A stretch of 64,000 nt of DNA from Amoebophrya sp. A120 (GCA_905178155.1 CAJINV010000005.1:7742989-7806988); one strand, 5' to 3'; counted from the stretch's first letter, positions 1 to 64,000 are shown. Made by a program: numbers and translations. Notes: generated from the letters alone by a model not told the origin.

Positions 1-3000
1 TTCGTCCAACGACCGGTGCCCGAAAGTCTTCAGGAGTCGCGGAGGTCACCGACAGAGCTTCAATTTTCCGCCTTTTCACCGGGTACGCGTAGCCGTCGGG
101 CGGACCGGGAACAGACGTGGTGCTAGAAGTTAAAATTGAAATTCTATGCGGAACAAGAACAGGACCGGCAATTAAACCAGTTTTTCCATCCCCAGTCCGG
201 TCGTCCTCATTTTGGTTCCTGCTCACATCGCGCGCCTCCGACTCCAAAGAGTCAGCTCTTCCAGCTTCACCTTTTCTTGCTGCTCGATCCACACTTACGT
301 TTCCGTCGAGCAAGACATTTTGATTTTTGGGAACCAACAGGAAAGACGGCCTTGGCGTCGCTCTTTCAATACTCGCTTGCTCCGCTGCATTTGTTGTAGC
401 GACTCGATGTTCTGGTAGTTCTTGGTGGTTTTCCTTTCCGGCTTCTGTTGCCAAGAACTCTGCTTCTTCCCCCCTATCCGCCATTACCTTTCGTCTCCCT
501 TCAAATCTCACCGTTTTCAATGTTTCCATATCCAGGAAAAAACAACCATCACCATCCATTTTATGCATGACAAACACAAAACTTCAATCATGTTTTGCAT
601 GACAAATTGGATGGGGATGGTTGTGTTTTTTTGGATATTCCACCATCTTCTTGTACACCTCCGAGGTTTCGGGAAACGGAACGAAGTACGCAGTGCAAAA
701 GTATCGTACTCGTAACGTATAAAATGCATTACAAATTTCCTCAGCATGAGAAAGAAAATTTGTAATGCTGATCTACCTCAAGAACAAGATCTGTAATGCA
801 TGATTGCAATACGAGTGCGATACTTTTGCACAGAATACGAAGCTGTCATCCGCACTTCCGTTTTGCAGCCGGTTCAAGTGCCATTGCGTTTGGTCCAGCT
901 CCCGCAACACTGCGCGCGCTTCTATGCTCTGCAAAAGTATCGTACTCGTAGTAATTGCAATCATGCATTACAAATCTCCCTCTGAAGCCAAATCCGCATT
1001 ACAAATTCTATCTTTCATGCTGAGGGAATTTGTCATGCGATTTATACTAGTACGATGCTTTTGCATTTCATAGCTTCCTCCTCCCGCTGCTGAATAAAGC
1101 CTTATGCTGTCCAAAAGTATAATTCGTAGTTATTGTGAATCTGGATCTGATTCTCAAACTCAATCCCATTGCATGCATGCATTTACAAATCTTTGTATAT
1201 TCATCGTTCTTGCCATAGAGCCGCATATACAATTTTCGTTTGCCATGCCGAGCCAATTTCATTTCTTGCTCCAAAAGTTTACAAAGTGCGATCATACTTT
1301 TGCGAATACGTAACCCTTTCGCCTTCGCGATTTCCACCCGCATTTGCAGCAGGTCCTCCCGACGCTTCGCAACGCGCGTTCCCAGCGTTTTGATTTTCTC
1401 TTCCAGCTCCACTGAGTTCATGACTCGGATAATTTGCTCTGCCGGGGCGGAGGACTCAGTTGAAGCGTCGAGCTCGTCCGATTGGTCAGATGAGATGCTG
1501 CCTCTCCTTGTGAATGTCGCAGTTACAACTTCATCAGGTGCTCGCACAACTAAAGAGGTTAAGGCCTGCTCCTGTTCGTCTTGCGGATTCGCAAGAACTT
1601 CTTCTGCATCCGAAACTAGTAGTTGTGAATTTGTACTGCTAGAAGAGGAGGATGCAGTTGCTGGTACTTCTGGTGCTTCTGGCACCTCTGATGCACCATG
1701 CAAAAGTAGAAGAGGTCCACTCGGACCCGCTTCAGTTGCGCCTCCAATCCTATCCTGTGCAAAAGTATCGTACTCGTCGACGTCGTTTAGATGCATTACA
1801 ACTTTTCTGAGCATGAGAGATGAAATAGAAATTTGTAATGCGGATTTACCTTAAGAAAAAAATGAAAATTTGTGACGCATGATTGCAATACGAGTACGAT
1901 ACTTTTGCACAGGATAGATCCCTTTTTCCTCCTCGTGATCCGCAAGAGCCAGGACGTGATCAGCCGCCTGCGCGTCGACCCGCGGTTTTTTCTCCAATCC
2001 CGTCAAAGTTCCACACGCCTCCTCCACTTGTTGCAGCATGGTTTCGATTTTGGACTCCGTACGTTCTACCGCAGCGAGTTCTGAGGACAGGTCGTCGATT
2101 AGTGCGGAAAATGCGTGTTGACAAACGACGTCCTGTCGGCGTGCAGGAAGGAAGCGGAAGCGAAGTGGGAAGACAGGGAGCTGCACATAATAGATCATGT
2201 AGTCAGTGCTGGTCTGTGCTTGTAGAAATTTCATCGGCAAGAACAACCTTCTCATGCGAAGTGGACCACGTATGAGCATCTTTTTTAGTCTATTGCGAAT
2301 TACTGAATTTTTCAAACACGACTCTGCTTGTGATGATGTGCAATTTCTTCAACCTAATGGAGCAGGAGCTTCCACCACCTTTTTACACGGCGACGACACG
2401 ATCTTTCAGCGGGGTAGAAGTGTGCGGCTGCGAATCCGCATGATTTCGGTGCTCAGCTGGGTTGCGCGGTCGGCATATGCGATTGGAAACTAGTAGCACC
2501 ATCGAGAGTAATTGAGATCCAAGAGCTCGAATTCAATCGATCTGATTCATTCCTTCCGAGACATGAAGTCAAAAGTTGGAAAAATATTGCATGGTGACTT
2601 CAGGCATGAAAAGACGTCTATCAAATAAACACGACTCTTGTAATATATAGTGTGACTAAGATGCTGGAGTTTCTCCTACATAACGATACGGCATGATCTA
2701 CTTGCTGCTCCAGCCGATCCTGACCTCCCAGCAGCGCGTTTTCCTCATCTTCCAGAACCACGTCATCGATCTGGGGCTCTTCTTCCCCGAGAAGACTGTC
2801 AGAATGATCGTTCTCGTCGTGCTGGCCGCGCTCCTCGTCGTGCTCAAACTCTTCGCCTTCAATTCTCGCTTCTTGTAGATCATTTTCGTGGGGCGGGTCA
2901 GGTACGTCTTCGTCCGTAATGGTATTCACCCTTCTTTCCGGTTCGTATCCAGAACCACGACCACCACTGTTGTTCGGTCCAGAGACGACCCCGGAGACTC

Positions 3001-3157
3001 CGAGGAACTCTTGCGTTTCAACATGAGCAGCTCGTACCGCCGTCGTGGTCGTGTCCTGATCGACGTCTTGTGCCGCATGATGACCTGCGGAGGACATGGG
3101 AGCAGGGCTATGGGGAGTTGCGTGCTGTGGACTAAAGACGCTGTCGTCAGCCACCAT
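1..3157 (-). CDS. Hypothetical acidic/coiled-coil protein, 3' end runs off the window
   Basis: Joining ORF 2621-3157 via a predicted GT-AG intron (2133-2701) and removing introners 1751-1916, 1103-1312, 923-1072, 687-837, 529-637 (+1 TSD each) gives one open frame ...EIAKAKGFIQQREEEARAVLRELDQTQW...SFVPFPETSEVYKKMVETLKTV... to base 1. The first-exon link is less certain. Confidence 0.6.
529..637. mobile_element. Introner family L
   Basis: TIR TATCCAGGAAAAAACAACCATC; TSD ttcca/ttcca. Confidence 0.9.
687..837. mobile_element. Introner family A
   Basis: TIR TAT-N4-TGCAAAAGTATCGTACTCGTA (left end TAC); TSD cgaag. Confidence 0.9.
923..1072. mobile_element. Introner family A
   Basis: TIR; TSD gcttc. 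Confidence 0.9.
1103..1312. mobile_element. Degenerate family A-like introner
   Basis: Eroded TIR; TSD agcct/accct; removal needed to match the frame of the next exon. Confidence 0.75.
1751..1916. mobile_element. Introner family A
   Basis: TIR; TSD aatcc/gatcc. Confidence 0.9.
2133..2701 (-). other. Predicted canonical GT-AG intron
   Basis: CAA|GTAGAT ... pyrimidine tract GACAG|GAC, phase 0. Confidence 0.5.
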
Positions 3158-4010
3158 GATGCCGTATGTCGTTTTTTTCTGTCCTCGACGCTTTTAGTGA
3201 TAGTGTACATGTAGTTCGCCCCTCTTGTTGCTGGGCGAACAAAGAGTCTGAGTCATACTCATTTTTCACAAAACTTACACTAGCCAATGCCAACATCTGA
3301 TTTATTCGAATTCCGTTTTTAGTTTGATTCAAATCAGCAACTGTAGCTCTGTCCTTGACGCGAGCAACAGCTGCCAAACCAATGAAAAAGCTTTGATTAG
3401 GTTTAGGATTACCAGCAGCGCATCTCTTTTGCTTTCGTTTTTTTGTCGGACCAGGCTTCGATGGGTGCAGCAACCGAGCGTATAAACGACCATCCGCCAA
3501 GCTATACCTCACACGATGCTTTATCAAGAGAAACGAATGACCGACCTTGAAACGAGGTACTGACCGGCGTGAACTCCCGAACCCGATCTTCCATGTGGGA
3601 TTATGTCCTGCAACTTGCGTTCCTTAATATTCATAGAGCGAATGAGTTTCGTTTTTGACGTATAAGAATGGGTACAACGTGTTTCTTGGTACAACTTGCG
3701 CCAGCTTCCTTTCGCAGTTCTGAATGGTGGGTCCACGAACTGGCGGTGGATACTGGCACAGGTCCATGTCCAGCACGAGGACCTGTCGCCGCCTGCATAG
3801 TTCGTTCCGGGTTTCTTGAAAGAAGAATACTCGTCTAACTGTTCGCTGTACAGAATGTGGCTCTTCTTGTAGGAGTTTTGTAAAAGGCTAGAGCTAGTAC
3901 AGAAGATGTTGACAGATGTAGTTGAGGACTACTACAGCAGCGAACACGATCTAACGGCTGTAGTTAGTATACTGTATCAATCCTCGAGTACGAGTACCAC
4001 CACCCATCAT

Positions 4011-4945
4011 TATCCTGTGCAAAAGCATCGCACTAGTAGAAACCAGCCATGCTCCGGCTGCCGCCGGAGCGCAAGGCTGTTGGGTCGGGGCAAGACTGTT
4101 TGCCGATAGGACCACAACCCCGCGGGCCTATGCACAACGAAACACATTGCGCCGCGCCAACCCGCAGGACCACTTGCGCGCTTCCCGCGCCTGTGGGCGC
4201 TCTGCGCAGGGAGCAGCTGCAAAGACCACCGGGGGCGAACAGAAACCGCCCGGCGGGGGAGGGTAGCGCGAGAGGGTGGCGCGAGAGGGTGCGCGAGAGG
4301 GTGGCGCGAGAGGGTGGCGCGGAAAGGCGCCGAACAAAACAGCTCCGCGAATGGCCTGCAGTGCCAAATATGGGTAGTGCCATGCGGATTCGCGCCCGCT
4401 TCTTTGTGTTTTACCCTCTCGCAGACCTCTCGCAGACCCTCTTTTTGGCCTCTTTTGGGGGTCCCCGCTAATAATCCGGCTATACTCGCGGGTAGAGGTC
4501 GACAGAGGTGGCCGAGAGGTGGCCAAGAGGGTCCGCGAGAGGTCGCCCCTTATTCGCGCCACCTCTCGCCACCTCTGTCGAACTCTCGCGCCCCCTCTTT
4601 TTGACCTCTCTGCACCCTCTGAGGCACTTAGGCGCCGCCTTAGGGTGGGTCCTTCGGCGGGCTATACTCGCGCACCCTCTCGCCGGCCCTCTCGAAAGGG
4701 GTCCCGCGCCACCTCTCCACCTCTGTCGACCTCTTTTTTACCTCTTTTGACCTCTTTTTGACCTCTCGGCCACCTCTTGTTTACCCTCTGTCTACCTCTT
4801 TTTTCGCATGAATATAATATATAGTAATCGCATGACAAATCCCCTCAGCACGAAAAGTGGAATTTGTAATGCGGATTTAGGTTAACACGGAGATTTGTAA
4901 TGCATGACTGCGATTACTACGAGTACGATACTTTTGCACAGCATA
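4011..4945. mobile_element. Introner family A with ~780-bp nested GC-rich insert (4040-4821), just 3' of a stop codon
   Basis: Both TIRs; TSD atcat/atcat. Confidence 0.85.
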
Positions 4946-4951
4946 ATCATC

Positions 4952-7900
4952 TCACTCCCGCAACCGGTACTTGCACACCGGACACTGACTGGAGTACCGC
5001 AGTCCTATGCACTGCAAAAATGTCTGGCTCTGGGTGGAGATTGCTAGATTTGTCATGCTTGTTTCACATGACGGCTGTATCTGTGATGCGTGAGCAGGTG
5101 GAAAAAAGCCTCTTCGCCTGTAAGGCATATTAAGTGCAGTTTGCCATGCAGAAAGCGAAGCACAGAGGAGCCCCGAATCTTGTCATGCGTGGCTGCGTAT
5201 TGCAGTACGTGTTCGTGTACGTCCGTCATTCACAAATTAGCATCACAAGTTTCCAGACCCAGACATATTTGAATTTGCAGCGGATAAGCCCAGTCTCGAT
5301 GCAATTTTTGTGAAAACGGTGAAAGCACTCCAGCCGCCCGAGGTCATCCCCCTCTTGAAACGGGCACTGACAGATTGCACAAACTTCCTCTTTATCAAAT
5401 GCAAAAATGTCTGGGCCTGGAAGAATGCGCGATTTGTCATGCGGCTTTTCCATGACCCATGAGGTCTGGAATGCAGGACCTAGCGCGACAGATTCTGTGC
5501 GATCTCTCTCATGCCTATCCTGCATGAGGAACTCCCTCGCGACTTGGTCAAAACTGGACGACTTTTGGTAATCATGCAACACAGATTTTTGCATGCTTCA
5601 GATTTAGCATGACAAGTTGCATTCTTCCAGACCCAGACATTTTGACATTTGATACTCTTCATTCCCTGTCGTCCTACTCGACGACCCCGCTGCTGCTGCT
5701 GGTGCTGACCCTACCGACTCTTTTCCCGCGGGCGGGGCGGAAAGTGCGGATCCAGACGAAGATGCTGGGCCTACGAGCGCCGGGGCCGCGCTCATCGAGG
5801 AGGCCGCGGCCGAAGAACTGCTGCCGCTGTTCTTGCTTTTGAACGTTTCCGCGCCGATTTGGCGGACCAGGCGCTGGTAACTTGGATCGTCGATTTCGTA
5901 GGGATCGTCATCGTATCAAATGCAAAAGTGTCTGGGTCTGGAATGTTGCCGGGTTTGTCATGCATATTTTGCATGACCCAGGATTGTGTGTGATGCATGC
6001 CCTACCATCACAGACTTTTAGAATCCTTCTCGATGCCTACTCCGCATGACAAATGCCCTCGTCCCCGCGTAGCACAAACTAGACTCCTCGTCTTGCTGGT
6101 CATGCAATACAGATTTTTTTAGAGTCCAAAGTTAGCATCACAAGTTCCAACCTTCCAGGCCCAGATGACATTTTTGCATTTGATACGGCAGCTCCGTGAG
6201 CGGCGGCCATCTCTTCCGGGCTGAAAGGGTCAATGAGGTTGCTGTTTATCCTGTGCAAAAGTATCGCACTCGTAGCAATTGCAGTCATGCATTACAATTT
6301 TTTTTCCGAAGGTAAATCCGCAAGACAAATTTCATTTCTCATGCTGAGGAAATAATTTGTATATGCAATTTATACTAGTACGATGCTTTTGCAATTCATA
6401 CTGTTGCTCCCGGAACGAAAGCTACTACCGTAGCCGTAGTCACCGTACGAATCTTCGTTGTTCCCATGATGATCTTCGCCGTCCATGTCAAAGTCTCCGT
6501 CGCTGTCGAGGTCATCATCATCGTCCGACCAATCTCCGTCAGACATAGAAGTACCTTCTCGACGTTCCCGCCTGCGGGCCAACTGCTCTATCCTGTGCGA
6601 AAGTATCGTACTCGTACTAATTTCAATTATGCATGGCAAATCTTGTTTTTAAGGTAAAACAGCATGACAAGTTCCAGTTGTCATGTTGAGCAAATTTGTA
6701 ATGCCATTTACACTAGTACGATAATTTTCCAATGCATATGCTGTGCGTACCGCCGGTCTTCGGCTTCTTGGTGACGGCGCAGGCGTTGCTGCCGGTCCTC
6801 AGACGAGCGGCGGCGGTAGTTGTTGCGGCTGCGGTTATTGGACGGCGAGGACGCGACCGGGGAGCGTGAAATACCGGGAAGGGCGCCGTAACCTACGGAG
6901 ATATAGAAGTTTTTCTCAAATTCTCAAATCAAAGAGCCTGAACTTGAACTATCAGTAGACGTGAAGAGTCTACAACTCGTCGCCCAACTTCCACTGGGCG
7001 AGCACGAGCTCACGAAGAGTCAAGCCAAATAAAACTACTCGGAAGATTTATCGTCAAGCCGTATTTCATCAAGTACAACGACTCGCAGTGGTCTTCGCAT
7101 GACATCAACTACACAGTACCTTGCGTCATGTTGTCCGCGTGTGCCGTATCGGAATTCACGATCAAAATGGTTCCGCCGAGCGGACTATCCACTGCAAATA
7201 TGTTTGGGTACTCAAGATTGCGAGGTTTGTCATGCATATTTTGCATGACCCATCGTGCCTGTAATGCATAACCTAGCATCACATATTTTTAGAGCGCTTC
7301 GTGATGTCCATCCCGCATGAGAAATGCTCTCCTCGCGTAGCACAAACTGGGCTCCTCTTGTTGGTCATTCAATACAGATTCTTTTAGAATCCAAAGACAG
7401 CAACGCAAGTTGCAACCTTCCAGACCCCGACATATTTGCTATGAATACGGAAACAGGCCGGGAAACTTTTCCAGCTCCTTGTACAGGTTGTATCCTGTGC
7501 AAAAGTATCGTACTCGTAGTGATCGCAATTATGCATATACAAGTTTCTTTTTCAAGTTGAATCCGCATTACAAATTCTATTTCTCATGCTGAGGAAATTT
7601 GTCATGCATTTATACGAGTACGATACTTTTGCAGTTCATATGTCGGCCTTCGGGACGATTTCCCGTCGAGCTAACGCACCACTTGTGATCACGACCTGAT
7701 AAGTGGTTTATACATCTCGTTCATGCGAATGCGAAATTCGAAAAAATCCATTTTGCTGCAAAACTTTGCTTGAAATTCATCTTCTCGTGCATTGTGCAAA
7801 AGCGTTCTACTGGTCCTGGCTGCATCCGGATTTTATTAAAATCTTATCAAACTACTAGAAACTGTCACCCCCATTCGATCCGACGCAAACACAGAAATAA

Positions 7901-10900
7901 ACGACTTAGCATTACAAATTCAATTTGTCATGCGAATTTGCCTTAACAAAAAGATTTGTAATGCATAAATGCAAATCAAGTTTGCGCCGGCGGAGAGGAG
8001 GCAAGTTGATACTTTGCTTTCGGTACGCGAAAAAAGCTTGCGGAGACAAAGTCAAACACTGCAAGCGGAACGGAGCGACCATAGTACTCGTAACTACGGG
8101 AAGATTCGTGATCGTCGATTGCGGGTTTCTATCTTTGAGGATGATCTCGTCGCTAGTGCAGCTAGTGGCTAAGTACAAGTAGACAAAAGAAAAAGATAGA
8201 ACTTACAGTTTTTGATCTTCATGAAGATTCCCTTTATTTTAAGCGCTTTTTTTTGAAAAAAATGCTGACCAACAGGTCAAGGATCTTCACTCCACCTCCT
8301 ATTACCGGTCACCACACGAGAAGATTAGAATGATGTCACAGCAAATACCAAAAAAATTCATACCGCCCACGCGTTCTGGCCCTCCTCGCTTGCGATGGGT
8401 GGGAAAGCCGTCTCGATGAAAGTCAACAGTGGCACGCTGCCCGCGTGGTTGGGGTCAAACTCGTGCGAGTTTTCCATTCTGCCGTCCGGAAGCCGGATTC
8501 GGATTTTGCGCATTGTGTGCGGGTATCGGTTCGGTGCGCTCGCTCGCGCGGCAGAGGAGGACGAGGAGGAGGCCGCACCTCCACCAGTAACGGCAGCAAC
8601 AGGGCCACCCGCACCTCTCACAGCGGACGACGAAGAAGAACTCGCCCCCGGAGGTCGTTGTTGATTGTCATTGTGCTGCTGGCACGTCGGCGGCGGGACT
8701 GCAGCGACTCTGGCTGCTGTCGAGGAGGAATTGTTGTTTTTGTTTACGCCAGGAACTACAGCTACGTGAGGAGCAGGAGCATCCTCGCTGTCAGAGATCA
8801 ATTCCACGACCTCGTTAGTACTCGTCGCTGCTCCAGGTGGCTGTTGGTGTAGAGGTCCTTCACCAGGTTGGAGCACAGCCGCAGCGGCCGCTACTCCTGG
8901 TAGCTGGTCCGCGGCACCTGCAGCAGCAGCAGCTCCTGTGGCGTTCTTGCCACCACGAGCAGGAAGAGGAACTCCCTGGCCATCGCCTTGTTTCCCCTTG
9001 CCTTTCGTAGTTCCCTTGTTGTTGTTCCCGCCTGGCCCTGGCGGTTGCACTAGAGTACCGGGAATAAATGCAGCGGAGGAACTAGATGAAGCAGCTCCCA
9101 TATTACCGCCTCCACTTGTACTATTCGGATTTACGACGAACGCGGGCCCCTGCTTTAAAATGTCGTTTTTGAACCCGACCTGCCGCCGCGCTTCGCGGAA
9201 TTCGCGGTCGCGTTTGGCTTCGTCCAGAATTCTTTGCTGCTCTAGAATCTTCTCCTGTCTTTTCCTCTGCATCTCCTCCTGCCGCTGCTGCCGTTCTTGC
9301 TGGGACAATCCGCCGGACGCGGGTATGCACCGCAAACATGTACTCTTGATGTGGCTGATGCACATTTTACAGAACACAGAAATTTGTAATGCATGGTCAG
9401 CATACAAGGTTGTGCAAAAGATTCAACTCCGCATTCGTAGGCAAAAACAAAAAAAACTGCATGACAAACATGGGCACGACTTGATGCCCAGACCCTGCAC
9501 AGGACATGTTTGCAACTGATAGCGGTTGTACAACCGCTAGAGGACCCAGCTCCAGGCGGAAAGACGCTGCGACTGTTCTGCGCGATGACCGCATTGGTAT
9601 TTTTATCATGAGGAAAACTCCCCCCTCCCCATATCGAACACGAAACTTGTGATGCCGTATTTGAGTACACAAATCGACTTGTGTTGCCAGAAGGCCAAGA
9701 GACGCAGTTGTGGCCTCGCTTGCAGGCAATTTGTCTTCATGCTGTTCCCCACTTCCAGCTGTCTCCTGTCATGCTGAAGATGCAAGGCTTTCCCACGCAG
9801 CCCAGCAGTACAGTCCGCATCTTTTCCCTTCTGGCATGACAAAGCTGATTTGTGACCACAAATCTGCATCACAGACTTCCAATGTGATATGGGGAGGGGG
9901 GATTTTTCATTTTGATAATTTTTCTTGACCCGCTTCGGCAAGCTGTCCGTTTCCTTGCTGTTTGGCGAAGCAGCGTTTTGTTCCTGAAGATGAGATGGGT
10001 TCGATTCGGATTCCCCAGTCAAATCCACGATCTCCATCGGTATATTTATTGGAGCCACTGCCTGACTCTCCGGGACGTCAGACTCCCGCAACACTAGCGA
10101 GCATCCGCTGGACCGGCAGAGTTCGCTATCGTCTTGCAGCAACAAGCTCCAGTCTAGGAACACCGTGCGGGGCGGGAAGGCCAGAGAAAGCTTGTAGTTT
10201 TGCAGCTGCTGCCTTGTCACAGGACACCGGATAGCAGTAGTTCTCGCTGTACTAGTACTGGCACCTCCTGCTGCTGCAGGCGCGGGAGTCGGTGTGCTTG
10301 GGGGCGCCCACGCCGGCGCGGAAGTACCAACATTTCCATTCGAAGTAGCCCCACCTCCATCACCGCCGGTTACTACATGATCTTCGGTATCCGTCCCTAC
10401 AAATGCTTCCAGCATCTGCTGCAGCGTTGTTTTCTTCGGGTCAAACGTTTTCGTCTCCCGCCAGCGCTGGCACTGCAGCGTGATCCTCACTTTTGGTTGG
10501 TTCAACTCGTCCTCGGCAATCAGTATGCACTGCAAATATGTCTGGATCGGGAAACCTGTGATCATGCTGAATTGAGCATGATAGAAGCGCTTGCAGTGGC
10601 AGCCAAGCATGACAAGTTTTTGAGTCGCCTGCTGATGCCTAGGTCTAGCACGCATTACAAATTGCCTTTTTGCATGACAAAGCAAGTTTCTCTTTTGCTG
10701 CTCTTCATGCAACACAGATTTTCCAGGAATGCAAGACACGCATCACAAGTTCCACTTTTCCAGACGAAGAGTACACTTTTGCATTTGATAATCAGGTCGA
10801 GAACCGTTTGACTCAGCCGACGTTCATTTGATTGGTCTGAATTCGCATCTATCCTGTGCAAAAGTATCGTACTCGTATTCATGCATTAGCATTACAAATC

Positions 10901-13900
10901 TTTTCCTTAACGTTAACCTTAATCAGCATTACAAATTTTATTTGTCATGCTGAGGAAATTTGTAATGCATTTATACGAGTACGATACTTTTGCAGTTCAT
11001 AGCATCACCTGCAAGAGGACGTGACTCGATCCCTTCCTCATTCAGCGCGCCACTCATCTCATCATCTTGCTCTTCCGCCTCCTGCATTGCAAGTTGCCGT
11101 GCCAAAATCGCATCCAGTCGCGCCTGCCGCTCCTGTTCCGAAAGGTGGTGTGTTGGCTGATCTCCACTGGGCGAACTTGCGCTGGCGGCAGCGGCGTTTT
11201 GCGTTTGCTGTTGCTGCAATCTGTCGACGTAGGATCTGCGTTCCTCTTCCACGCGCTTCAAAATCTCCCTCCGTTCTTCTTCCCGGCGCTTCCGGGTGGC
11301 GGAATGGATGGTAAGGCCTGGGGTGGGAGCCGCGTGGGCGGGGGCGGCTTTCGCAGCTGCATTACCGGTCACTGCCCCGCCCGCTGTTGAAGGTGTCTCT
11401 TGTAGTGCAGTGGCAGCTCCGGCGGAATCAGCACGAGTGGCTTGATGCTGTGGTCCTTGTGCTCCTGGGTTAGAAGTTGTAACTACGGCCGTACCAGGAG
11501 GGGCAGCGACAACTACAACTCCCGCAGTCGAACTCGCAGCTGGTGTGTTAGAACTGGCGCTAATATTTCGTCCTGCTCCATCTCCCGCACTAGTTGTGCC
11601 AGTAGCGGCACCACCACCGCCGCCCATCCTCTTCAGCGCCGCCTCCCGTTGCCGCTGCCGCGCCGCTTCCTGTTCCTCCGCGGTTCTCGTAACAGTTGGC
11701 TGGCTCGCCGCTTTTGCTTTCGCGGCTGCGGAGCGACCGGGGGGTTGGAAATAACCAGCAGAACCGGAGGTTTGAGACGCCCCTGCTCCGATGCCCCGAA
11801 TGCGGCTGGTATCCATCAGGCCGCCAAACATTGCTCCACCAGCTGCGCGTGCGCCCCCGCGGCCGCCCAAAGTGTTCCCGACAAAGCCGCCGGCATTCGC
11901 ATTTGATGGCCGGAACATGCTGGTGCCTCCGAAAATTTCCCCAAATTGTCGCTGGAAAACACTATCGTCGTCGACACTTTCATCATGATCGTCTTCATCA
12001 TGTGTACCTCCGCCAGCTGGCGAGTTCTCGTTGGGGTCGTCGTCTCTATCTTCCACTACGTCGGGCATTTGCTCATCCTCCTCCTCATCGTCTCGGTGCG
12101 CCGACACAGCACGACCTCCGCCGAAGTAGATTATTCCCTCATCTGCAGTACCCGCATCGGCATCGGCATTCGCTCCTGCCCGCGTACTAGCCACAACACT
12201 TCTACTGCTGTTGTTGGCACTCGCTCTGGCCGCGCCAGAAGTTCCGGCAGTATTTGATGGTACCACCACTTCCCGATCACAGAGTATCCTCGTGCAAAAG
12301 TATCGCACTCGTACCAGCCGCAGTATGTACTGCATGGCAGATTATGCTCCCTATACCCTCTTAATACCTGAATCAGCATTACAAACTCCACGTTTGTGTT
12401 GCGATTTCTACATACTAGGTAGCACAACACTTTTGCAATGCATACAGAGAATCAAACACCCACTCGGCACCACTCCTGCCTCGCGCAACGTCGCCGTCTC
12501 TAATTCCCCCACACTCCACTTTTTAAACGGGGGAAAACCCTGCCGCAGAGCCGGACGCGATTTTTCATCTGCAGAGGTGGTAGCTCCATTTCCAGCCGTA
12601 GAAGAAGCTGCTGAGTTCGCTTTCGCTAACTCTCTGTTCTGCAATTCCCGCGCCTCCTCGATCATTCGCATCGTCTGCTCGCGAAACTGCGGGTTCGCAT
12701 TTTCGTGGAAGGGTAAGGATGCGTTGCGTAATTTCAGCAACTCCTCCTTCGCGAATTCGTAGACATCGGCTAGCGACGCTGACCCGTTAAACGCCGTCGT
12801 GTTGATCGCGAACTGTGTGTGCTTCTCCGACTTGATTTGCAACCGACAGGACGCGTTTGCGGGAGGCAGAGAAGGGCTAGCGCAAGTGTTTATCCCAGAT
12901 TTCAGCCCCGATGAGCTGGCTGCGCCTCCTGCTTGCGGGTGTTGCAGTGCTCCTGTATTGCTATTGGCACCAGTGACTGCTGTTCCTGTTCCTGCCCCGG
13001 AAGTAGTGGTCGCAGTATTTTTCGCGGTCGGTATGCAGTGCAAAAGAAAAAGTATCGCACTCGTATAAATGCATATACAAATTTCCTCAGCATGAGAAAT
13101 AAAATTTGTCATGCAGATTTAACTATAAGAAAAAGATCTGCGATGCATGATTACAATTACTACGTACGAGTACGATACTTTTGCAGTTCATAGTCGGATT
13201 GTGCAGCTCGTTGTACAGTGCCCGGTCCTATCCTGTGCAAAAGTATCGCATTCGTATAAATGCAAGACTTGCATTACAAATCTTCTTCTTAAGCTAAATC
13301 CGCATTACAAATTATATTTCTCATGCTGGGGAAATTTGTAATGCATTTATACGAGTACGATACTTTTGCAATGCATAGGTCCTGTTCAAACCGGAGTCGC
13401 TCCAACCGCAGTTTTTCCTCTTTTTCCAATTATGCATTGCAAAAGTATCGTACTCGTAGTACTAATCGCAATTATGCATGACAAAAATCTTTCGCAAGGT
13501 AAATCAGCATGACAGATTTCAGTTGCCATGTTGAGCAAATTTGTAACGCTAACGATACTTTTGCGATCCATACCAATTTTTTCGCCGCAATCGCCTGCTC
13601 TCTCCTCCGCCGCTCCTCCTGGCTGATCCCTACGGGACCGGAAGGTGGTTGCGAGGAGGCAGCAGCTGATGGAGGTTTTGCTTTCGCTTTATTCCCGGAT
13701 GGAGCAGCTTTCTCCGACACTGTGCAGGCACCAGGTGCCGCATTTTTTTGCCCGTTCGTTGACGAAGACACCCCTGCTCCGGAGGCCAAGTTTAGCACTG
13801 GTTGATCATGTGAGATTGCCTGTTGGTGTGAAGCCGGGCCGTTCTGATGTTCTTGCGGCACTACAGCAGCTCCACCTCCTGCAGATGAAACTCCTCCTGC

Positions 13901-14279
13901 TGGGCTGACACTCTCCACGCCGGCCCGATTTGCTATGGCGTTCTCAAACGTTACATTCTCAACTGTTACATGGATTTGTCATGCAAAAATACCATGACCA
14001 TCCACAAGATCAAGCTGCTTCGCATGACAAATTTGCGACGGGCTAAACAGCACCAAAATCTGCGCAAAATTTCTCTTGCAAAAGGCGCAATCTTCCTTCT
14101 TTCACTTTTTCCATTCTTGCATCACAAATTCATGTTACGCTTGAGAATGTAACAGTTGAGAACGCCATATTTGCGGAGAGGCGCAGGACCGGTTTTTTTA
14201 CCCGCACGGTGCCGCACATCTCACAGGAATGCGCACTCTCCTCGTTGAGGAACGTGCAGGCGTCGCAGGCCCAGGTCAT
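4952..14279 (-). CDS. NZF/RanBP2-type Zn finger + three UBX-like domains + C-terminal RING-H2; putative p97/CDC48-adaptor E3 ligase
   Basis: Start MTWACDACTFLNEESAHSCEMC; UBX-like segments ...GFPPFK..TLREAGVVPSGCLIL, ...LAFPPRTVF..., KIRIRLPDG...GLFPLGGTILIV (needs GT-AG intron 7696-8363); RING-H2 CAICQCPF..LECFHRFHKNCI..QCPVC, stop at 4952-4954. 16 introners + 2 GT-AG introns. Confidence 0.75.
5006..5286. mobile_element. Introner family B
   Basis: TIR TAT-N4-TGCAAAAATGTCTGG; TSD agtcc/agccc; splits the RING. Confidence 0.9.
5393..5654. mobile_element. Introner family B
   Basis: TIR; TSD ctctt. Confidence 0.9.
5914..6185. mobile_element. Introner family B
   Basis: TIR; TSD eroded (catcg/cggca) but +5 removal keeps frame; near-identical to 41872-42140. 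Confidence 0.85.
6247..6400. mobile_element. Introner family A
   Basis: TIR; TSD ctgtt. Confidence 0.9.
6589..6738. mobile_element. Introner family A
   Basis: TIR; TSD tgctc/tgctg. Confidence 0.9.
6893..7119 (-). other. Canonical GT-AG intron
   Basis: CAAG|GTACTG ... CCGTAG|GT; removes an in-frame stop. Confidence 0.7.
7186..7447. mobile_element. Introner family B
   Basis: TIR; TSD cggac/cggaa. Confidence 0.85.
7491..7640. mobile_element. Introner family A
   Basis: TIR; TSD ggttg/tgtcg. Confidence 0.9.
7696..8363 (-). other. Canonical GT-AG intron containing an introner remnant (~7908-7980)
   Basis: GCG|GTATGA ... TATCAG|GTC; joins the two halves of the third UBX-like domain. Confidence 0.7.
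9324..9521. mobile_element. Introner, single-copy family M (B-related ends)
   Basis: TATGCACCGCAAACATGT...ACATGTTTGCAACTGATA; TSD gcggg/gcggt. Confidence 0.8.
9604..9917. mobile_element. Introner family F
   Basis: TIR TATCA..GGAAAA.TCCCCCTCCCCATAT; TSD atttt; similar to 29434-29746. Confidence 0.9.
10524..10790. mobile_element. Introner family B
   Basis: TIR; TSD atcag. Confidence 0.9.
10850..11001. mobile_element. Introner family A
   Basis: TIR; TSD gcatc. Confidence 0.9.
12285..12444. mobile_element. Introner family A
   Basis: TIR; TSD cagag. Confidence 0.85.
13032..13192. mobile_element. Introner family A
   Basis: TIR; TSD gtcgg. Confidence 0.9.
13229..13377. mobile_element. Introner family A
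   Basis: TIR; TSD ggtcc. Confidence 0.9.
13431..13572. mobile_element. Introner family A
   Basis: TIR; TSD ccaat. Confidence 0.9.
13934..14169. mobile_element. Introner family C
   Basis: TIR TATGGCGTTCTCAA..GTTACATTCTCAA; TSD tttgc. Confidence 0.9.
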
Positions 14280-15670
14280 GTTTAGTGATTTATTTTCCTT
14301 CGATAAATTTCAAGTTTTGTTTCGTGTCTGTACCGAGGGGAAGGGGCAACTAATTTATTTTCGAGAAAGGATTACACACAACCACTTTCTTACCCACTCC
14401 TACATCGGAAGGTAGATTTTTAACATCACGCGGATACAATTTCTACAATACCAACCTTGGTCATCTTGCAACCACTGATAATCTTCTAAAACTACAGGAT
14501 TTTCAAACAAAATTTCGTCACAGAGAACGACTCGGCCGCACGGACCAACTAGATCAATAAACTGATTTACCGCGATTCATCGAATCAGGCCTGTGTCTGT
14601 GAGTGTGACGCGAGCAAAGAAATAACAATCGACTTCGAATCGAGTTTCAACGTAGTTCATCCGAATGCTGGCAATGGATTCAACTTCAAGTTCAAATTCA
14701 AGTTCAACCTCTTACGTGAGATAATTAGGATCAACGAAAGCAAAAAAACGCCCATAGAAGTTCCGTGCAGCAGCTTTTTTCTTTTGCACTTTTGAAAGGA
14801 TAAGGACTCAAATAGATGGCATGGTCCTCTCCGGAAACTTTTGACACACAGGCAATTCTAATTAATTTAGGCAAAAAAATCAGTTTTGATATCACTTGTG
14901 CTATCTTCATCGACCTTGTGGCTTTTAGCTTGTTTTTGTTTGACGCTGAAGTAGCGTTTTATCTTGGTCTTGTCCGCTCCATGGGCATGCATGTTCTTGA
15001 GGAGATCCGGCAAGTTTTTGGGGTTTAGACAACAAGAACTGATGAATCCACCAAATATTTGCAGCAATAGCAATACGGCCACAACTCCCTACATTTTCAT
15101 CCAACCTGGAAAACCTCAAGTACAACGACCACCCTTCAAAAAACAAACTTATCATGGCAGAAACGCAGAAAGAGAAAACCCGGTAATGTTGGAAATGCAA
15201 TTGAGGAAACAAGCTTACCAGGTATCACTGACGGCTTTTGCTGCCTGGCTTCTTTTATTCTTGGACGAACACGACTGCGACACGGATAGCAGGAAAAAGC
15301 TAGAGCAGCAGTTCGCTGTTCGTAGCTGAAGTTTCATATTGTTCATTGGCCCAATTCATCAATTTCATTTTCATGCTCATGGCTGTTTCGTCTGCCAATG
15401 CACGATCAGCCCTGGCTTGGTACATTTTGTTTTTCTTTTTCCGAGTACAAGAAAATTGAGTTGACTCAAAGAAAGCGCTAGTACCGCACGCACAATCAAA
15501 AGCCGTCGCCGTCCTGTGTTGTCATTACTTACAAAACAAGACCCTCCTGTGACAGAATGTACAGGTGGAAGTACAACATTTCGTTAGATTTAGAAGCTTC
15601 GATAGCTCAATCTTGGATTCAAGTTTACTTTTCGTTTTCCTCTGAAGAAGATCATTTTTATCTCCGATAT

Positions 15671-18600
15671 TCATTTCACCGCAGCCTCGATTTTCTTCAG
15701 CAACACCGAGCGAAAATCTAGCACCGGTCTTGGATCGTGACGCGCATGGTGGACATTTCCACCGCCCGCTGCGCCTAGTGCTGACGAAGAACCTGAGTTA
15801 CAACTTGTCTCGCCCCGACTACTAGATGAAAAACCGACCGAAAAGTCTTCCTCCCGCAAGACGAGTAATTTCCAGCCCAGTTTCCGTATCAGCCGGTGCT
15901 TGAACAGACTCATTCCGTCCTGCTTCCCGTCAGATAGAAAATGTTTGCCGCCCCGCCCGTCGATCTCGATGGCCAGGTTTAGATCTGGTAAGAGCAAGTC
16001 GATCAGCAGGAGGTCGTCGGAATTCTCGAGCGTTTATCCTGTGCAAAGTCTCGTACTAGTAGTAATCGCAGCCATGCATTACAAGTCTCCATCCCATGGT
16101 AGATCAGCATGAAAAATTCCATTTCTCATGCTAAGCGAATTTGTCATGCGGTTTTGATTTATACTAGTACGTTACTTTTGCAATGCATAGTGTGGCCTCC
16201 GCGACTACTGTGTTCACGTTCGGCATTTGTTTCTCGGATTTCAAAATTTGGTACAACTGTTTGTGGAGCCGGTTGCAGGCTGGCAGGTGCCGCTTCGAGG
16301 TGAGAAGGGCCGTGTCAGTTGTAGATGTGGTCTTTTTCGAAGAGAAGTTTGGATCACTGCTTGCAGCAGGACTTGGGGGAAGAGAACGACGGGAAACTCC
16401 GCCCTGTTCAAGCTGCTGTGCGCTTCCTTTCGTAGAGATCACCGAGCCGTCCCCGTCTCCTCCGTCGTGGCATGACAGGTTCTCTTGTTCATTCCGAGCC
16501 TGCTCCCTAAACAAGCGCAGACACAATCTGACGTACCCTAACTGCGTTTTCTCCATGTCTGGGAGCTGCTGCAGAAGAGTGTCGTGTGTGTTGGTATTTC
16601 TCGTAAAATTTCCGTAATGCCGGTCCTCTGCCGTGCTCCTGCATGACAAACTGTCAACATTCACTTCTGACGCGAGTCCACTATTCCGCAAAACCTTCTC
16701 GGCTAATTTGTAGTGTTCCAATGCGCACAGAGACCACGCAACACACACAAAGTTGCGGAGTTGGAGTTTTGTCAGCTTCTTGCTGTGGTGTCTCCTTTGC
16801 CCACTGCCACCAACACCATGACCATTTGCAGCGTTTTCACTTACCAACTGGTCGTCTTTCTCGTCCAAAAGGAAAGGCCTCAACCCTTTATCTAAGTGTT
16901 TCTCCGGCCTATACCCATCGAAGTTTAACACCGCGAAACCGAAGATCATGGAGACAAAGTCTCGGCTGGTCGTGCACGCGGTCAAGGACAGTTGCTCCAA
17001 TAGCTCTTTATCCGTAATCCGGTTTTGCGCCAGCGTGTAGCACGCGATAGAAGCGATGGAAGAGGCGAGCGATTTGTTGTGTTTTCTCTGCGTCAGGGAT
17101 AACAGACACAGAGACGGCTGCTGGTAGCTACCACTAGAAGAGCCACCAGCTCCCAGAAGTTGCTCGAGAACTGACTTCAGAAAACCGGAGTTTACCAGAA
17201 ACGCCAAGAAATTCTTCGCATCCCGATTCGTCGTCGTGTCCCACTTTGGGGTTTTAAGACTACTATTCCCGTGGGTAAAATTGGAATGCGCAACCCCCGG
17301 GGTGATTTCTTGTCGCGACAGTGCGGCGAGAATCGTTCTCACGTCTTGGATATGAATTGCAAAAGTATCGCACTCGTATAAATGCAAGCCTTGCATTACA
17401 AATCTTGTTCCCAAGACAAAGCTGCATTACAAATTTTATTATTATTTCTAATGCTGAGAACATTTGTAATGCATTTATACGAGTACGATACTTTTGCAGT
17501 TCATACTGGAACCGGAGCTGGGTGATGGCGGCGGGATGGAGATCATGATTTTTTTCTCGTGCGGAAGATAAAGTTGTAATGATCCTGTGTAAAAACGTCC
17601 CCACTCCATAGTTGTCATGCTAAACAAAATGCGACACACTTTGCCCCCCCATTGTGCCATGGCCGCAGATGGCTTGAGACGCAGGGAGGGTGGGTCAGGC
17701 GGACACCAAAGTGCCATCGCCATCATCTCCCGGCCACTATATTCCAACTCTGTTTATCGCCACCTGCCAACTTGCCAACTCCATAGTTGTCATGCAACTC
17801 TGCATGCTTAGCATGTTTCTCATGCGGGGCCCCATGAGAAGCGTTTTCTGATGCGGTTTTGAAGTTTGTCAATGTCATGCTCCAATCAGCATGAGAAACT
17901 AGATCTGTAATGCTGCTGAACTAGCTCAAACAGCACTACACTACGCGTCCAAATTTGTCATGCCGAACAACCAAAGCTGTGTGATTTGTCTAGCAGATTT
18001 CCCAAGTTGACTCTGGTGTGGGGACGTTTTTACACAGGATAGTAGTTCTTACATCCTGGAACCGGAGCTGGTTGATGGCGGCGGGATGGAGATCATTATG
18101 TCCACCTTGTGGGGAAGAAGAAGAAGTAGTAGTGTCTGACACTAAGCACGTTGTACTCGTGTATTTGCAATTTTTCTCCACCAGCTCCACAACTCTTTGG
18201 AAGGCCAAGTTTTGCATCTGCCTCAATATCGTCAGAACCGTCGCTTTGGACATCTCGTTGGCCGCTTGCGGCTGCGAAATATGCATTGCAAAAGTTTATC
18301 GTACTCGTACTAATTGCACCCATGCATGACAAAGTCCTTCACGTTGAGCCAAATCAGCATTACAAATTGCATTTGTAATGATCATCATGATGCTGAGAAT
18401 AACCTTTGTAATGCAATAAATCTACGAATCCGAAGATAAACTTTCACACTGGATACGAAAACGCAAGGGCAAATTTGGATAGAGCGTTGATCACACCCGC
18501 TAATGCAGTGAAGGCCGAGCTTATGAGAGTGCACAACTCCTCCTCCCCCTCTTTTGTAGTGCATGAACAGCAATACAAACACCAGTACACGTGGAGCCAG

Positions 18601-20443
18601 TGCATGACAAACCCTCCATGCGCCGAGTGTAGTGCCGTTTGGGCTTCCGGAGTCTGTCATGCAAACAATGCCACAGGGAAGCACTTGGAACTGGAAGTGG
18701 GGTTTTGCATGACAAATGAAGGGGAGGGGGGGTGTGCAATCTCATAGAGCTGAAGTTGGTCACGGTTTTGGTGTTCCTCGTTTGATGGCCGCGTAGTTCT
18801 GCATGTTCGACAAATGAATCAGAATCCTGCTCGGCACCAGATGTTCTTCTTCCCACTTCATCTTGCTCCTGTTCTTGTTTCACTCCAGTACCAGTGTCTG
18901 CATGATCTCTATCTGTATCTGGCAGCACGTCAAATAGAATCCCCTGCTTTATCAAATCGTCTTTCCGGGCGACCAACAGCTTCTGAATTTCAAACAGAAA
19001 CAACTTGGACGCTTCCTCGAAGTGGGTTAAATTCGCTGCATGGTTGATGTTAAAATTGTTTCTGTTGATGTTCTTCGACAGCGTCGCGCTTGATCTGGAG
19101 TCGCCTCCATGATCTCCTTCCCATGCCACGACCTGCGAAAACTGCGCGGCGCTCGTGGAGGCCGCGAGGACTGAACTCGGTAGGTAGTAATCTGCTAAAA
19201 TGCCAATAAAGGTCGCGATCGTCCGGTAAGAGCTGTTGAACCCGTTATCTCTGCTGTTCCGCGGTTCCCACTTTCTCTGTCGCAGCTCCGTGAGTAAAGC
19301 GACGAAAACTTTCTCCAGTTTCGCGTTTTTTTGCTGGGAGTTGTAGTTTGTCATGCGAGAATGAGAAGAAGAAGCTGTCTGCGCTGTCGAACTGCCGGCA
19401 GCAAGCTTGATAAACCGGATTCCGAAAGCGTACAGCAGCTGTGCTAAACTCTCGAGGGAATAATCCTTCAACGCGGTCGTGGTGGCCGTTGTGCGAGAAG
19501 TACTTGCAGATGAAGTTCTTTGCGCCGTTGTAGCAGCGAAGGAGCTATGATCTTCTTCTGCCTCCTCAGGGGCACCATCCTCTACTTTTCTGTTCGTCTT
19601 AACAATCGTGGCATCCGCCAATACGCGAGCCTCCGCCTGGGAGAAAACGAAGTCGAGGATTTTCCCGGCAAGCTCATGCTTATTCGGTAAATTCGTTGTA
19701 ACTCCTCCTCGAGCGGAGCAGTTACTGGCAGAATTCGTCATGCCATACTGCAAGACATCTTCATCTCGACAACTGCCCCCACCATTATCATTCGGCGGGT
19801 TCCGTGCGTGTTGATTCTGCTCAAAGTAGCAGCTTTTCGCCACCGACCAGAGAGTCAGTGTGAAGTCAAAGCTGCTGCAAGTCTGCAGAATCCCCACGTC
19901 TTGTTGGAACAAGTTCCGGAGCAAGCCGATGGCTTTCGCCTCGTTCCCCGTTCTCGCGCAGGTGACTAGCTCCTTGATGTTGAACGACATAGAGTCGGCG
20001 CCTTCATGTTGTTCCTGTTCCATTTGCATGCTATTCGTATTTGAACTTGTCCGCGGCGATGTGAACGCATGATTGCACTGTCCGACAGGATCGTGGTACA
20101 ACTGGCGGCCGTCAGATGTTCTCGCGGGAGGTGCGGGGGGCGCAGCCACTGTCATCTGCGGAGATGGTGGACAAAGGGCACTTCCAAAGGCTCTCCGTTG
20201 ACCAACATGAGGAGCATGAATGGATGGGTTCCTACACTGCTCGTGTGCTACCGGATGAAGAACAGGAATGGCGGGAAAGCTCCCTGCCGCCCCGGCAACG
20301 ATATCAGAAGCCGTTGCTCTTGTCACGGTGGTGCCATCTTCAATTCTTGGCACTGACAAGCCAGCCGCGTGGCGGCGGTACGCGCAACAACGTTGCGGCG
20401 CATGTGCCGGGGGACGAACAAAACGCGATCGCAAAGCAGGCAT
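15671..20443 (-). CDS. RAP-domain (FASTK-like) RNA-binding protein, probably organelle-targeted
   Basis: C-terminus IDLLLPDLNLAIEIDG..HF..DGMSLFKHRLIRKLGWKLLVL matches the RAP domain pattern; Arg-rich, acid-free N-terminus; 5 introners removed in frame. Confidence 0.8.
16035..16189. mobile_element. Introner family A
   Basis: TIR; TSD gcgtt/gtgtg. Confidence 0.85.
17351..17505. mobile_element. Introner family A (filled site; empty paralogous site at 18056)
   Basis: TIR; TSD ttgga/ctgga. Confidence 0.9.
17581..18041. mobile_element. Introner family D with 157-bp nested insert
   Basis: TIR (G)ATCCTGTGTAAAAACGTCCCCAC; TSD gtaat/gtagt. Confidence 0.85.
18280..18455. mobile_element. Introner family A (diverged)
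   Basis: TIR; TSD cgaaa. Confidence 0.85.
18522..18746. mobile_element. Introner family E
   Basis: TIR TATGAGAGTGCACAACTCC.CCTCCCC; TSD gagct. Confidence 0.9.
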
Positions 20444-20779
20444 ATTGATATTGCTTCTGGCTACTTCACTTTGGAAAAACTCTGCGCCAACAGCCGCCAG
20501 TTCCAGTTTTATGCAGCTCTTATCATCATCGATCTGGGTCTAACTAATAGAACGAAATAGAAGCAGAAAGATAGACTACAACTTCAACGGCCACGAGGGC
20601 GGTGCGGCTTGGCTTTAGGGTTAGCAGTAACAGCACGATTGCGAATACAAACGAAAGTAATAAGTCCAAAGGCAACGAACAGTACGGGCGTACACCCAAC
20701 GCCAGCTCAATCGCTATTCCAGGGCATTTGCGCACAGGGTCGCGTCAGACAGTGACATACTCAACGGCCAACGAGGGTC

Positions 20780-22750
20780 ATCCTAAAAGGTAAAGGTCAG
20801 CAACAAGCCCACACGCATAATGGCACGCAGGCAACTAACACACACGGCCCTGGCCCGGGCGCGCGACCTGCAATGGGCGGGCGCGCGCGGCGGCCAACCT
20901 ATGGCAGCGCCAAAACAAAAGAGCCGCGCAAGCGGCCCGCCGGGAGGGTCGGCGACCGGCGGCCGCCCGAGTCGCCGATATGGCAGGAAACGCCCACGCC
21001 TAACAAACCCTACCCGCGCAGCAGGTTGAGTAACCGAAAACGAGAGCAACGAACGCCACCGCTCGGCGTTGAAAAGCGACGCCCACCATATTGCACGGGC
21101 GCGCGCGGCGCACGCTATCGAGAAACCCGCAGGGGGCTGGTGCCAGAAGGCCAGACCCGCCACACGATCAGAGGGCGCGGACCTGCTCAAACGGATCACC
21201 TTGCCAGGCAGGGGTCCCCAAGAAGGCAATCGGCCTCGTGCTGGGCGCGACAAGGTCCCCAGCCTGCAGACCCTGGGGGCCCGCGTGGACATCGCGCCAG
21301 GCGTTGCGGCACCCCGCGACCTGGCTGCCTGCCCGTCGTCCGTTTGGCCGGCGCCGAACCAACGCCGCGCGCCGCGCCCCATGCCGGCGGGTCACGGACG
21401 GGGGAACGACCGGCGGCATGCTCAAGATGGACGAAATCAGCCGCATAGGTGGCCACGTTCGCCATTGTCGCGAACTGGTCGTCGAACTGCGCGACGTCAA
21501 GCTCTTCGGGATCGGGAAAGCTCAGCATTAGGCTCGCGAGCGGGGAGTGGGGGAAATCACAGAGCCTGGCCCTCAATCTCTGGAACTGCGCCGCCTCCGC
21601 ACCGCCGTCGTTTGTATAGGCTTCCGCCCCCTGCAGTTGTTCCAAGGAGGCGCGCCTGCGCTGCGTGAGGTATTCGCCAGGACCGGGCGCAAGGTGGGCC
21701 ATTTGCGTCTGTGGGGGCCGGAGAGATTCATTGAAACGATCGCGGCCGCCCCGACGCCGGGGGGCACTACGGCAGGCAGGCCACAAACAACCGCCCGCGG
21801 GGGCAACAGGCCGGAGGCTGGGGCCCATGGGTTGTCGCCCTCCTCGGCCGCAAAGGTAAGCCCGCGGCCCCTCCAACTAAGTAACACTTTCCGCAATCGG
21901 CTTCGGCCTGATCCACGTCGCCGCCTGCTCCGCTTCGCATCTGCTTCCAAAAGTGCGCCATTTTGCGCGCGCTGCCTCGCTTGTGGGCAAACCATTCGGC
22001 CTGCCTCGCTTGTGGGCAAACCATTCTGCCGCGCTTGGGCCGCGAGTGAGCAAGCGCGGCGCGCTTGCTCACTCTCGGCGGGCTATCACAGTCGCCGGCG
22101 CCACCGTGCGGGAAAAGCAGAAACACTCGGGCCATGCCACCGCCCGGCCGCACGGCAATGGGCGCGCGGCCTAGCCTGGCGCGCTTTTGCCGATTCCCTG
22201 CCGCCCCGGCCGTATTTGGTAGAAAGCCCAAAGCCAAAAGCCTTCACGCCCTGCGCCCGCAGGGCCTTCGTCGATTTGCGGCGCTACGTCTACACGAAAC
22301 AGCCCGCGCCCATCCGTAGCGGCGGACCTGCCATCCAAGTCCCACAAGTAGGCACGCGCGTGAAACACACGGGGCGCGCATCGGTTGCGCAGAGCTGGCG
22401 GGCCTTGCGCCTGTTTTCGGCCTCCTTGCCGGTCCAAAATTAAAGGCCGCGCGGAACTGGCACCAGCGGAGCGCAGGCGACCCCACCAGAGGGCCGGCAA
22501 AAATTGGCCAAAGCGCAGAAGCGGGAAGAGTTGCCTGCGCCTGCCAACATCTTGCGCCTGTCCTCGATGTTTTTCCAACCGGCGGGCCCAATAACTCGGC
22601 GCGCATTTGTTCCCCCCGAAGAATAAAACGAGGCAGCAGCTCGGCGAGGTAGCAGCTCGACGACGGTGCCTTTGCCACTTCCATCATACTCTTCTTGCCA
22701 CATTCGTCAGCGAGAAGCAGCTTCAGAGCCGCCCCCGAAAGAACACGCGG
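20780..22750. mobile_element. GC-rich intergenic block, possible decayed transposon
   Basis: Abrupt GC rise, broken ORFs, 26-bp tandem duplication 21972-22026; no diagnostic domain recognised. Confidence 0.3.
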
Positions 22751-23074
22751 AGGACATTAGCATTACTCCATGTTCATACGCGTCCAATTTTATTTTCCAT
22801 CACGAATTAGGACGGAATCTTTAAAGTTGTATCTTCGATGCGTTCTTCCTCTTCACTAATTCGCGTTTTTTGTCGTTCTTTTGCTTCATCAAACAATCAC
22901 TTCGATGAAGCCTTCTGATAGAATTTTTGTCAACATCATCTGAAACAAACTTTACCCTATGCTCAACTTCTTCTACTTCGAGTTTACAACTTACACTTCA
23001 ACTTTTAATCTTATTCATCAGGCTGACAGTCTCATAGCTACAGCACACCCCCTACTACTTTTCCTTCGTCATCG

Positions 23075-26000
23075 TCAACTTCCACCCATCCCATACACGA
23101 CGGCCCCTCCTCCGCCCGCCTTCACTTTGATCACGCCATTTTCCTCATCCACCACCGCTTTACTCACGGCGACCCCTGGAGGAAATAACGTCATCGAGGA
23201 CCCGTTGTTCCTGCCTTGCTTCCCCCGGCCTTTACTTTTCCCCAGCTTGTTGTTCCCCGCCGCGCCTCCAAAAGCTCCTCCTGTCCTCTCGTGCAACGGC
23301 GAGTAGCCAAAAACACCCTTCCTTTCCAGCGCGTAGAACTCACTCATGCCCTGCAGGATGTCCTGGCCCACGATGGTGAGGCTCGACTCTAAAAACCGGC
23401 TGTGAAACTTCATCGCGTTGGTGATGATCGTGATCGGGGTGGTAAGTGCGAAGATCGGCAGTTCCGTGTAGGGCTTCTCCTGGGAAAGTTTTCGCAAGCA
23501 GAAGGTCGCGGGCAGGTGACGAATCATCGTCGTCGAGATTTGCGCGACGGGCGAGAGTTGTGCTTGCGTTTCTTGGGAAGAAGGTGCCAATCCTGTGTAG
23601 TGGTTTGGTGTTCTTCTACCACTTCTACTTTCACCGGTTTTATTCGACGTTGCGGCAGAAGTGACGGTAGTAGAAGTGGCTCCTGCTGGTCTACTCTTCA
23701 TCTTCTCCTGCTCGTCCACCATTTGTTGCACTTCCTCCGCCTGTACTAGTCTCGACGCCTGCTTGGTCTCCATCTCGAGCGCAGAATCGAAAAACGAAAA
23801 CCAAAGTCGGGACAAGTCCTCGTTTGTCAGCACTCCTGCGTTTCGATCGCAGTACTGGTCCGCATTGGTGATCAGTTTCGTTGTGACAAAATAGTCACTT
23901 TTGCTTTTGTTCCCCATCACCGAAGATCCAGGAATTTTAAAATCCTCTACCGCCCGCGCTCCGGCCGTATTGTTGTCCCCCTCGTGTTCTTCTTCTCCGG
24001 TGATGTTCCTGGTGCCAACATGATCAAGCAGCAAAAGATGGCCAATTTCGGTTCTAAACTGGCGCACAAACAACTGGATCGCCCGAGCGTGGTCCCCGAC
24101 TTTTTCCAACAGCCAAATTGCTCCGTCGATGATCGTGCTAGAGGAAGCGGAGGGGGGCGATGGTGTTGATCTCTTATTCAGACTATTTATTCCGGAACCT
24201 GTTGTCATGTTGCCGATCGTGATTCCAGTTGTACGACCCGCCTTGCCTGACAGTGCACCAGAAGCTGACCCTGCACCTGCTTGTTGTTCCTGTTCCTCTT
24301 GCAACTTGAGCAAACACTCCCGCAGCGCCTCCTCCACCGGTAGAATGGATTCGAATTCCAGGATATCAAATGCAAATGTGTCTGGGACTGGAATATTAAA
24401 CTTGTAATGCTAGGTGGACAATCTTGGGGACGTCCCGATTGGTGGCCAGGCATGACAAGGTTTTGAGCTGCTAGGTACTATGCCTGTTCTGCATGGCAAA
24501 CTGCGTTCTTTCCAGCGCAGCACAGAAATTATAAACTCGAATGCTTGATGACTAACGCGCATGACAGACTTGAGAGTCATACTGGCTGAGCATGACAAAC
24601 TCTGCATTCTTCCAGAGACATATTTGCAACGCATACAGGAAAAAATCAAACACGTTCTCCGGCTCCTGGTCGATCATCAGCTTTGTGAACGAAAGGATTA
24701 TGCAATGCAAAAGCATCTTAATACTACGTGTACCGAAAAATCGCATGACAAACTTTCTCGAGAACAAGAGACTATAGAATTCGTCATGCGGATTCAGTTA
24801 GTAACTAACCAGATTTGTCATGCGTGATTATACGATTAGTACGAGTGGGATCATGCTTTTGCAGTGGATATGGATGTACGACTGGCAAAACTGGAGCTCC
24901 GTGGACGTTTTCGTTGCTCTCAAGGTACTAATATGCATTGCAAAAGTTTCGTACTCGTAGTATTGCAATACAAATTAGCTCAGCATGACAAATGGAATTT
25001 GCCATGCTGATTTAGCTTGAAAAATAAATTTGTAATGCTAATGCATAACTGCAATTTTTAGCACGAGTACGATACTTTTGCAGTTCATAACTAGTTGTGT
25101 TTTGATTGGCACCTTGATGCTCTGCGTCCTGCTGTTCTTGTTTATTCCCGCCCGCTGCGGTCCTAGTAGTTCCTGTCGTAGCTATTCCATGATGCGACGT
25201 TTTCAACACTTATCCACAGTAAACTTCCCGCACACGTACAAATGCGGTCTCTGCATGACAAAACTTGGCTTCGATCCTAGTATAGCATAACAAGTTTTAC
25301 TACGCTCCAAATTGGTGAAATTTGTGATGCATTTTGTACATGTACGGGAAATTTGTATTGAATAACACTCCATCATGGTCCATACCACTCCCCCCGCTAG
25401 TTGTACTTCTGGTCGAAAACAAGTGTTTGAAAAATTTGATCTGCAAGTGCGGCAAATTCTTCGTCAGTGCGTCAGCGATCTGCTTGTAATCAGACTGAAA
25501 AAGTTCCTTTCCCGCGATCAAGATGATTTCGCAGGTTTTTTCCAAGTCGATCTGTTCTAATTTTTTCAGTAATTCGTTGTTATCCTCGGTAAAAACGCGC
25601 CAGAGGTGGCTGTTCTGTCGCTTCGCGGGGGACGAGTTCGATTTGTCGTTGTTGTTTTTGATCAGTTGCGTCAAATATTCAAACAGCCCCGCGGTCGCCT
25701 TCGCTCGGGAGCCCTGGTCGGAAGGCATTGAAGATGCGAGGGTTGTGGTTGCAGCAACTGCTCCGGACCCTCCTGATGATGAAGCGAGATCGTTTATTTG
25801 CGTAGGATTTCTGCTCGCATTTTTTCCCTCTACGACCTTCGCTGGGCTCGCGGTCCGGAGCTGCAGCTCGTACAATTTGAGCCTGGAATTGATATCCCAG
25901 GAAAAAACAATGTAGGCGTAAGTTTTATTGGAGGCACAGCATTACAAATCTGTCTGGCATGAAAACAAAAATCTGTCATGCGCAGAGCGTACGGGAAAAC

Positions 26001-29000
26001 GCGTTTGAATGGATCTTACATCAATGCATGCCCAGCATGACAGCTGCAATCGCTTTGCATGTTGCGCATCACAAAGTTACACCAACAATGTTTTTTTGTT
26101 CGGATAATTGACCGCCTTGCTGTATTCTTCAATCGATTCGTAGAGAAAGGCCTGCAGGCGGAGGAATATCAAACAAAAGAAAAGTGCTCACGTTATAACG
26201 GTTCTCACAGATTGCAGTAACGCATGACAAATTTTGGCTAGCATGCGTGCTATGCAATACAAATTCAAAATTGAGCACCTTTTCCAACAAGTGATTGTGA
26301 TGCATTACTGCATCACAAATTCCGTTAACGTTAAACACTTTTTCCTTTGATAAGGAAAGACCGTCTCTCACACTGCGCGATGATCTGCTGGATGGCACGC
26401 TGCGGGTTCTGAATCGTTTCAACGGCTGCTCCTGCAGGATTAGCTGGTGGATGAACTCTATGCTCTGCAAAAGTATCGCACTCGTAGTAATTGCAGTCAT
26501 GCAATTAAATTTTTTTCTCAAGGTAAATCAGCGTTACAAATTTGATTTGTAATGCTGGGCTAAATTGTAATGCAATTTATACTAGTACGATCATGCTTTT
26601 GCAGTGCATAAACTCCGTCACTCAGAAGTTCCTCGTGCGGGTTGAAATACGGGAGAGTTGTTGAGCCCGACCCTCCTGGCAGCGCCACACCAGTCGCTGT
26701 ATTGGAGTAGTTCACGACGGTACCCTTATTCATCATCTGTAGTTGCGGTTGCCCAGGAAGACGAGGACCTGGACCACCTCCAGGAGTCGATACAACAGCT
26801 GCCAAATTCAAGAACTTCTCGCACCGTTTGAAAATCAGCACGCACAAATCTTCCAACTCCGTGACGGTGGCTTTGTAGGAATGCAGCCGCTGTTTCGTAT
26901 CTTCCACCAGGCACTTTATCACCGTCATTCCGGCCTTCTGAATCCAGATCGAAGTCTCTTCCCCGTTTATCCCATGAAAAAACTGTTTCACTGTCATGTC
27001 TTTGCAAGATCTGCTTCACAAGTTTGTTGAAAATTTCTAATGCGCGCTTTCCCGGGGAAAACACGCTTGAAAATCCAATGTATTGCAGGCGTAGCAAGAC
27101 AAGTAGTTCTGTGTTCCATTTTCTGCATCACAAGTTCACAATGAAAAAGTTTTTTCTTGCGATACCGTTGGCCAGCGCCCGCCCAATGAACCAGGTGTAG
27201 CAGTCGGCGGCGTGGGCGAGTTGCTTCTGCGAAATTTGCGTCGTCGCGGTTTTTTTCGTGATTGTAAACCACTGCTTAAAACTGACCATAACCTCCTCAA
27301 TAAACGTGTCCTGCGACTGGAGTAGTTTCAGAGCCTCGTTCTTCTGCGCCCCCTGCTCCACCGACAGCTTGCTGCTGTCTGTATGGAAGTGCACAACTCC
27401 CCGCACTCCCCCACATTGTATGGCATGAACAGTATCACAACCACCAGCACAGGCGGACCCTGTGCATGACAAGTTCTGCGCCGAAGGAGTGCAGTACTGT
27501 TTGGGATTCCGGAATTATTTGTTATGCACACTGTGCCACAGAGCGGCAACTGGATTTGGGTTTTTCCATGACAAATGAGGTGGACGGGGAGTTGTACACT
27601 CTCATAGTCTGTCCGCTCATACCAAAAAACGTTCCCGCCCCCCACCGCGCCGCCGGAAGAGAGAGAGAATAATTGCGCGAAGGAGCGGAACAGTGATACG
27701 GGGGACAGGTTCATGATCTTCGCGAACATGTCCGGCGGGGCGTCGGCCACATCCGTTTTCCGGCGCAAGAAAATTCGCTTCAGAACGTCACGGATCTCCA
27801 CACTCGTAGGCGGCTCGGTCCCCGCGAGAAAGCTGGATCCGGACAGACTGGAGAGGAGGAAGTGGTAAAGCTTGCGCACCAGCAGGAATTCGCAAAGTGC
27901 CGGCTCGATGATCCTGACATCTTCGCTTGACGGTTGATTTCTCGGAGAACAAGAAGTCCCACGACCTGCTGCTGCAGATGTAGTTTCCATGATGTTGACA
28001 CCAGGCGGCGTATTTGCAGGCGAATTGACGTTCGATTTCCGTTTCGACTTGTTAAAAATCCGCGTGCACTCCCCGATATCCACTGCAAAAGTATCGCACT
28101 CGTACTGATCGCATTGATGCATTACAAGCTTTTTTGTTAAGTTGAATCCGAATTACAAATTCCATTTCTCATACTGGGGAAATTTGTCATGCAAATTATA
28201 CGTAGTACGATGCTTTTGCAGTCCATACCCGACGAGCAGCTCCAGTGGACTGGTAAAATCTTTCGTCGCCAGGTACACGTAGATCAGGGCGGTGTAGTAT
28301 CCTGTGTAAAAACGTCCCCACCCCATAGTCAAGTTGGGAACTTAGCAACACAAACCCAGAAGTGGTGGGAGCCACGCATGACAAGTTGCAGGCCGTAGTG
28401 TAGTGCATGCGAGCAAGGACAACCGCATCACAAATCCATCTGCTTATCCTGTTACCAGAATTACAAATTCCAAAACACGACTGGAAATCCCTTCTTTGGG
28501 GATGCGCATTACAAACGTTCCTGTAATCGCAAATCTGCATGACAGCTCTGGTGTGGGTATGTTTTTACACAGGATATGTAGCACCGAAACTGCGTGAGAA
28601 TCCGGATAGCCAGGTTGAGATCCAGACGAAACAGGTCGTTCCTACTGGAAATAACTAAGCGGGTCAAGTGCAGCGCGGATTCGAACGCGTGCGGGAAGAA
28701 GTCGACCTGTCAGTATTGGCGTTGTTGAATTCAGCGTTTGAAAAAGTTATGCAAGTAAAACAAATTTTTCTCGTTATAGTATGAAGGCTCCTCTGGGTGC
28801 GAGCGACATTCCGACGTAGCTACTTTAGTACTCAGCGAAAAACGCGATGGTGCATGCTGCTTACACAGAAGCTTCTTTGCGTGTAAATACCAAAGTCGTA
28901 AAATCGCCTGAGTACAAATGATTGAAAAGACAAATACAATCGATTCAGGATGAAAAACCGTTTACCTGATCTTCGCCGAGCTTCACATTCAGATACTCGT

Positions 29001-32000
29001 CATGCTGAATGTGATACGGCAGGGTCGCTAGCGGTTTCATTTCACCATCCTTCAACGAATCCACCGCTAACGTGAAATCCTTCACCGAAAAAAAACCGAC
29101 AGAAGATGTTGAGGCATCAGAGCCACCTCTGGAAGTACTTCCCACCTGCACGGCCGAGGACGCGAAAGCGCGCGATCCAGGTGGTCCATTACTCGCTGTT
29201 GACGCTGTTTTCTTGATATGAACTGCAAAAGTATCGTACTCGTAGAAATGCATATACAAATTTCCTCAGCATGAGAAATAAAATTTGAAATGCGGATTTT
29301 CCTTAAGAACAAGATTTGTAATGCATGATTGCAATACGAGTACGATACTTTTGCACAGGATACTTGAACAACCGCGCCACGGTTTCCTCTTCCTCCTGCA
29401 ACCTGGCGGAGTAGCTGTCGAGGATACTGGAATTATCAAAAGGAAAAATCCCCCATCCCCATATCGATGAAAAGGAGACTTGTGATGCTGTATCTGATTA
29501 CACAAATCGACTTGTGATGCTAGAAGGCCAAGAGCCGCAGCTGTGGCCTCGTTTGCAGGCAATTTGTCACGCTGTTTCCCCCTTCCAATTGCTCTCTGTC
29601 ATGATGAAGGCGCAAGGCTTTCGCACGCCAGCCAGCACTGCGCTCCGCATGTCATTCCTTCTAGCATGACGCAGCTGATTTGTGGCCACAAATCTGCATC
29701 ACAGATTTCCGTTTTGATATGGGGAGGGGGGATTTTCTTCTCGATAGGAATACACCTCCGCGTCGATTTCCTTTACCAACCCGTTTTTATCCAAGGAAAA
29801 GACTGTTACAGTTACACACTTGTAGTGAAACTAGCATCACAAATTTGCGTTTGCCTCGCATGACGCCGTAAACTTGTAATGCAGAGATCATAAAGGCAAA
29901 ACACACACGAAACGAGACTCGCAAGCATTTTGCGCATAAGAGAGGTCGTCTGTCTTGCATGTTTTGCATAGATGACTATGTGTGTAACTGTAACACTTTT
30001 TTCTTTGCATAGTTTTCCAACAGTAAGTACTGCTCCAACGCGTTGATGAAGTAGGACTTCTGCTTCTTCGTCGACAGCCGGGCGAAAAACCGTTTGTACA
30101 TGGGGTCATAAAGATCGCACTTGAGACACACCGTAATCACGGTTTCGACGGTTTTTTTCATCAGTTGCTGTATTTCTTCTGCTGTCCTGTGCAAAAGTAT
30201 CGCACTCGTTGCATTGCAATCATGCATTACAAATCTTTTTCTTGCAAGCAGATCAGCATTACAAATTCCATCTCTCATGCTGAGGAAATTTGTAATGCAT
30301 TTATACGAGTTATACGCTGCTTTTGCAATTCATATCTGCGGGTTTGATCGCCGACTGCTTTTCCGTCACACTCGCATCCTATTCTGGGCAAAAACGTCCT
30401 CACCCCAGAGTTGTCATGCAAATCTGCATACCAAGAAAGTTTCTCATGCGGATGCACATGGAAAGCATTTTTTAGTCAAGTCGTGGAATTTGTGATGCTA
30501 GAATCACCAAGATATGCTAGATCTGTGACGCTGCTGAACTATCCAAAGAGGATTACACTACAAGGACAAACTTGTCATGCGAAGCAACCAAAGCTGGTTG
30601 ATTTGTCTAGCAGATTTCCCATCTTGACTCTGGTATGGGGACGCTTTTACACAGGATACATCCATCCCGAGCCTCTTTTGCGTTTGCAAAATCTTTTTCG
30701 CCATCTTTTCCGCGACCACCAGTTGGTAGTCCAAAAAGCCGATCAAGAACTGCGTGATCTTCTGCTTCAAAATCGGCTTCCGCTGCTTGTCCTCGATCGG
30801 GAAGTCGAGGAGCGGCGTTAACTTTCCGTCGAAAACGTCGACAAAGAGACGCAGAATTTCCTCCATGGCGTTCTCAAACGTTACACTCTCAACTTTTGCA
30901 TGAATTTGTAATGGAAGAATGGCAAAAGTGAAAGGAGGAAGATTGCACCTTTTGCATTACAAGTTTCATGGCGCAAATTGTAACGCTATATGGCGCGTCG
31001 AGAACTTGTCATGCGAAGCAGCTTGCTCATGTAGATATTTATGGCGCTTCTGGATGACAAATTCATGTAGTAGTGGAGAATGTCTCGTTTGAGATCGCCA
31101 TATCCTCCCACCGCTTGTTGGACGAGGAGGAATTGAGGCTATCCGTGTCCAAAAGCATATTCGTCAGCTTCAGCCAGCTGGTCAATTCGATTTGCGTGAA
31201 ACCTTGGTCTGTCAGGAGATACAATGGATGGTTCAAAGCGCCGCCGCCCTGGACCTGGAGTTGTGCTGACTGCGTTTGATATTTAGATTTTTGTACCACA
31301 GTGTAGTTCTTCTCGTAACTGATGCCGTTTTGTGCAGTGTTTTTCCTTTGGAGTTCTTGTTCTACCCCAGGTGGTAAATTCTTCGCCAGCGCCGCCGGCA
31401 GATTTGCTTGATAGGACGACCCTGTCGCAGAGGAGTTCCGATTTTTCGGCAGGTTTTCGATCAGTTGGTTCGCACCCTGCAAGGACTTTTCCACCAAATT
31501 CGAGTGGATTTCTACCATGGTGCTCGCCGCATCTCGCGTATCAACTGCCAATATGTCTGGCTCTGGAAACTTGTGATGCAAGTCCGTGAACAATACGTGC
31601 TCTGTAATGCGCCGCCAAGCATGACAAGTTTTTTCGTGCTTCTGTAATGCGTATTTCGCATGAGAAACTGCGCTTTCGCATGACAGGCCAGAGGACCTCT
31701 TGATGGCAACGCAATACAGAGCGCAGAGTCACCGTCACGCCAGACTAGCATGACAAATCTCGCAATCTTCCAGGCCCAGATGACATATTTGCATTTGATA
31801 TCGCGTCATTTTCGCGGATTGCTGGGCCACGTTCCTCGTCGTCTTCGCTGCATCTTATCCTGTGCAAAAGTATCGTACTCGTAGTAATTGCATTTATGCA
31901 TTACAAATTTCTTTCTAAATTCAAATCAGAATTACAAATTTCATTTGTAATGCTGGGCTAATTTGTAATGCATTTATACGAGTACGATACTTATTTTGCA

Positions 32001-35000
32001 AATCATACATCCTGCACCACGTTGACGGTCTTCTCCTTTAAAGTCGAAAGAAACCCAAACGCACGTTGCCCACCGTGGTCTTTATTCCTTTTCGAGGGGC
32101 TAATGCCGCCGTCCTGGAAGCCGTCTTCCGCGGAGCTGCTGGTGGCGGAGGAGGTCTCAGAAGAGGTTTTCTGCAAACGTATCCACAAAAAAACAACGAT
32201 CCCCGTCCAATTTGTCATGCAAAAGTTGTATGAAATCCTGTGTTTGTCATGCAGAAAATGGATGGGGATGGTTGTTTTTTCCGGGATAAAACGTTGTGTA
32301 TTGCTAGTCGAATTGTCCACACTCCCCGTCTGGCCTAGGTGGATCACATTGTTCATCTGCGCAGAAGTGGTTGTTCCAGCAGTCCCCGCACTGCTCCCCG
32401 AGGTCGGCACTTCGGACGTGGCGGGCGTGTTCGGCGTCATTGCGGTTATGATTTCCTGGGAAATATCCGGAACGTGGTTCAGCGCCACCATGGCACACAA
32501 GGACTGGTGGAAACTGCGGATGGGCTTCTTGCGTATTGTATTTCCCACCGCGCCCTTGTTCATCTGCGGATGATGATGTTGATTATCGGGGTCTAAATCA
32601 TATTTTTTGAGACGACCCTTCAGATTCTGTTCGCGGTCAGGATTATCATCCTCATCGTCATCGCTCGCGCCGCCGTCATCATCATCATCATCGTCGCCGT
32701 CGGCGGAAGAAGTGGCGGAGGTAGTGCCTTTCTTAGGTAAGGACGCAGCCGCAGGAGGAGCGCCTCTATTACTACCGCCACCACCAACTCCCCCCGTTGT
32801 GGAAAGCAAATTTTCCACGATGTGTTGCGGTATGGTCGTGTTCTCGTGGTAGATCAGCCGGGAGGAGGACGAGCTGGAGACGCCATTCGACATTGGCATA
32901 ATGTTGCTAGTGCCACCAGCACGAGGACCTCCGGAATTATAGTTGTTCCTCGCTCCTACAGCTTGTTCCTCATGACCGTAGTCGTAGCTTTCCGTGTGCA
33001 ACAGCACGAAGTATTGTTCAAAAGACTCCTCTGGCAGAAACATGTCGTCATCCGGATCCTCGATGTGTTGCAACTCCAAATGCTGCTGTCCAAAATAACC
33101 CCCACCACCACCTGTGGACGATATCATGGACGGGGCAGCGGAGACGACAGAATCTCTCCGCAGTTGTTGATGTGTAGTTGTAGAAGAGGCCCGTGGATGT
33201 TGCGGATGCTGGTGGTCTAGTACTCGCTCGGGCAAAACTGATGCCCGAGGGGTTGCCATTGTGGAGGCTCTTGTTGTCAGCATCGTGCTAGACCGCGGGT
33301 ACGTAGTGCCGGAGTCTAGTACCAAAGTAGTTCCTGCAGCGTTGATCGTATTCCCTCCTGAGGTACTGTTTCTGTTTTGCAATCCGACGCTTTGTTTGTT
33401 TTTGAGCTGAAAGTGGTACCCCCGGAGGTTTTCGTCGAGCGCGAAAAAGGTGGAAGAGTTGTAGAGAGAAATGGAGTATCCTGTGCAAAAGTATCGCACT
33501 CGTAGTATATTGCAATCATGCATTACAAATTTTCTTCTAAAAGTAAAGGTAAATCCGCATTACAGATTTTATTTCTCATGCTGAGGAGATTTGTCATGCG
33601 ATTTATACTAGTACGATGCTTTTGCATTTCATATGGAGACCCAGTTTGGGGGGAGCAGCTGCTGCGAGGATGACATAACTTCTCCAGCATGAAGCACATC
33701 CTGCGAATCGTCGTCATGTCGTCCCACTGCCGCCCGATTTTTGTCAAGGTCAACATGATCCGCACCATCATCTTCATCTCCCCTATTGAAAACCGGAATC
33801 GGCGGCCGGGACGAGGGATTTATCGGTATGCCGATTTGGGGAAACAAAATCTTCCGCACCGGGATCAGCTGCCATCTGGGCAAACTCGCTTTGGTGGTGG
33901 TCGTGTTCGCACCGTTCTCTACTTTATTATGCATTGCAAAAGTATCGTACTCGTAGCATTGCAATACAAATTAGCTCAGCATGACAAATGGAATTTCTCA
34001 TGCTGATTTAGCTTGAAAAAGAAATTTGTCTTGCATGACAACGATCATTAGTGCGAGTACGATACTTTTGCAATTCATATTTATTCGGCTTCCGCAATTC
34101 CAAAGTGTAAAATAGCAAGAGCTGCTGGAAGCAAACTGCGAGCATATGCAAGCCTCAGGTTGGAAATCCTCTAAGTGAAAACAATTTGTAATGCAAAAAC
34201 ACGACTCCAGTGGAAACACCGTTTCTAGTCGGCGCATGACAAATTTCCCGGGCACTCAAAGCGTGTTTGTCATGCTAGTGAGGCAAAGGGGTGCCCTTCT
34301 CTCGTGCTAATCAGCAGCCCAATTGTGAACCCGCAGAAACACAATAGTCGGCCTCTATTGCTTTCTCTGCAATGCAGTATTTTTGGTGTCGCATTTCATG
34401 CATCACAAATTTTTTCCACTTTGAGAATTTCCAATCTGAGGCTTTCATAAAGCATCGCGCCCTGATACACCTTGTTCGGGTTTTTGTTCGCGTAATTCTG
34501 CGCGGCGAAATTTGTCATGCCGGTTCTGGCTAAAGGACCTGCTGTTCCCCCGACGTGCTGAGTCGACGACGTTCCGCTTCCGACGAGCTTCGTGCGCAAA
34601 AACCCGCCCTCGGCTTCGAACCTCTCGTCTAATGATCCGGTAGATGCTGACGCAGCAAAGGGGGCACTTACAGTAGTTGTACTCGTCCCTGCAGACCGGA
34701 CCCAACACGCGTCGATCAAAGCGTGCTGGTTGGTGGACGATTGGTTTTGGTTGTAGAGTCCTCCACCATAGTTATTTTCGTTCACACCATGATCCTCGCC
34801 GTCCATTTCATCTCGTCCGATCGCTGATGAATATTCCCGGAAAATTTCCCGCTGCAACCTCTGCAGTGTTGGGTGCATCGCGAGCAACACCAGAGCGTGG
34901 GTCGTGATGAGGAGCATCAAACCTGAGTTGTCCGCATTTCGCATCTGCTGTGGGGAAAGCTGCGGGATAGTCTTCTGTTGCACAACGGCTACTTGTTTAT

Positions 35001-38000
35001 TTGCTGAAGTCTGGTCAGGGCCGCCTGAACCTGATTCTTGTGACGCAGCTGCGCCCTTGACGTTGTTCTTACCCGGCGCCCCTTTATTTCCTCCTGTGCC
35101 GATCGACGCAGCTGCAGATCCCGCGGCCCCCACAGAAGAAGTACCGCCCGCACTAGAAGGTCCCGCCGCTACAGTCGTCGTGGTTGTCACCGTGGGCAAG
35201 TCGGGGACGATAGGGCTCGAAACAGACTCGTGCAGAATCGAATTGATTGGCTCCAACGGACAGCACTTCAGGCAGACCCCGAGCTCCAACTTCGTGCCGA
35301 GGGGGTGGGAGTCCGCGGCCATTTCACCGAACATGTTTCCGAAAATCGATCGAAACACCAGGTAGTAGATCCCGCCGAAGTTGTATCGCAAGAAAAAATT
35401 GCATCGTTGTAAACTTGTAATGCAGGAACTGTATCTGAGAAGTGTTTGTCATGCTACACATGCAAGACACTAGGTTCTAGCTGCGTTTTCCCTTGGGAAT
35501 CTCGCATGGCAGATTTTCTCTGTGATGTAGAACAAACTTGTGATGCAAAACTTGCAAAATCCTTACAGTGAAACACTTTTTTCGTACGATAAACTGTCGC
35601 CGATGATCGCCTCGGTTTTGGAAGAAGGTTTGAACCCCACCGCCGTGATGGTTTTCTGGGGGAGTTGTTGCGGTGCTTGCGGTTGTGATCCAGTACTACC
35701 CGCGGGCGCTGTAGTGGTCCTTGCGCCGTTTTGATGCGCTGTGGTTCGTGCCGTAGTACCGATGTCAGCAGAAGCTTGTTGCGTTGCGGTGGTACTAGCC
35801 CCAGGTGTTGATGAATTTTGCATCAAATCTTCCACCAAGCACAACAACTTTCCCGAGTCCACTTGCCACAGGCTGACAAAGCCGTCGTGGTGTCCCGCGA
35901 GGAGAAGCATGCCGTCCGCGGAGAAGGCCAAGGAGGAGATCGCGGGAAGGTGGGGTTTGACTTTCTGATGCTGCGCTAACATGCCAGCTCTCTCATTCGA
36001 TGACGCCCCGGCAGTCAAACCGCCACGACTACCCGGCGCTGGGAAGTTGTTTTCCTCATTCAGATGAAACCAGCCCTGGATCCCCCGTTTACAGTCGTAC
36101 AGCATCAGACTCCCAGTGCTTGTGCCAAAGCAGAGGAGTTGCCGTTTGTGGTTCTGAGTGACGCAGGTCATTTTGGAGGTAGAGGAAGAGGAGGAAGCGG
36201 ATGTTGACCCAGCAACCGCAGCCGCGCTACTCGCACTGGTGCCCCCTCCTTTTGCCCTTCCTTTGGAAGTTGTTCCTCCTGGTGCCAACAGCCCGCACCT
36301 CCAATGCCGCAGGAAATCTTCGCTCGATTTCACAACGTTTTCGCTTTTATCCAGTAACTCATCGAGTTTCTCCTCCAACACCTCGCCCTTCTTTCTCCTA
36401 TTGCTTGTGTTCTGAATCCTGCTCGTGTAAGAATTTTCGTGAAAAAAGCACCACTCCTCTGGACTTTGCCAAAAGGGCTTTTCGTACCGGAAGTACTGCT
36501 CTTCCGTTATCGAGGGCCTGGGCGGTTTGTTTGGATTTATCGGCTGCTGTTCTTGAGTATCCTGTGCGAAAGTATCGTACTCGTAGTAATTGCATTCACG
36601 CATTACAAGTCTGTTTCTCAAGGTAAATCAGCATCACAAATTCGATTTGTAATGCTGGGGGAATTTGTAATGCAATTTATACTAGCACGATGCTTTTGCA
36701 TTGCATATTGAGAAGGCTTTGCACCTTGTTCCTCCTCATCGACTTTCAGTTTCTGCAAGTTCTGCAAGCTTTATAACAGTGCACAACTCCCCCTCACCCT
36801 CATTTGTCATGTAAAATCCCAAATCCAGTCGTTTCACTGTAGGACCGTTTGCATGACAAATTTCGGAAGCCCAAGCCCTGAAACAGTACTACATTAAGCG
36901 CATAAATTTGTAATGCACAAGCTCCAGGGCCGCTGGCGTTTGTATTGCTGTCCATGCAATACAAATGAGGGGGAGGGGGAGTTATGCACTGTCATAAGCT
37001 TTCGCGGACTAACAAGCTTTGCCTTGGTGACGTGGACGCGAGGTGCGAGGGTCGAGGAATTACACCGGTCGTGGACTGCTCTTGGGCCGCAGCTCTCCTC
37101 TGCAATATCATGTCAGAAGTAGATGCAAGAGAGGAGCTCGGAATTTCATCTTCTACTTCCGACGCCCGCGGTCGTGGAATGTTGCCACTGTGCCGCGGTC
37201 GTGGATCCTCGTTGAAAAAGAAATCGTCTTCTTCAACTTCATCCACAAGCCCTTCCTCCTGCTCGCGCCGCATGACGTTCGCCAGAGCGCGATCCGGCGG
37301 GTCGGGAAGCTGCGATGTGGTACTACTAGGGGTTAGTTTGATTTCAGGAGCTCGTGAAGATGCTGGCTTTGCAATCGAAGCCGAAGCCGGCAAGAAGTTG
37401 TCCTGGCTCTTGATCGCATCAAATCTCGACTTGAAGGCGTTCGTATCTGACGTCAGAACCGTAGGAGTTTCGTCGCGAACCACAGCTCTGCTCGTCGAGC
37501 TGGAAGAAGGGCCTGTGCCCGTTGGGACTTGTGTTCCATTTCGAGATCCTCCAGACGCTGGTTGCGGTGGTGGTGGTGGCGGCGGCGGTGGTGCGGCGAA
37601 CGGTTGTTCAACAGCCGCTGCTCTACTACTCTGACCAACAGTTGTTAAAGTTCTGTTATCCTGCAGCTGACTTCTCGCCTTCGGAGCGAAGATCGAATCA
37701 TCGAAGCCAGCTGCGGTCGTTTTGCTCTTGCCTGATGTTGCCCCCGCATTACTGCTTTTCCCTGTAGCCCCACCCCCAGTCGAGCGGCCCGAGATTGAAG
37801 AACTGGGCGTGAGCAATTCCGCGAAAGGATCGAGTTCATCCCTGGGTTTGGTGGGCGCGGTGAACAGGTCTAGAGGACTATCACCAACTGGTTTAGAAGC
37901 TGATGATGAAGTAGCGGCCGTAGGCGTTTGCTTCGACGAGGTTTGTTCGCTGCTGACCCCTACTTCACTAGTACCACCAAAAACCTCGAGAAACGGGTCT

Positions 38001-38806
38001 GGGTCGGGCGGTTTCTTGTGCAGTGGTAGTATCGTCGGAGGTTGGGCACTCGCTGTTGTACCTGATACCACTTCTCGCGGCGGGGGCGGAGGCGGGGCAG
38101 GTCTCGATGATGTGGATGAAACGGCCCCACCAGTTCCACCTGACGCGGCTACGGCAGATGGCGCGAGCACGGGCACTGCTGCAGCGCTCGGTTTCATCTT
38201 CGCAGTAGAGGAACTAGACCCGCCTCCAACTACGCCTATCCCCAGCAAGTCATCGATGCTCGACCTGGGTTTGAGCTGGGGCTGGCTGCTCGGATGAAAA
38301 CCAGGTGTTCCTGTCACGTTTTTGCTTGAAGTGGAAGTTGCAGTTGCACCACCACTGCCCGAGGACCCGCCAAAGAGGTCATCGAAAGGGTCACTGCCTT
38401 GTGGTGGTGGTGGTGGTGGCCTCGTTGAAGAGGCACCTCCTGCGCTAATTCCAGCAAAAGGATCTGTTTGTGAAGTAGATGCGACTTCTCCTGCAACTAT
38501 CCCGAACGAGGAACCATCCGTCGCTCCTGCTGTTGGTGTCGCATTATTAAACGACCCCCACGACGAGGTTCCACCAGAACTGGGCGGATTTATCTTACCA
38601 TCCGCACTAGATGGTAATTGCAGCAGGTCGGGCTGCTGGGTGTCTTCTTGCCGGACGTTTTGGCTTTGCTGCTTTGCACCGCTAGTTGTTCCTGTAGTTG
38701 TGTTCTCCGCTTTGTCAAGCATGCCAGTGAGGAATTTGGAAAAATCCTCCTCTTCCTCATCCTCGTTCAGGATGTCGTCCAGGGATAACGCGTTGTTTGA
38801 CGCCAT
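23075..38806 (-). CDS. VPS8: Vacuolar protein sorting 8-like (CORVET subunit)
   Basis: Low-complexity N-terminus, WD40 region (LCFGTSTGSLMLYD; ISSLAFSADGMLLLAGHHDGFVSLW), central helical region (FINALEQYLL), clathrin-repeat-like C-terminus (DGAIWLLEKVGD; LWFSFFD). 26 introners + 1 GT-AG intron. Confidence 0.75.
24364..24635. mobile_element. Introner family B
   Basis: TIR; TSD cagga. Confidence 0.9.
24699..24870. mobile_element. Introner family A (diverged)
   Basis: TIR; TSD aggat/tggat. Confidence 0.8.
24932..25089. mobile_element. Introner family A
   Basis: TIR; TSD actaa/actag. Confidence 0.9.
25211..25364. mobile_element. Introner family G
   Basis: TATCCACAGTAAACTTCCCG...CGGGAAATTTGTATTGAATA; TSD acact. 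Confidence 0.9.
25893..26106. mobile_element. Introner family I
   Basis: TATCCCAGGAAAAAACA...TGTTTTTTTGTTCGGATA; TSD attga. Confidence 0.85.
26167..26352. mobile_element. Introner, single-copy family P
   Basis: TATCAAACAAAAGAAAAGTG...CACTTTTTCCTTTGATA; TSD aggaa; removal gives ERRSFLRLQAFLYE. Confidence 0.85.
26459..26610. mobile_element. Introner family A
   Basis: TIR; TSD aactc. Confidence 0.9.
26968..27164. mobile_element. Introner family H
   Basis: TIR TATC..A.GAAAAAACTGTTTCAC; TSD ccgtt. Confidence 0.9.
27382..27606. mobile_element. Introner family E
   Basis: TIR; TSD gtctg. Confidence 0.9.
28077..28227. mobile_element. Introner family A
   Basis: TIR; TSD cccga. Confidence 0.9.
28298..28576. 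mobile_element. Introner family D
   Basis: TIR; TSD tgtag. Confidence 0.9.
28707..28965 (-). other. Canonical GT-AG intron
   Basis: CAG|GTAAAC ... CTGACAG|GTC in VPS8. Confidence 0.8.
29217..29362. mobile_element. Introner family A
   Basis: TIR; TSD cttga. Confidence 0.9.
29434..29746. mobile_element. Introner family F
   Basis: TIR; TSD ggaat. Confidence 0.9.
29788..30011. mobile_element. Introner family I-like
   Basis: TATCCAAGGAAAAGACTGTTACAGTTACAC...GTGTAACTGTAACAC-T-run-CTTTGCATA; TSD gtttt. Confidence 0.85.
30183..30334. mobile_element. Introner family A
   Basis: TIR (left TGT); TSD tctgc. Confidence 0.9.
30380..30658. mobile_element. Introner family D
   Basis: TIR; TSD catcc. Confidence 0.9.
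30864..31102. mobile_element. Introner family C
   Basis: TIR (left CAT); TSD tcctc. Confidence 0.9.
31539..31800. mobile_element. Introner family B
   Basis: TIR; TSD tcgcg. Confidence 0.9.
31856..32007. mobile_element. Introner family A
   Basis: TIR; TSD catct/catcc. Confidence 0.9.
32180..32288. mobile_element. Introner family L (opposite orientation to 529-637)
   Basis: TIR; TSD aaacg; hidden in frame inside ORF 32003-33523. Confidence 0.9.
33477..33633. mobile_element. Introner family A
   Basis: TIR; TSD tggag. Confidence 0.9.
33928..34079. mobile_element. Introner family A
   Basis: TIR; TSD tttat. Confidence 0.9.
34145..34449. mobile_element. Introner family J
   Basis: TIR TATG.AAGCCTCAG.TTGGAAAT.CTC.AAGTG; TSD gagca/aagca. 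Confidence 0.9.
35384..35591. mobile_element. Introner family H
   Basis: TIR; TSD agttg/aactg. Confidence 0.85.
36558..36707. mobile_element. Introner family A
   Basis: TIR; TSD ttgag. Confidence 0.9.
36772..36996. mobile_element. Introner family E
   Basis: TIR; TSD agctt. Confidence 0.9.
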
Positions 38807-39543
38807 GGTGTGAAGAAATGGAAATTACGGGTTGGATTTTTTTCAATTCTATCGTGATGAACAAGCGTATTTCTTGCGCGTGAGCGAGCTATTTGAACAT
38901 GATCTGTGCTTGGAAGCAAAGTAGACAAACAGAAAGGCGGTTTTTGTTTTCGCTTGTGCGTTCGCCTGACGCTTTTACACGACTAGTAGTAGAGCGCAAT
39001 TCTACTTACTGACCTCGTCCTGTAGAATAAGAGTTTTTTTCTATGGACTGCGGCCGTCGCACAGAAAATCTAATGCAGAGGAGCAGAGTGGAGGTGTCAA
39101 GATCGTGATCTTTCAGCAGCGCGTCATGATAATGCACGCTCTAGATGGTGGCGATCCCTCACCTGAACACAGCGCAAATGATCTTTCTCGTTGTAAGTCG
39201 AGCTTTCCGCATTGAACACTGACCGAAAAATATTAGTAGCACATGCGCTACTTCTTTCCCAACTTTATCTCTTCAAGAGCAAGAACTGTATGTGCCTGTG
39301 TGGATGTTTTCGTGCGGAGTATCAAACTCCTTTCGATTTTTCAAAAAACTCACTTAGACTTGTTAATCTGAAACCTTTTACTGCCTCGCATTCCGTTTTA
39401 CACAACATCGCCGTCAACACAATTTGTGTTACACAAGAAGAAGAACTGATAGATCCATAAGTCAAAAACAAGTAAGTATCACCTCGCCCCCCGCTTGTCT
39501 TCTCATTTTTCACAAAAAGAGACAAAAGCGGGAGACGAAATCC

Positions 39544-42500
39544 CTATCCTGACAGCATCCTTTCCAGTGGGTTTTGTTCCTCCAGCCTCCCGATCCGCGC
39601 AATGATCTCTTCAAACGCCGGCTTTGCCCGGGGCCGGACCATAAATTCCGCGTGTCCCAAATTCGGTAGCCACAGCACCGAGATTTTCGCGTTCTTCTTC
39701 TTCACCTGTTTCGGTATCTTGTCCCACCGGTTCTTCTTCTTTTGCAAAATCTCCGCCATTTTCTGCCGGCGCATTTCGCTGTGCGCGACCAAATGGGTGC
39801 GGATCGAGTGCGCGGGGATGATGGAATCCAACCCGGAGAGAATCACGTTGGTCGGAAACTTCAATTTCTCCGGCCACAAAATCCAACTTTGCCAAACCAT
39901 CCGGCGCGCCATCGACTGCGCTACGTGGATCTCTTTCGCGACAAAGTACTGGATCGCCGTTTGGATCCACGTTTTCGGCTCCCGGTAGACCATATTGTAG
40001 GCTATGTCGGGGGAAAACAGTCGGAAGCAGACCGGGTCGATCAAAGTGGCGTACGCGACTAGATGCGGTCGGCGTCGGATCATCCAAGCCATAACGAAGG
40101 TGCCGAAGGAGTGGCCAATGAAATGGGCCCCCGGGCAGCTGTCCGTGTTAAAAGTCGGATCTAGTTCGGCGGGGTTAGTTGAGATGTCGTTTCTACCCCC
40201 ACTGGAAGACGACTTCCGTCGTTGTCCGCGACTGCCTTTGCTACTGCCCCCCGGTCGCTGGTAGTTGTAGCTGTCGTCAAAATCCAGGTCTGGGTTGCCC
40301 GTTCTTACGTCACGCGGTCTGTTGGTGTTCACGGTTCGCTTCCGTTTCTTGTTGCCCCTCTTGTTCGTCCGCGGAGTAGAGGCTGTCGCTTGTGCTGGTG
40401 AAGAAGCTCCTGTTGCCTCCGCTGCTGAATCGCGGGCAGCTGCCTGTGATGCTGGTGAGTGCTCGGGTTTGTAATGATGTTTGTGATGTTGGTTTTGCTG
40501 CTGCAGCTCATTCTGCTTGTGCCTATTGTCTGCCGGGTGGTTTCCGAACTTCTCCTTTAAAGAGAGCATGCGTTTCGTAAACTCAGCCTGGTTCTCCTTC
40601 AAACTTGCAGTTCCACCTCCTGTGGTCATAGTTGCACTATCCCTCGCCTCCCCTTCTGGATGGATTTGACCTTCCGGGGCTGATCGAAGGTTCTTCGCGT
40701 AGTTGTAGTTGTTCGCCGCGCCATCATAGTTGCTCCCGTTACTCGCATTAGAGAACCGCTCGCCCATCTCCAAAGGCTGCAGCTGCAATTTGTCTTCCCC
40801 CGAGGAGAATCCATTTTGGTTTTCATCATCGTCATCCGACCCTGATAGCTCCGATTCATCTTCCGACGTACTCGACACCTCGTCGTCCACCAAATCCCCC
40901 GGCATGTATCGTCGCCTCTCAAACGTGTCCCACAAGTTGAACGATTCGTAGTGGTGAGCCAGCATGTCCGCGATGCAACTCACCATTTCCCGGGCCGACG
41001 CAATGTTCGCGTCAGAAATTCGACACGCGATTTGGTATCCACAGTAAATTTCCCGTACGCGTACAAAAACAAATGCGGTCTCTGCATGACAAAAATTGGC
41101 TTCGATCCTAGTTTAGCACGACGAGTTTTACTTTCCAAATTGGTGAAGTTTGTGATGCATCCTGTACACGTTGTACGGGAAATTTGTATTGCATATCTGG
41201 GGGATGTTAATCACGAAAATGTCCCGGTCCGGGTAATTTTTCACCAGTTCGAACAGAAATAAAACGTAGATGTGGGGCCCCAGGCCCAGACCGTGGCAGA
41301 AGACGAACGGGACGTCGTGATCCTTTCTCTTTGACGTGTTGTTTTCCTTTTTCTTCTTCCCCACAACCGGCTTCCTGACGTAGTAGCTCATGGTTCCGCT
41401 TATGTTCTCTTCAAATCCCAAGACCTTCTTCAGGAAGAAATCCCCCGCGAAGGGGATGACCAGTTGACTAATGCGGTTATGCATTGCAAATGCATACGTA
41501 GTCGTAGTAGTAATTGCATTTGCAAATTTTTCCGTTGGGACGAAAAGTGGAATTTGTAATGCTGGTTCGGGTATACAGACTCGGTTTGTCATGCATGGTT
41601 GCAAGTAGTACGAGCATGATGCTTTTGCACTGGATAACCGTAGAACAGGAACGACCGGGTGTCCGCCTGTAAAGGGTCGAGAGTCAACCGCATGGAGACG
41701 ATGTTATCGTTGTACCCCGGGCGGAATTTGTGCTGCAGCCACTGTTCAATCCGGTGGATCATCGTACTCGTCATGCGCCATTGCTGTTCGGGTAAGGGGA
41801 ACTGCCGCTTCAGTTGCGAGGCACCATGACTACGGGTGGTCGCTGTTGATTTATTGCTCACCGCGCCAGCTTATCAAATGCAAAAACGTAGTCTGGGTCT
41901 GGAAGGTTCTGAGACTTGTCACGCATGTTTTGCATGACCCAGGATTGTTTGTGATGCATGCCCTACCATCACAGACTTTTAGAACCCTTCCTGATGCCTA
42001 CTCCGCATGACAAACGCCCACCTCCCCGCGTAGCACAAACTAGACTCCTCTTGCTGGTCATGCAGTACAGATTTTTTTAGAGTCCAAAGTTAGCATCACA
42101 AGTTCCAACCGTCCAGACCCAGACATTTTTGCATTTGATACAGCTAGTGCGTTATTCATTTCTACTCCGCTGCTTCCAAAAAGTGTCAAATCGTTTATCG
42201 CCTGCGCTTCCTCCCCGTGTTCCAAATGCAAATGATGGACCGACACTTTCGTCACATCGTAATCTGCATTCAAAAACGCCCAGGCGAGCCACTCCCGCAC
42301 GTTCTCGCGGCCGATGTCGTACAGCTCCACGATCTCTTCATCCCCGTCCGAGGGGACTAACCCAATCGACCAGTTCCAAATCGCTCTTCGGAAGCTCGGA
42401 CAGATTGTGGTTTTCATCGTGAACAGTGCGTTGTATGAGAGTGCACAACCCCGCCTCCCCCTCATTTGAAGGTCATAGATAAGCAGCAACACAAGTGCTG

Positions 42501-45500
42501 GCATGAATGCAGCTTTTGCATGAAAAATTCGCGACCGATTCTAGTGCTGTTTCGGCTTCCAGAACCTGTCATGCAAGAAGTGCCAAAGAGAAGAGGGTGT
42601 AGTTTTTGGGTTTTTGCATGACAAATGAGGGGGAGGGGGAGTTGTGCACTGTCATACGTTGGACAGCTGTTTTAAAATCGCAATCGGGTGGATCTTACTC
42701 AGTAGAGCCGAGGAACTTCTGGACGACAGTTCATGTCCATCATCTTCCCCATACAGATCAACGCCAGCCCTTCTATCGTAGAACAAATGGTCCCGAAAGG
42801 ATTTCAAATCCGTATTTCTCGCCACGTTCTTCTTGTACCGGAACCAGCCACAGATCTCCAGAGGCTTCAGCGCCTCCATAGCCTGCTCGTTCATCAGCTG
42901 TGGGTCTAGCCCCGTCGCGTCAGAAGCGGCCATCGCGAGCGAATTCCTTGCCCTCGGCAAGCGGTTGACGGAATTTTGGTTGGTCACCGTCAATTTCCCG
43001 CTATTCAGCTCCCCGTCCTCGTAGTCAGAATTATCGAGGACCTGGATGTGGCTTACCATTCCGTTATTCGAAGTCGACCCCTCGAGGTCTTCGGTTTGCA
43101 TCGCTTCTCTCAGCGCCTTTTCTATCCCCGCGTGGCCGGCAGTAGAGGTTCGCCGGAGCAAAGCCCCGACGCCCGAATTCGATCGGGTCAACAATCTCGG
43201 CCGGGACGCCGATTTTCCTTTTTGCTGCAACGCGAGAATTCCGATTTGGTGCTCCGACGCTGCGTTTTTGATGTTGTTTTTCAGCTGTTGCAGGTTTTGA
43301 TTACTATTCACCGTGTTTAAGCTGCTTTGCGCCCGGCGTAGTTTCAGTTTCCGACTCATGCCCCCCGTTGCTGCGGCGGTTAGCGCGAGTTGCGTGAAGG
43401 ATTTTATGGCGTTCTCAACTGTTACATTCCCGACTGTTACATGAATTTGTGAAGCAAGAATTGCAAAAGAAAAGTGAAAGGGGGGAGGTTGCACTTCTAG
43501 CATTACAAGTCCTGCACAGATTTAGGTGCTGTTTAGCCCTTTGCAAATTTGTCATGCGAAGCAGCTTTCTCGTGTGGATCTCGATGGTTGTTCTGCATGA
43601 CAAGTTCATGTAAGAACAGTTGAGAATGTAACAGTTGAGAACGCCATAGATTGGACTTTTTGGTCGTAGAGGACTTGCACGGCGGATTGGGTAGACTCCG
43701 TGGACATGCGAGGGGTTAGTAGCGCAGGACCGCCGTTTATCGCACGAAAAAACTGTCTCACCGTGAACTTGTGATGCAGAAAACGAAGCGCCACAGTGTT
43801 TGTCTTGCTACACCTGCACGACATTGGATTTTCAAGCGTGTTTTCCCTTGGGAAACGCGCATGCCAAATTTTCGGTGTCATGTGTAACAAACTTGTGATG
43901 CGGTTTTTGCAAAGTCATCACAGTGAAACAGTTTTTCCATGGGATACCGTTTTGTTCTATGTGCAGATTGGAAGAACCATTCGGCGATACCGATGCTGAA
44001 CCTCCCTGTAGTCCCGCGTCTATCGAGTTCGCGAAAGACGAGCCTTGGTCGATAGTTGCCTGCTGAATCACGACGGTCTGAGTATTGGTCATCGTGAAAG
44101 AAGCAGCAGACAAACGTCCAGGGGGTCCTCCTAGGTGGGCATCAAAACCTGCAGTCGTGTATCCGCCGATTGTTGCTTCGTTTTTTTCCAACACGTCCTC
44201 CTTCGTTTCTAGCTCGACCTCATGCCCTTGTAAAAGCAAGTACCCCATTTGCACGTCGTTGACCGCTTCTAATTCTTGCTCTAGCTGGATCAAAGACTCT
44301 TCCACCGGAACCCGAGGCATTTCCACCTTCTGGTTATTAATCTTCCACAGTTGGTATTTCTGGTAGAAGAGAAACGCAAGCTCCAAAATCGTGTAGAAGT
44401 TAAACAGCTGGGCAAGAAGCTCGATTCTGCTCTCCGTAAACACGTGTTTTTTCAACTTTGGATGGTTCCGGAGGAAATCGGGGATGCGGAAAATTCGCTC
44501 CTCCAGAATTTGCCCAAAGAGGTTGAGAACCTTGATGTAGGACTTTGCGCCGGCGGTCAAGGCGCGCCGGAGCTCGAGGGCCAGGAGCTGTACGGTAATT
44601 AATGTGTGATGACTTGACTTTGGTAGCGGCGACAGCATGACAAACTGATGTAGTCTGCAAATGCAGTATGTACGCAAGACAAGTTGATCTTCATTCAAAA
44701 GAAAATAAACGCAGAAAATAAACGTTGAAAATAAATCATACCATTCCCAACCCGTTGCTCCCTCCAGCACTCTTCCCGTTCTGCACGGCCAAGATGGTCG
44801 GCTTATGGTCTATCCAACCGTCTCCGACGGCGCCGTCGTCGTCTTCGATATCGGGCAATTCCAATATCGCCTCCATATCCACCCTGCTCGTCCCCGCCGC
44901 CGGGTTGCTACCGTCTCCGCCTCCATTCGCCAGACTCGAGGAAAAGAAAATCTTCCCCAGCCCCCGGAGCACGATCGCGAACCCGGATTTTTTGGAAAAG
45001 AAAACTTGCTTCAAATTTCCGCGGTTCTTCAGCCACTTATGGGCGTGTCAGGATTGAAATCGTCAAAGTTGAAATAGTTTGTCATGCGTAAACTGCAGCC
45101 CACAAAGTGCCTGTCTTGTAGAGTAGGCAAGTGAGGCAGATTGTGAGCCTGTTGAGGACTAGAACTAGAAGCGGAGCTGCTAAAGTAGCATGACAAAAGG
45201 CGTCTTCCTTACCCAAACAGCATGACAAACGGGATTTCGGCTCTACCCAAATTTGTCATGCGCCAGTTGGAAACTGGGTTACAACTTTCATCCAATTTAT
45301 GCATTACAAGTCATTTCAACTTTGTCGATTTCAATCCTGACACATCCATACCACTTCGAGAGCCAGTACAGAAGCGAAACGAACGGGCCGAGTTTGAAGG
45401 GCGCAATGAGAATATGCCAGAAAAAAACTGTGTAAGTGTAACTCTGTAATGCAAAACATGCAACAGAGTTACACCTGTCATGCCACACAGCCATGAAGTC

Positions 45501-45723
45501 CTTTTTTCGTGTGTATTTTCCCTTACAAGCCACGCATGACAGGTTTTCTCTGTCATGTAGAGCAAATTTGTGATGCTGTTCCTCAAAGAAAGTTACACTA
45601 ACACAGTTTTTTTCTTGGATAGAGAAAGAGCTTGATTAACAGCGTGAGGATTTTGTTCACGATGCCCTGCGATGGGACAGAACTGCCGCAGTTCTCGGCG
45701 AGCCGGAGAGGGCGGGTTTTCAT
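39544..45723 (-). CDS. Alpha/beta hydrolase fold protein with long N-terminal extension
   Basis: FVFCHGLGLG (oxyanion region), HFIGHSFGT (GxSxG nucleophile), LIDP, SGLD, LGHAE (catalytic His). Start MKTRPLRLAENC at 45723. 8 introners + 1 GT-AG intron. Confidence 0.8.
41036..41195. mobile_element. Introner family G
   Basis: TIR; TSD tttgg/tctgg. Confidence 0.9.
41478..41636. mobile_element. Introner family A (diverged)
   Basis: TIR; TSD gcggt/accgt. Confidence 0.8.
41872..42140. mobile_element. Introner family B
   Basis: TIR; TSD cagct. Confidence 0.9.
42434..42656. mobile_element. Introner family E
   Basis: TIR; TSD cgttg. Confidence 0.9.
43405..43648. mobile_element. Introner family C
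   Basis: TIR; TSD gattt/gattg. Confidence 0.9.
43738..43946. mobile_element. Introner family H
   Basis: TIR; TSD ccgtt. Confidence 0.9.
44588..44741 (-). other. Canonical GT-AG intron
   Basis: ATG|GTATGA ... GTACAG|CTC; in-frame GLGM-LLALELR. Confidence 0.75.
45038..45350. mobile_element. Introner family K
   Basis: TIR TATGG..GTGTCAGGATTGAAATCG.CAAAGTTGAAAT; TSD ccact. Confidence 0.9.
45413..45621. mobile_element. Introner family I
   Basis: TIR; TSD gagaa. Confidence 0.9.
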
Positions 45724-46031
45724 CTTCTTTATGAGGTTTTATTTTAGTCGCAAGTTAAAGTTCTTTCATCCCGGCAATATACCAGACAGCGAGCCAGAGG
45801 GTCCTCGTCGTCCCTTTCTGCTCCGGAAAAGCAGAGTGAGTCGTAATTGTAAATGGTGTCCGTGAAGATCATATCATAAGTTGTGGAATGGTGGTCCTGC
45901 GATAATTCGTAACCAGGTCACAGTAGGTTTCTCCCGAAGGCGAAGACGACATTAACAAACTCCGAAAGTTTTTCAGCCACACGAGTCTACTTCGGAGAGA
46001 ACCAACTGCTCTCGCCAGGCGTGCTAGTCGA

Positions 46032-47898
46032 CGTGTCAGGAAACAAAAAACCGAAGAGTGAGAGTGCCGAATCCGGATTTTTGATAATCGTCCGTCAGAA
46101 CCAATCCACGCGGCGTGCGCCGCGTGGGAAAAAATACGCAAACCCTTCAGAATAGGTCTTAGATTGGGCGCGAAGCTTTACGATGCTTGGCCTTAAAGAG
46201 TCTCCAAACTCCAGTAAAGTGGCTGCCTTTGGCCTCTCTCGGAGGAACTACATGTGGAAAAAGCCGGCAATGTGGAAAAAGCCGGCAGCGACCACCTTCT
46301 GGCTTCTCTAAAGAGCCAGAGTCGGAAAAAGCTAAAAAGGCCGAGACGCCTCCTGCTGTACAAAACCACAGAGCTTTGGCAACTTTTCGGAGGACCAGGT
46401 CCGGAAGAAGCCAAGCGACTCGCTTTTTGCGTACTGAATCGGACAGCTTTGGCTTCTCCCCGGGGCGGAAACAGCAACGAGAAGCGAGCTTCGGGCTCTT
46501 CCCCGAGCGCCAGATCCAGAAAAAGCCAATGCGCCCTCTTTCTTTTTGCTTGGAGTGAGGTAACAAACTAAATCTGGAACTTCGCGGTTGAGTTCTTATC
46601 CGGCCGCCGGCCGGATGAGAACTCAACCACATCACCGGCGGAATCCGGCTGGCCGGCCCTGTCCTCTTCCCCCGTCCCCAACCGGTCGATCCACTGGCCG
46701 CGTTGTTAGTTTCACTAGGCCAAAGGCCCCAGCTTTGTAATGCAAAGGCAGCGCCCTGCAAAGGCAGCGGAAAGCGCCGAAACCCCAAAAGCAGGCGCGT
46801 GCGCGTTCTATTCTTTGTCTGTGCGGCTATTTTCTTTTTCGCTTCCACTACTATTTCGCGCGGTTTGTGCTTTCTATTTTTCCTACTTATTTCTAACAAC
46901 AAAAAGCCGAAGAGTGAGCAGAGTGCCGAATCCGGAGTCTTGAATAAATTAGTGGTTCTGGTTTTCGAGTTTTACAACTTTAGTAAACGAGCAACGAACT
47001 GAAAACAGAGAAGATGAATAAAGAGAGAACGAACTGAGTGGGAAAGTAAGTTTCTTTTTCTTGGAGGGGTTCGAACTGACGAGAAAAGGACAGTTTTTGT
47101 TTATGCGGGTGATCGAACTGGACAACGGAGAGAGAAGAAGGTTGTGCAGGAGGGGGATCGAACTGGGCAACATACAGAGAAGAAGGAGGAGGGGGGGGAA
47201 CGACCTGCACACCCGCGAGAAGGAAAAGGGAGACTCGCGGTGCACGAACTGAAAGGGAAGGAGGTCGAGCAAAAGAGCGCGGGGCGCCCAGGCTATGTGT
47301 TACCCCGCTTTTCCCCCCTCCCCCCCCCCCATTTTCTTGCGCTTTAGTGTTTATTCAATGCGAACACACAAAATACAATGAAAACCGGACAACCTAGGCC
47401 ATGAAGCGCAAAGGGGCAACCTAGAAAAAAATTTTGTTACTTTAGTTCATTTCCCTGCCTGGTTTTGCACATAAAAACTTCGCCGATAGCCAACTCTTTG
47501 CCGCAGTTTTGGCACATTCCGGCAAAAGAAATTGCCGAAATTTGGCAAGATTGAATTTGGAAAGCATTGCCATGGCTTAGGTTGTCCGGCTTTGCATTTT
47601 GCGCGTTCATGCTATCCACAGGGCCGGCGCCCTACCGCCCCCCGCCTCCTTTTTTCCCCTGGCTATTCCAATCGGCACGGGCTGCCTAAGCAAATGCGCA
47701 GGCAGTTCGCGCAGTCCACCAGCGCCCCACCGCGGGCCCCCACTTCGGCGATGGCTCCCGAACACGAAAAAAGCGCAGGGCCACGCGTTGGCTTTATTTA
47801 CTCAAAAAACCGAAAAGCGCAGGGCCACGCGTGTCAGGAAACAAAAAACCGAAGAGTGAGCAGAGTGCCGAATCCGGAGTCTTGAAATCTTCCGTCAG
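46032..47898. repeat. Three dispersed direct copies of a ~40-65 bp unit
   Basis: CCGAAGAGTGAG(CA)GAGTGCCGAATCCGGA-type unit at 46032-46098, 46907-46944, 47830-47898. Confidence 0.8.
46586..46628. repeat. 43-nt near-perfect palindrome
   Basis: GGTTGAGTTCTTATCCGGCCG C CGGCCGGATGAGAACTCAACC, one mismatch. Confidence 0.85.
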
Positions 47899-48933
47899 TA
47901 CTGACACAAGGACCACGAGGACGCACCTTTGGTGACGTATACCTTCTTGCAGCCGACAACTCAAACCTCAGAAAAAGCCGTGTGGAGTTCAAAGTCGTGA
48001 CTCATCAAGCACAAAAACCGAGGATCCTCGTCTTCAAAGGTGAAGGTCGTCAAACAGATTACTTACTTTTCGTTTTCAGCTAAGTCTTCAGTGACATCAC
48101 CGAGTCAACAAGATGAAAAAACCTGCGGTAATAATGAGAGGGCAACTACACCGATGTACTTAAGTTTGTTTTCCTCGGTCGAAATAAGCTCTGATGTGGT
48201 GCACCGACAAAGGCTAAGAGCGGCAAGCTCTTTATATTAAAATGTAAACGAGTGACAACCGCGGAGGAAAACCAGTATGCAATGTTGAATATCGACGAAC
48301 CGGAAAGATGGAACCTCGTGCATTGATCGGAAGATGGGAAAAACATGACAACGATAAAGACACTGCACAGAAAAAAGTCGATTTTGTTCACACAAGCTGA
48401 CATGAACGAAAGCACAAAGGAGGAAGGGCGCAAGAACGAGAAGGTGAAACAAATGCATACAGATGTCGCAAATTAAAGTCATGCTTGTTATATTACTGAA
48501 CTCTTCTTGATGAACGTGAGGCAACAAATATGATCTCCAGCCTTGTGGCATCGACATTCCGATGCAATAGTTGCGGTTGAGAATCGTTGCCTCAACGGGT
48601 CGCGTGTGCCTTTGAAGATTTTGATGAGTGCTACATTGCTTTTGGAGGAATGGAGAAATACCGTGCGTCTGTTCCTGAAAGATTCTTATCCTTACGACGA
48701 GTACTAGTTTGTACACGAATAGAGTTGTTAGCGCAGCTAATTCTGTTGTAGGAATCTCCTTTAGCTATCCTAGTTTTATTGTCGTGGTGGTCGTCTTCTG
48801 TAGCTAGGTAACTATTTTACAAGACTTCTAGAGCTGTCACGATGTTGTATCCTATCTGTACGTCATGAAACAAAATCTACGCCTAAAATGATGAAACAAA
48901 GATGCAACTCCTCGAGAAGAAGTTTTTCAAATC

Positions 48934-51900
48934 TTACAAAAACAAAAGAAAAATACGGCCTCCGGTCGCGGGGTACAATTCGTTCTGAATCAACGCGTCC
49001 TTCCAAGAAATCACGTAGCCGGTCTTCTCTTTGGGTTTCATGCACCCCTTGCGGCAGCAATTCAAGTCGGTTTTGCAGACAGCGTCGCTGTCCCCATGGT
49101 TGTCGCACCACGTGACTACCGTGCCCATAGAACCAGCCCCATGTTCGGGAAAATACGCGTCCGGATTCCGCCGATTCTTTTGGTAAAAAGGCCGGCTCTC
49201 TTGGTCCGCGTTGTGCGAACCGCACGCGACGTTCTCGCACTTCGGCCAACACCACGTGTTATCGTAGTACCGCCCGGTTCCGTAGCTCGGTGCGCTTGCC
49301 GGCCAAAGGTGTTTCAGCACAAGCGGGACGCTCCCGTCGTTGGCACTAATGTGCCGCAGTTCATCCAACCCCGGCCTGCTTGTGCACGCCGTGCACTTCT
49401 GCGCGTGCGGGGCCGGGCAGTTCGTGAGTACTGGATCTAATGTACCCCGGGTACAAATGCACTTCGGGTGACAACCATTCGTCGGGTCCTCTTGCAAGTT
49501 TTGGTTCACCCCGCTGCATTTAAACCGCAAGCCTGTGTTTGTTTTTGCTTGGAAATCCACGGTGTTGCAGGAGAAAGAATCGGAGAAGTACACCGTGGCG
49601 CTCGCGGACTTATTATGCATTGCAAATATGTCTGGGTCAGGAAACATGTAAACTTCTGATGCGCATTTGAGACAAGACAAAAATCTGTCATGCATGAAAC
49701 GCAAAAGTTGCTCATTTCTTGTCACCAAAAGAGGGGTCTTGTCATGCGGATTAGGCATCCTCGCCTAACCTGCTCAAAACCTGCGTTGCTAGGACTTGCA
49801 TGCTAGACCTTCTGTGTCATGCACAAACAGCATCACACTCTTCCAGACCCAGACATATTTGCATTCGATACTTATCCTCACCGTGTAAATTCCCACTTGC
49901 CCGAAACCCGCCCCCAGGGTAAAACGCCGTATTTATGGCGTTCTCAAACGTTACAATCTCAACTGTTACACGATTTGTCATGCAAAATCAACATCAACAT
50001 CCACAGGGTGAAGCGACTTCGCATGACAAATTCCCGGAGGGCTAAACAGCATTTAAATAAGTGCGGAATATGTAATGCTAGAGGCGCAATTGTCCCCCTT
50101 TGACTTTTGCTATTCTTGCATTACAAATTCATGTAACAGTTGAGAATGTAACAATTGACAGTCCCATAGTATTCTTCACCAGCTTGTCCCAATCTTGACT
50201 CGGGTATTTTTGCCCGTTGATAACGTACCGGACCAAAACCGATTGCGAACTCGATGGCTTCTTACACCCCTGAATGCAACAGGTATTTGTGTCTGCCGCA
50301 TTCCCTTGGCAGTCATTGGTTGCGCAGAGAATTCCGCCAGCATTCGGTCGTTGCAAATACCGATCGGCCTTGCTCGTATCCGTTTGGCAGGCTCGTCCGT
50401 AAAAGCACTGCTCCCGACACCCAGTTAACGCCAACCCGTTCTTCGGAGCGTTGCAGGCGTAATGGGCTGTTCCGGTGTGCGTGGAAGCGCAGACCAGGTT
50501 GCTGCTCGAGGTACGCGCCTTATCGCAAGAAAAAACTGTTTCGCTGTGAACTTGTGATGCAGAAAATAATGGAACACAGAACTATTTGTCTTGCTACACC
50601 TGCATAGAGCATTGGAGTTCCAACCGTGTTTTTCCCTATGGGAAAAACGCGCATGGCAAATTTTCTGTGCCATGCGTAGCAAACTTGTGATGCAGATCTT
50701 GCAAAAACATTACAGTGAAACAGTTTTTTCTCGTGATACGCTTGCGCGTCAGGCGGGGCCGAGTCCAACAGGTTCCGCCACTTCGCGTTGCTCGAGATTA
50801 CATAGCCTTTCGGCACAGTCGTCACGGATTTTCGGCACCCGCGCCAGCAACAGACATTGTCCCGGTCCCCCGCGCCCGAGCACAACGGGTTCCCGCACTG
50901 ACTGTTGACCCTCGCTGGGTTGGCGGAATAGAAGTGGTCCAGATTGGACGAAGAGGTTATGAACTGTAAAAGTATCGCACTCGTATAAATGCATTACAAA
51001 TTTCCTCAGCATGAGACATAAAATTTGTAATGCGGATTTGGCTTCAGAACAAAATTTGCGAACGCATGTTTGCAATTACTACGAGTACGATACTTTTGCA
51101 CAGGATAGAGGTGAAGCCAGCACAAAACCCCCGATCCGATTCCGCTCGCGAGCAGGTTTCCGTGCAACAGGTGGCACGATCTACTGCGTTGTGGTCGCCA
51201 CCATTGATGAATGAACTGCAAAAGTATAGTATCGCACTCGTATAAAAAATGCATGACAAATTATTCCCTCAGCATGAAAATCATATGCGGATTTAGCTTA
51301 AGAAAAAAGTCTGTAATGCGTAATTGCAATTACTACGAGTACGATGCTTTTGCAGTTCGTATGATGTCCCGGAAACACGGCCAGGACACGCACTGGTAGT
51401 TTTGCGGCGAGCTCCGAACTTTGAACCCGGTGTGCACCTGGTTGGGAACCCCGCTGAACCCGGTCAATTGGCACGCCGCACCCTGAGTTCCCAAAGACCT
51501 GCACTTCATCGCGCAGCATGTCGCGGTGTCGTGATTTATCCTGAGTAAAAATCTTCCCACACCAGAGTCAAGATGGAAAATCCACTAGACAAATCAGCCA
51601 CCTCTGGTTGTTTCGCATGACAAGGTTATCCTCGTAGAAGTGGAATCCTGTTTAGCTAGTTCCGAAGCATCACAGACGTAGCATATCATGCTCATGCTGA
51701 TTCTAGCATCACAAATTCCACAACATGATTAGATTTGAAAATGGCTCTCGTGGGGCTCTGCATGAGAAACTTTTTTAGCATGCAGATTTGCATGACAACT
51801 CTGGGGTGGAGACATTTTTCCTCAGGATATGATTGCGCGAATGTTCGCACACGTTGTCCACGCAGGTATGGTATGCATTGCGAAAGCATCGTACAACTAG

Positions 51901-54900
51901 TAGTGATTGCAATACAAATTCCCTCCGCATTAGAAGAAATGGAATTTGTAATGCGGATTTACCGTAACATCTGGATTTGTAATGCATAACTGCAAACAGT
52001 ACGAGTCCGATGCTTTTGCATTGCATATATCGGCCAAATTCGCGGCGTCCCGAATTCCCGCCCAGCCGCCCCAGCTTATCAAATGCAAATATGTCTGGGT
52101 CTTGTCATGCAGCTTTTGCATGACCCATGAGGTCTGTGATGCATGCCCTAGCAACAGAGATTCTGCGAGGGCTTTCTGATGCTCCTACCGCATGAGAAAT
52201 GCCCTCCCCGCGTAGCACAAATTGCACCTCTTTTGCTGTTCATGCAATATAGATTTTCTGTAGAGTCCCAAAGCAGCATGACAAGTTGCATCCTTCCAGA
52301 TCCAGACATATTTGCATTAGATACAGCTCTTGCCCTCACAATGGCCCTTGGGAGCCGAGTGGCCGCATATGACCTGCAAAAGTATCGTACTCGTAGTCAT
52401 GCATTTCTTAAGGTAAATCCGCATTACAAATTTCATTTCTCATGCTGTAATGCTAAATCATATATACGAGTGCGGTACTTTTGCAATTCATACTGCACTT
52501 CATCAAACAGCATTTCTGCTCGTCGGCCGAGTTGTAGCCGCCCACGCAGCGATTTTTGCCGCAGTGCCCCGCGTTCGTATCAAAAGTAAAAATGTCTGGG
52601 TCTGGTGGAAACTTGTGATGCTGGGTTGCGTCTCATGATGAGGCTACAATTGCTGGCTCAGCATGACAAGTTTCTGAGCTCCTAGGTGTTCTTGCCTATT
52701 CTGCATGACAAACTGCGCTTCTGCATCTTCACAGAAAAACGGAGCTCTTGGGTATTAACGTGCATGACAGATTTAAGAGTCATGCCAGACAAGCATGACA
52801 AACATTCTTCCAGACAAGAATTCTTCCAGACAAGAATTCTTCCTGACCCAGACATTTTTGCACTTGATAGTTCGGCTTCAATTGCAAGTTGCCGGAGCCA
52901 TTGCAGGCGTGGGCGTGGTATGAATTGCAAAAGTCTCGTACTCGTATTGCAGTCATGCATTACAAGTCTTTTTCTTAAGGTAAATCCGCATTACAAATTT
53001 GGTTAACAGACCAGAATCTCAACGTTCTTGTCTCAACGTTCATGAGGCCGACGGGCAATCGTCTCAACGATTGCCCGGCGGCCCCAAACAACGCTCGTCG
53101 GCAGCGGCGGAGAGGTACGCCAGCCGGCCGGCCGGGGAGGTCGGCCGGCCGGCCAGCGGCGGAGAGGTCGTCGTCGTCGGCCAGGGCAGCCGCCGCCGGC
53201 CGGCCGGCCGGCGGCGGCTGCCCTGGCCAGCGACCAGAACCCCAAACCCTAGACCCTAATCCCTAACCTAAACGGTGCCGAAGTTGAGGCGTCGGTGTCA
53301 ACGTTGGGGCGTTTTGTCTCAACGTTGAGACAAATTGGCGTGGTTGAGATTTTGGTTTGTCAACCAATTTTATTATTTCTCATGCTGAGGAAATTTGTAA
53401 TGCATTGATACGAGTACGATACTTTTGCAATGCATACGTGGTTGCAGGTCTCCCGGCACCCGTCTATTTTCACTTCGTCGTTGGGGCCCAGACACCGGTA
53501 CACCGCGCCCGCGGAGTTCCCGCCGATTGAAACGCTGGTCTGCCCCGTGCCTCATATGGAGCTCCCAAACGCTACATTCTCAACTGTTACATGTACTTAC
53601 ATGAGTTTGTATGTAATGCAAGAATGGCAAAAGTGAAAGGGGGAAGCAGCTTGCGCCTTTTGCATTACAAGTTTGACGCCGATCCAAAAGTTATCTAGCT
53701 CGTCGAGAACTTGTCATGCGAAGCAGCTTGATGATGTAGATATCGATGGAGATTTTGCATGACAAATCAGGTAACAGGGGAGAATGTAACGCTTGAGAAT
53801 CCCATATCGCAGCGGAGCATGTTGTTGTTCCTCGTCCAGCCTGCGTTGTTGTCCGGCCGGGCGTCAGCAAGCAGGTCCTTCCAGTTCGCGAGCTCCATGG
53901 ATTTTCCCGGTATTGCAAGGAAAAATCCACCCTCCCCACATTGAAAGCGCATCCGTCTGAAAATTTGCGCCGCAGATTTCTGTCTTGCAAGAGGGCAAAC
54001 GTAGAGAATCCGCCGCGTTATGCAGGCACTCTGTCATGCTGTAAGGCCTACAGGGCAGACGTCTGCCATGCGAGACACCTACACCAAAAGGCCCCTGCCT
54101 AGGCCTACGATCTGCGTGCAGTCCTGTACCGCAAGACAGGTTTGATTTCTGTACACAGATTGCGCATCACAGATTTCCGTTTTGATGTGGGGAGGGGAAG
54201 TTTTTCCTTTTGATACCCGGTAGCGAGTAGCCGTACCGGGTGTTCCAGCTGATGCCTCCCCCACTCTGCGTGGAGGACCGTATGGATTGCAAATATGTCC
54301 GGGTCTCGAAACTTGTAATGCTGAACGGTCATGATTGAGTGCGCCTGTAAGTGCAGTGAAGCATGACAAATTTTTCGAACGCTTTCTCATGCGCAGCACG
54401 CATTACAAACTGCGATTTTGCATGAAAAAAACGGGATGCGTTTGCTCTTGACTTGCTGCTTATGCAATACAGATTTTCCAGGAGTGCGAGACATGCAATA
54501 CAGGATCAACCTTTCGTTCCAGACCAAGACAAATTTGCACTGGATAGACCACGGCGCGGAGCAACCCTTATCGCAACACGTGCTTACGTCGACACCGTAT
54601 GAAAGCCTCAGAACGGAAATCCTCAAAGTGGAAATAATTTGTGATGCATGAAATGCAAGGCAAAAAAGAGTGTATTGCAGAGGACACAACGGAGACCGAC
54701 TGTTGTCCTGCTAGGGGTGAAGAATTGGAATGCTGCTTAGCACGAGAGAAGGGCACCCCTTTGCCTTAATCTGCATGACAGACATGCTTTAAGGGCCCGG
54801 TAGATTTGTCATGCGCCGACTACACATGGCGTCTGAACTGGAATCGCTTTTTTGCATTACAAATTATTTCCACTTTGAGGATTTCCAACCTGAGGGCTTC

Positions 54901-57900
54901 ATACACCGTTCGCGCCGGGTCCGTAGCCGCAGTTGAACCCCGCGCAAAGAACCTTATGGATTGTAAAAATGTCTGGGTCTGGAAGGTTGGAACTTGTAAT
55001 GCTAACTTTCCACACCTAGAAAATCTGTATTGCATAACCGACAAAAGTCGCAGCCTCTTTTGTCATGCAAAAACGCAGTTTCTCATGCGGATTGCCTATG
55101 AGAAAGCGTTTTGGAAAGTTGTCATGCCGGACTGCATTCGGAAGTGTTTTCATCATGCACATTTTAGCATCACAAGTTTCCAGACCCAGACCTTTTTGCA
55201 TTTCTTTGATAAATCTTTGCGTCGCCGTGTTTCAGGAAGTGCTGCCGCTCATTGGAACTCCCGAATTTTTGTTTGTTGCATATGCAATACAAATTTGCCG
55301 TACATGTTGTACAGGATGCATCACAAACTTGAACCTCCCCAATTTGATGAACGAGCGTTGCTAAACTAGGATCGAAGCCAAGTTTTGTCACGCAGAGACC
55401 GCATTGCTAGTACGTGTACGGGAAATTTACGTGTGGATATTGCACCAGGACATGGTACAGGTCTGTCGGCAACACGCGGCCGCATCCCCAGGCACCGTGC
55501 TCAAGTTGCAGTCGTCCCCGTTGCTCTCACATTCCGCCCCATCGTTCCCGGAACGCTGTACTCGGCCCGTGCCACATGTGGAATTATCAAACAGTACGTT
55601 GCTAGCTGTTGCGCGAATTCGTGATGCAAGGATAGCAAAAGCACAAGGGAGAGCTTGATCTTGATGCGCGTCTCGCATCACAAATTCGGCACATATTTTC
55701 ATGCTGATTGGCCCCTCGAGGATTTTCCATGTGGAGTAGGTTGATCGTGTGGCGGCTCATGGTATTTTCGCACGACAAATAATCAACACGCAACAGCAAA
55801 CAATGTAACGTTCAAGAGTAGTCCCATACCACAGGACCCGATGTTTGGAAACGTGCACTTTTTTTTGCAGCACCTCTTGTGGTCTTCCGTATTCTTGTTG
55901 CACTTGTTGGTCAAACAATAGTTCGATGGGTCTGTGCGAATCACGTACTGACTCTGGAGATTGGCGTATGCGAGTACACAATTTTTCCCCCTCACTAGTA
56001 CTATAGCATGAACAGCAACACAAGCAGTGGCGCAAATGTCGTTTTGGCATGACAAATCTAGCGCGCGGACTGTGTGTACTAGTGCGCTTTATCGAGCGGC
56101 TCCGAGAACTTGTCATGCATGTGGTGCCATCATCATCATCATCATTTAGTGGACACCCGCACCCAGCGCCACAGGGCAAGGATCCCCTCCCCGGGGGGTG
56201 GGCGAGGAAGCACTTTCGGCGACCTCATCATACAAAAGCCGAGCGCTACCACAGCAAGTGCCAAAAGGCACGGAGTGGATTTGGTATTTTTCATGACAAA
56301 TGAGGGGGAGAGGAAGTTGTGCCCTCTCATAGCTCGTCGTCCGTGCAGAATGCCGTGGTCATCTCGCTGCATTTCTCCCGGCAGTCCGTATTGCGAATTT
56401 CCAACCGGCCGCCGGGCGACGGGCACTTGTAGACCGGGGAGGTCATCTGCACGTGCGTGTCTGTGTTACATACCAGGTACTGAGAAGTCTTCCAATTATT
56501 GTCCCCGGGGAAAGCGCCGTCGCTTCCCTGCTATGAATTGCAAAAGCATCGTACTAGTAGTAATCGCATCACAAATTTGCTCAGCCTGACAAATGGAATT
56601 TGTCATGCTGATTTACCTTGAAAAAGAGATTTGTTCTGCATACATGCGATTACTACGAGCTGTACGATACTTTCTGCACAGCATACCTGCTCTCGCAGTT
56701 TACTTCCGTCAATCTCGTACCCATGCAAATCGCTTGGGTCGTGGGCGCACTTGCGAACACAGCAGGCGCATCAACTGCGAATGTGTCTGGGTCTGGAAGA
56801 GTGCCAGACTTGTCATGCAGGTTTTCCATGACCCATGAGGTCTGGTATGTAGGACATAGCATGACAGATTCTGTGAGAGCTCTATCATGCCTATCCTGCA
56901 TGAGAACAAACTGCCTCTCGATTAGGTCAAAAGTGGACAGCTGCTTTTGGCAATCATGCAACACAGATTTTTACATGATTCAGATCTAGCATGACAAGAT
57001 GCTTTGTTCCAGACCCAGACATTTTTGCATTTGATAAGGTGTCAAAATCTACATGCTTGAGGCACCGGTTATAGCTGCACACTGATGAAGCAGTCTTGGT
57101 CTCTATCCTGAGTAAAAATGTCCCCACACCTGAGTCAAGATGGGAAATCTGCTAGACAAATCAACCAGCTTTGGTTGCTTGGCATGACAAGTTTGTCCCC
57201 GTAGTGTCATCCTCTTTAGCTAGTTCCGAAGCATCACAGATCTAGCATATCATGCAGATTCTAGCATCACAAATTCCAAAACAAGATTAGAAAATGCTTC
57301 TCATATAATAGCTCCGCAAGCGAAACTTTTTTGGCATGCAGGTTTGCATGACAACTTTAGGGTGTTTTATGTACTGGAAAAGACCAAAATTAAAGCACAG
57401 AGAAGTGGGGACGTTTTTACTGAGAATAGTCGGAAAATCCGAATCCGTACCGCAGATCCCGGGGTCCCGCGCCGAACCCGCGCTACACTTCTCCACACAC
57501 GTTTGCGGATCCAAAAGCAGCGGTTGCGGTTGGTTGCTCCCGCTGCATTTTACTTTCCTATTCGTGCCCTTGTTTTCGTGCGTGGCGGAATTGCACCAGA
57601 GCATGTTGGTCGGAACGTTTTGGTAAGTAGATACGCCTGGATAGCCCAGCGTGGCGTGCTGTCCTGAGTAAAAACGTCCCAACCCCGAAGTTCGAAGATG
57701 AGAAATCCGCAACACAAACCCCAGAGCTTTGGGAGTCGCGCATGACAGGTTCCTGTCTGCAGTCTAGCGGTGCTCAGCAAGGACAGCCGCATCACAAAGA
57801 CGCAGAAGTCAAAGTCTTATCCTGTTATAGAGGATCACAAATGCCAGAACACTACTAGAAGAAATGCCTCTCACGGGGATGCGCATCTCAAGTGTTGCAG

Positions 57901-60900
57901 TAGTTGCAAATCTGCATCACAACTCTGGGGTGCGGATGCTTTTACACCGGACACGTGCTCCCGAAGAACCAGCCAGTTGTTGCCAGCGACTTGAAAACCG
58001 TAGCTGTTTGTAGACGACGGGTCACTGCAACCTATGAACTGCACAAGTATGGTATCGCATTCGTATAAATGCATTACAAATTTCCTCAGCATGAGAGAAT
58101 GAATTTGTAATGCTGATTTGCCTTGACAACGAAATTTGTAATGCAAGATTTGCATTCATACGAGTACGATACTTTTGCACAGGATACATCCCTGCACGCA
58201 ACAGTTCTCACGCTCCTTCATCTGCAAAGCCTGGTAGCTATCCAAGAAAAATAAATGTTGTTAGTGTAAATTTGTGATGCGCAACATTCAAGCTGATTGC
58301 GTCTGTCATGCTTGGCATGCATCGTAGGGCTCCTTAGAGGGCGTTTTCGCGTAGTATCTGCGCATGACAGGTTTTTGCTGCCATGCGAGAGATATTTGTC
58401 ATGCTAATCCTCCAAGAAAGTTACACCTACAGTCGTGTTTTTTTCTTGCATAGTAGCCGCACGGCTCGTAGTAGCAACGGATCGAGGCCGCGGTGTCCTT
58501 CCGCACCCAACCAGTCCCCCAGATTATGCAGTGCAAATATGTCTGGGTCTGGAAGCTTGTGATGCTAAAGTATGGATGAGTCTGGTGCTTTCAAGTGCAA
58601 CCAAGCATGACAAGTTTAGTTGACGTCGTCTGATGCGTAGCACGCATGACAAACAGCGCTTTTGCATGACAAAAAAAGTGGCGCTATTGCTGGCCATGCA
58701 ATACTGATTTTTCAGGAATGTAAGACACGCAACACAAGTTCCACTTTTGCAGACCCAGACATATTTGCATTCGATACAGATCGCGGAGTTGCAATTGACG
58801 GTGTCGCAGAAACCGTGATTGTCTTCGCAGCAAAGCCGCTTGTTGCTGCGGTCCCACCAGTTAGTAATCGAGTTGTACCAATCTTTCACCGCATCGCTGG
58901 GAAACCTCGTCACGCCCTGCGGAGCATTGCCCGTCCCGAGGCAGCCCTGCGTGAGGCAGGTCAACTGGTTCGCATTCGGCTTTAAATGCTGTTTCGACGG
59001 CGTAAACAAGTCGCGCCCACACACCGCCTCGTCGTCCGAGCACTTGCCGCAGTTCGAAAAGTCGTCTCGCTTCTCCTCTACTGTGGTTGAGGCCTGGAGC
59101 ACATCGATATTGTCCTTGTTACTTTCGCTCAGCACCCCCAACGACGAACCACAGTCCAGGTACCAGGTACCCCGATAAGGATCCTTCATGATCTGCTTGT
59201 ACCGCGTCCGTGTACTGACCTGCACCCCGCACCCAGAGGTCCACCCCGTCCAGTATGGCGTTCTCAACTGTTACACTATCAACTGTTACATGAATGTGTG
59301 ATGCAAGAATGGCAAAAGTCAAAGCAGGGAGGTTCTTGCACCTGTAGCATTACAAATTTGGCACAGGTTATTTAGGTGCTGTTTTTTTAGCCTTTCAAAA
59401 ATTTGTCATGCGAAGTAGCTTCACCTTGTGGATGTTGATGTTCGTTTTGCATGACAAATCGTGTAACAGCTGAGGATGTAACGTTTGAGAGTCCCATATC
59501 CAGCTCGTCCATTTGCACACACAGGTCGGAAAACTGCAGGACGCCGTGGTATGAGCAAAATGGGCATACTCCCAGTATGGCGTTCTCAAATGTTACATTC
59601 TCAACTCGTACATGGTTTGTCATGTTGGAAGGCTAAGGGCTGGGCGTCCCCTCGTAAATTAATTCGACAAACAGTAGCCTTCGGTCCTTCGGTGTGGCAC
59701 CGCGCAAGCACGAATACCGGCGGAATGGTGACGACCATAAGGGTCAGGCCTCATAACCGGTAAACTCTAGAAGAAATTATTGGACAACGCGATTTCTATC
59801 GAAAGACAAGCACAACAGCATCTGGGACGGCCGCGACGACAGCTGTGTGGATATCTGGATAGAAATAGCCCTGTGCAAAAACTTTTCCTAGCACCGAGGG
59901 ATTAAAAGAAAAGTAAAAAAAAACGATGAAAAACAGCAACTAAGACACAGCCCCACCTACGTCGAAAAAATCACCCTAAAAGGTGGTAGCACCAGTAATA
60001 TCAGTAAAGGTGTCCTGAACACGAGAGTGTGCGGGTGAAGACAATACCCTAGGACTAGCATGCAAAAGGCCAACGAAACCGGACGTGGAGACAGTCCGAA
60101 CAACAGCACCAGGGCGGGCCTGGGCGGAAAATGCATGACAAACACCGGAAGCAGAAACAGATCATGACAAGGAAAGGCCATAATGATACTAAAGGTGGCA
60201 CCAGGGTGGAAACATAAATGTTGGTCTTGTTCGTCTCCTTGGTCTCGTTCCCACAGCCCCAGTAAAAGCTGTTACATGGTTTGTCATGCAGAATAATTTC
60301 CATCATAATTAATCGACGCGATCAAGCTACTTCGCATGACAAACTGCCGAAATGCCAAACAGGCTTACAATCTGTGCCAAATCTGTCATGCAAGATGCGG
60401 AGGGTCACGGCTTTCATTGAGCTGGGCGCCTCAGATGAAAAAAGTCTTCCGAATTTCTTCCAATTTTTTGAGATTTTTTTTTACAAAAAAAATTTGCAAT
60501 TTTTCGCTTTGCTTTGCATTAGGAGAAAGGTTGCGACTCACGTCGTCCGGTGAATTTCTAAGGCGGCTTCGCCTTCCCACCTCCTCTGTTGAGTCGAAGC
60601 TGTGTGGTATGCTGCATCGATGCCATTCCAAGTGGTATGGTGGACTCGTGAAACACTCACCAAAGCAAGCATCAACTTTTCCTCACAAAAAGTGCTCATT
60701 TTTGGAAGCCAAAAGTGACCACTTTTGAGCTTCCAAAAAAGTCTCTTGCTTTTCCTCCTCGATTTCGCCTTCCGACCTTGCATACCCAAAAAAAAAGTCT
60801 AGAAAAAAGTCTCCTCTCCCACTTATATTCTCAATTATTGCGGGTCTTTTTCGGTTTCACCTTTCAGAAAATCGAGAGACTTTTTTTTTGAGGTAAAAAT

Positions 60901-62725
60901 GGGAAAAGATGACTTTTTTGGAGTTCACTTTTGGCCATCAAAAGTGAGCACTTTTTGTGAGGATACGTCACTACTTCTAAAGGATACCGAAAAAGGTCGC
61001 TAGAAGTAGACAAGAAAGCAGCAACTTGTAATGCGGACAGGCTGCAAATAAAAGCAGTACTAGAACGAGAGGGGTCTAGTAGAATAGTGCAGCCCAGCTT
61101 CGCGGCTGGCCAGCGAACGTTGTCACCCGGCGACGAGTGACCATCAAATTTTTTTTTTTGAAAAAAAAATCTAAAAAAATCAAGAGAAAATCGTGACGGG
61201 GGTGCCATCTGAGGTCGCCCAGCTTAACTTTCACTTTTGCCATTGTTGCGTCACAAATTCACGCAACAGCTGAGAGTGTAACAGTTGAGAACGCCATACC
61301 CAGTGTCGTGTCTCCCAAGCCGAAACGTCCCGCCGACGACCGTGGTGGTGCCCACCGCGGTATCAAAAGGAAAAATCCTCCCTCCCCATATCGAAATGGA
61401 AATCTGTGGCGCGGGATTTGTGTACACAAATCGGCTCTGTCTTGCAGTAGAAGACTGCAGGAAGATACAAAGCCGGAGTAGGGGCGTTTTGGTGTAGGCG
61501 CCTAGCAAGGCAAGCATGTCCTCCATAGGCCTTACAGCATTACAAACTGCCTGCAGAACGCGGCAGGGCTTTTGGATTTGCCTTCTTGCAATACAGAGAC
61601 GATTTGTGGTCTCAAATCAGCATCACAAACTTTCAGAAGTATCCCGTTTTGGTATAATGGGGAGGGGGGCTTTTTCCTCGCAATACGCGGCGGCGGCCCC
61701 CCTGGCGACGACGCGAGCCGAGGTTCGACTCGTAGCGCCGCCGCATGGAGTATCAACTGCAAATATCATGCCTGGGTCGGGAAAGGTTGAACCTGTATTG
61801 CGTGTTTCGCATTTCTAAAAAATCTGTATTGCACAAGCAGCAAATAAAGCGCCAGCACACTTTCTTAATGCAAAAACGCAGTTTGTCATGCGTCCTGCGC
61901 ATGGCAGAGCGTTTGAACAAATATTTGTCATGCTGCACTGCACTTAGAGGCACAATCAATCATGACCATTCAGCATTACAAGTTTATTCCAGACCCAGAC
62001 ATATTTGCAATCCGTATGGAGCAGTATCGCCGTCTCGATTCAGATCTGCCGACCCACGTTTGTCGCACCAGTTGCTGCGTGCGGGTGACGGTTATCCAGT
62101 GCAAAAGTTGTATCACACTCGTAGTATTAATTGCAGTCATGCATATACAAATCTCGTCCCCAAGGCAAATCAGCATGATAAATTCCATTTGTCATGCTGA
62201 GCGAACTTGTATTGCAATTACTACTAGTACGATACTTTTGCAGTTCATAACGGTCCCGAGGCTGCAGTAGCCGATATTGTGCTGGTACGTGTCCTTGTTA
62301 TAGCGCTCGTACGACCTATGGGAGTGTCAGGATCGAAATCGTCAACGTAGTTGAAATCATGATTTGTCATGCATAAAATGGATGCCACTTGTAACCCAGT
62401 TTTCAAGTGGCACATGACAAATCTTGGTGGTGTCTAAATCCAGTTTGTAATGCTGTCTGGGTAAGGAAGACGCGTTTTGTCATGCTACTTTAGCAGCTCT
62501 ATTTCTACCCCGAAACAGGCTCCTTACAATCTGCCTTCCTTGCCCACTCTGCAAGACAGGCATTCTGTGGGTTGCATTTTATGCATCGCAATCTAAATCT
62601 ATTTCAACTCTGACGATTTCAAACCTGACGCTTCCATACGACCGCCGCCGCTTGTATTCTTTTCTTTCCAGGTCACCTCGCCACCCATGCCCATTGTCCT
62701 GGGAAAAGTGCTCATCTGCCGGGAC
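48934..62725 (-). CDS. Large cysteine-rich repeat protein with thrombospondin type-1 motif (likely secreted/surface); 5' end not resolved in window, 3' end tentative
   Basis: Spliced frame gives CKWTSWTGWTSGCGVQVSTRTR (TSP1) and repeated D..xCC..xC..(GYVI) modules; 32 complete introners. Not every junction was translated. A GTAAG next to the stop could be a further donor. Confidence 0.7.
49614..49870. mobile_element. Introner family B
   Basis: TIR; TSD cttat. Confidence 0.9.
49934..50168. mobile_element. Introner family C
   Basis: TIR; TSD gtatt. Confidence 0.9.
50521..50738. mobile_element. Introner family H
   Basis: TIR; TSD cgcct/cgctt. Confidence 0.9.
50958..51107. mobile_element. Introner family A
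   Basis: TIR; TSD gaggt. Confidence 0.9.
51210..51361. mobile_element. Introner family A
   Basis: TIR (AAT...GTA ends); TSD tgatg. Confidence 0.85.
51537..51829. mobile_element. Introner family D
   Basis: TIR; TSD tgatt. Confidence 0.9.
51872..52027. mobile_element. Introner family A
   Basis: TIR; TSD tatgg/tatcg. Confidence 0.85.
52077..52323. mobile_element. Introner family B
   Basis: TIR; TSD cagct. Confidence 0.9.
52368..52492. mobile_element. Introner family A (internally deleted)
   Basis: TIR; TSD ccgca/ctgca. Confidence 0.85.
52578..52869. mobile_element. Introner family B
   Basis: TIR; TSD gttcg. Confidence 0.9.
52919..53436. mobile_element. Introner family A carrying a nested MITE
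   Basis: TIR; TSD cgtgg. Confidence 0.9.
53001..53365. mobile_element. Nested non-autonomous TIR element (MITE-like) with telomere-like repeats
   Basis: GGTTAACAGACCAGAATCTCAAC...GTTGAGATTTTGGTTTGTCAACC; TSD aattt/aattt; GC-rich core. Confidence 0.8.
53555..53806. mobile_element. Introner family C
   Basis: TIR; TSD cctca/tcgca. Confidence 0.85.
53911..54215. mobile_element. Introner family F (second core type)
   Basis: TIR; TSD cccgg. Confidence 0.9.
54281..54546. mobile_element. Introner family B
   Basis: TIR; TSD gaccg/gacca. Confidence 0.9.
54598..54903. mobile_element. Introner family J
   Basis: TIR; TSD caccg; opposite orientation to 34145-34449. Confidence 0.9.
54955..55211. mobile_element. 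Introner family B
   Basis: TIR; TSD aacct/aatct. Confidence 0.9.
55281..55439. mobile_element. Introner family G
   Basis: TIR; TSD ttgca; opposite orientation to the other G copies. Confidence 0.9.
55577..55828. mobile_element. Degenerate introner family C
   Basis: Eroded TIR; TSD ccaca; removal gives GSCGTG. Confidence 0.8.
55967..56331. mobile_element. Introner family E with ~130-bp nested insert
   Basis: TIR; TSD eroded (tggcg/gctcg); +5 removal keeps frame. Confidence 0.8.
56532..56685. mobile_element. Introner family A
   Basis: TIR; TSD cctgc. Confidence 0.9.
56769..57036. mobile_element. Introner family B
   Basis: TIR (left CAT); TSD aggcg/aggtg. Confidence 0.9.
57104..57428. mobile_element. 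Introner family D
   Basis: TIR; TSD gtctc/gtcgg. Confidence 0.85.
57660..57953. mobile_element. Introner family D with TGT...ACA ends
   Basis: TIR; TSD cgtgc. Confidence 0.85.
58033..58186. mobile_element. Introner family A
   Basis: TIR; TSD caacc/catcc. Confidence 0.9.
58239..58452. mobile_element. Introner family I
   Basis: TIR; TSD gtagc. Confidence 0.9.
58525..58776. mobile_element. Introner family B
   Basis: TIR; TSD cagat. Confidence 0.9.
59254..59498. mobile_element. Introner family C (splits the TSP1 WxxWxxW motif)
   Basis: TIR; TSD tccag. Confidence 0.9.
59576..61298. mobile_element. Introner family C expanded to 1.7 kb by two nested inserts
   Basis: Both TIRs intact; TSD cccag/cccag; removal gives WETRHWEYAHF. 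Confidence 0.85.
60417..61227. mobile_element. Nested non-autonomous TIR element (MITE-like)
   Basis: TTGAGCTGGGCGCCTCAGATG...CATCTGAGGTCGCCCAGCTTAA; 6-bp TSD ctttca; internal inverted repeat ~60680-60743 vs ~60911-60963. Confidence 0.8.
61361..61685. mobile_element. Introner family F (second core type)
   Basis: TIR; TSD cgcgg. Confidence 0.9.
61751..62016. mobile_element. Introner family B
   Basis: TIR; TSD tggag. Confidence 0.9.
62093..62249. mobile_element. Introner family A
   Basis: TIR; TSD acggt. Confidence 0.9.
62317..62638. mobile_element. Introner family K
   Basis: TIR; TSD cgacc; opposite orientation to 45038-45350. Confidence 0.9.
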
Positions 62726-62880
62726 TATGGATTGCAAAAGTGTCTGGGTATCGAAAGATGTGAATTTGTGATGCGCACTTCACATCACACAAAAATCTGT
62801 CATGCATGGAAGCCAAAAGCTGCACACTTCTCGCCACAGAAAGAAGGCCTGTGTCATGCGGATTACGCACGAAGAGACAT
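62726..62880. mobile_element. Left half of a family B introner; partner end not in window
   Basis: TATGGATTGCAAAAGTGTCTGGG plus internal TGTNATGC motifs; no right TIR or gggac TSD seen. Confidence 0.65.
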
Positions 62881-64000
62881 TTATCAAAACCTGCGAAGCT
62901 AGTGCTTTTAGAGAGGGTGGATCCTGAAGTGTGATCACAGTATCTGATCTTCGCAACGGAAATCAGTGGCGAACAGCGGCGCCGGTGATGTTCATTTGAG
63001 AACTCAGGAACTCAGTTTCAGAGTTGGTTTTTGATTTTTTTGGTTTTATTGTTCGAAACAATATCAAACAGCTACGATAGTGGCGTCTATCGCCGTGGGA
63101 AAAATTCAGGGCTCATTTCGGTTTTTTCATGTGTTGACGTTTTGACAAAAAGAGGACTCATTTTTCGAAACAAAAAAGACTTGTGCTTGCGCTCTCGGTT
63201 GTGAAGAAAGAAACTCTCGGCGTTGTTGTTGTGATGAAGTTCTTCTACTGACGTAAAGAAATAAACACATAAACAAACGACCCGACGGCTTTCTTCCCTT
63301 CTCTCTGAGTCTCTCGATCCAAACAAAGTCAACCCACAGATACTGAAACGAGCACGACACTTCAGAATGTCAGATCGACAGTCAGTGCCCGGGGGGTGGA
63401 GAAAGACAATGTTGGAAAGAGCGCTCAGACTTCACCGCGTACTCGTCGGGATCCCCCGGCACACGCCTCTCCGTGTAGGATGACTCTTCTTCGGTGAAGA
63501 AAACCAGAGTGATCCGTTGTCAAATCCACCAGGGCGGTAGACGTCCAGCTGGAGCCGCAACTTCAGCTAGAGCGTGGGTCCGCATATCCCCATTTGTACT
63601 GGAGTCGGTTCCCGCTTTCGAAACAAGAAAACTAACACCAATTATTCACTGGCTCGGTTTTTTGAAGTGGCTGGCTGCTCGGTTTCACCCGCGTGGTTGT
63701 GCTAACTCTTCCCAGTTGCCAACAGACCCACCGCGAGACTCAAAACCCAACGGAAACTTCCGGAGGAAAAGGAGGTCAGGAAAAGGGCTGCGCACTCTTT
63801 ACAGTTGGGCAAAAAGTCGGCTCTTTTCCGAACCCTGGGTGAAGCGTTTCACTTTTATGACACGAGACGCAACCGCGTGTAAATCGGCAGATTGCGAGTA
63901 AAATCATGGAAACAAATTCGGCAGTTCTTTTCCCATCATGACACTTGTTCTTTTTGATGTCGAACAGAAACGAGATCGCCACGCGTTGGACGAAACGGTC

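What the first reader, a model, noticed from the sequence alone, without database searches (positions are those of the whole stretch)
687..1072. Elements work in either orientation relative to transcription
Seen: neighbouring family A copies 687-837 and 923-1072 are inverted relative to each other in one gene. The same holds for L (529 vs 32180), J (34145 vs 54598), K (45038 vs 62317) and G (25211 vs 55281). Known: U2-type splicing needs directional donor, branch-point and acceptor signals. Inference: recognition is symmetric, either via the TIR stem in pre-mRNA (as proposed for euglenid non-conventional introns) or at DNA level, analogous to excision of ciliate IESs.
Basis: partly seen in the sequence, partly recalled or inferred. 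Interest (0 to 1): 0.8.

Follow-up and report, generated by a model that had tools for sequence, protein, structure and literature searches.

The report
Flippable transposon introns, one-way cut
In the marine parasite Amoebophrya A120, already published hairpin-ended transposon introns sit in genes either way round and are missing from transcript assemblies in both orientations, and every informative junction fits one cut that follows the direction of transcription (1 base before the element, 4 after), which likely means they are spliced out of RNA by a loosened splicing machine and not cut out of DNA.

Summary
Observation confirmed. 687-837 is the reverse complement of 923-1072, and the four other pairs are inverted too. 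The window holds 95 TAT...ATA elements with 5-bp target duplications, all in minus-strand genes. Three window proteins are identical to Amoebophrya sp. A120 proteins, so these are Farhat 2021's introners. Orientation is unbiased (family A 13:19; 8 families, P=0.23). Transcript contigs skip both 687 and 923 plus exactly 5 nt; DNA contigs keep the 5 elements they span. The inference needs correcting: excision is not symmetric. All 13 joints fit only one register, 1 nt + element + 4 nt in transcript direction, and annotated proteins show it does not flip with the element. It holds where the duplication has decayed, which argues against DNA excision and reverse-transcriptase artefacts. Inverted ends simply give both strands the same directional signals. 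Most likely a relaxed spliceosome (0.5), else a euglenid-like endonuclease route (0.38). Earlier scan notes report the same 1+4 register on other pieces of this genome; the orientation test is added here.

The parts
687..837 (.). Family A introner, orientation 1; flanked by perfect 5-bp duplication (682-686, 838-842). Inferred intron 683-838 on the minus strand. Only element of 95 with G instead of A at intron position -7.
   Evidence: joint 680>837 skipping 156 nt in 3 of 4 runs, retained piece 638-749 in run X2
923..1072 (.). Family A introner, orientation 2 (inverted to 687); perfect 5-bp duplication (918-922, 1073-1077). Inferred intron 919-1073 on the minus strand.
   Evidence: joint 917>1073 skipping 155 nt in 4 of 4 runs
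839..918 (-). 80-nt exon between the two inverted copies (limits under the 1+4 register)
1..3193 (-). Host gene, 619-codon stop-free frame after removal of 7 elements; runs off the window's left end; one GT-AG intron upstream (about 3085-3412); no Pfam hit on 3 exon pieces
529..637 (.).
   Evidence: joint 523>638 in 4 of 4 runs
1103..1312 (.). Single-copy element, duplication 4/5; joint allows at most 1 nt of 5' flank in the intron
   Evidence: spanned whole by a DNA contig
1751..1916 (.). Family A, orientation 1, duplication 4/5; joint needs at least 1 nt of 5' flank in the intron
2110..2416 (.). Decayed element, duplication 0/5, no predicted terminal stem; non-slidable joint 2105>2418; partly retained in runs X2 and X4. 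Ends assigned after the joint was seen.
2476..2682 (.). Old element, duplication 1/5; non-slidable joint 2471>2684 fits 1+4 exactly. Ends assigned after the joint was seen.
4011..4945 (.). Family A, orientation 1, enlarged to 935 nt by a repetitive insert; removed whole
   Evidence: joint 4005>4946 in 4 of 4 runs
5914..6185 (.). Second large family, duplication 2/5; joint allows 0 or 1 nt
6247..6400 (.). Family A, orientation 2
   Evidence: joint 6241>6401 in 4 of 4 runs
6589..6738 (.). Family A, orientation 2, duplication 4/5
   Evidence: joint 6583>6739 in 4 of 4 runs
7491..7640 (.). Family A, orientation 2; annotated protein allows register 1-3 only
25211..25364 (.).
   Evidence: open frame only
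32180..32288 (.).
   Evidence: open frame only
34145..34449 (.).
   Evidence: open frame only
41478..41636 (.). Family A, orientation 1; annotated protein allows register 0-2, excluding the flipped value 4
45038..45350 (.).
51872..52027 (.). Family A, orientation 1; annotated protein allows register 0-3, excluding 4
52368..52492 (.). Family A, orientation 2; annotated protein allows register at most 1
54598..54903 (.).
55281..55439 (.).
55967..56331 (.). Element missed at first, found from the annotated protein; duplication 2/5; only register 1 of 8 tried gives the annotated peptide
62317..62638 (.).

Best explanation
These inverted-repeat transposon copies are missing from transcript contigs in both orientations at one transcript-polar register (1 nt + UAU...AUA + 4 nt), and are likely spliced out of pre-mRNA by a relaxed U2/U6-type spliceosome that reads the element's ends. 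Shown: insertion either way round with a 5-bp duplication; removal of element plus 5 nt; a register that follows the transcript and needs no direct repeat. Inferred: because the two ends are inverted copies, either strand presents N-UA-U-G/C at the 5' end and A-U-A-NNNN at the 3' end, so orientation cannot matter. Inferred: the 5' end is read as a donor with a free first base (+2 U, +3 A as in the window's own GT-AG donors), the terminal stem brings the ends together in place of U1 and AG scanning, and the 3' cut is set by distance from the element end. Predicted, untested: the conserved A at -7 is the branch nucleotide.
For: RNA level: 13 of 13 element joints in 1-6900 skip element+5 nt, with a GT-AG intron removed in the same data; one contig's 150-nt stretch equals the length expected after removing two elements and two GT-AG introns; DNA contigs span 5 elements whole at depth 25-29. 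Register: the 13 joints intersect at 1 only, and still do without the two post-hoc elements (1103 and 5914 allow at most 1, 1751 at least 1). Three annotated proteins match the in-silico product across 49 elements; 19 of 19 imperfect-duplication elements in them fit register 1 and 10 exclude 4. Family A orientation 2 is pinned to 1 (7491, 52368); an element-fixed cut would then give 4 in orientation 1, which 41478 and 51872 exclude. Donor likeness: +2 U in 95 of 95, +3 A in 94, -7 A in 94, while their pairing partners deviate 12 times against 2 (heterogeneity p=0.04). 47 of 95 read N-TATG and 2 of 4 canonical donors in the window read GTATG. All nine predominant non-canonical sites listed for A120 are NT-NN (PMC7789003 Table S4). 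The paper reports U2, U4, U5, U6 and 83 of 89 proteins present and U1 not detected (section 10).
Against: No AG at the 3' end (5 of 94, chance level) and only a weak G excess at +1 (34 of 94, p=0.03, one of many tests). Family A copies such as 1751, 4011 and 6247 carry a pyrimidine run + CAG 8 nt before the real cut and the contigs do not use it. A branch A 7 nt from the end inside a predicted stem has no visible U2-pairing consensus. The end-asymmetry is small (14 events) and its grouping was chosen after seeing the counts. 57660 has a compensatory double change in the terminal triplet, which fits pairing. No lariat, snRNA or inhibitor data were examined. The four RNA-like runs are contigs from at most 2 samples of 1 study, labelled RNA by guess; the two raw RNA runs laid did not map. 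Annotated proteins derive from RNA-guided gene models and are not independent of such reads.
Confidence: 0.5

Rival explanations
1. A second, non-spliceosomal RNA pathway: a protein endonuclease binds the terminal stem and end motifs, makes a staggered cut (3-nt 3' overhang across the stem) and a ligase joins the exons, as suspected for euglenid nonconventional introns.
For: Fixed spacers outside an inverted motif, 1 and 4 nt here, N3 and N5-6 in Euglena (PMC12501133, abstract and parts 1-2); the N6 form gives the same offset across the stem. Both copies fold into stems (z -6.9 and -5.2); terminal triplet predicted paired in 66 of 91. No G or AG requirement; a ready canonical acceptor is ignored. 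The two elements seen partly retained (687, 2110) have weak predicted terminal pairing.
Against: No excess of G-U over A-C in the stem on the transcribed strand (41 vs 41 in pairs 1-10); stems are no stronger on the sense strand (pairing 0.66 vs 0.67); 13 of 91 have almost no predicted terminal pairing and 2110, one of them, is still cut exactly; conserved positions are one-sided and match a donor register.
Confidence: 0.38
2. Programmed DNA excision, as for ciliate IESs: the elements are cut out of a somatic or stage-specific genome copy before transcription.
For: TA-starting inverted ends, transposon origin and no orientation bias; only one DNA run was laid and only 15 of its 1262 joint rows were shown, so rare or stage-specific excised alleles are not excluded.
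Against: DNA contigs span 5 elements unbroken. A symmetric staggered DNA cut would give both registers (1 and 4) after replication, yet each of 7 imperfect-duplication joints shows one form in each run that has it. Rejoining would need the central 3 nt of the two duplications to match, and they match at 0-1 of 3 positions in 5 elements, 4 of which have an exact junction in contigs or annotated protein.
Confidence: 0.04
3. Artefact: reverse transcriptase jumps across hairpins between short direct repeats, faking introns (phenomenon recalled, not from a call).
For: Hairpin plus 5-nt direct repeat is the classic substrate; only cDNA-derived contigs were seen.
Against: 82 of 92 elements lie inside frames of 400 codons or more only after removal and 72 of 92 hold stops in all three frames; exact joints occur with no direct repeat (2105>2418, 2471>2684); a 50%-identical homologue aligns without a gap across the 41036 and 41478 sites.
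Confidence: 0.03
4. Ordinary spliceosomal introns with slipped or edited GT-AG ends.
For: Slidable junctions can hide true ends; 1 of 94 is GT-AG under register 1.
Against: Non-slidable joints have other ends; the paper found possible editing at only 2-4% of intron boundaries (PMC7789003 section 10).
Confidence: 0.03

Closest known systems
Introner elements (non-canonical introns) of Amoebophrya sp. A120, Farhat et al. 2021, PMC7789003 (read: abstract, sections 10, 16, 32, passages of 11-12, supplement part 2 and Table S4 rows; figures not seen)
   Same: Same organism (100% protein identity); TAT + 7 nt + AAA inverted ends, 5-bp direct repeats, hairpin, removal supported by RNA data.
   Different: The paper calls splice sites variable relative to the hairpin (Fig. 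3 legend; 1-5 nt in Fig. S23 legend). 'Strand' does not occur in main text or supplement and the 'orientation' passages shown concern genes. Here: no orientation bias and one transcript-polar register.
Either-orientation DNA-transposon introners of Polarella glacialis and Aureococcus anophagefferens (10.1101/2020.10.14.339549, passages only)
   Same: Target duplication, introns formed from either orientation, exact restoration of the mRNA.
   Different: Those use GT/GC/GA donors and AG-type acceptors taken from element or duplication, and show a bias to one orientation; these need no dinucleotide from the target and show no bias in this window.
Euglenid nonconventional introns, signature N3-CDG ... 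CHG-N5-6|R (PMC12501133, abstract, parts 1-2 and passages; review PMC11282704 section 6)
   Same: No GT-AG, inverted terminal motif at fixed spacers from the cuts, shorter 5' than 3' spacer, likely MITE origin.
   Different: Other motif and spacers (UAU/AUA, 1 and 4); no clear purine rule at exon +1 (54 of 94); unrelated lineage; circular products and need for pairing are reported in Euglena and untested here. The word Amoebophrya does not occur in that paper.
Ciliate internally eliminated sequences (recalled; one preprint seen only as a search listing)
   Same: Transposon-derived, TA-bounded, precise removal from coding sequence, no strand preference.
   Different: IESs are removed from DNA; these stay in DNA contigs and have a 5-bp variable duplication and a transcript-polar junction.

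Membership tests
Amoebophrya A120 introner elements | Host is Amoebophrya sp. A120 | tested here: met
   three exon translations 100% identical over 100% to proteins named Amoebophrya sp. A120
Amoebophrya A120 introner elements | Terminal inverted repeats beginning TAT, then 7 nt, then AAA | tested here: met
   TAT at 89 and 85 of 94 ends; A-rich at positions 11-14; some families lack the AAA
Amoebophrya A120 introner elements | 3-5 nt direct repeat at the boundaries | tested here: met
   5-bp repeat perfect in 64 of 92, 4/5 in 21; three later-found elements have 0-2/5
Amoebophrya A120 introner elements | Repeated, removed from RNA, non GT-AG ends | tested here: met
   8 families hold 86 of 95; 13 joints; 1 of 94 GT-AG
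U2-type spliceosomal intron | GT/GC...AG ends | tested here: not met
   +1 any base, last two bases AG in 5 of 94
U2-type spliceosomal intron | Strand-specific branch-point consensus | tested here: not met
   YTRAY in last 60 nt: 26 sense, 25 antisense of 95; the motif is recalled and this organism's own consensus is unknown
U2-type spliceosomal intron | Lariat intermediate, U2/U6 dependence | not testable with these tools
   no raw reads of this strain mapped
Euglenid nonconventional intron | N3-CDG ... CHG-N5-6|R signature | tested here: not met
   signature here is N1-TAT ... ATA-N4
Euglenid nonconventional intron | Terminal stem with fixed spacers | tested here: met
   stems predicted (66 of 91) and spacers fixed; need for the stem not shown
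Euglenid nonconventional intron | Excised as full-length circle, not lariat | not testable with these tools
   no usable raw reads
Ciliate IES | Removed from the expressed genome's DNA | tested here: not met
   5 elements spanned whole by DNA contigs of one run; other life stages not examined
MITE (non-autonomous TIR transposon) | TIR, fixed-length duplication, no coding capacity, both orientations | tested here: met
   longest stop-free stretch in the four long elements 72-179 codons
MITE (non-autonomous TIR transposon) | Cognate autonomous transposase | not tested
   no genome held; the paper found none in A120 (section 16)

The most novel reading that the evidence does not exclude
Amoebophrya A120 has evolved a splicing route, convergent with euglenids, that reads any TAT...ATA-ended insert on either strand by a ruler (1 nt before, 4 nt after) with no requirement on the target site, so that every insertion of these transposons, whichever way round and up to 1.7 kb long, is healed exactly in mRNA; if lariat-free it would be a second nuclear pre-mRNA splicing chemistry in an alveolate.
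Probability: 0.35. Interest if true: 0.85.

Novelty: new variant of a known kind. Interest (0 to 1): 0.58.

Why it matters
About two thirds of A120 introns are non-canonical and their splicing mechanism is an open question in the source paper, which left the splice positions undefined. A register that is fixed, follows transcription and ignores element orientation removes the DNA-excision option, explains how any insertion can be neutral, and gives exact predictions (cut sites, a candidate branch A at -7, a donor-like UA at +2/+3) that can be tested in existing raw reads and in culture. It also lets tens of thousands of slidable junctions be re-annotated consistently. Orientation independence on its own is expected of inverted-repeat elements and has precedent.

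Tried and rejected
No whole genome is held, so genome-wide orientation counts could not be made. No holder was on record as RNA; four are RNA by guess. The joined-form look-up in other runs was not given. The DNA run's joint table was swamped by repeat cross-matches, 15 of 1262 rows shown. Frame restoration alone cannot tell +2, +5 and +8 nt (82, 82, 80 elements); the contigs decide +5. Pfam named 1 of 20 exon pieces (WD40 repeat, 35593-36552). RNA-strand selection on the stem: G-U vs A-C 41:41 and 39:49, sense-minus-antisense energy -1.7 kcal/mol, p=0.07: no support. An orientation effect on efficiency was considered because 687 is partly retained and 923 is not, but 1751 and 4011 share 687's orientation and are joined in 4 of 4 runs; contigs cannot measure efficiency, and a 49-nt exon does not phase neighbours. 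The second largest family is 4:12 (p=0.08), the only hint of bias. The original Aureococcus/Micromonas paper is not held; its result is taken second-hand. Five paper searches listed no paper stating an orientation count or fixed register for A120; subscription journals, figures of PMC7789003 (Fig. 3 logos, S19-S25) and bioRxiv supplements were not visible and may show it.

Full report
1. The observation. The two copies are real and inverted. 687-837 matches 923-1072 at 120 of 155 columns as reverse complement and 103 of 169 forward. A search for inverted ends with flanking duplications, self-BLAST and inspection gave 92 elements; two more came from RNA joints and one from an annotated protein, 95 in all. 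Of the first 92, 64 have a perfect 5-bp duplication and 21 have 4 of 5.

2. The genes. Removing each element with 5 flanking nt opens frames of 512 to 2243 codons, all on the minus strand; 82 of 92 elements then lie in frames of 400 codons or more, none on the plus strand. Three exon translations are 100% identical to proteins named Amoebophrya sp. A120, and these proteins match the in-silico product in exact blocks across 49 elements, breaking only at three GT-AG introns and the one missed element. Four stretches outside frames (8.2 kb) hold no intact element.

3. Orientation. With every host gene on one strand, family A splits 13:19 (p=0.38) or 14:18 at a looser threshold; across 8 families and 86 elements the spread is what coin tosses give (P=0.23). 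One family is 4:12 (p=0.08). A branch-like motif in the last 60 nt occurs in 26 sense and 25 antisense of 95.

4. Removal is seen in transcript-like data. Four runs kept as contigs and guessed to be RNA (at most 2 samples, 1 study) were laid on 1-6900. They behave as RNA: a GT-AG intron is skipped, one contig's length fits removal of two more (150 expected, 150 seen), and run X1 has no depth at 14583-15850 where the DNA-like run X5 has 28-31. All 13 elements in the stretch are skipped with exactly 5 extra nt. Family A is skipped in both orientations: 687 (3 of 4 runs), 1751 and 4011 (4 of 4) one way; 923, 6247 and 6589 (4 of 4) the other. X5 contigs span five elements unbroken; family A is too repetitive for a spanning contig to be shown, and most X5 joint rows were not displayed. 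Two raw RNA runs with the same species label did not map.

5. The cut is polar. Where the two duplications differ, the joint shows which copy each base came from. Writing k for the number of 5'-flank bases inside the intron, the 13 joints share only k=1: the intron is 1 nt + UAU...AUA + 4 nt. Two joints are non-slidable (2105>2418, 2471>2684); their element ends were assigned afterwards, but 1103, 5914 (k at most 1) and 1751 (k at least 1), defined beforehand, give k=1 without them. In the annotated proteins 19 of 19 imperfect-duplication elements fit k=1, 10 exclude k=4, and 55967 fits only k=1. The test of the finding itself: in family A orientation 2, 7491 (1-3) and 52368 (at most 1) pin k=1. 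If the cut were fixed to the element, the other orientation would show k=4; 41478 (0-2) and 51872 (0-3) exclude it and 1751 excludes 0. So the register follows the transcript. Caveats: gene models rest on RNA alignments, and no plus-strand gene was available. Published support that the authors did not read this way: all nine predominant A120 non-canonical sites are NT-NN (PMC7789003 Table S4).

6. Either-orientation removal needs no symmetric machine: inverted ends give both strands the same 5' and 3' signals. Introners with ordinary splice ends in Polarella and Aureococcus do the same. DNA excision is unlikely: elements stay in DNA contigs; a symmetric staggered cut would leave both registers after replication, while each joint shows one; and exact junctions occur where the central three bases of the duplications match at 0-1 positions. 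The same facts, and the need for removal to open the frames, dispose of reverse-transcriptase jumping.

7. Mechanism. Both copies fold with a terminal stem on the transcribed strand (z -6.9, -5.2), and the terminal triplet is predicted paired in 66 of 91. But I found no sign that pairing is selected on the RNA strand (G-U vs A-C 41:41; equal stems on both strands), and 2110 is cut exactly with no predicted stem, though partly retained. Conservation is one-sided: +2 U 95 of 95, +3 A 94, -7 A 94, against 5, 3 and 4 deviations at their partners (p=0.04 for heterogeneity, small numbers, pattern noticed after the count). Under k=1 the 5' end reads N-UAUG in 47 of 95, in register with the window's canonical donors, two of four being GUAUGA. 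The single -7 exception is 687 itself, the copy with a retained piece (n=1). This favours a relaxed spliceosome that keeps U2/U5/U6, has lost U1 (not detected), reads UA at +2/+3 and perhaps branches at -7, with the stem juxtaposing the ends (0.5). Against it: no AG, a ready pyrimidine-run CAG 8 nt upstream is ignored, and 57660 has a compensatory change. A euglenid-like endonuclease route is close behind (0.38): Euglena's code is also an inverted motif at fixed spacers, N3 and N5-6.

8. Known and new. The elements are the published A120 introners, membership met on every tested feature. Either-orientation introners are known elsewhere. An orientation count and a fixed polar register for A120 were not found in the text I could read or in five searches; figures were not visible. 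Earlier notes of this scan, read only, report the 1+4 register on other pieces of this genome, and one mentions the conserved UA and -7 A; they are unreviewed and are not counted as support. A word search for an orientation test returned nothing. Verdict: observation confirmed, interpretation partly supported, new variant of a known kind, interest 0.58.

Noticed in passing
window 687-837: The only one of 95 elements with G in place of the conserved A at intron position -7 is also partly retained in RNA-like contigs (piece 638-749 in X2, no joint in X2). One case only.
   Followed up: partly
window 4011-4945, 52919-53436, 59576-61298, 17581-18041: Elements enlarged by inserts (935, 518, 1723, 461 nt). 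4011 is removed whole in 4 of 4 runs; its insert is high-copy in the DNA run. No long open frame (72-179 codons).
   Followed up: partly
window 7905-7975: A family A remnant without intact ends lies inside the canonical GT-AG intron 7696-8363, where its ends would not be needed.
   Followed up: no
window 57660-57953: Both ends changed together (TAT to TGT, ATA to ACA), a compensatory pair; 30183 and 55577 have the 3' change alone.
   Followed up: partly
window 62726-62869: Left end of an element with no matching right end found, at the upstream edge of the last gene.
   Followed up: no
window 14400-15670, 20540-23078, 45730-48930, 62780-64000: No intact element in 8.2 kb outside the long frames, against 95 inside genes: insertion into, or retention in, exons only.
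   Followed up: partly
window 1-64000: All long genes lie on the minus strand, fitting the co-oriented gene blocks reported for this genus.
   Followed up: yes
window 28948-38824 and 4955-14279: A 2243-codon frame with a WD40 stretch (35593-36552) and a 1680-residue protein with precomputed RING-type Pfam hits (P0001); most other exons have no Pfam match.
   Followed up: no
window 59189-62779: The open frame continues upstream of the annotated start of P0002 across six more elements; the gene model may be truncated.
   Followed up: no
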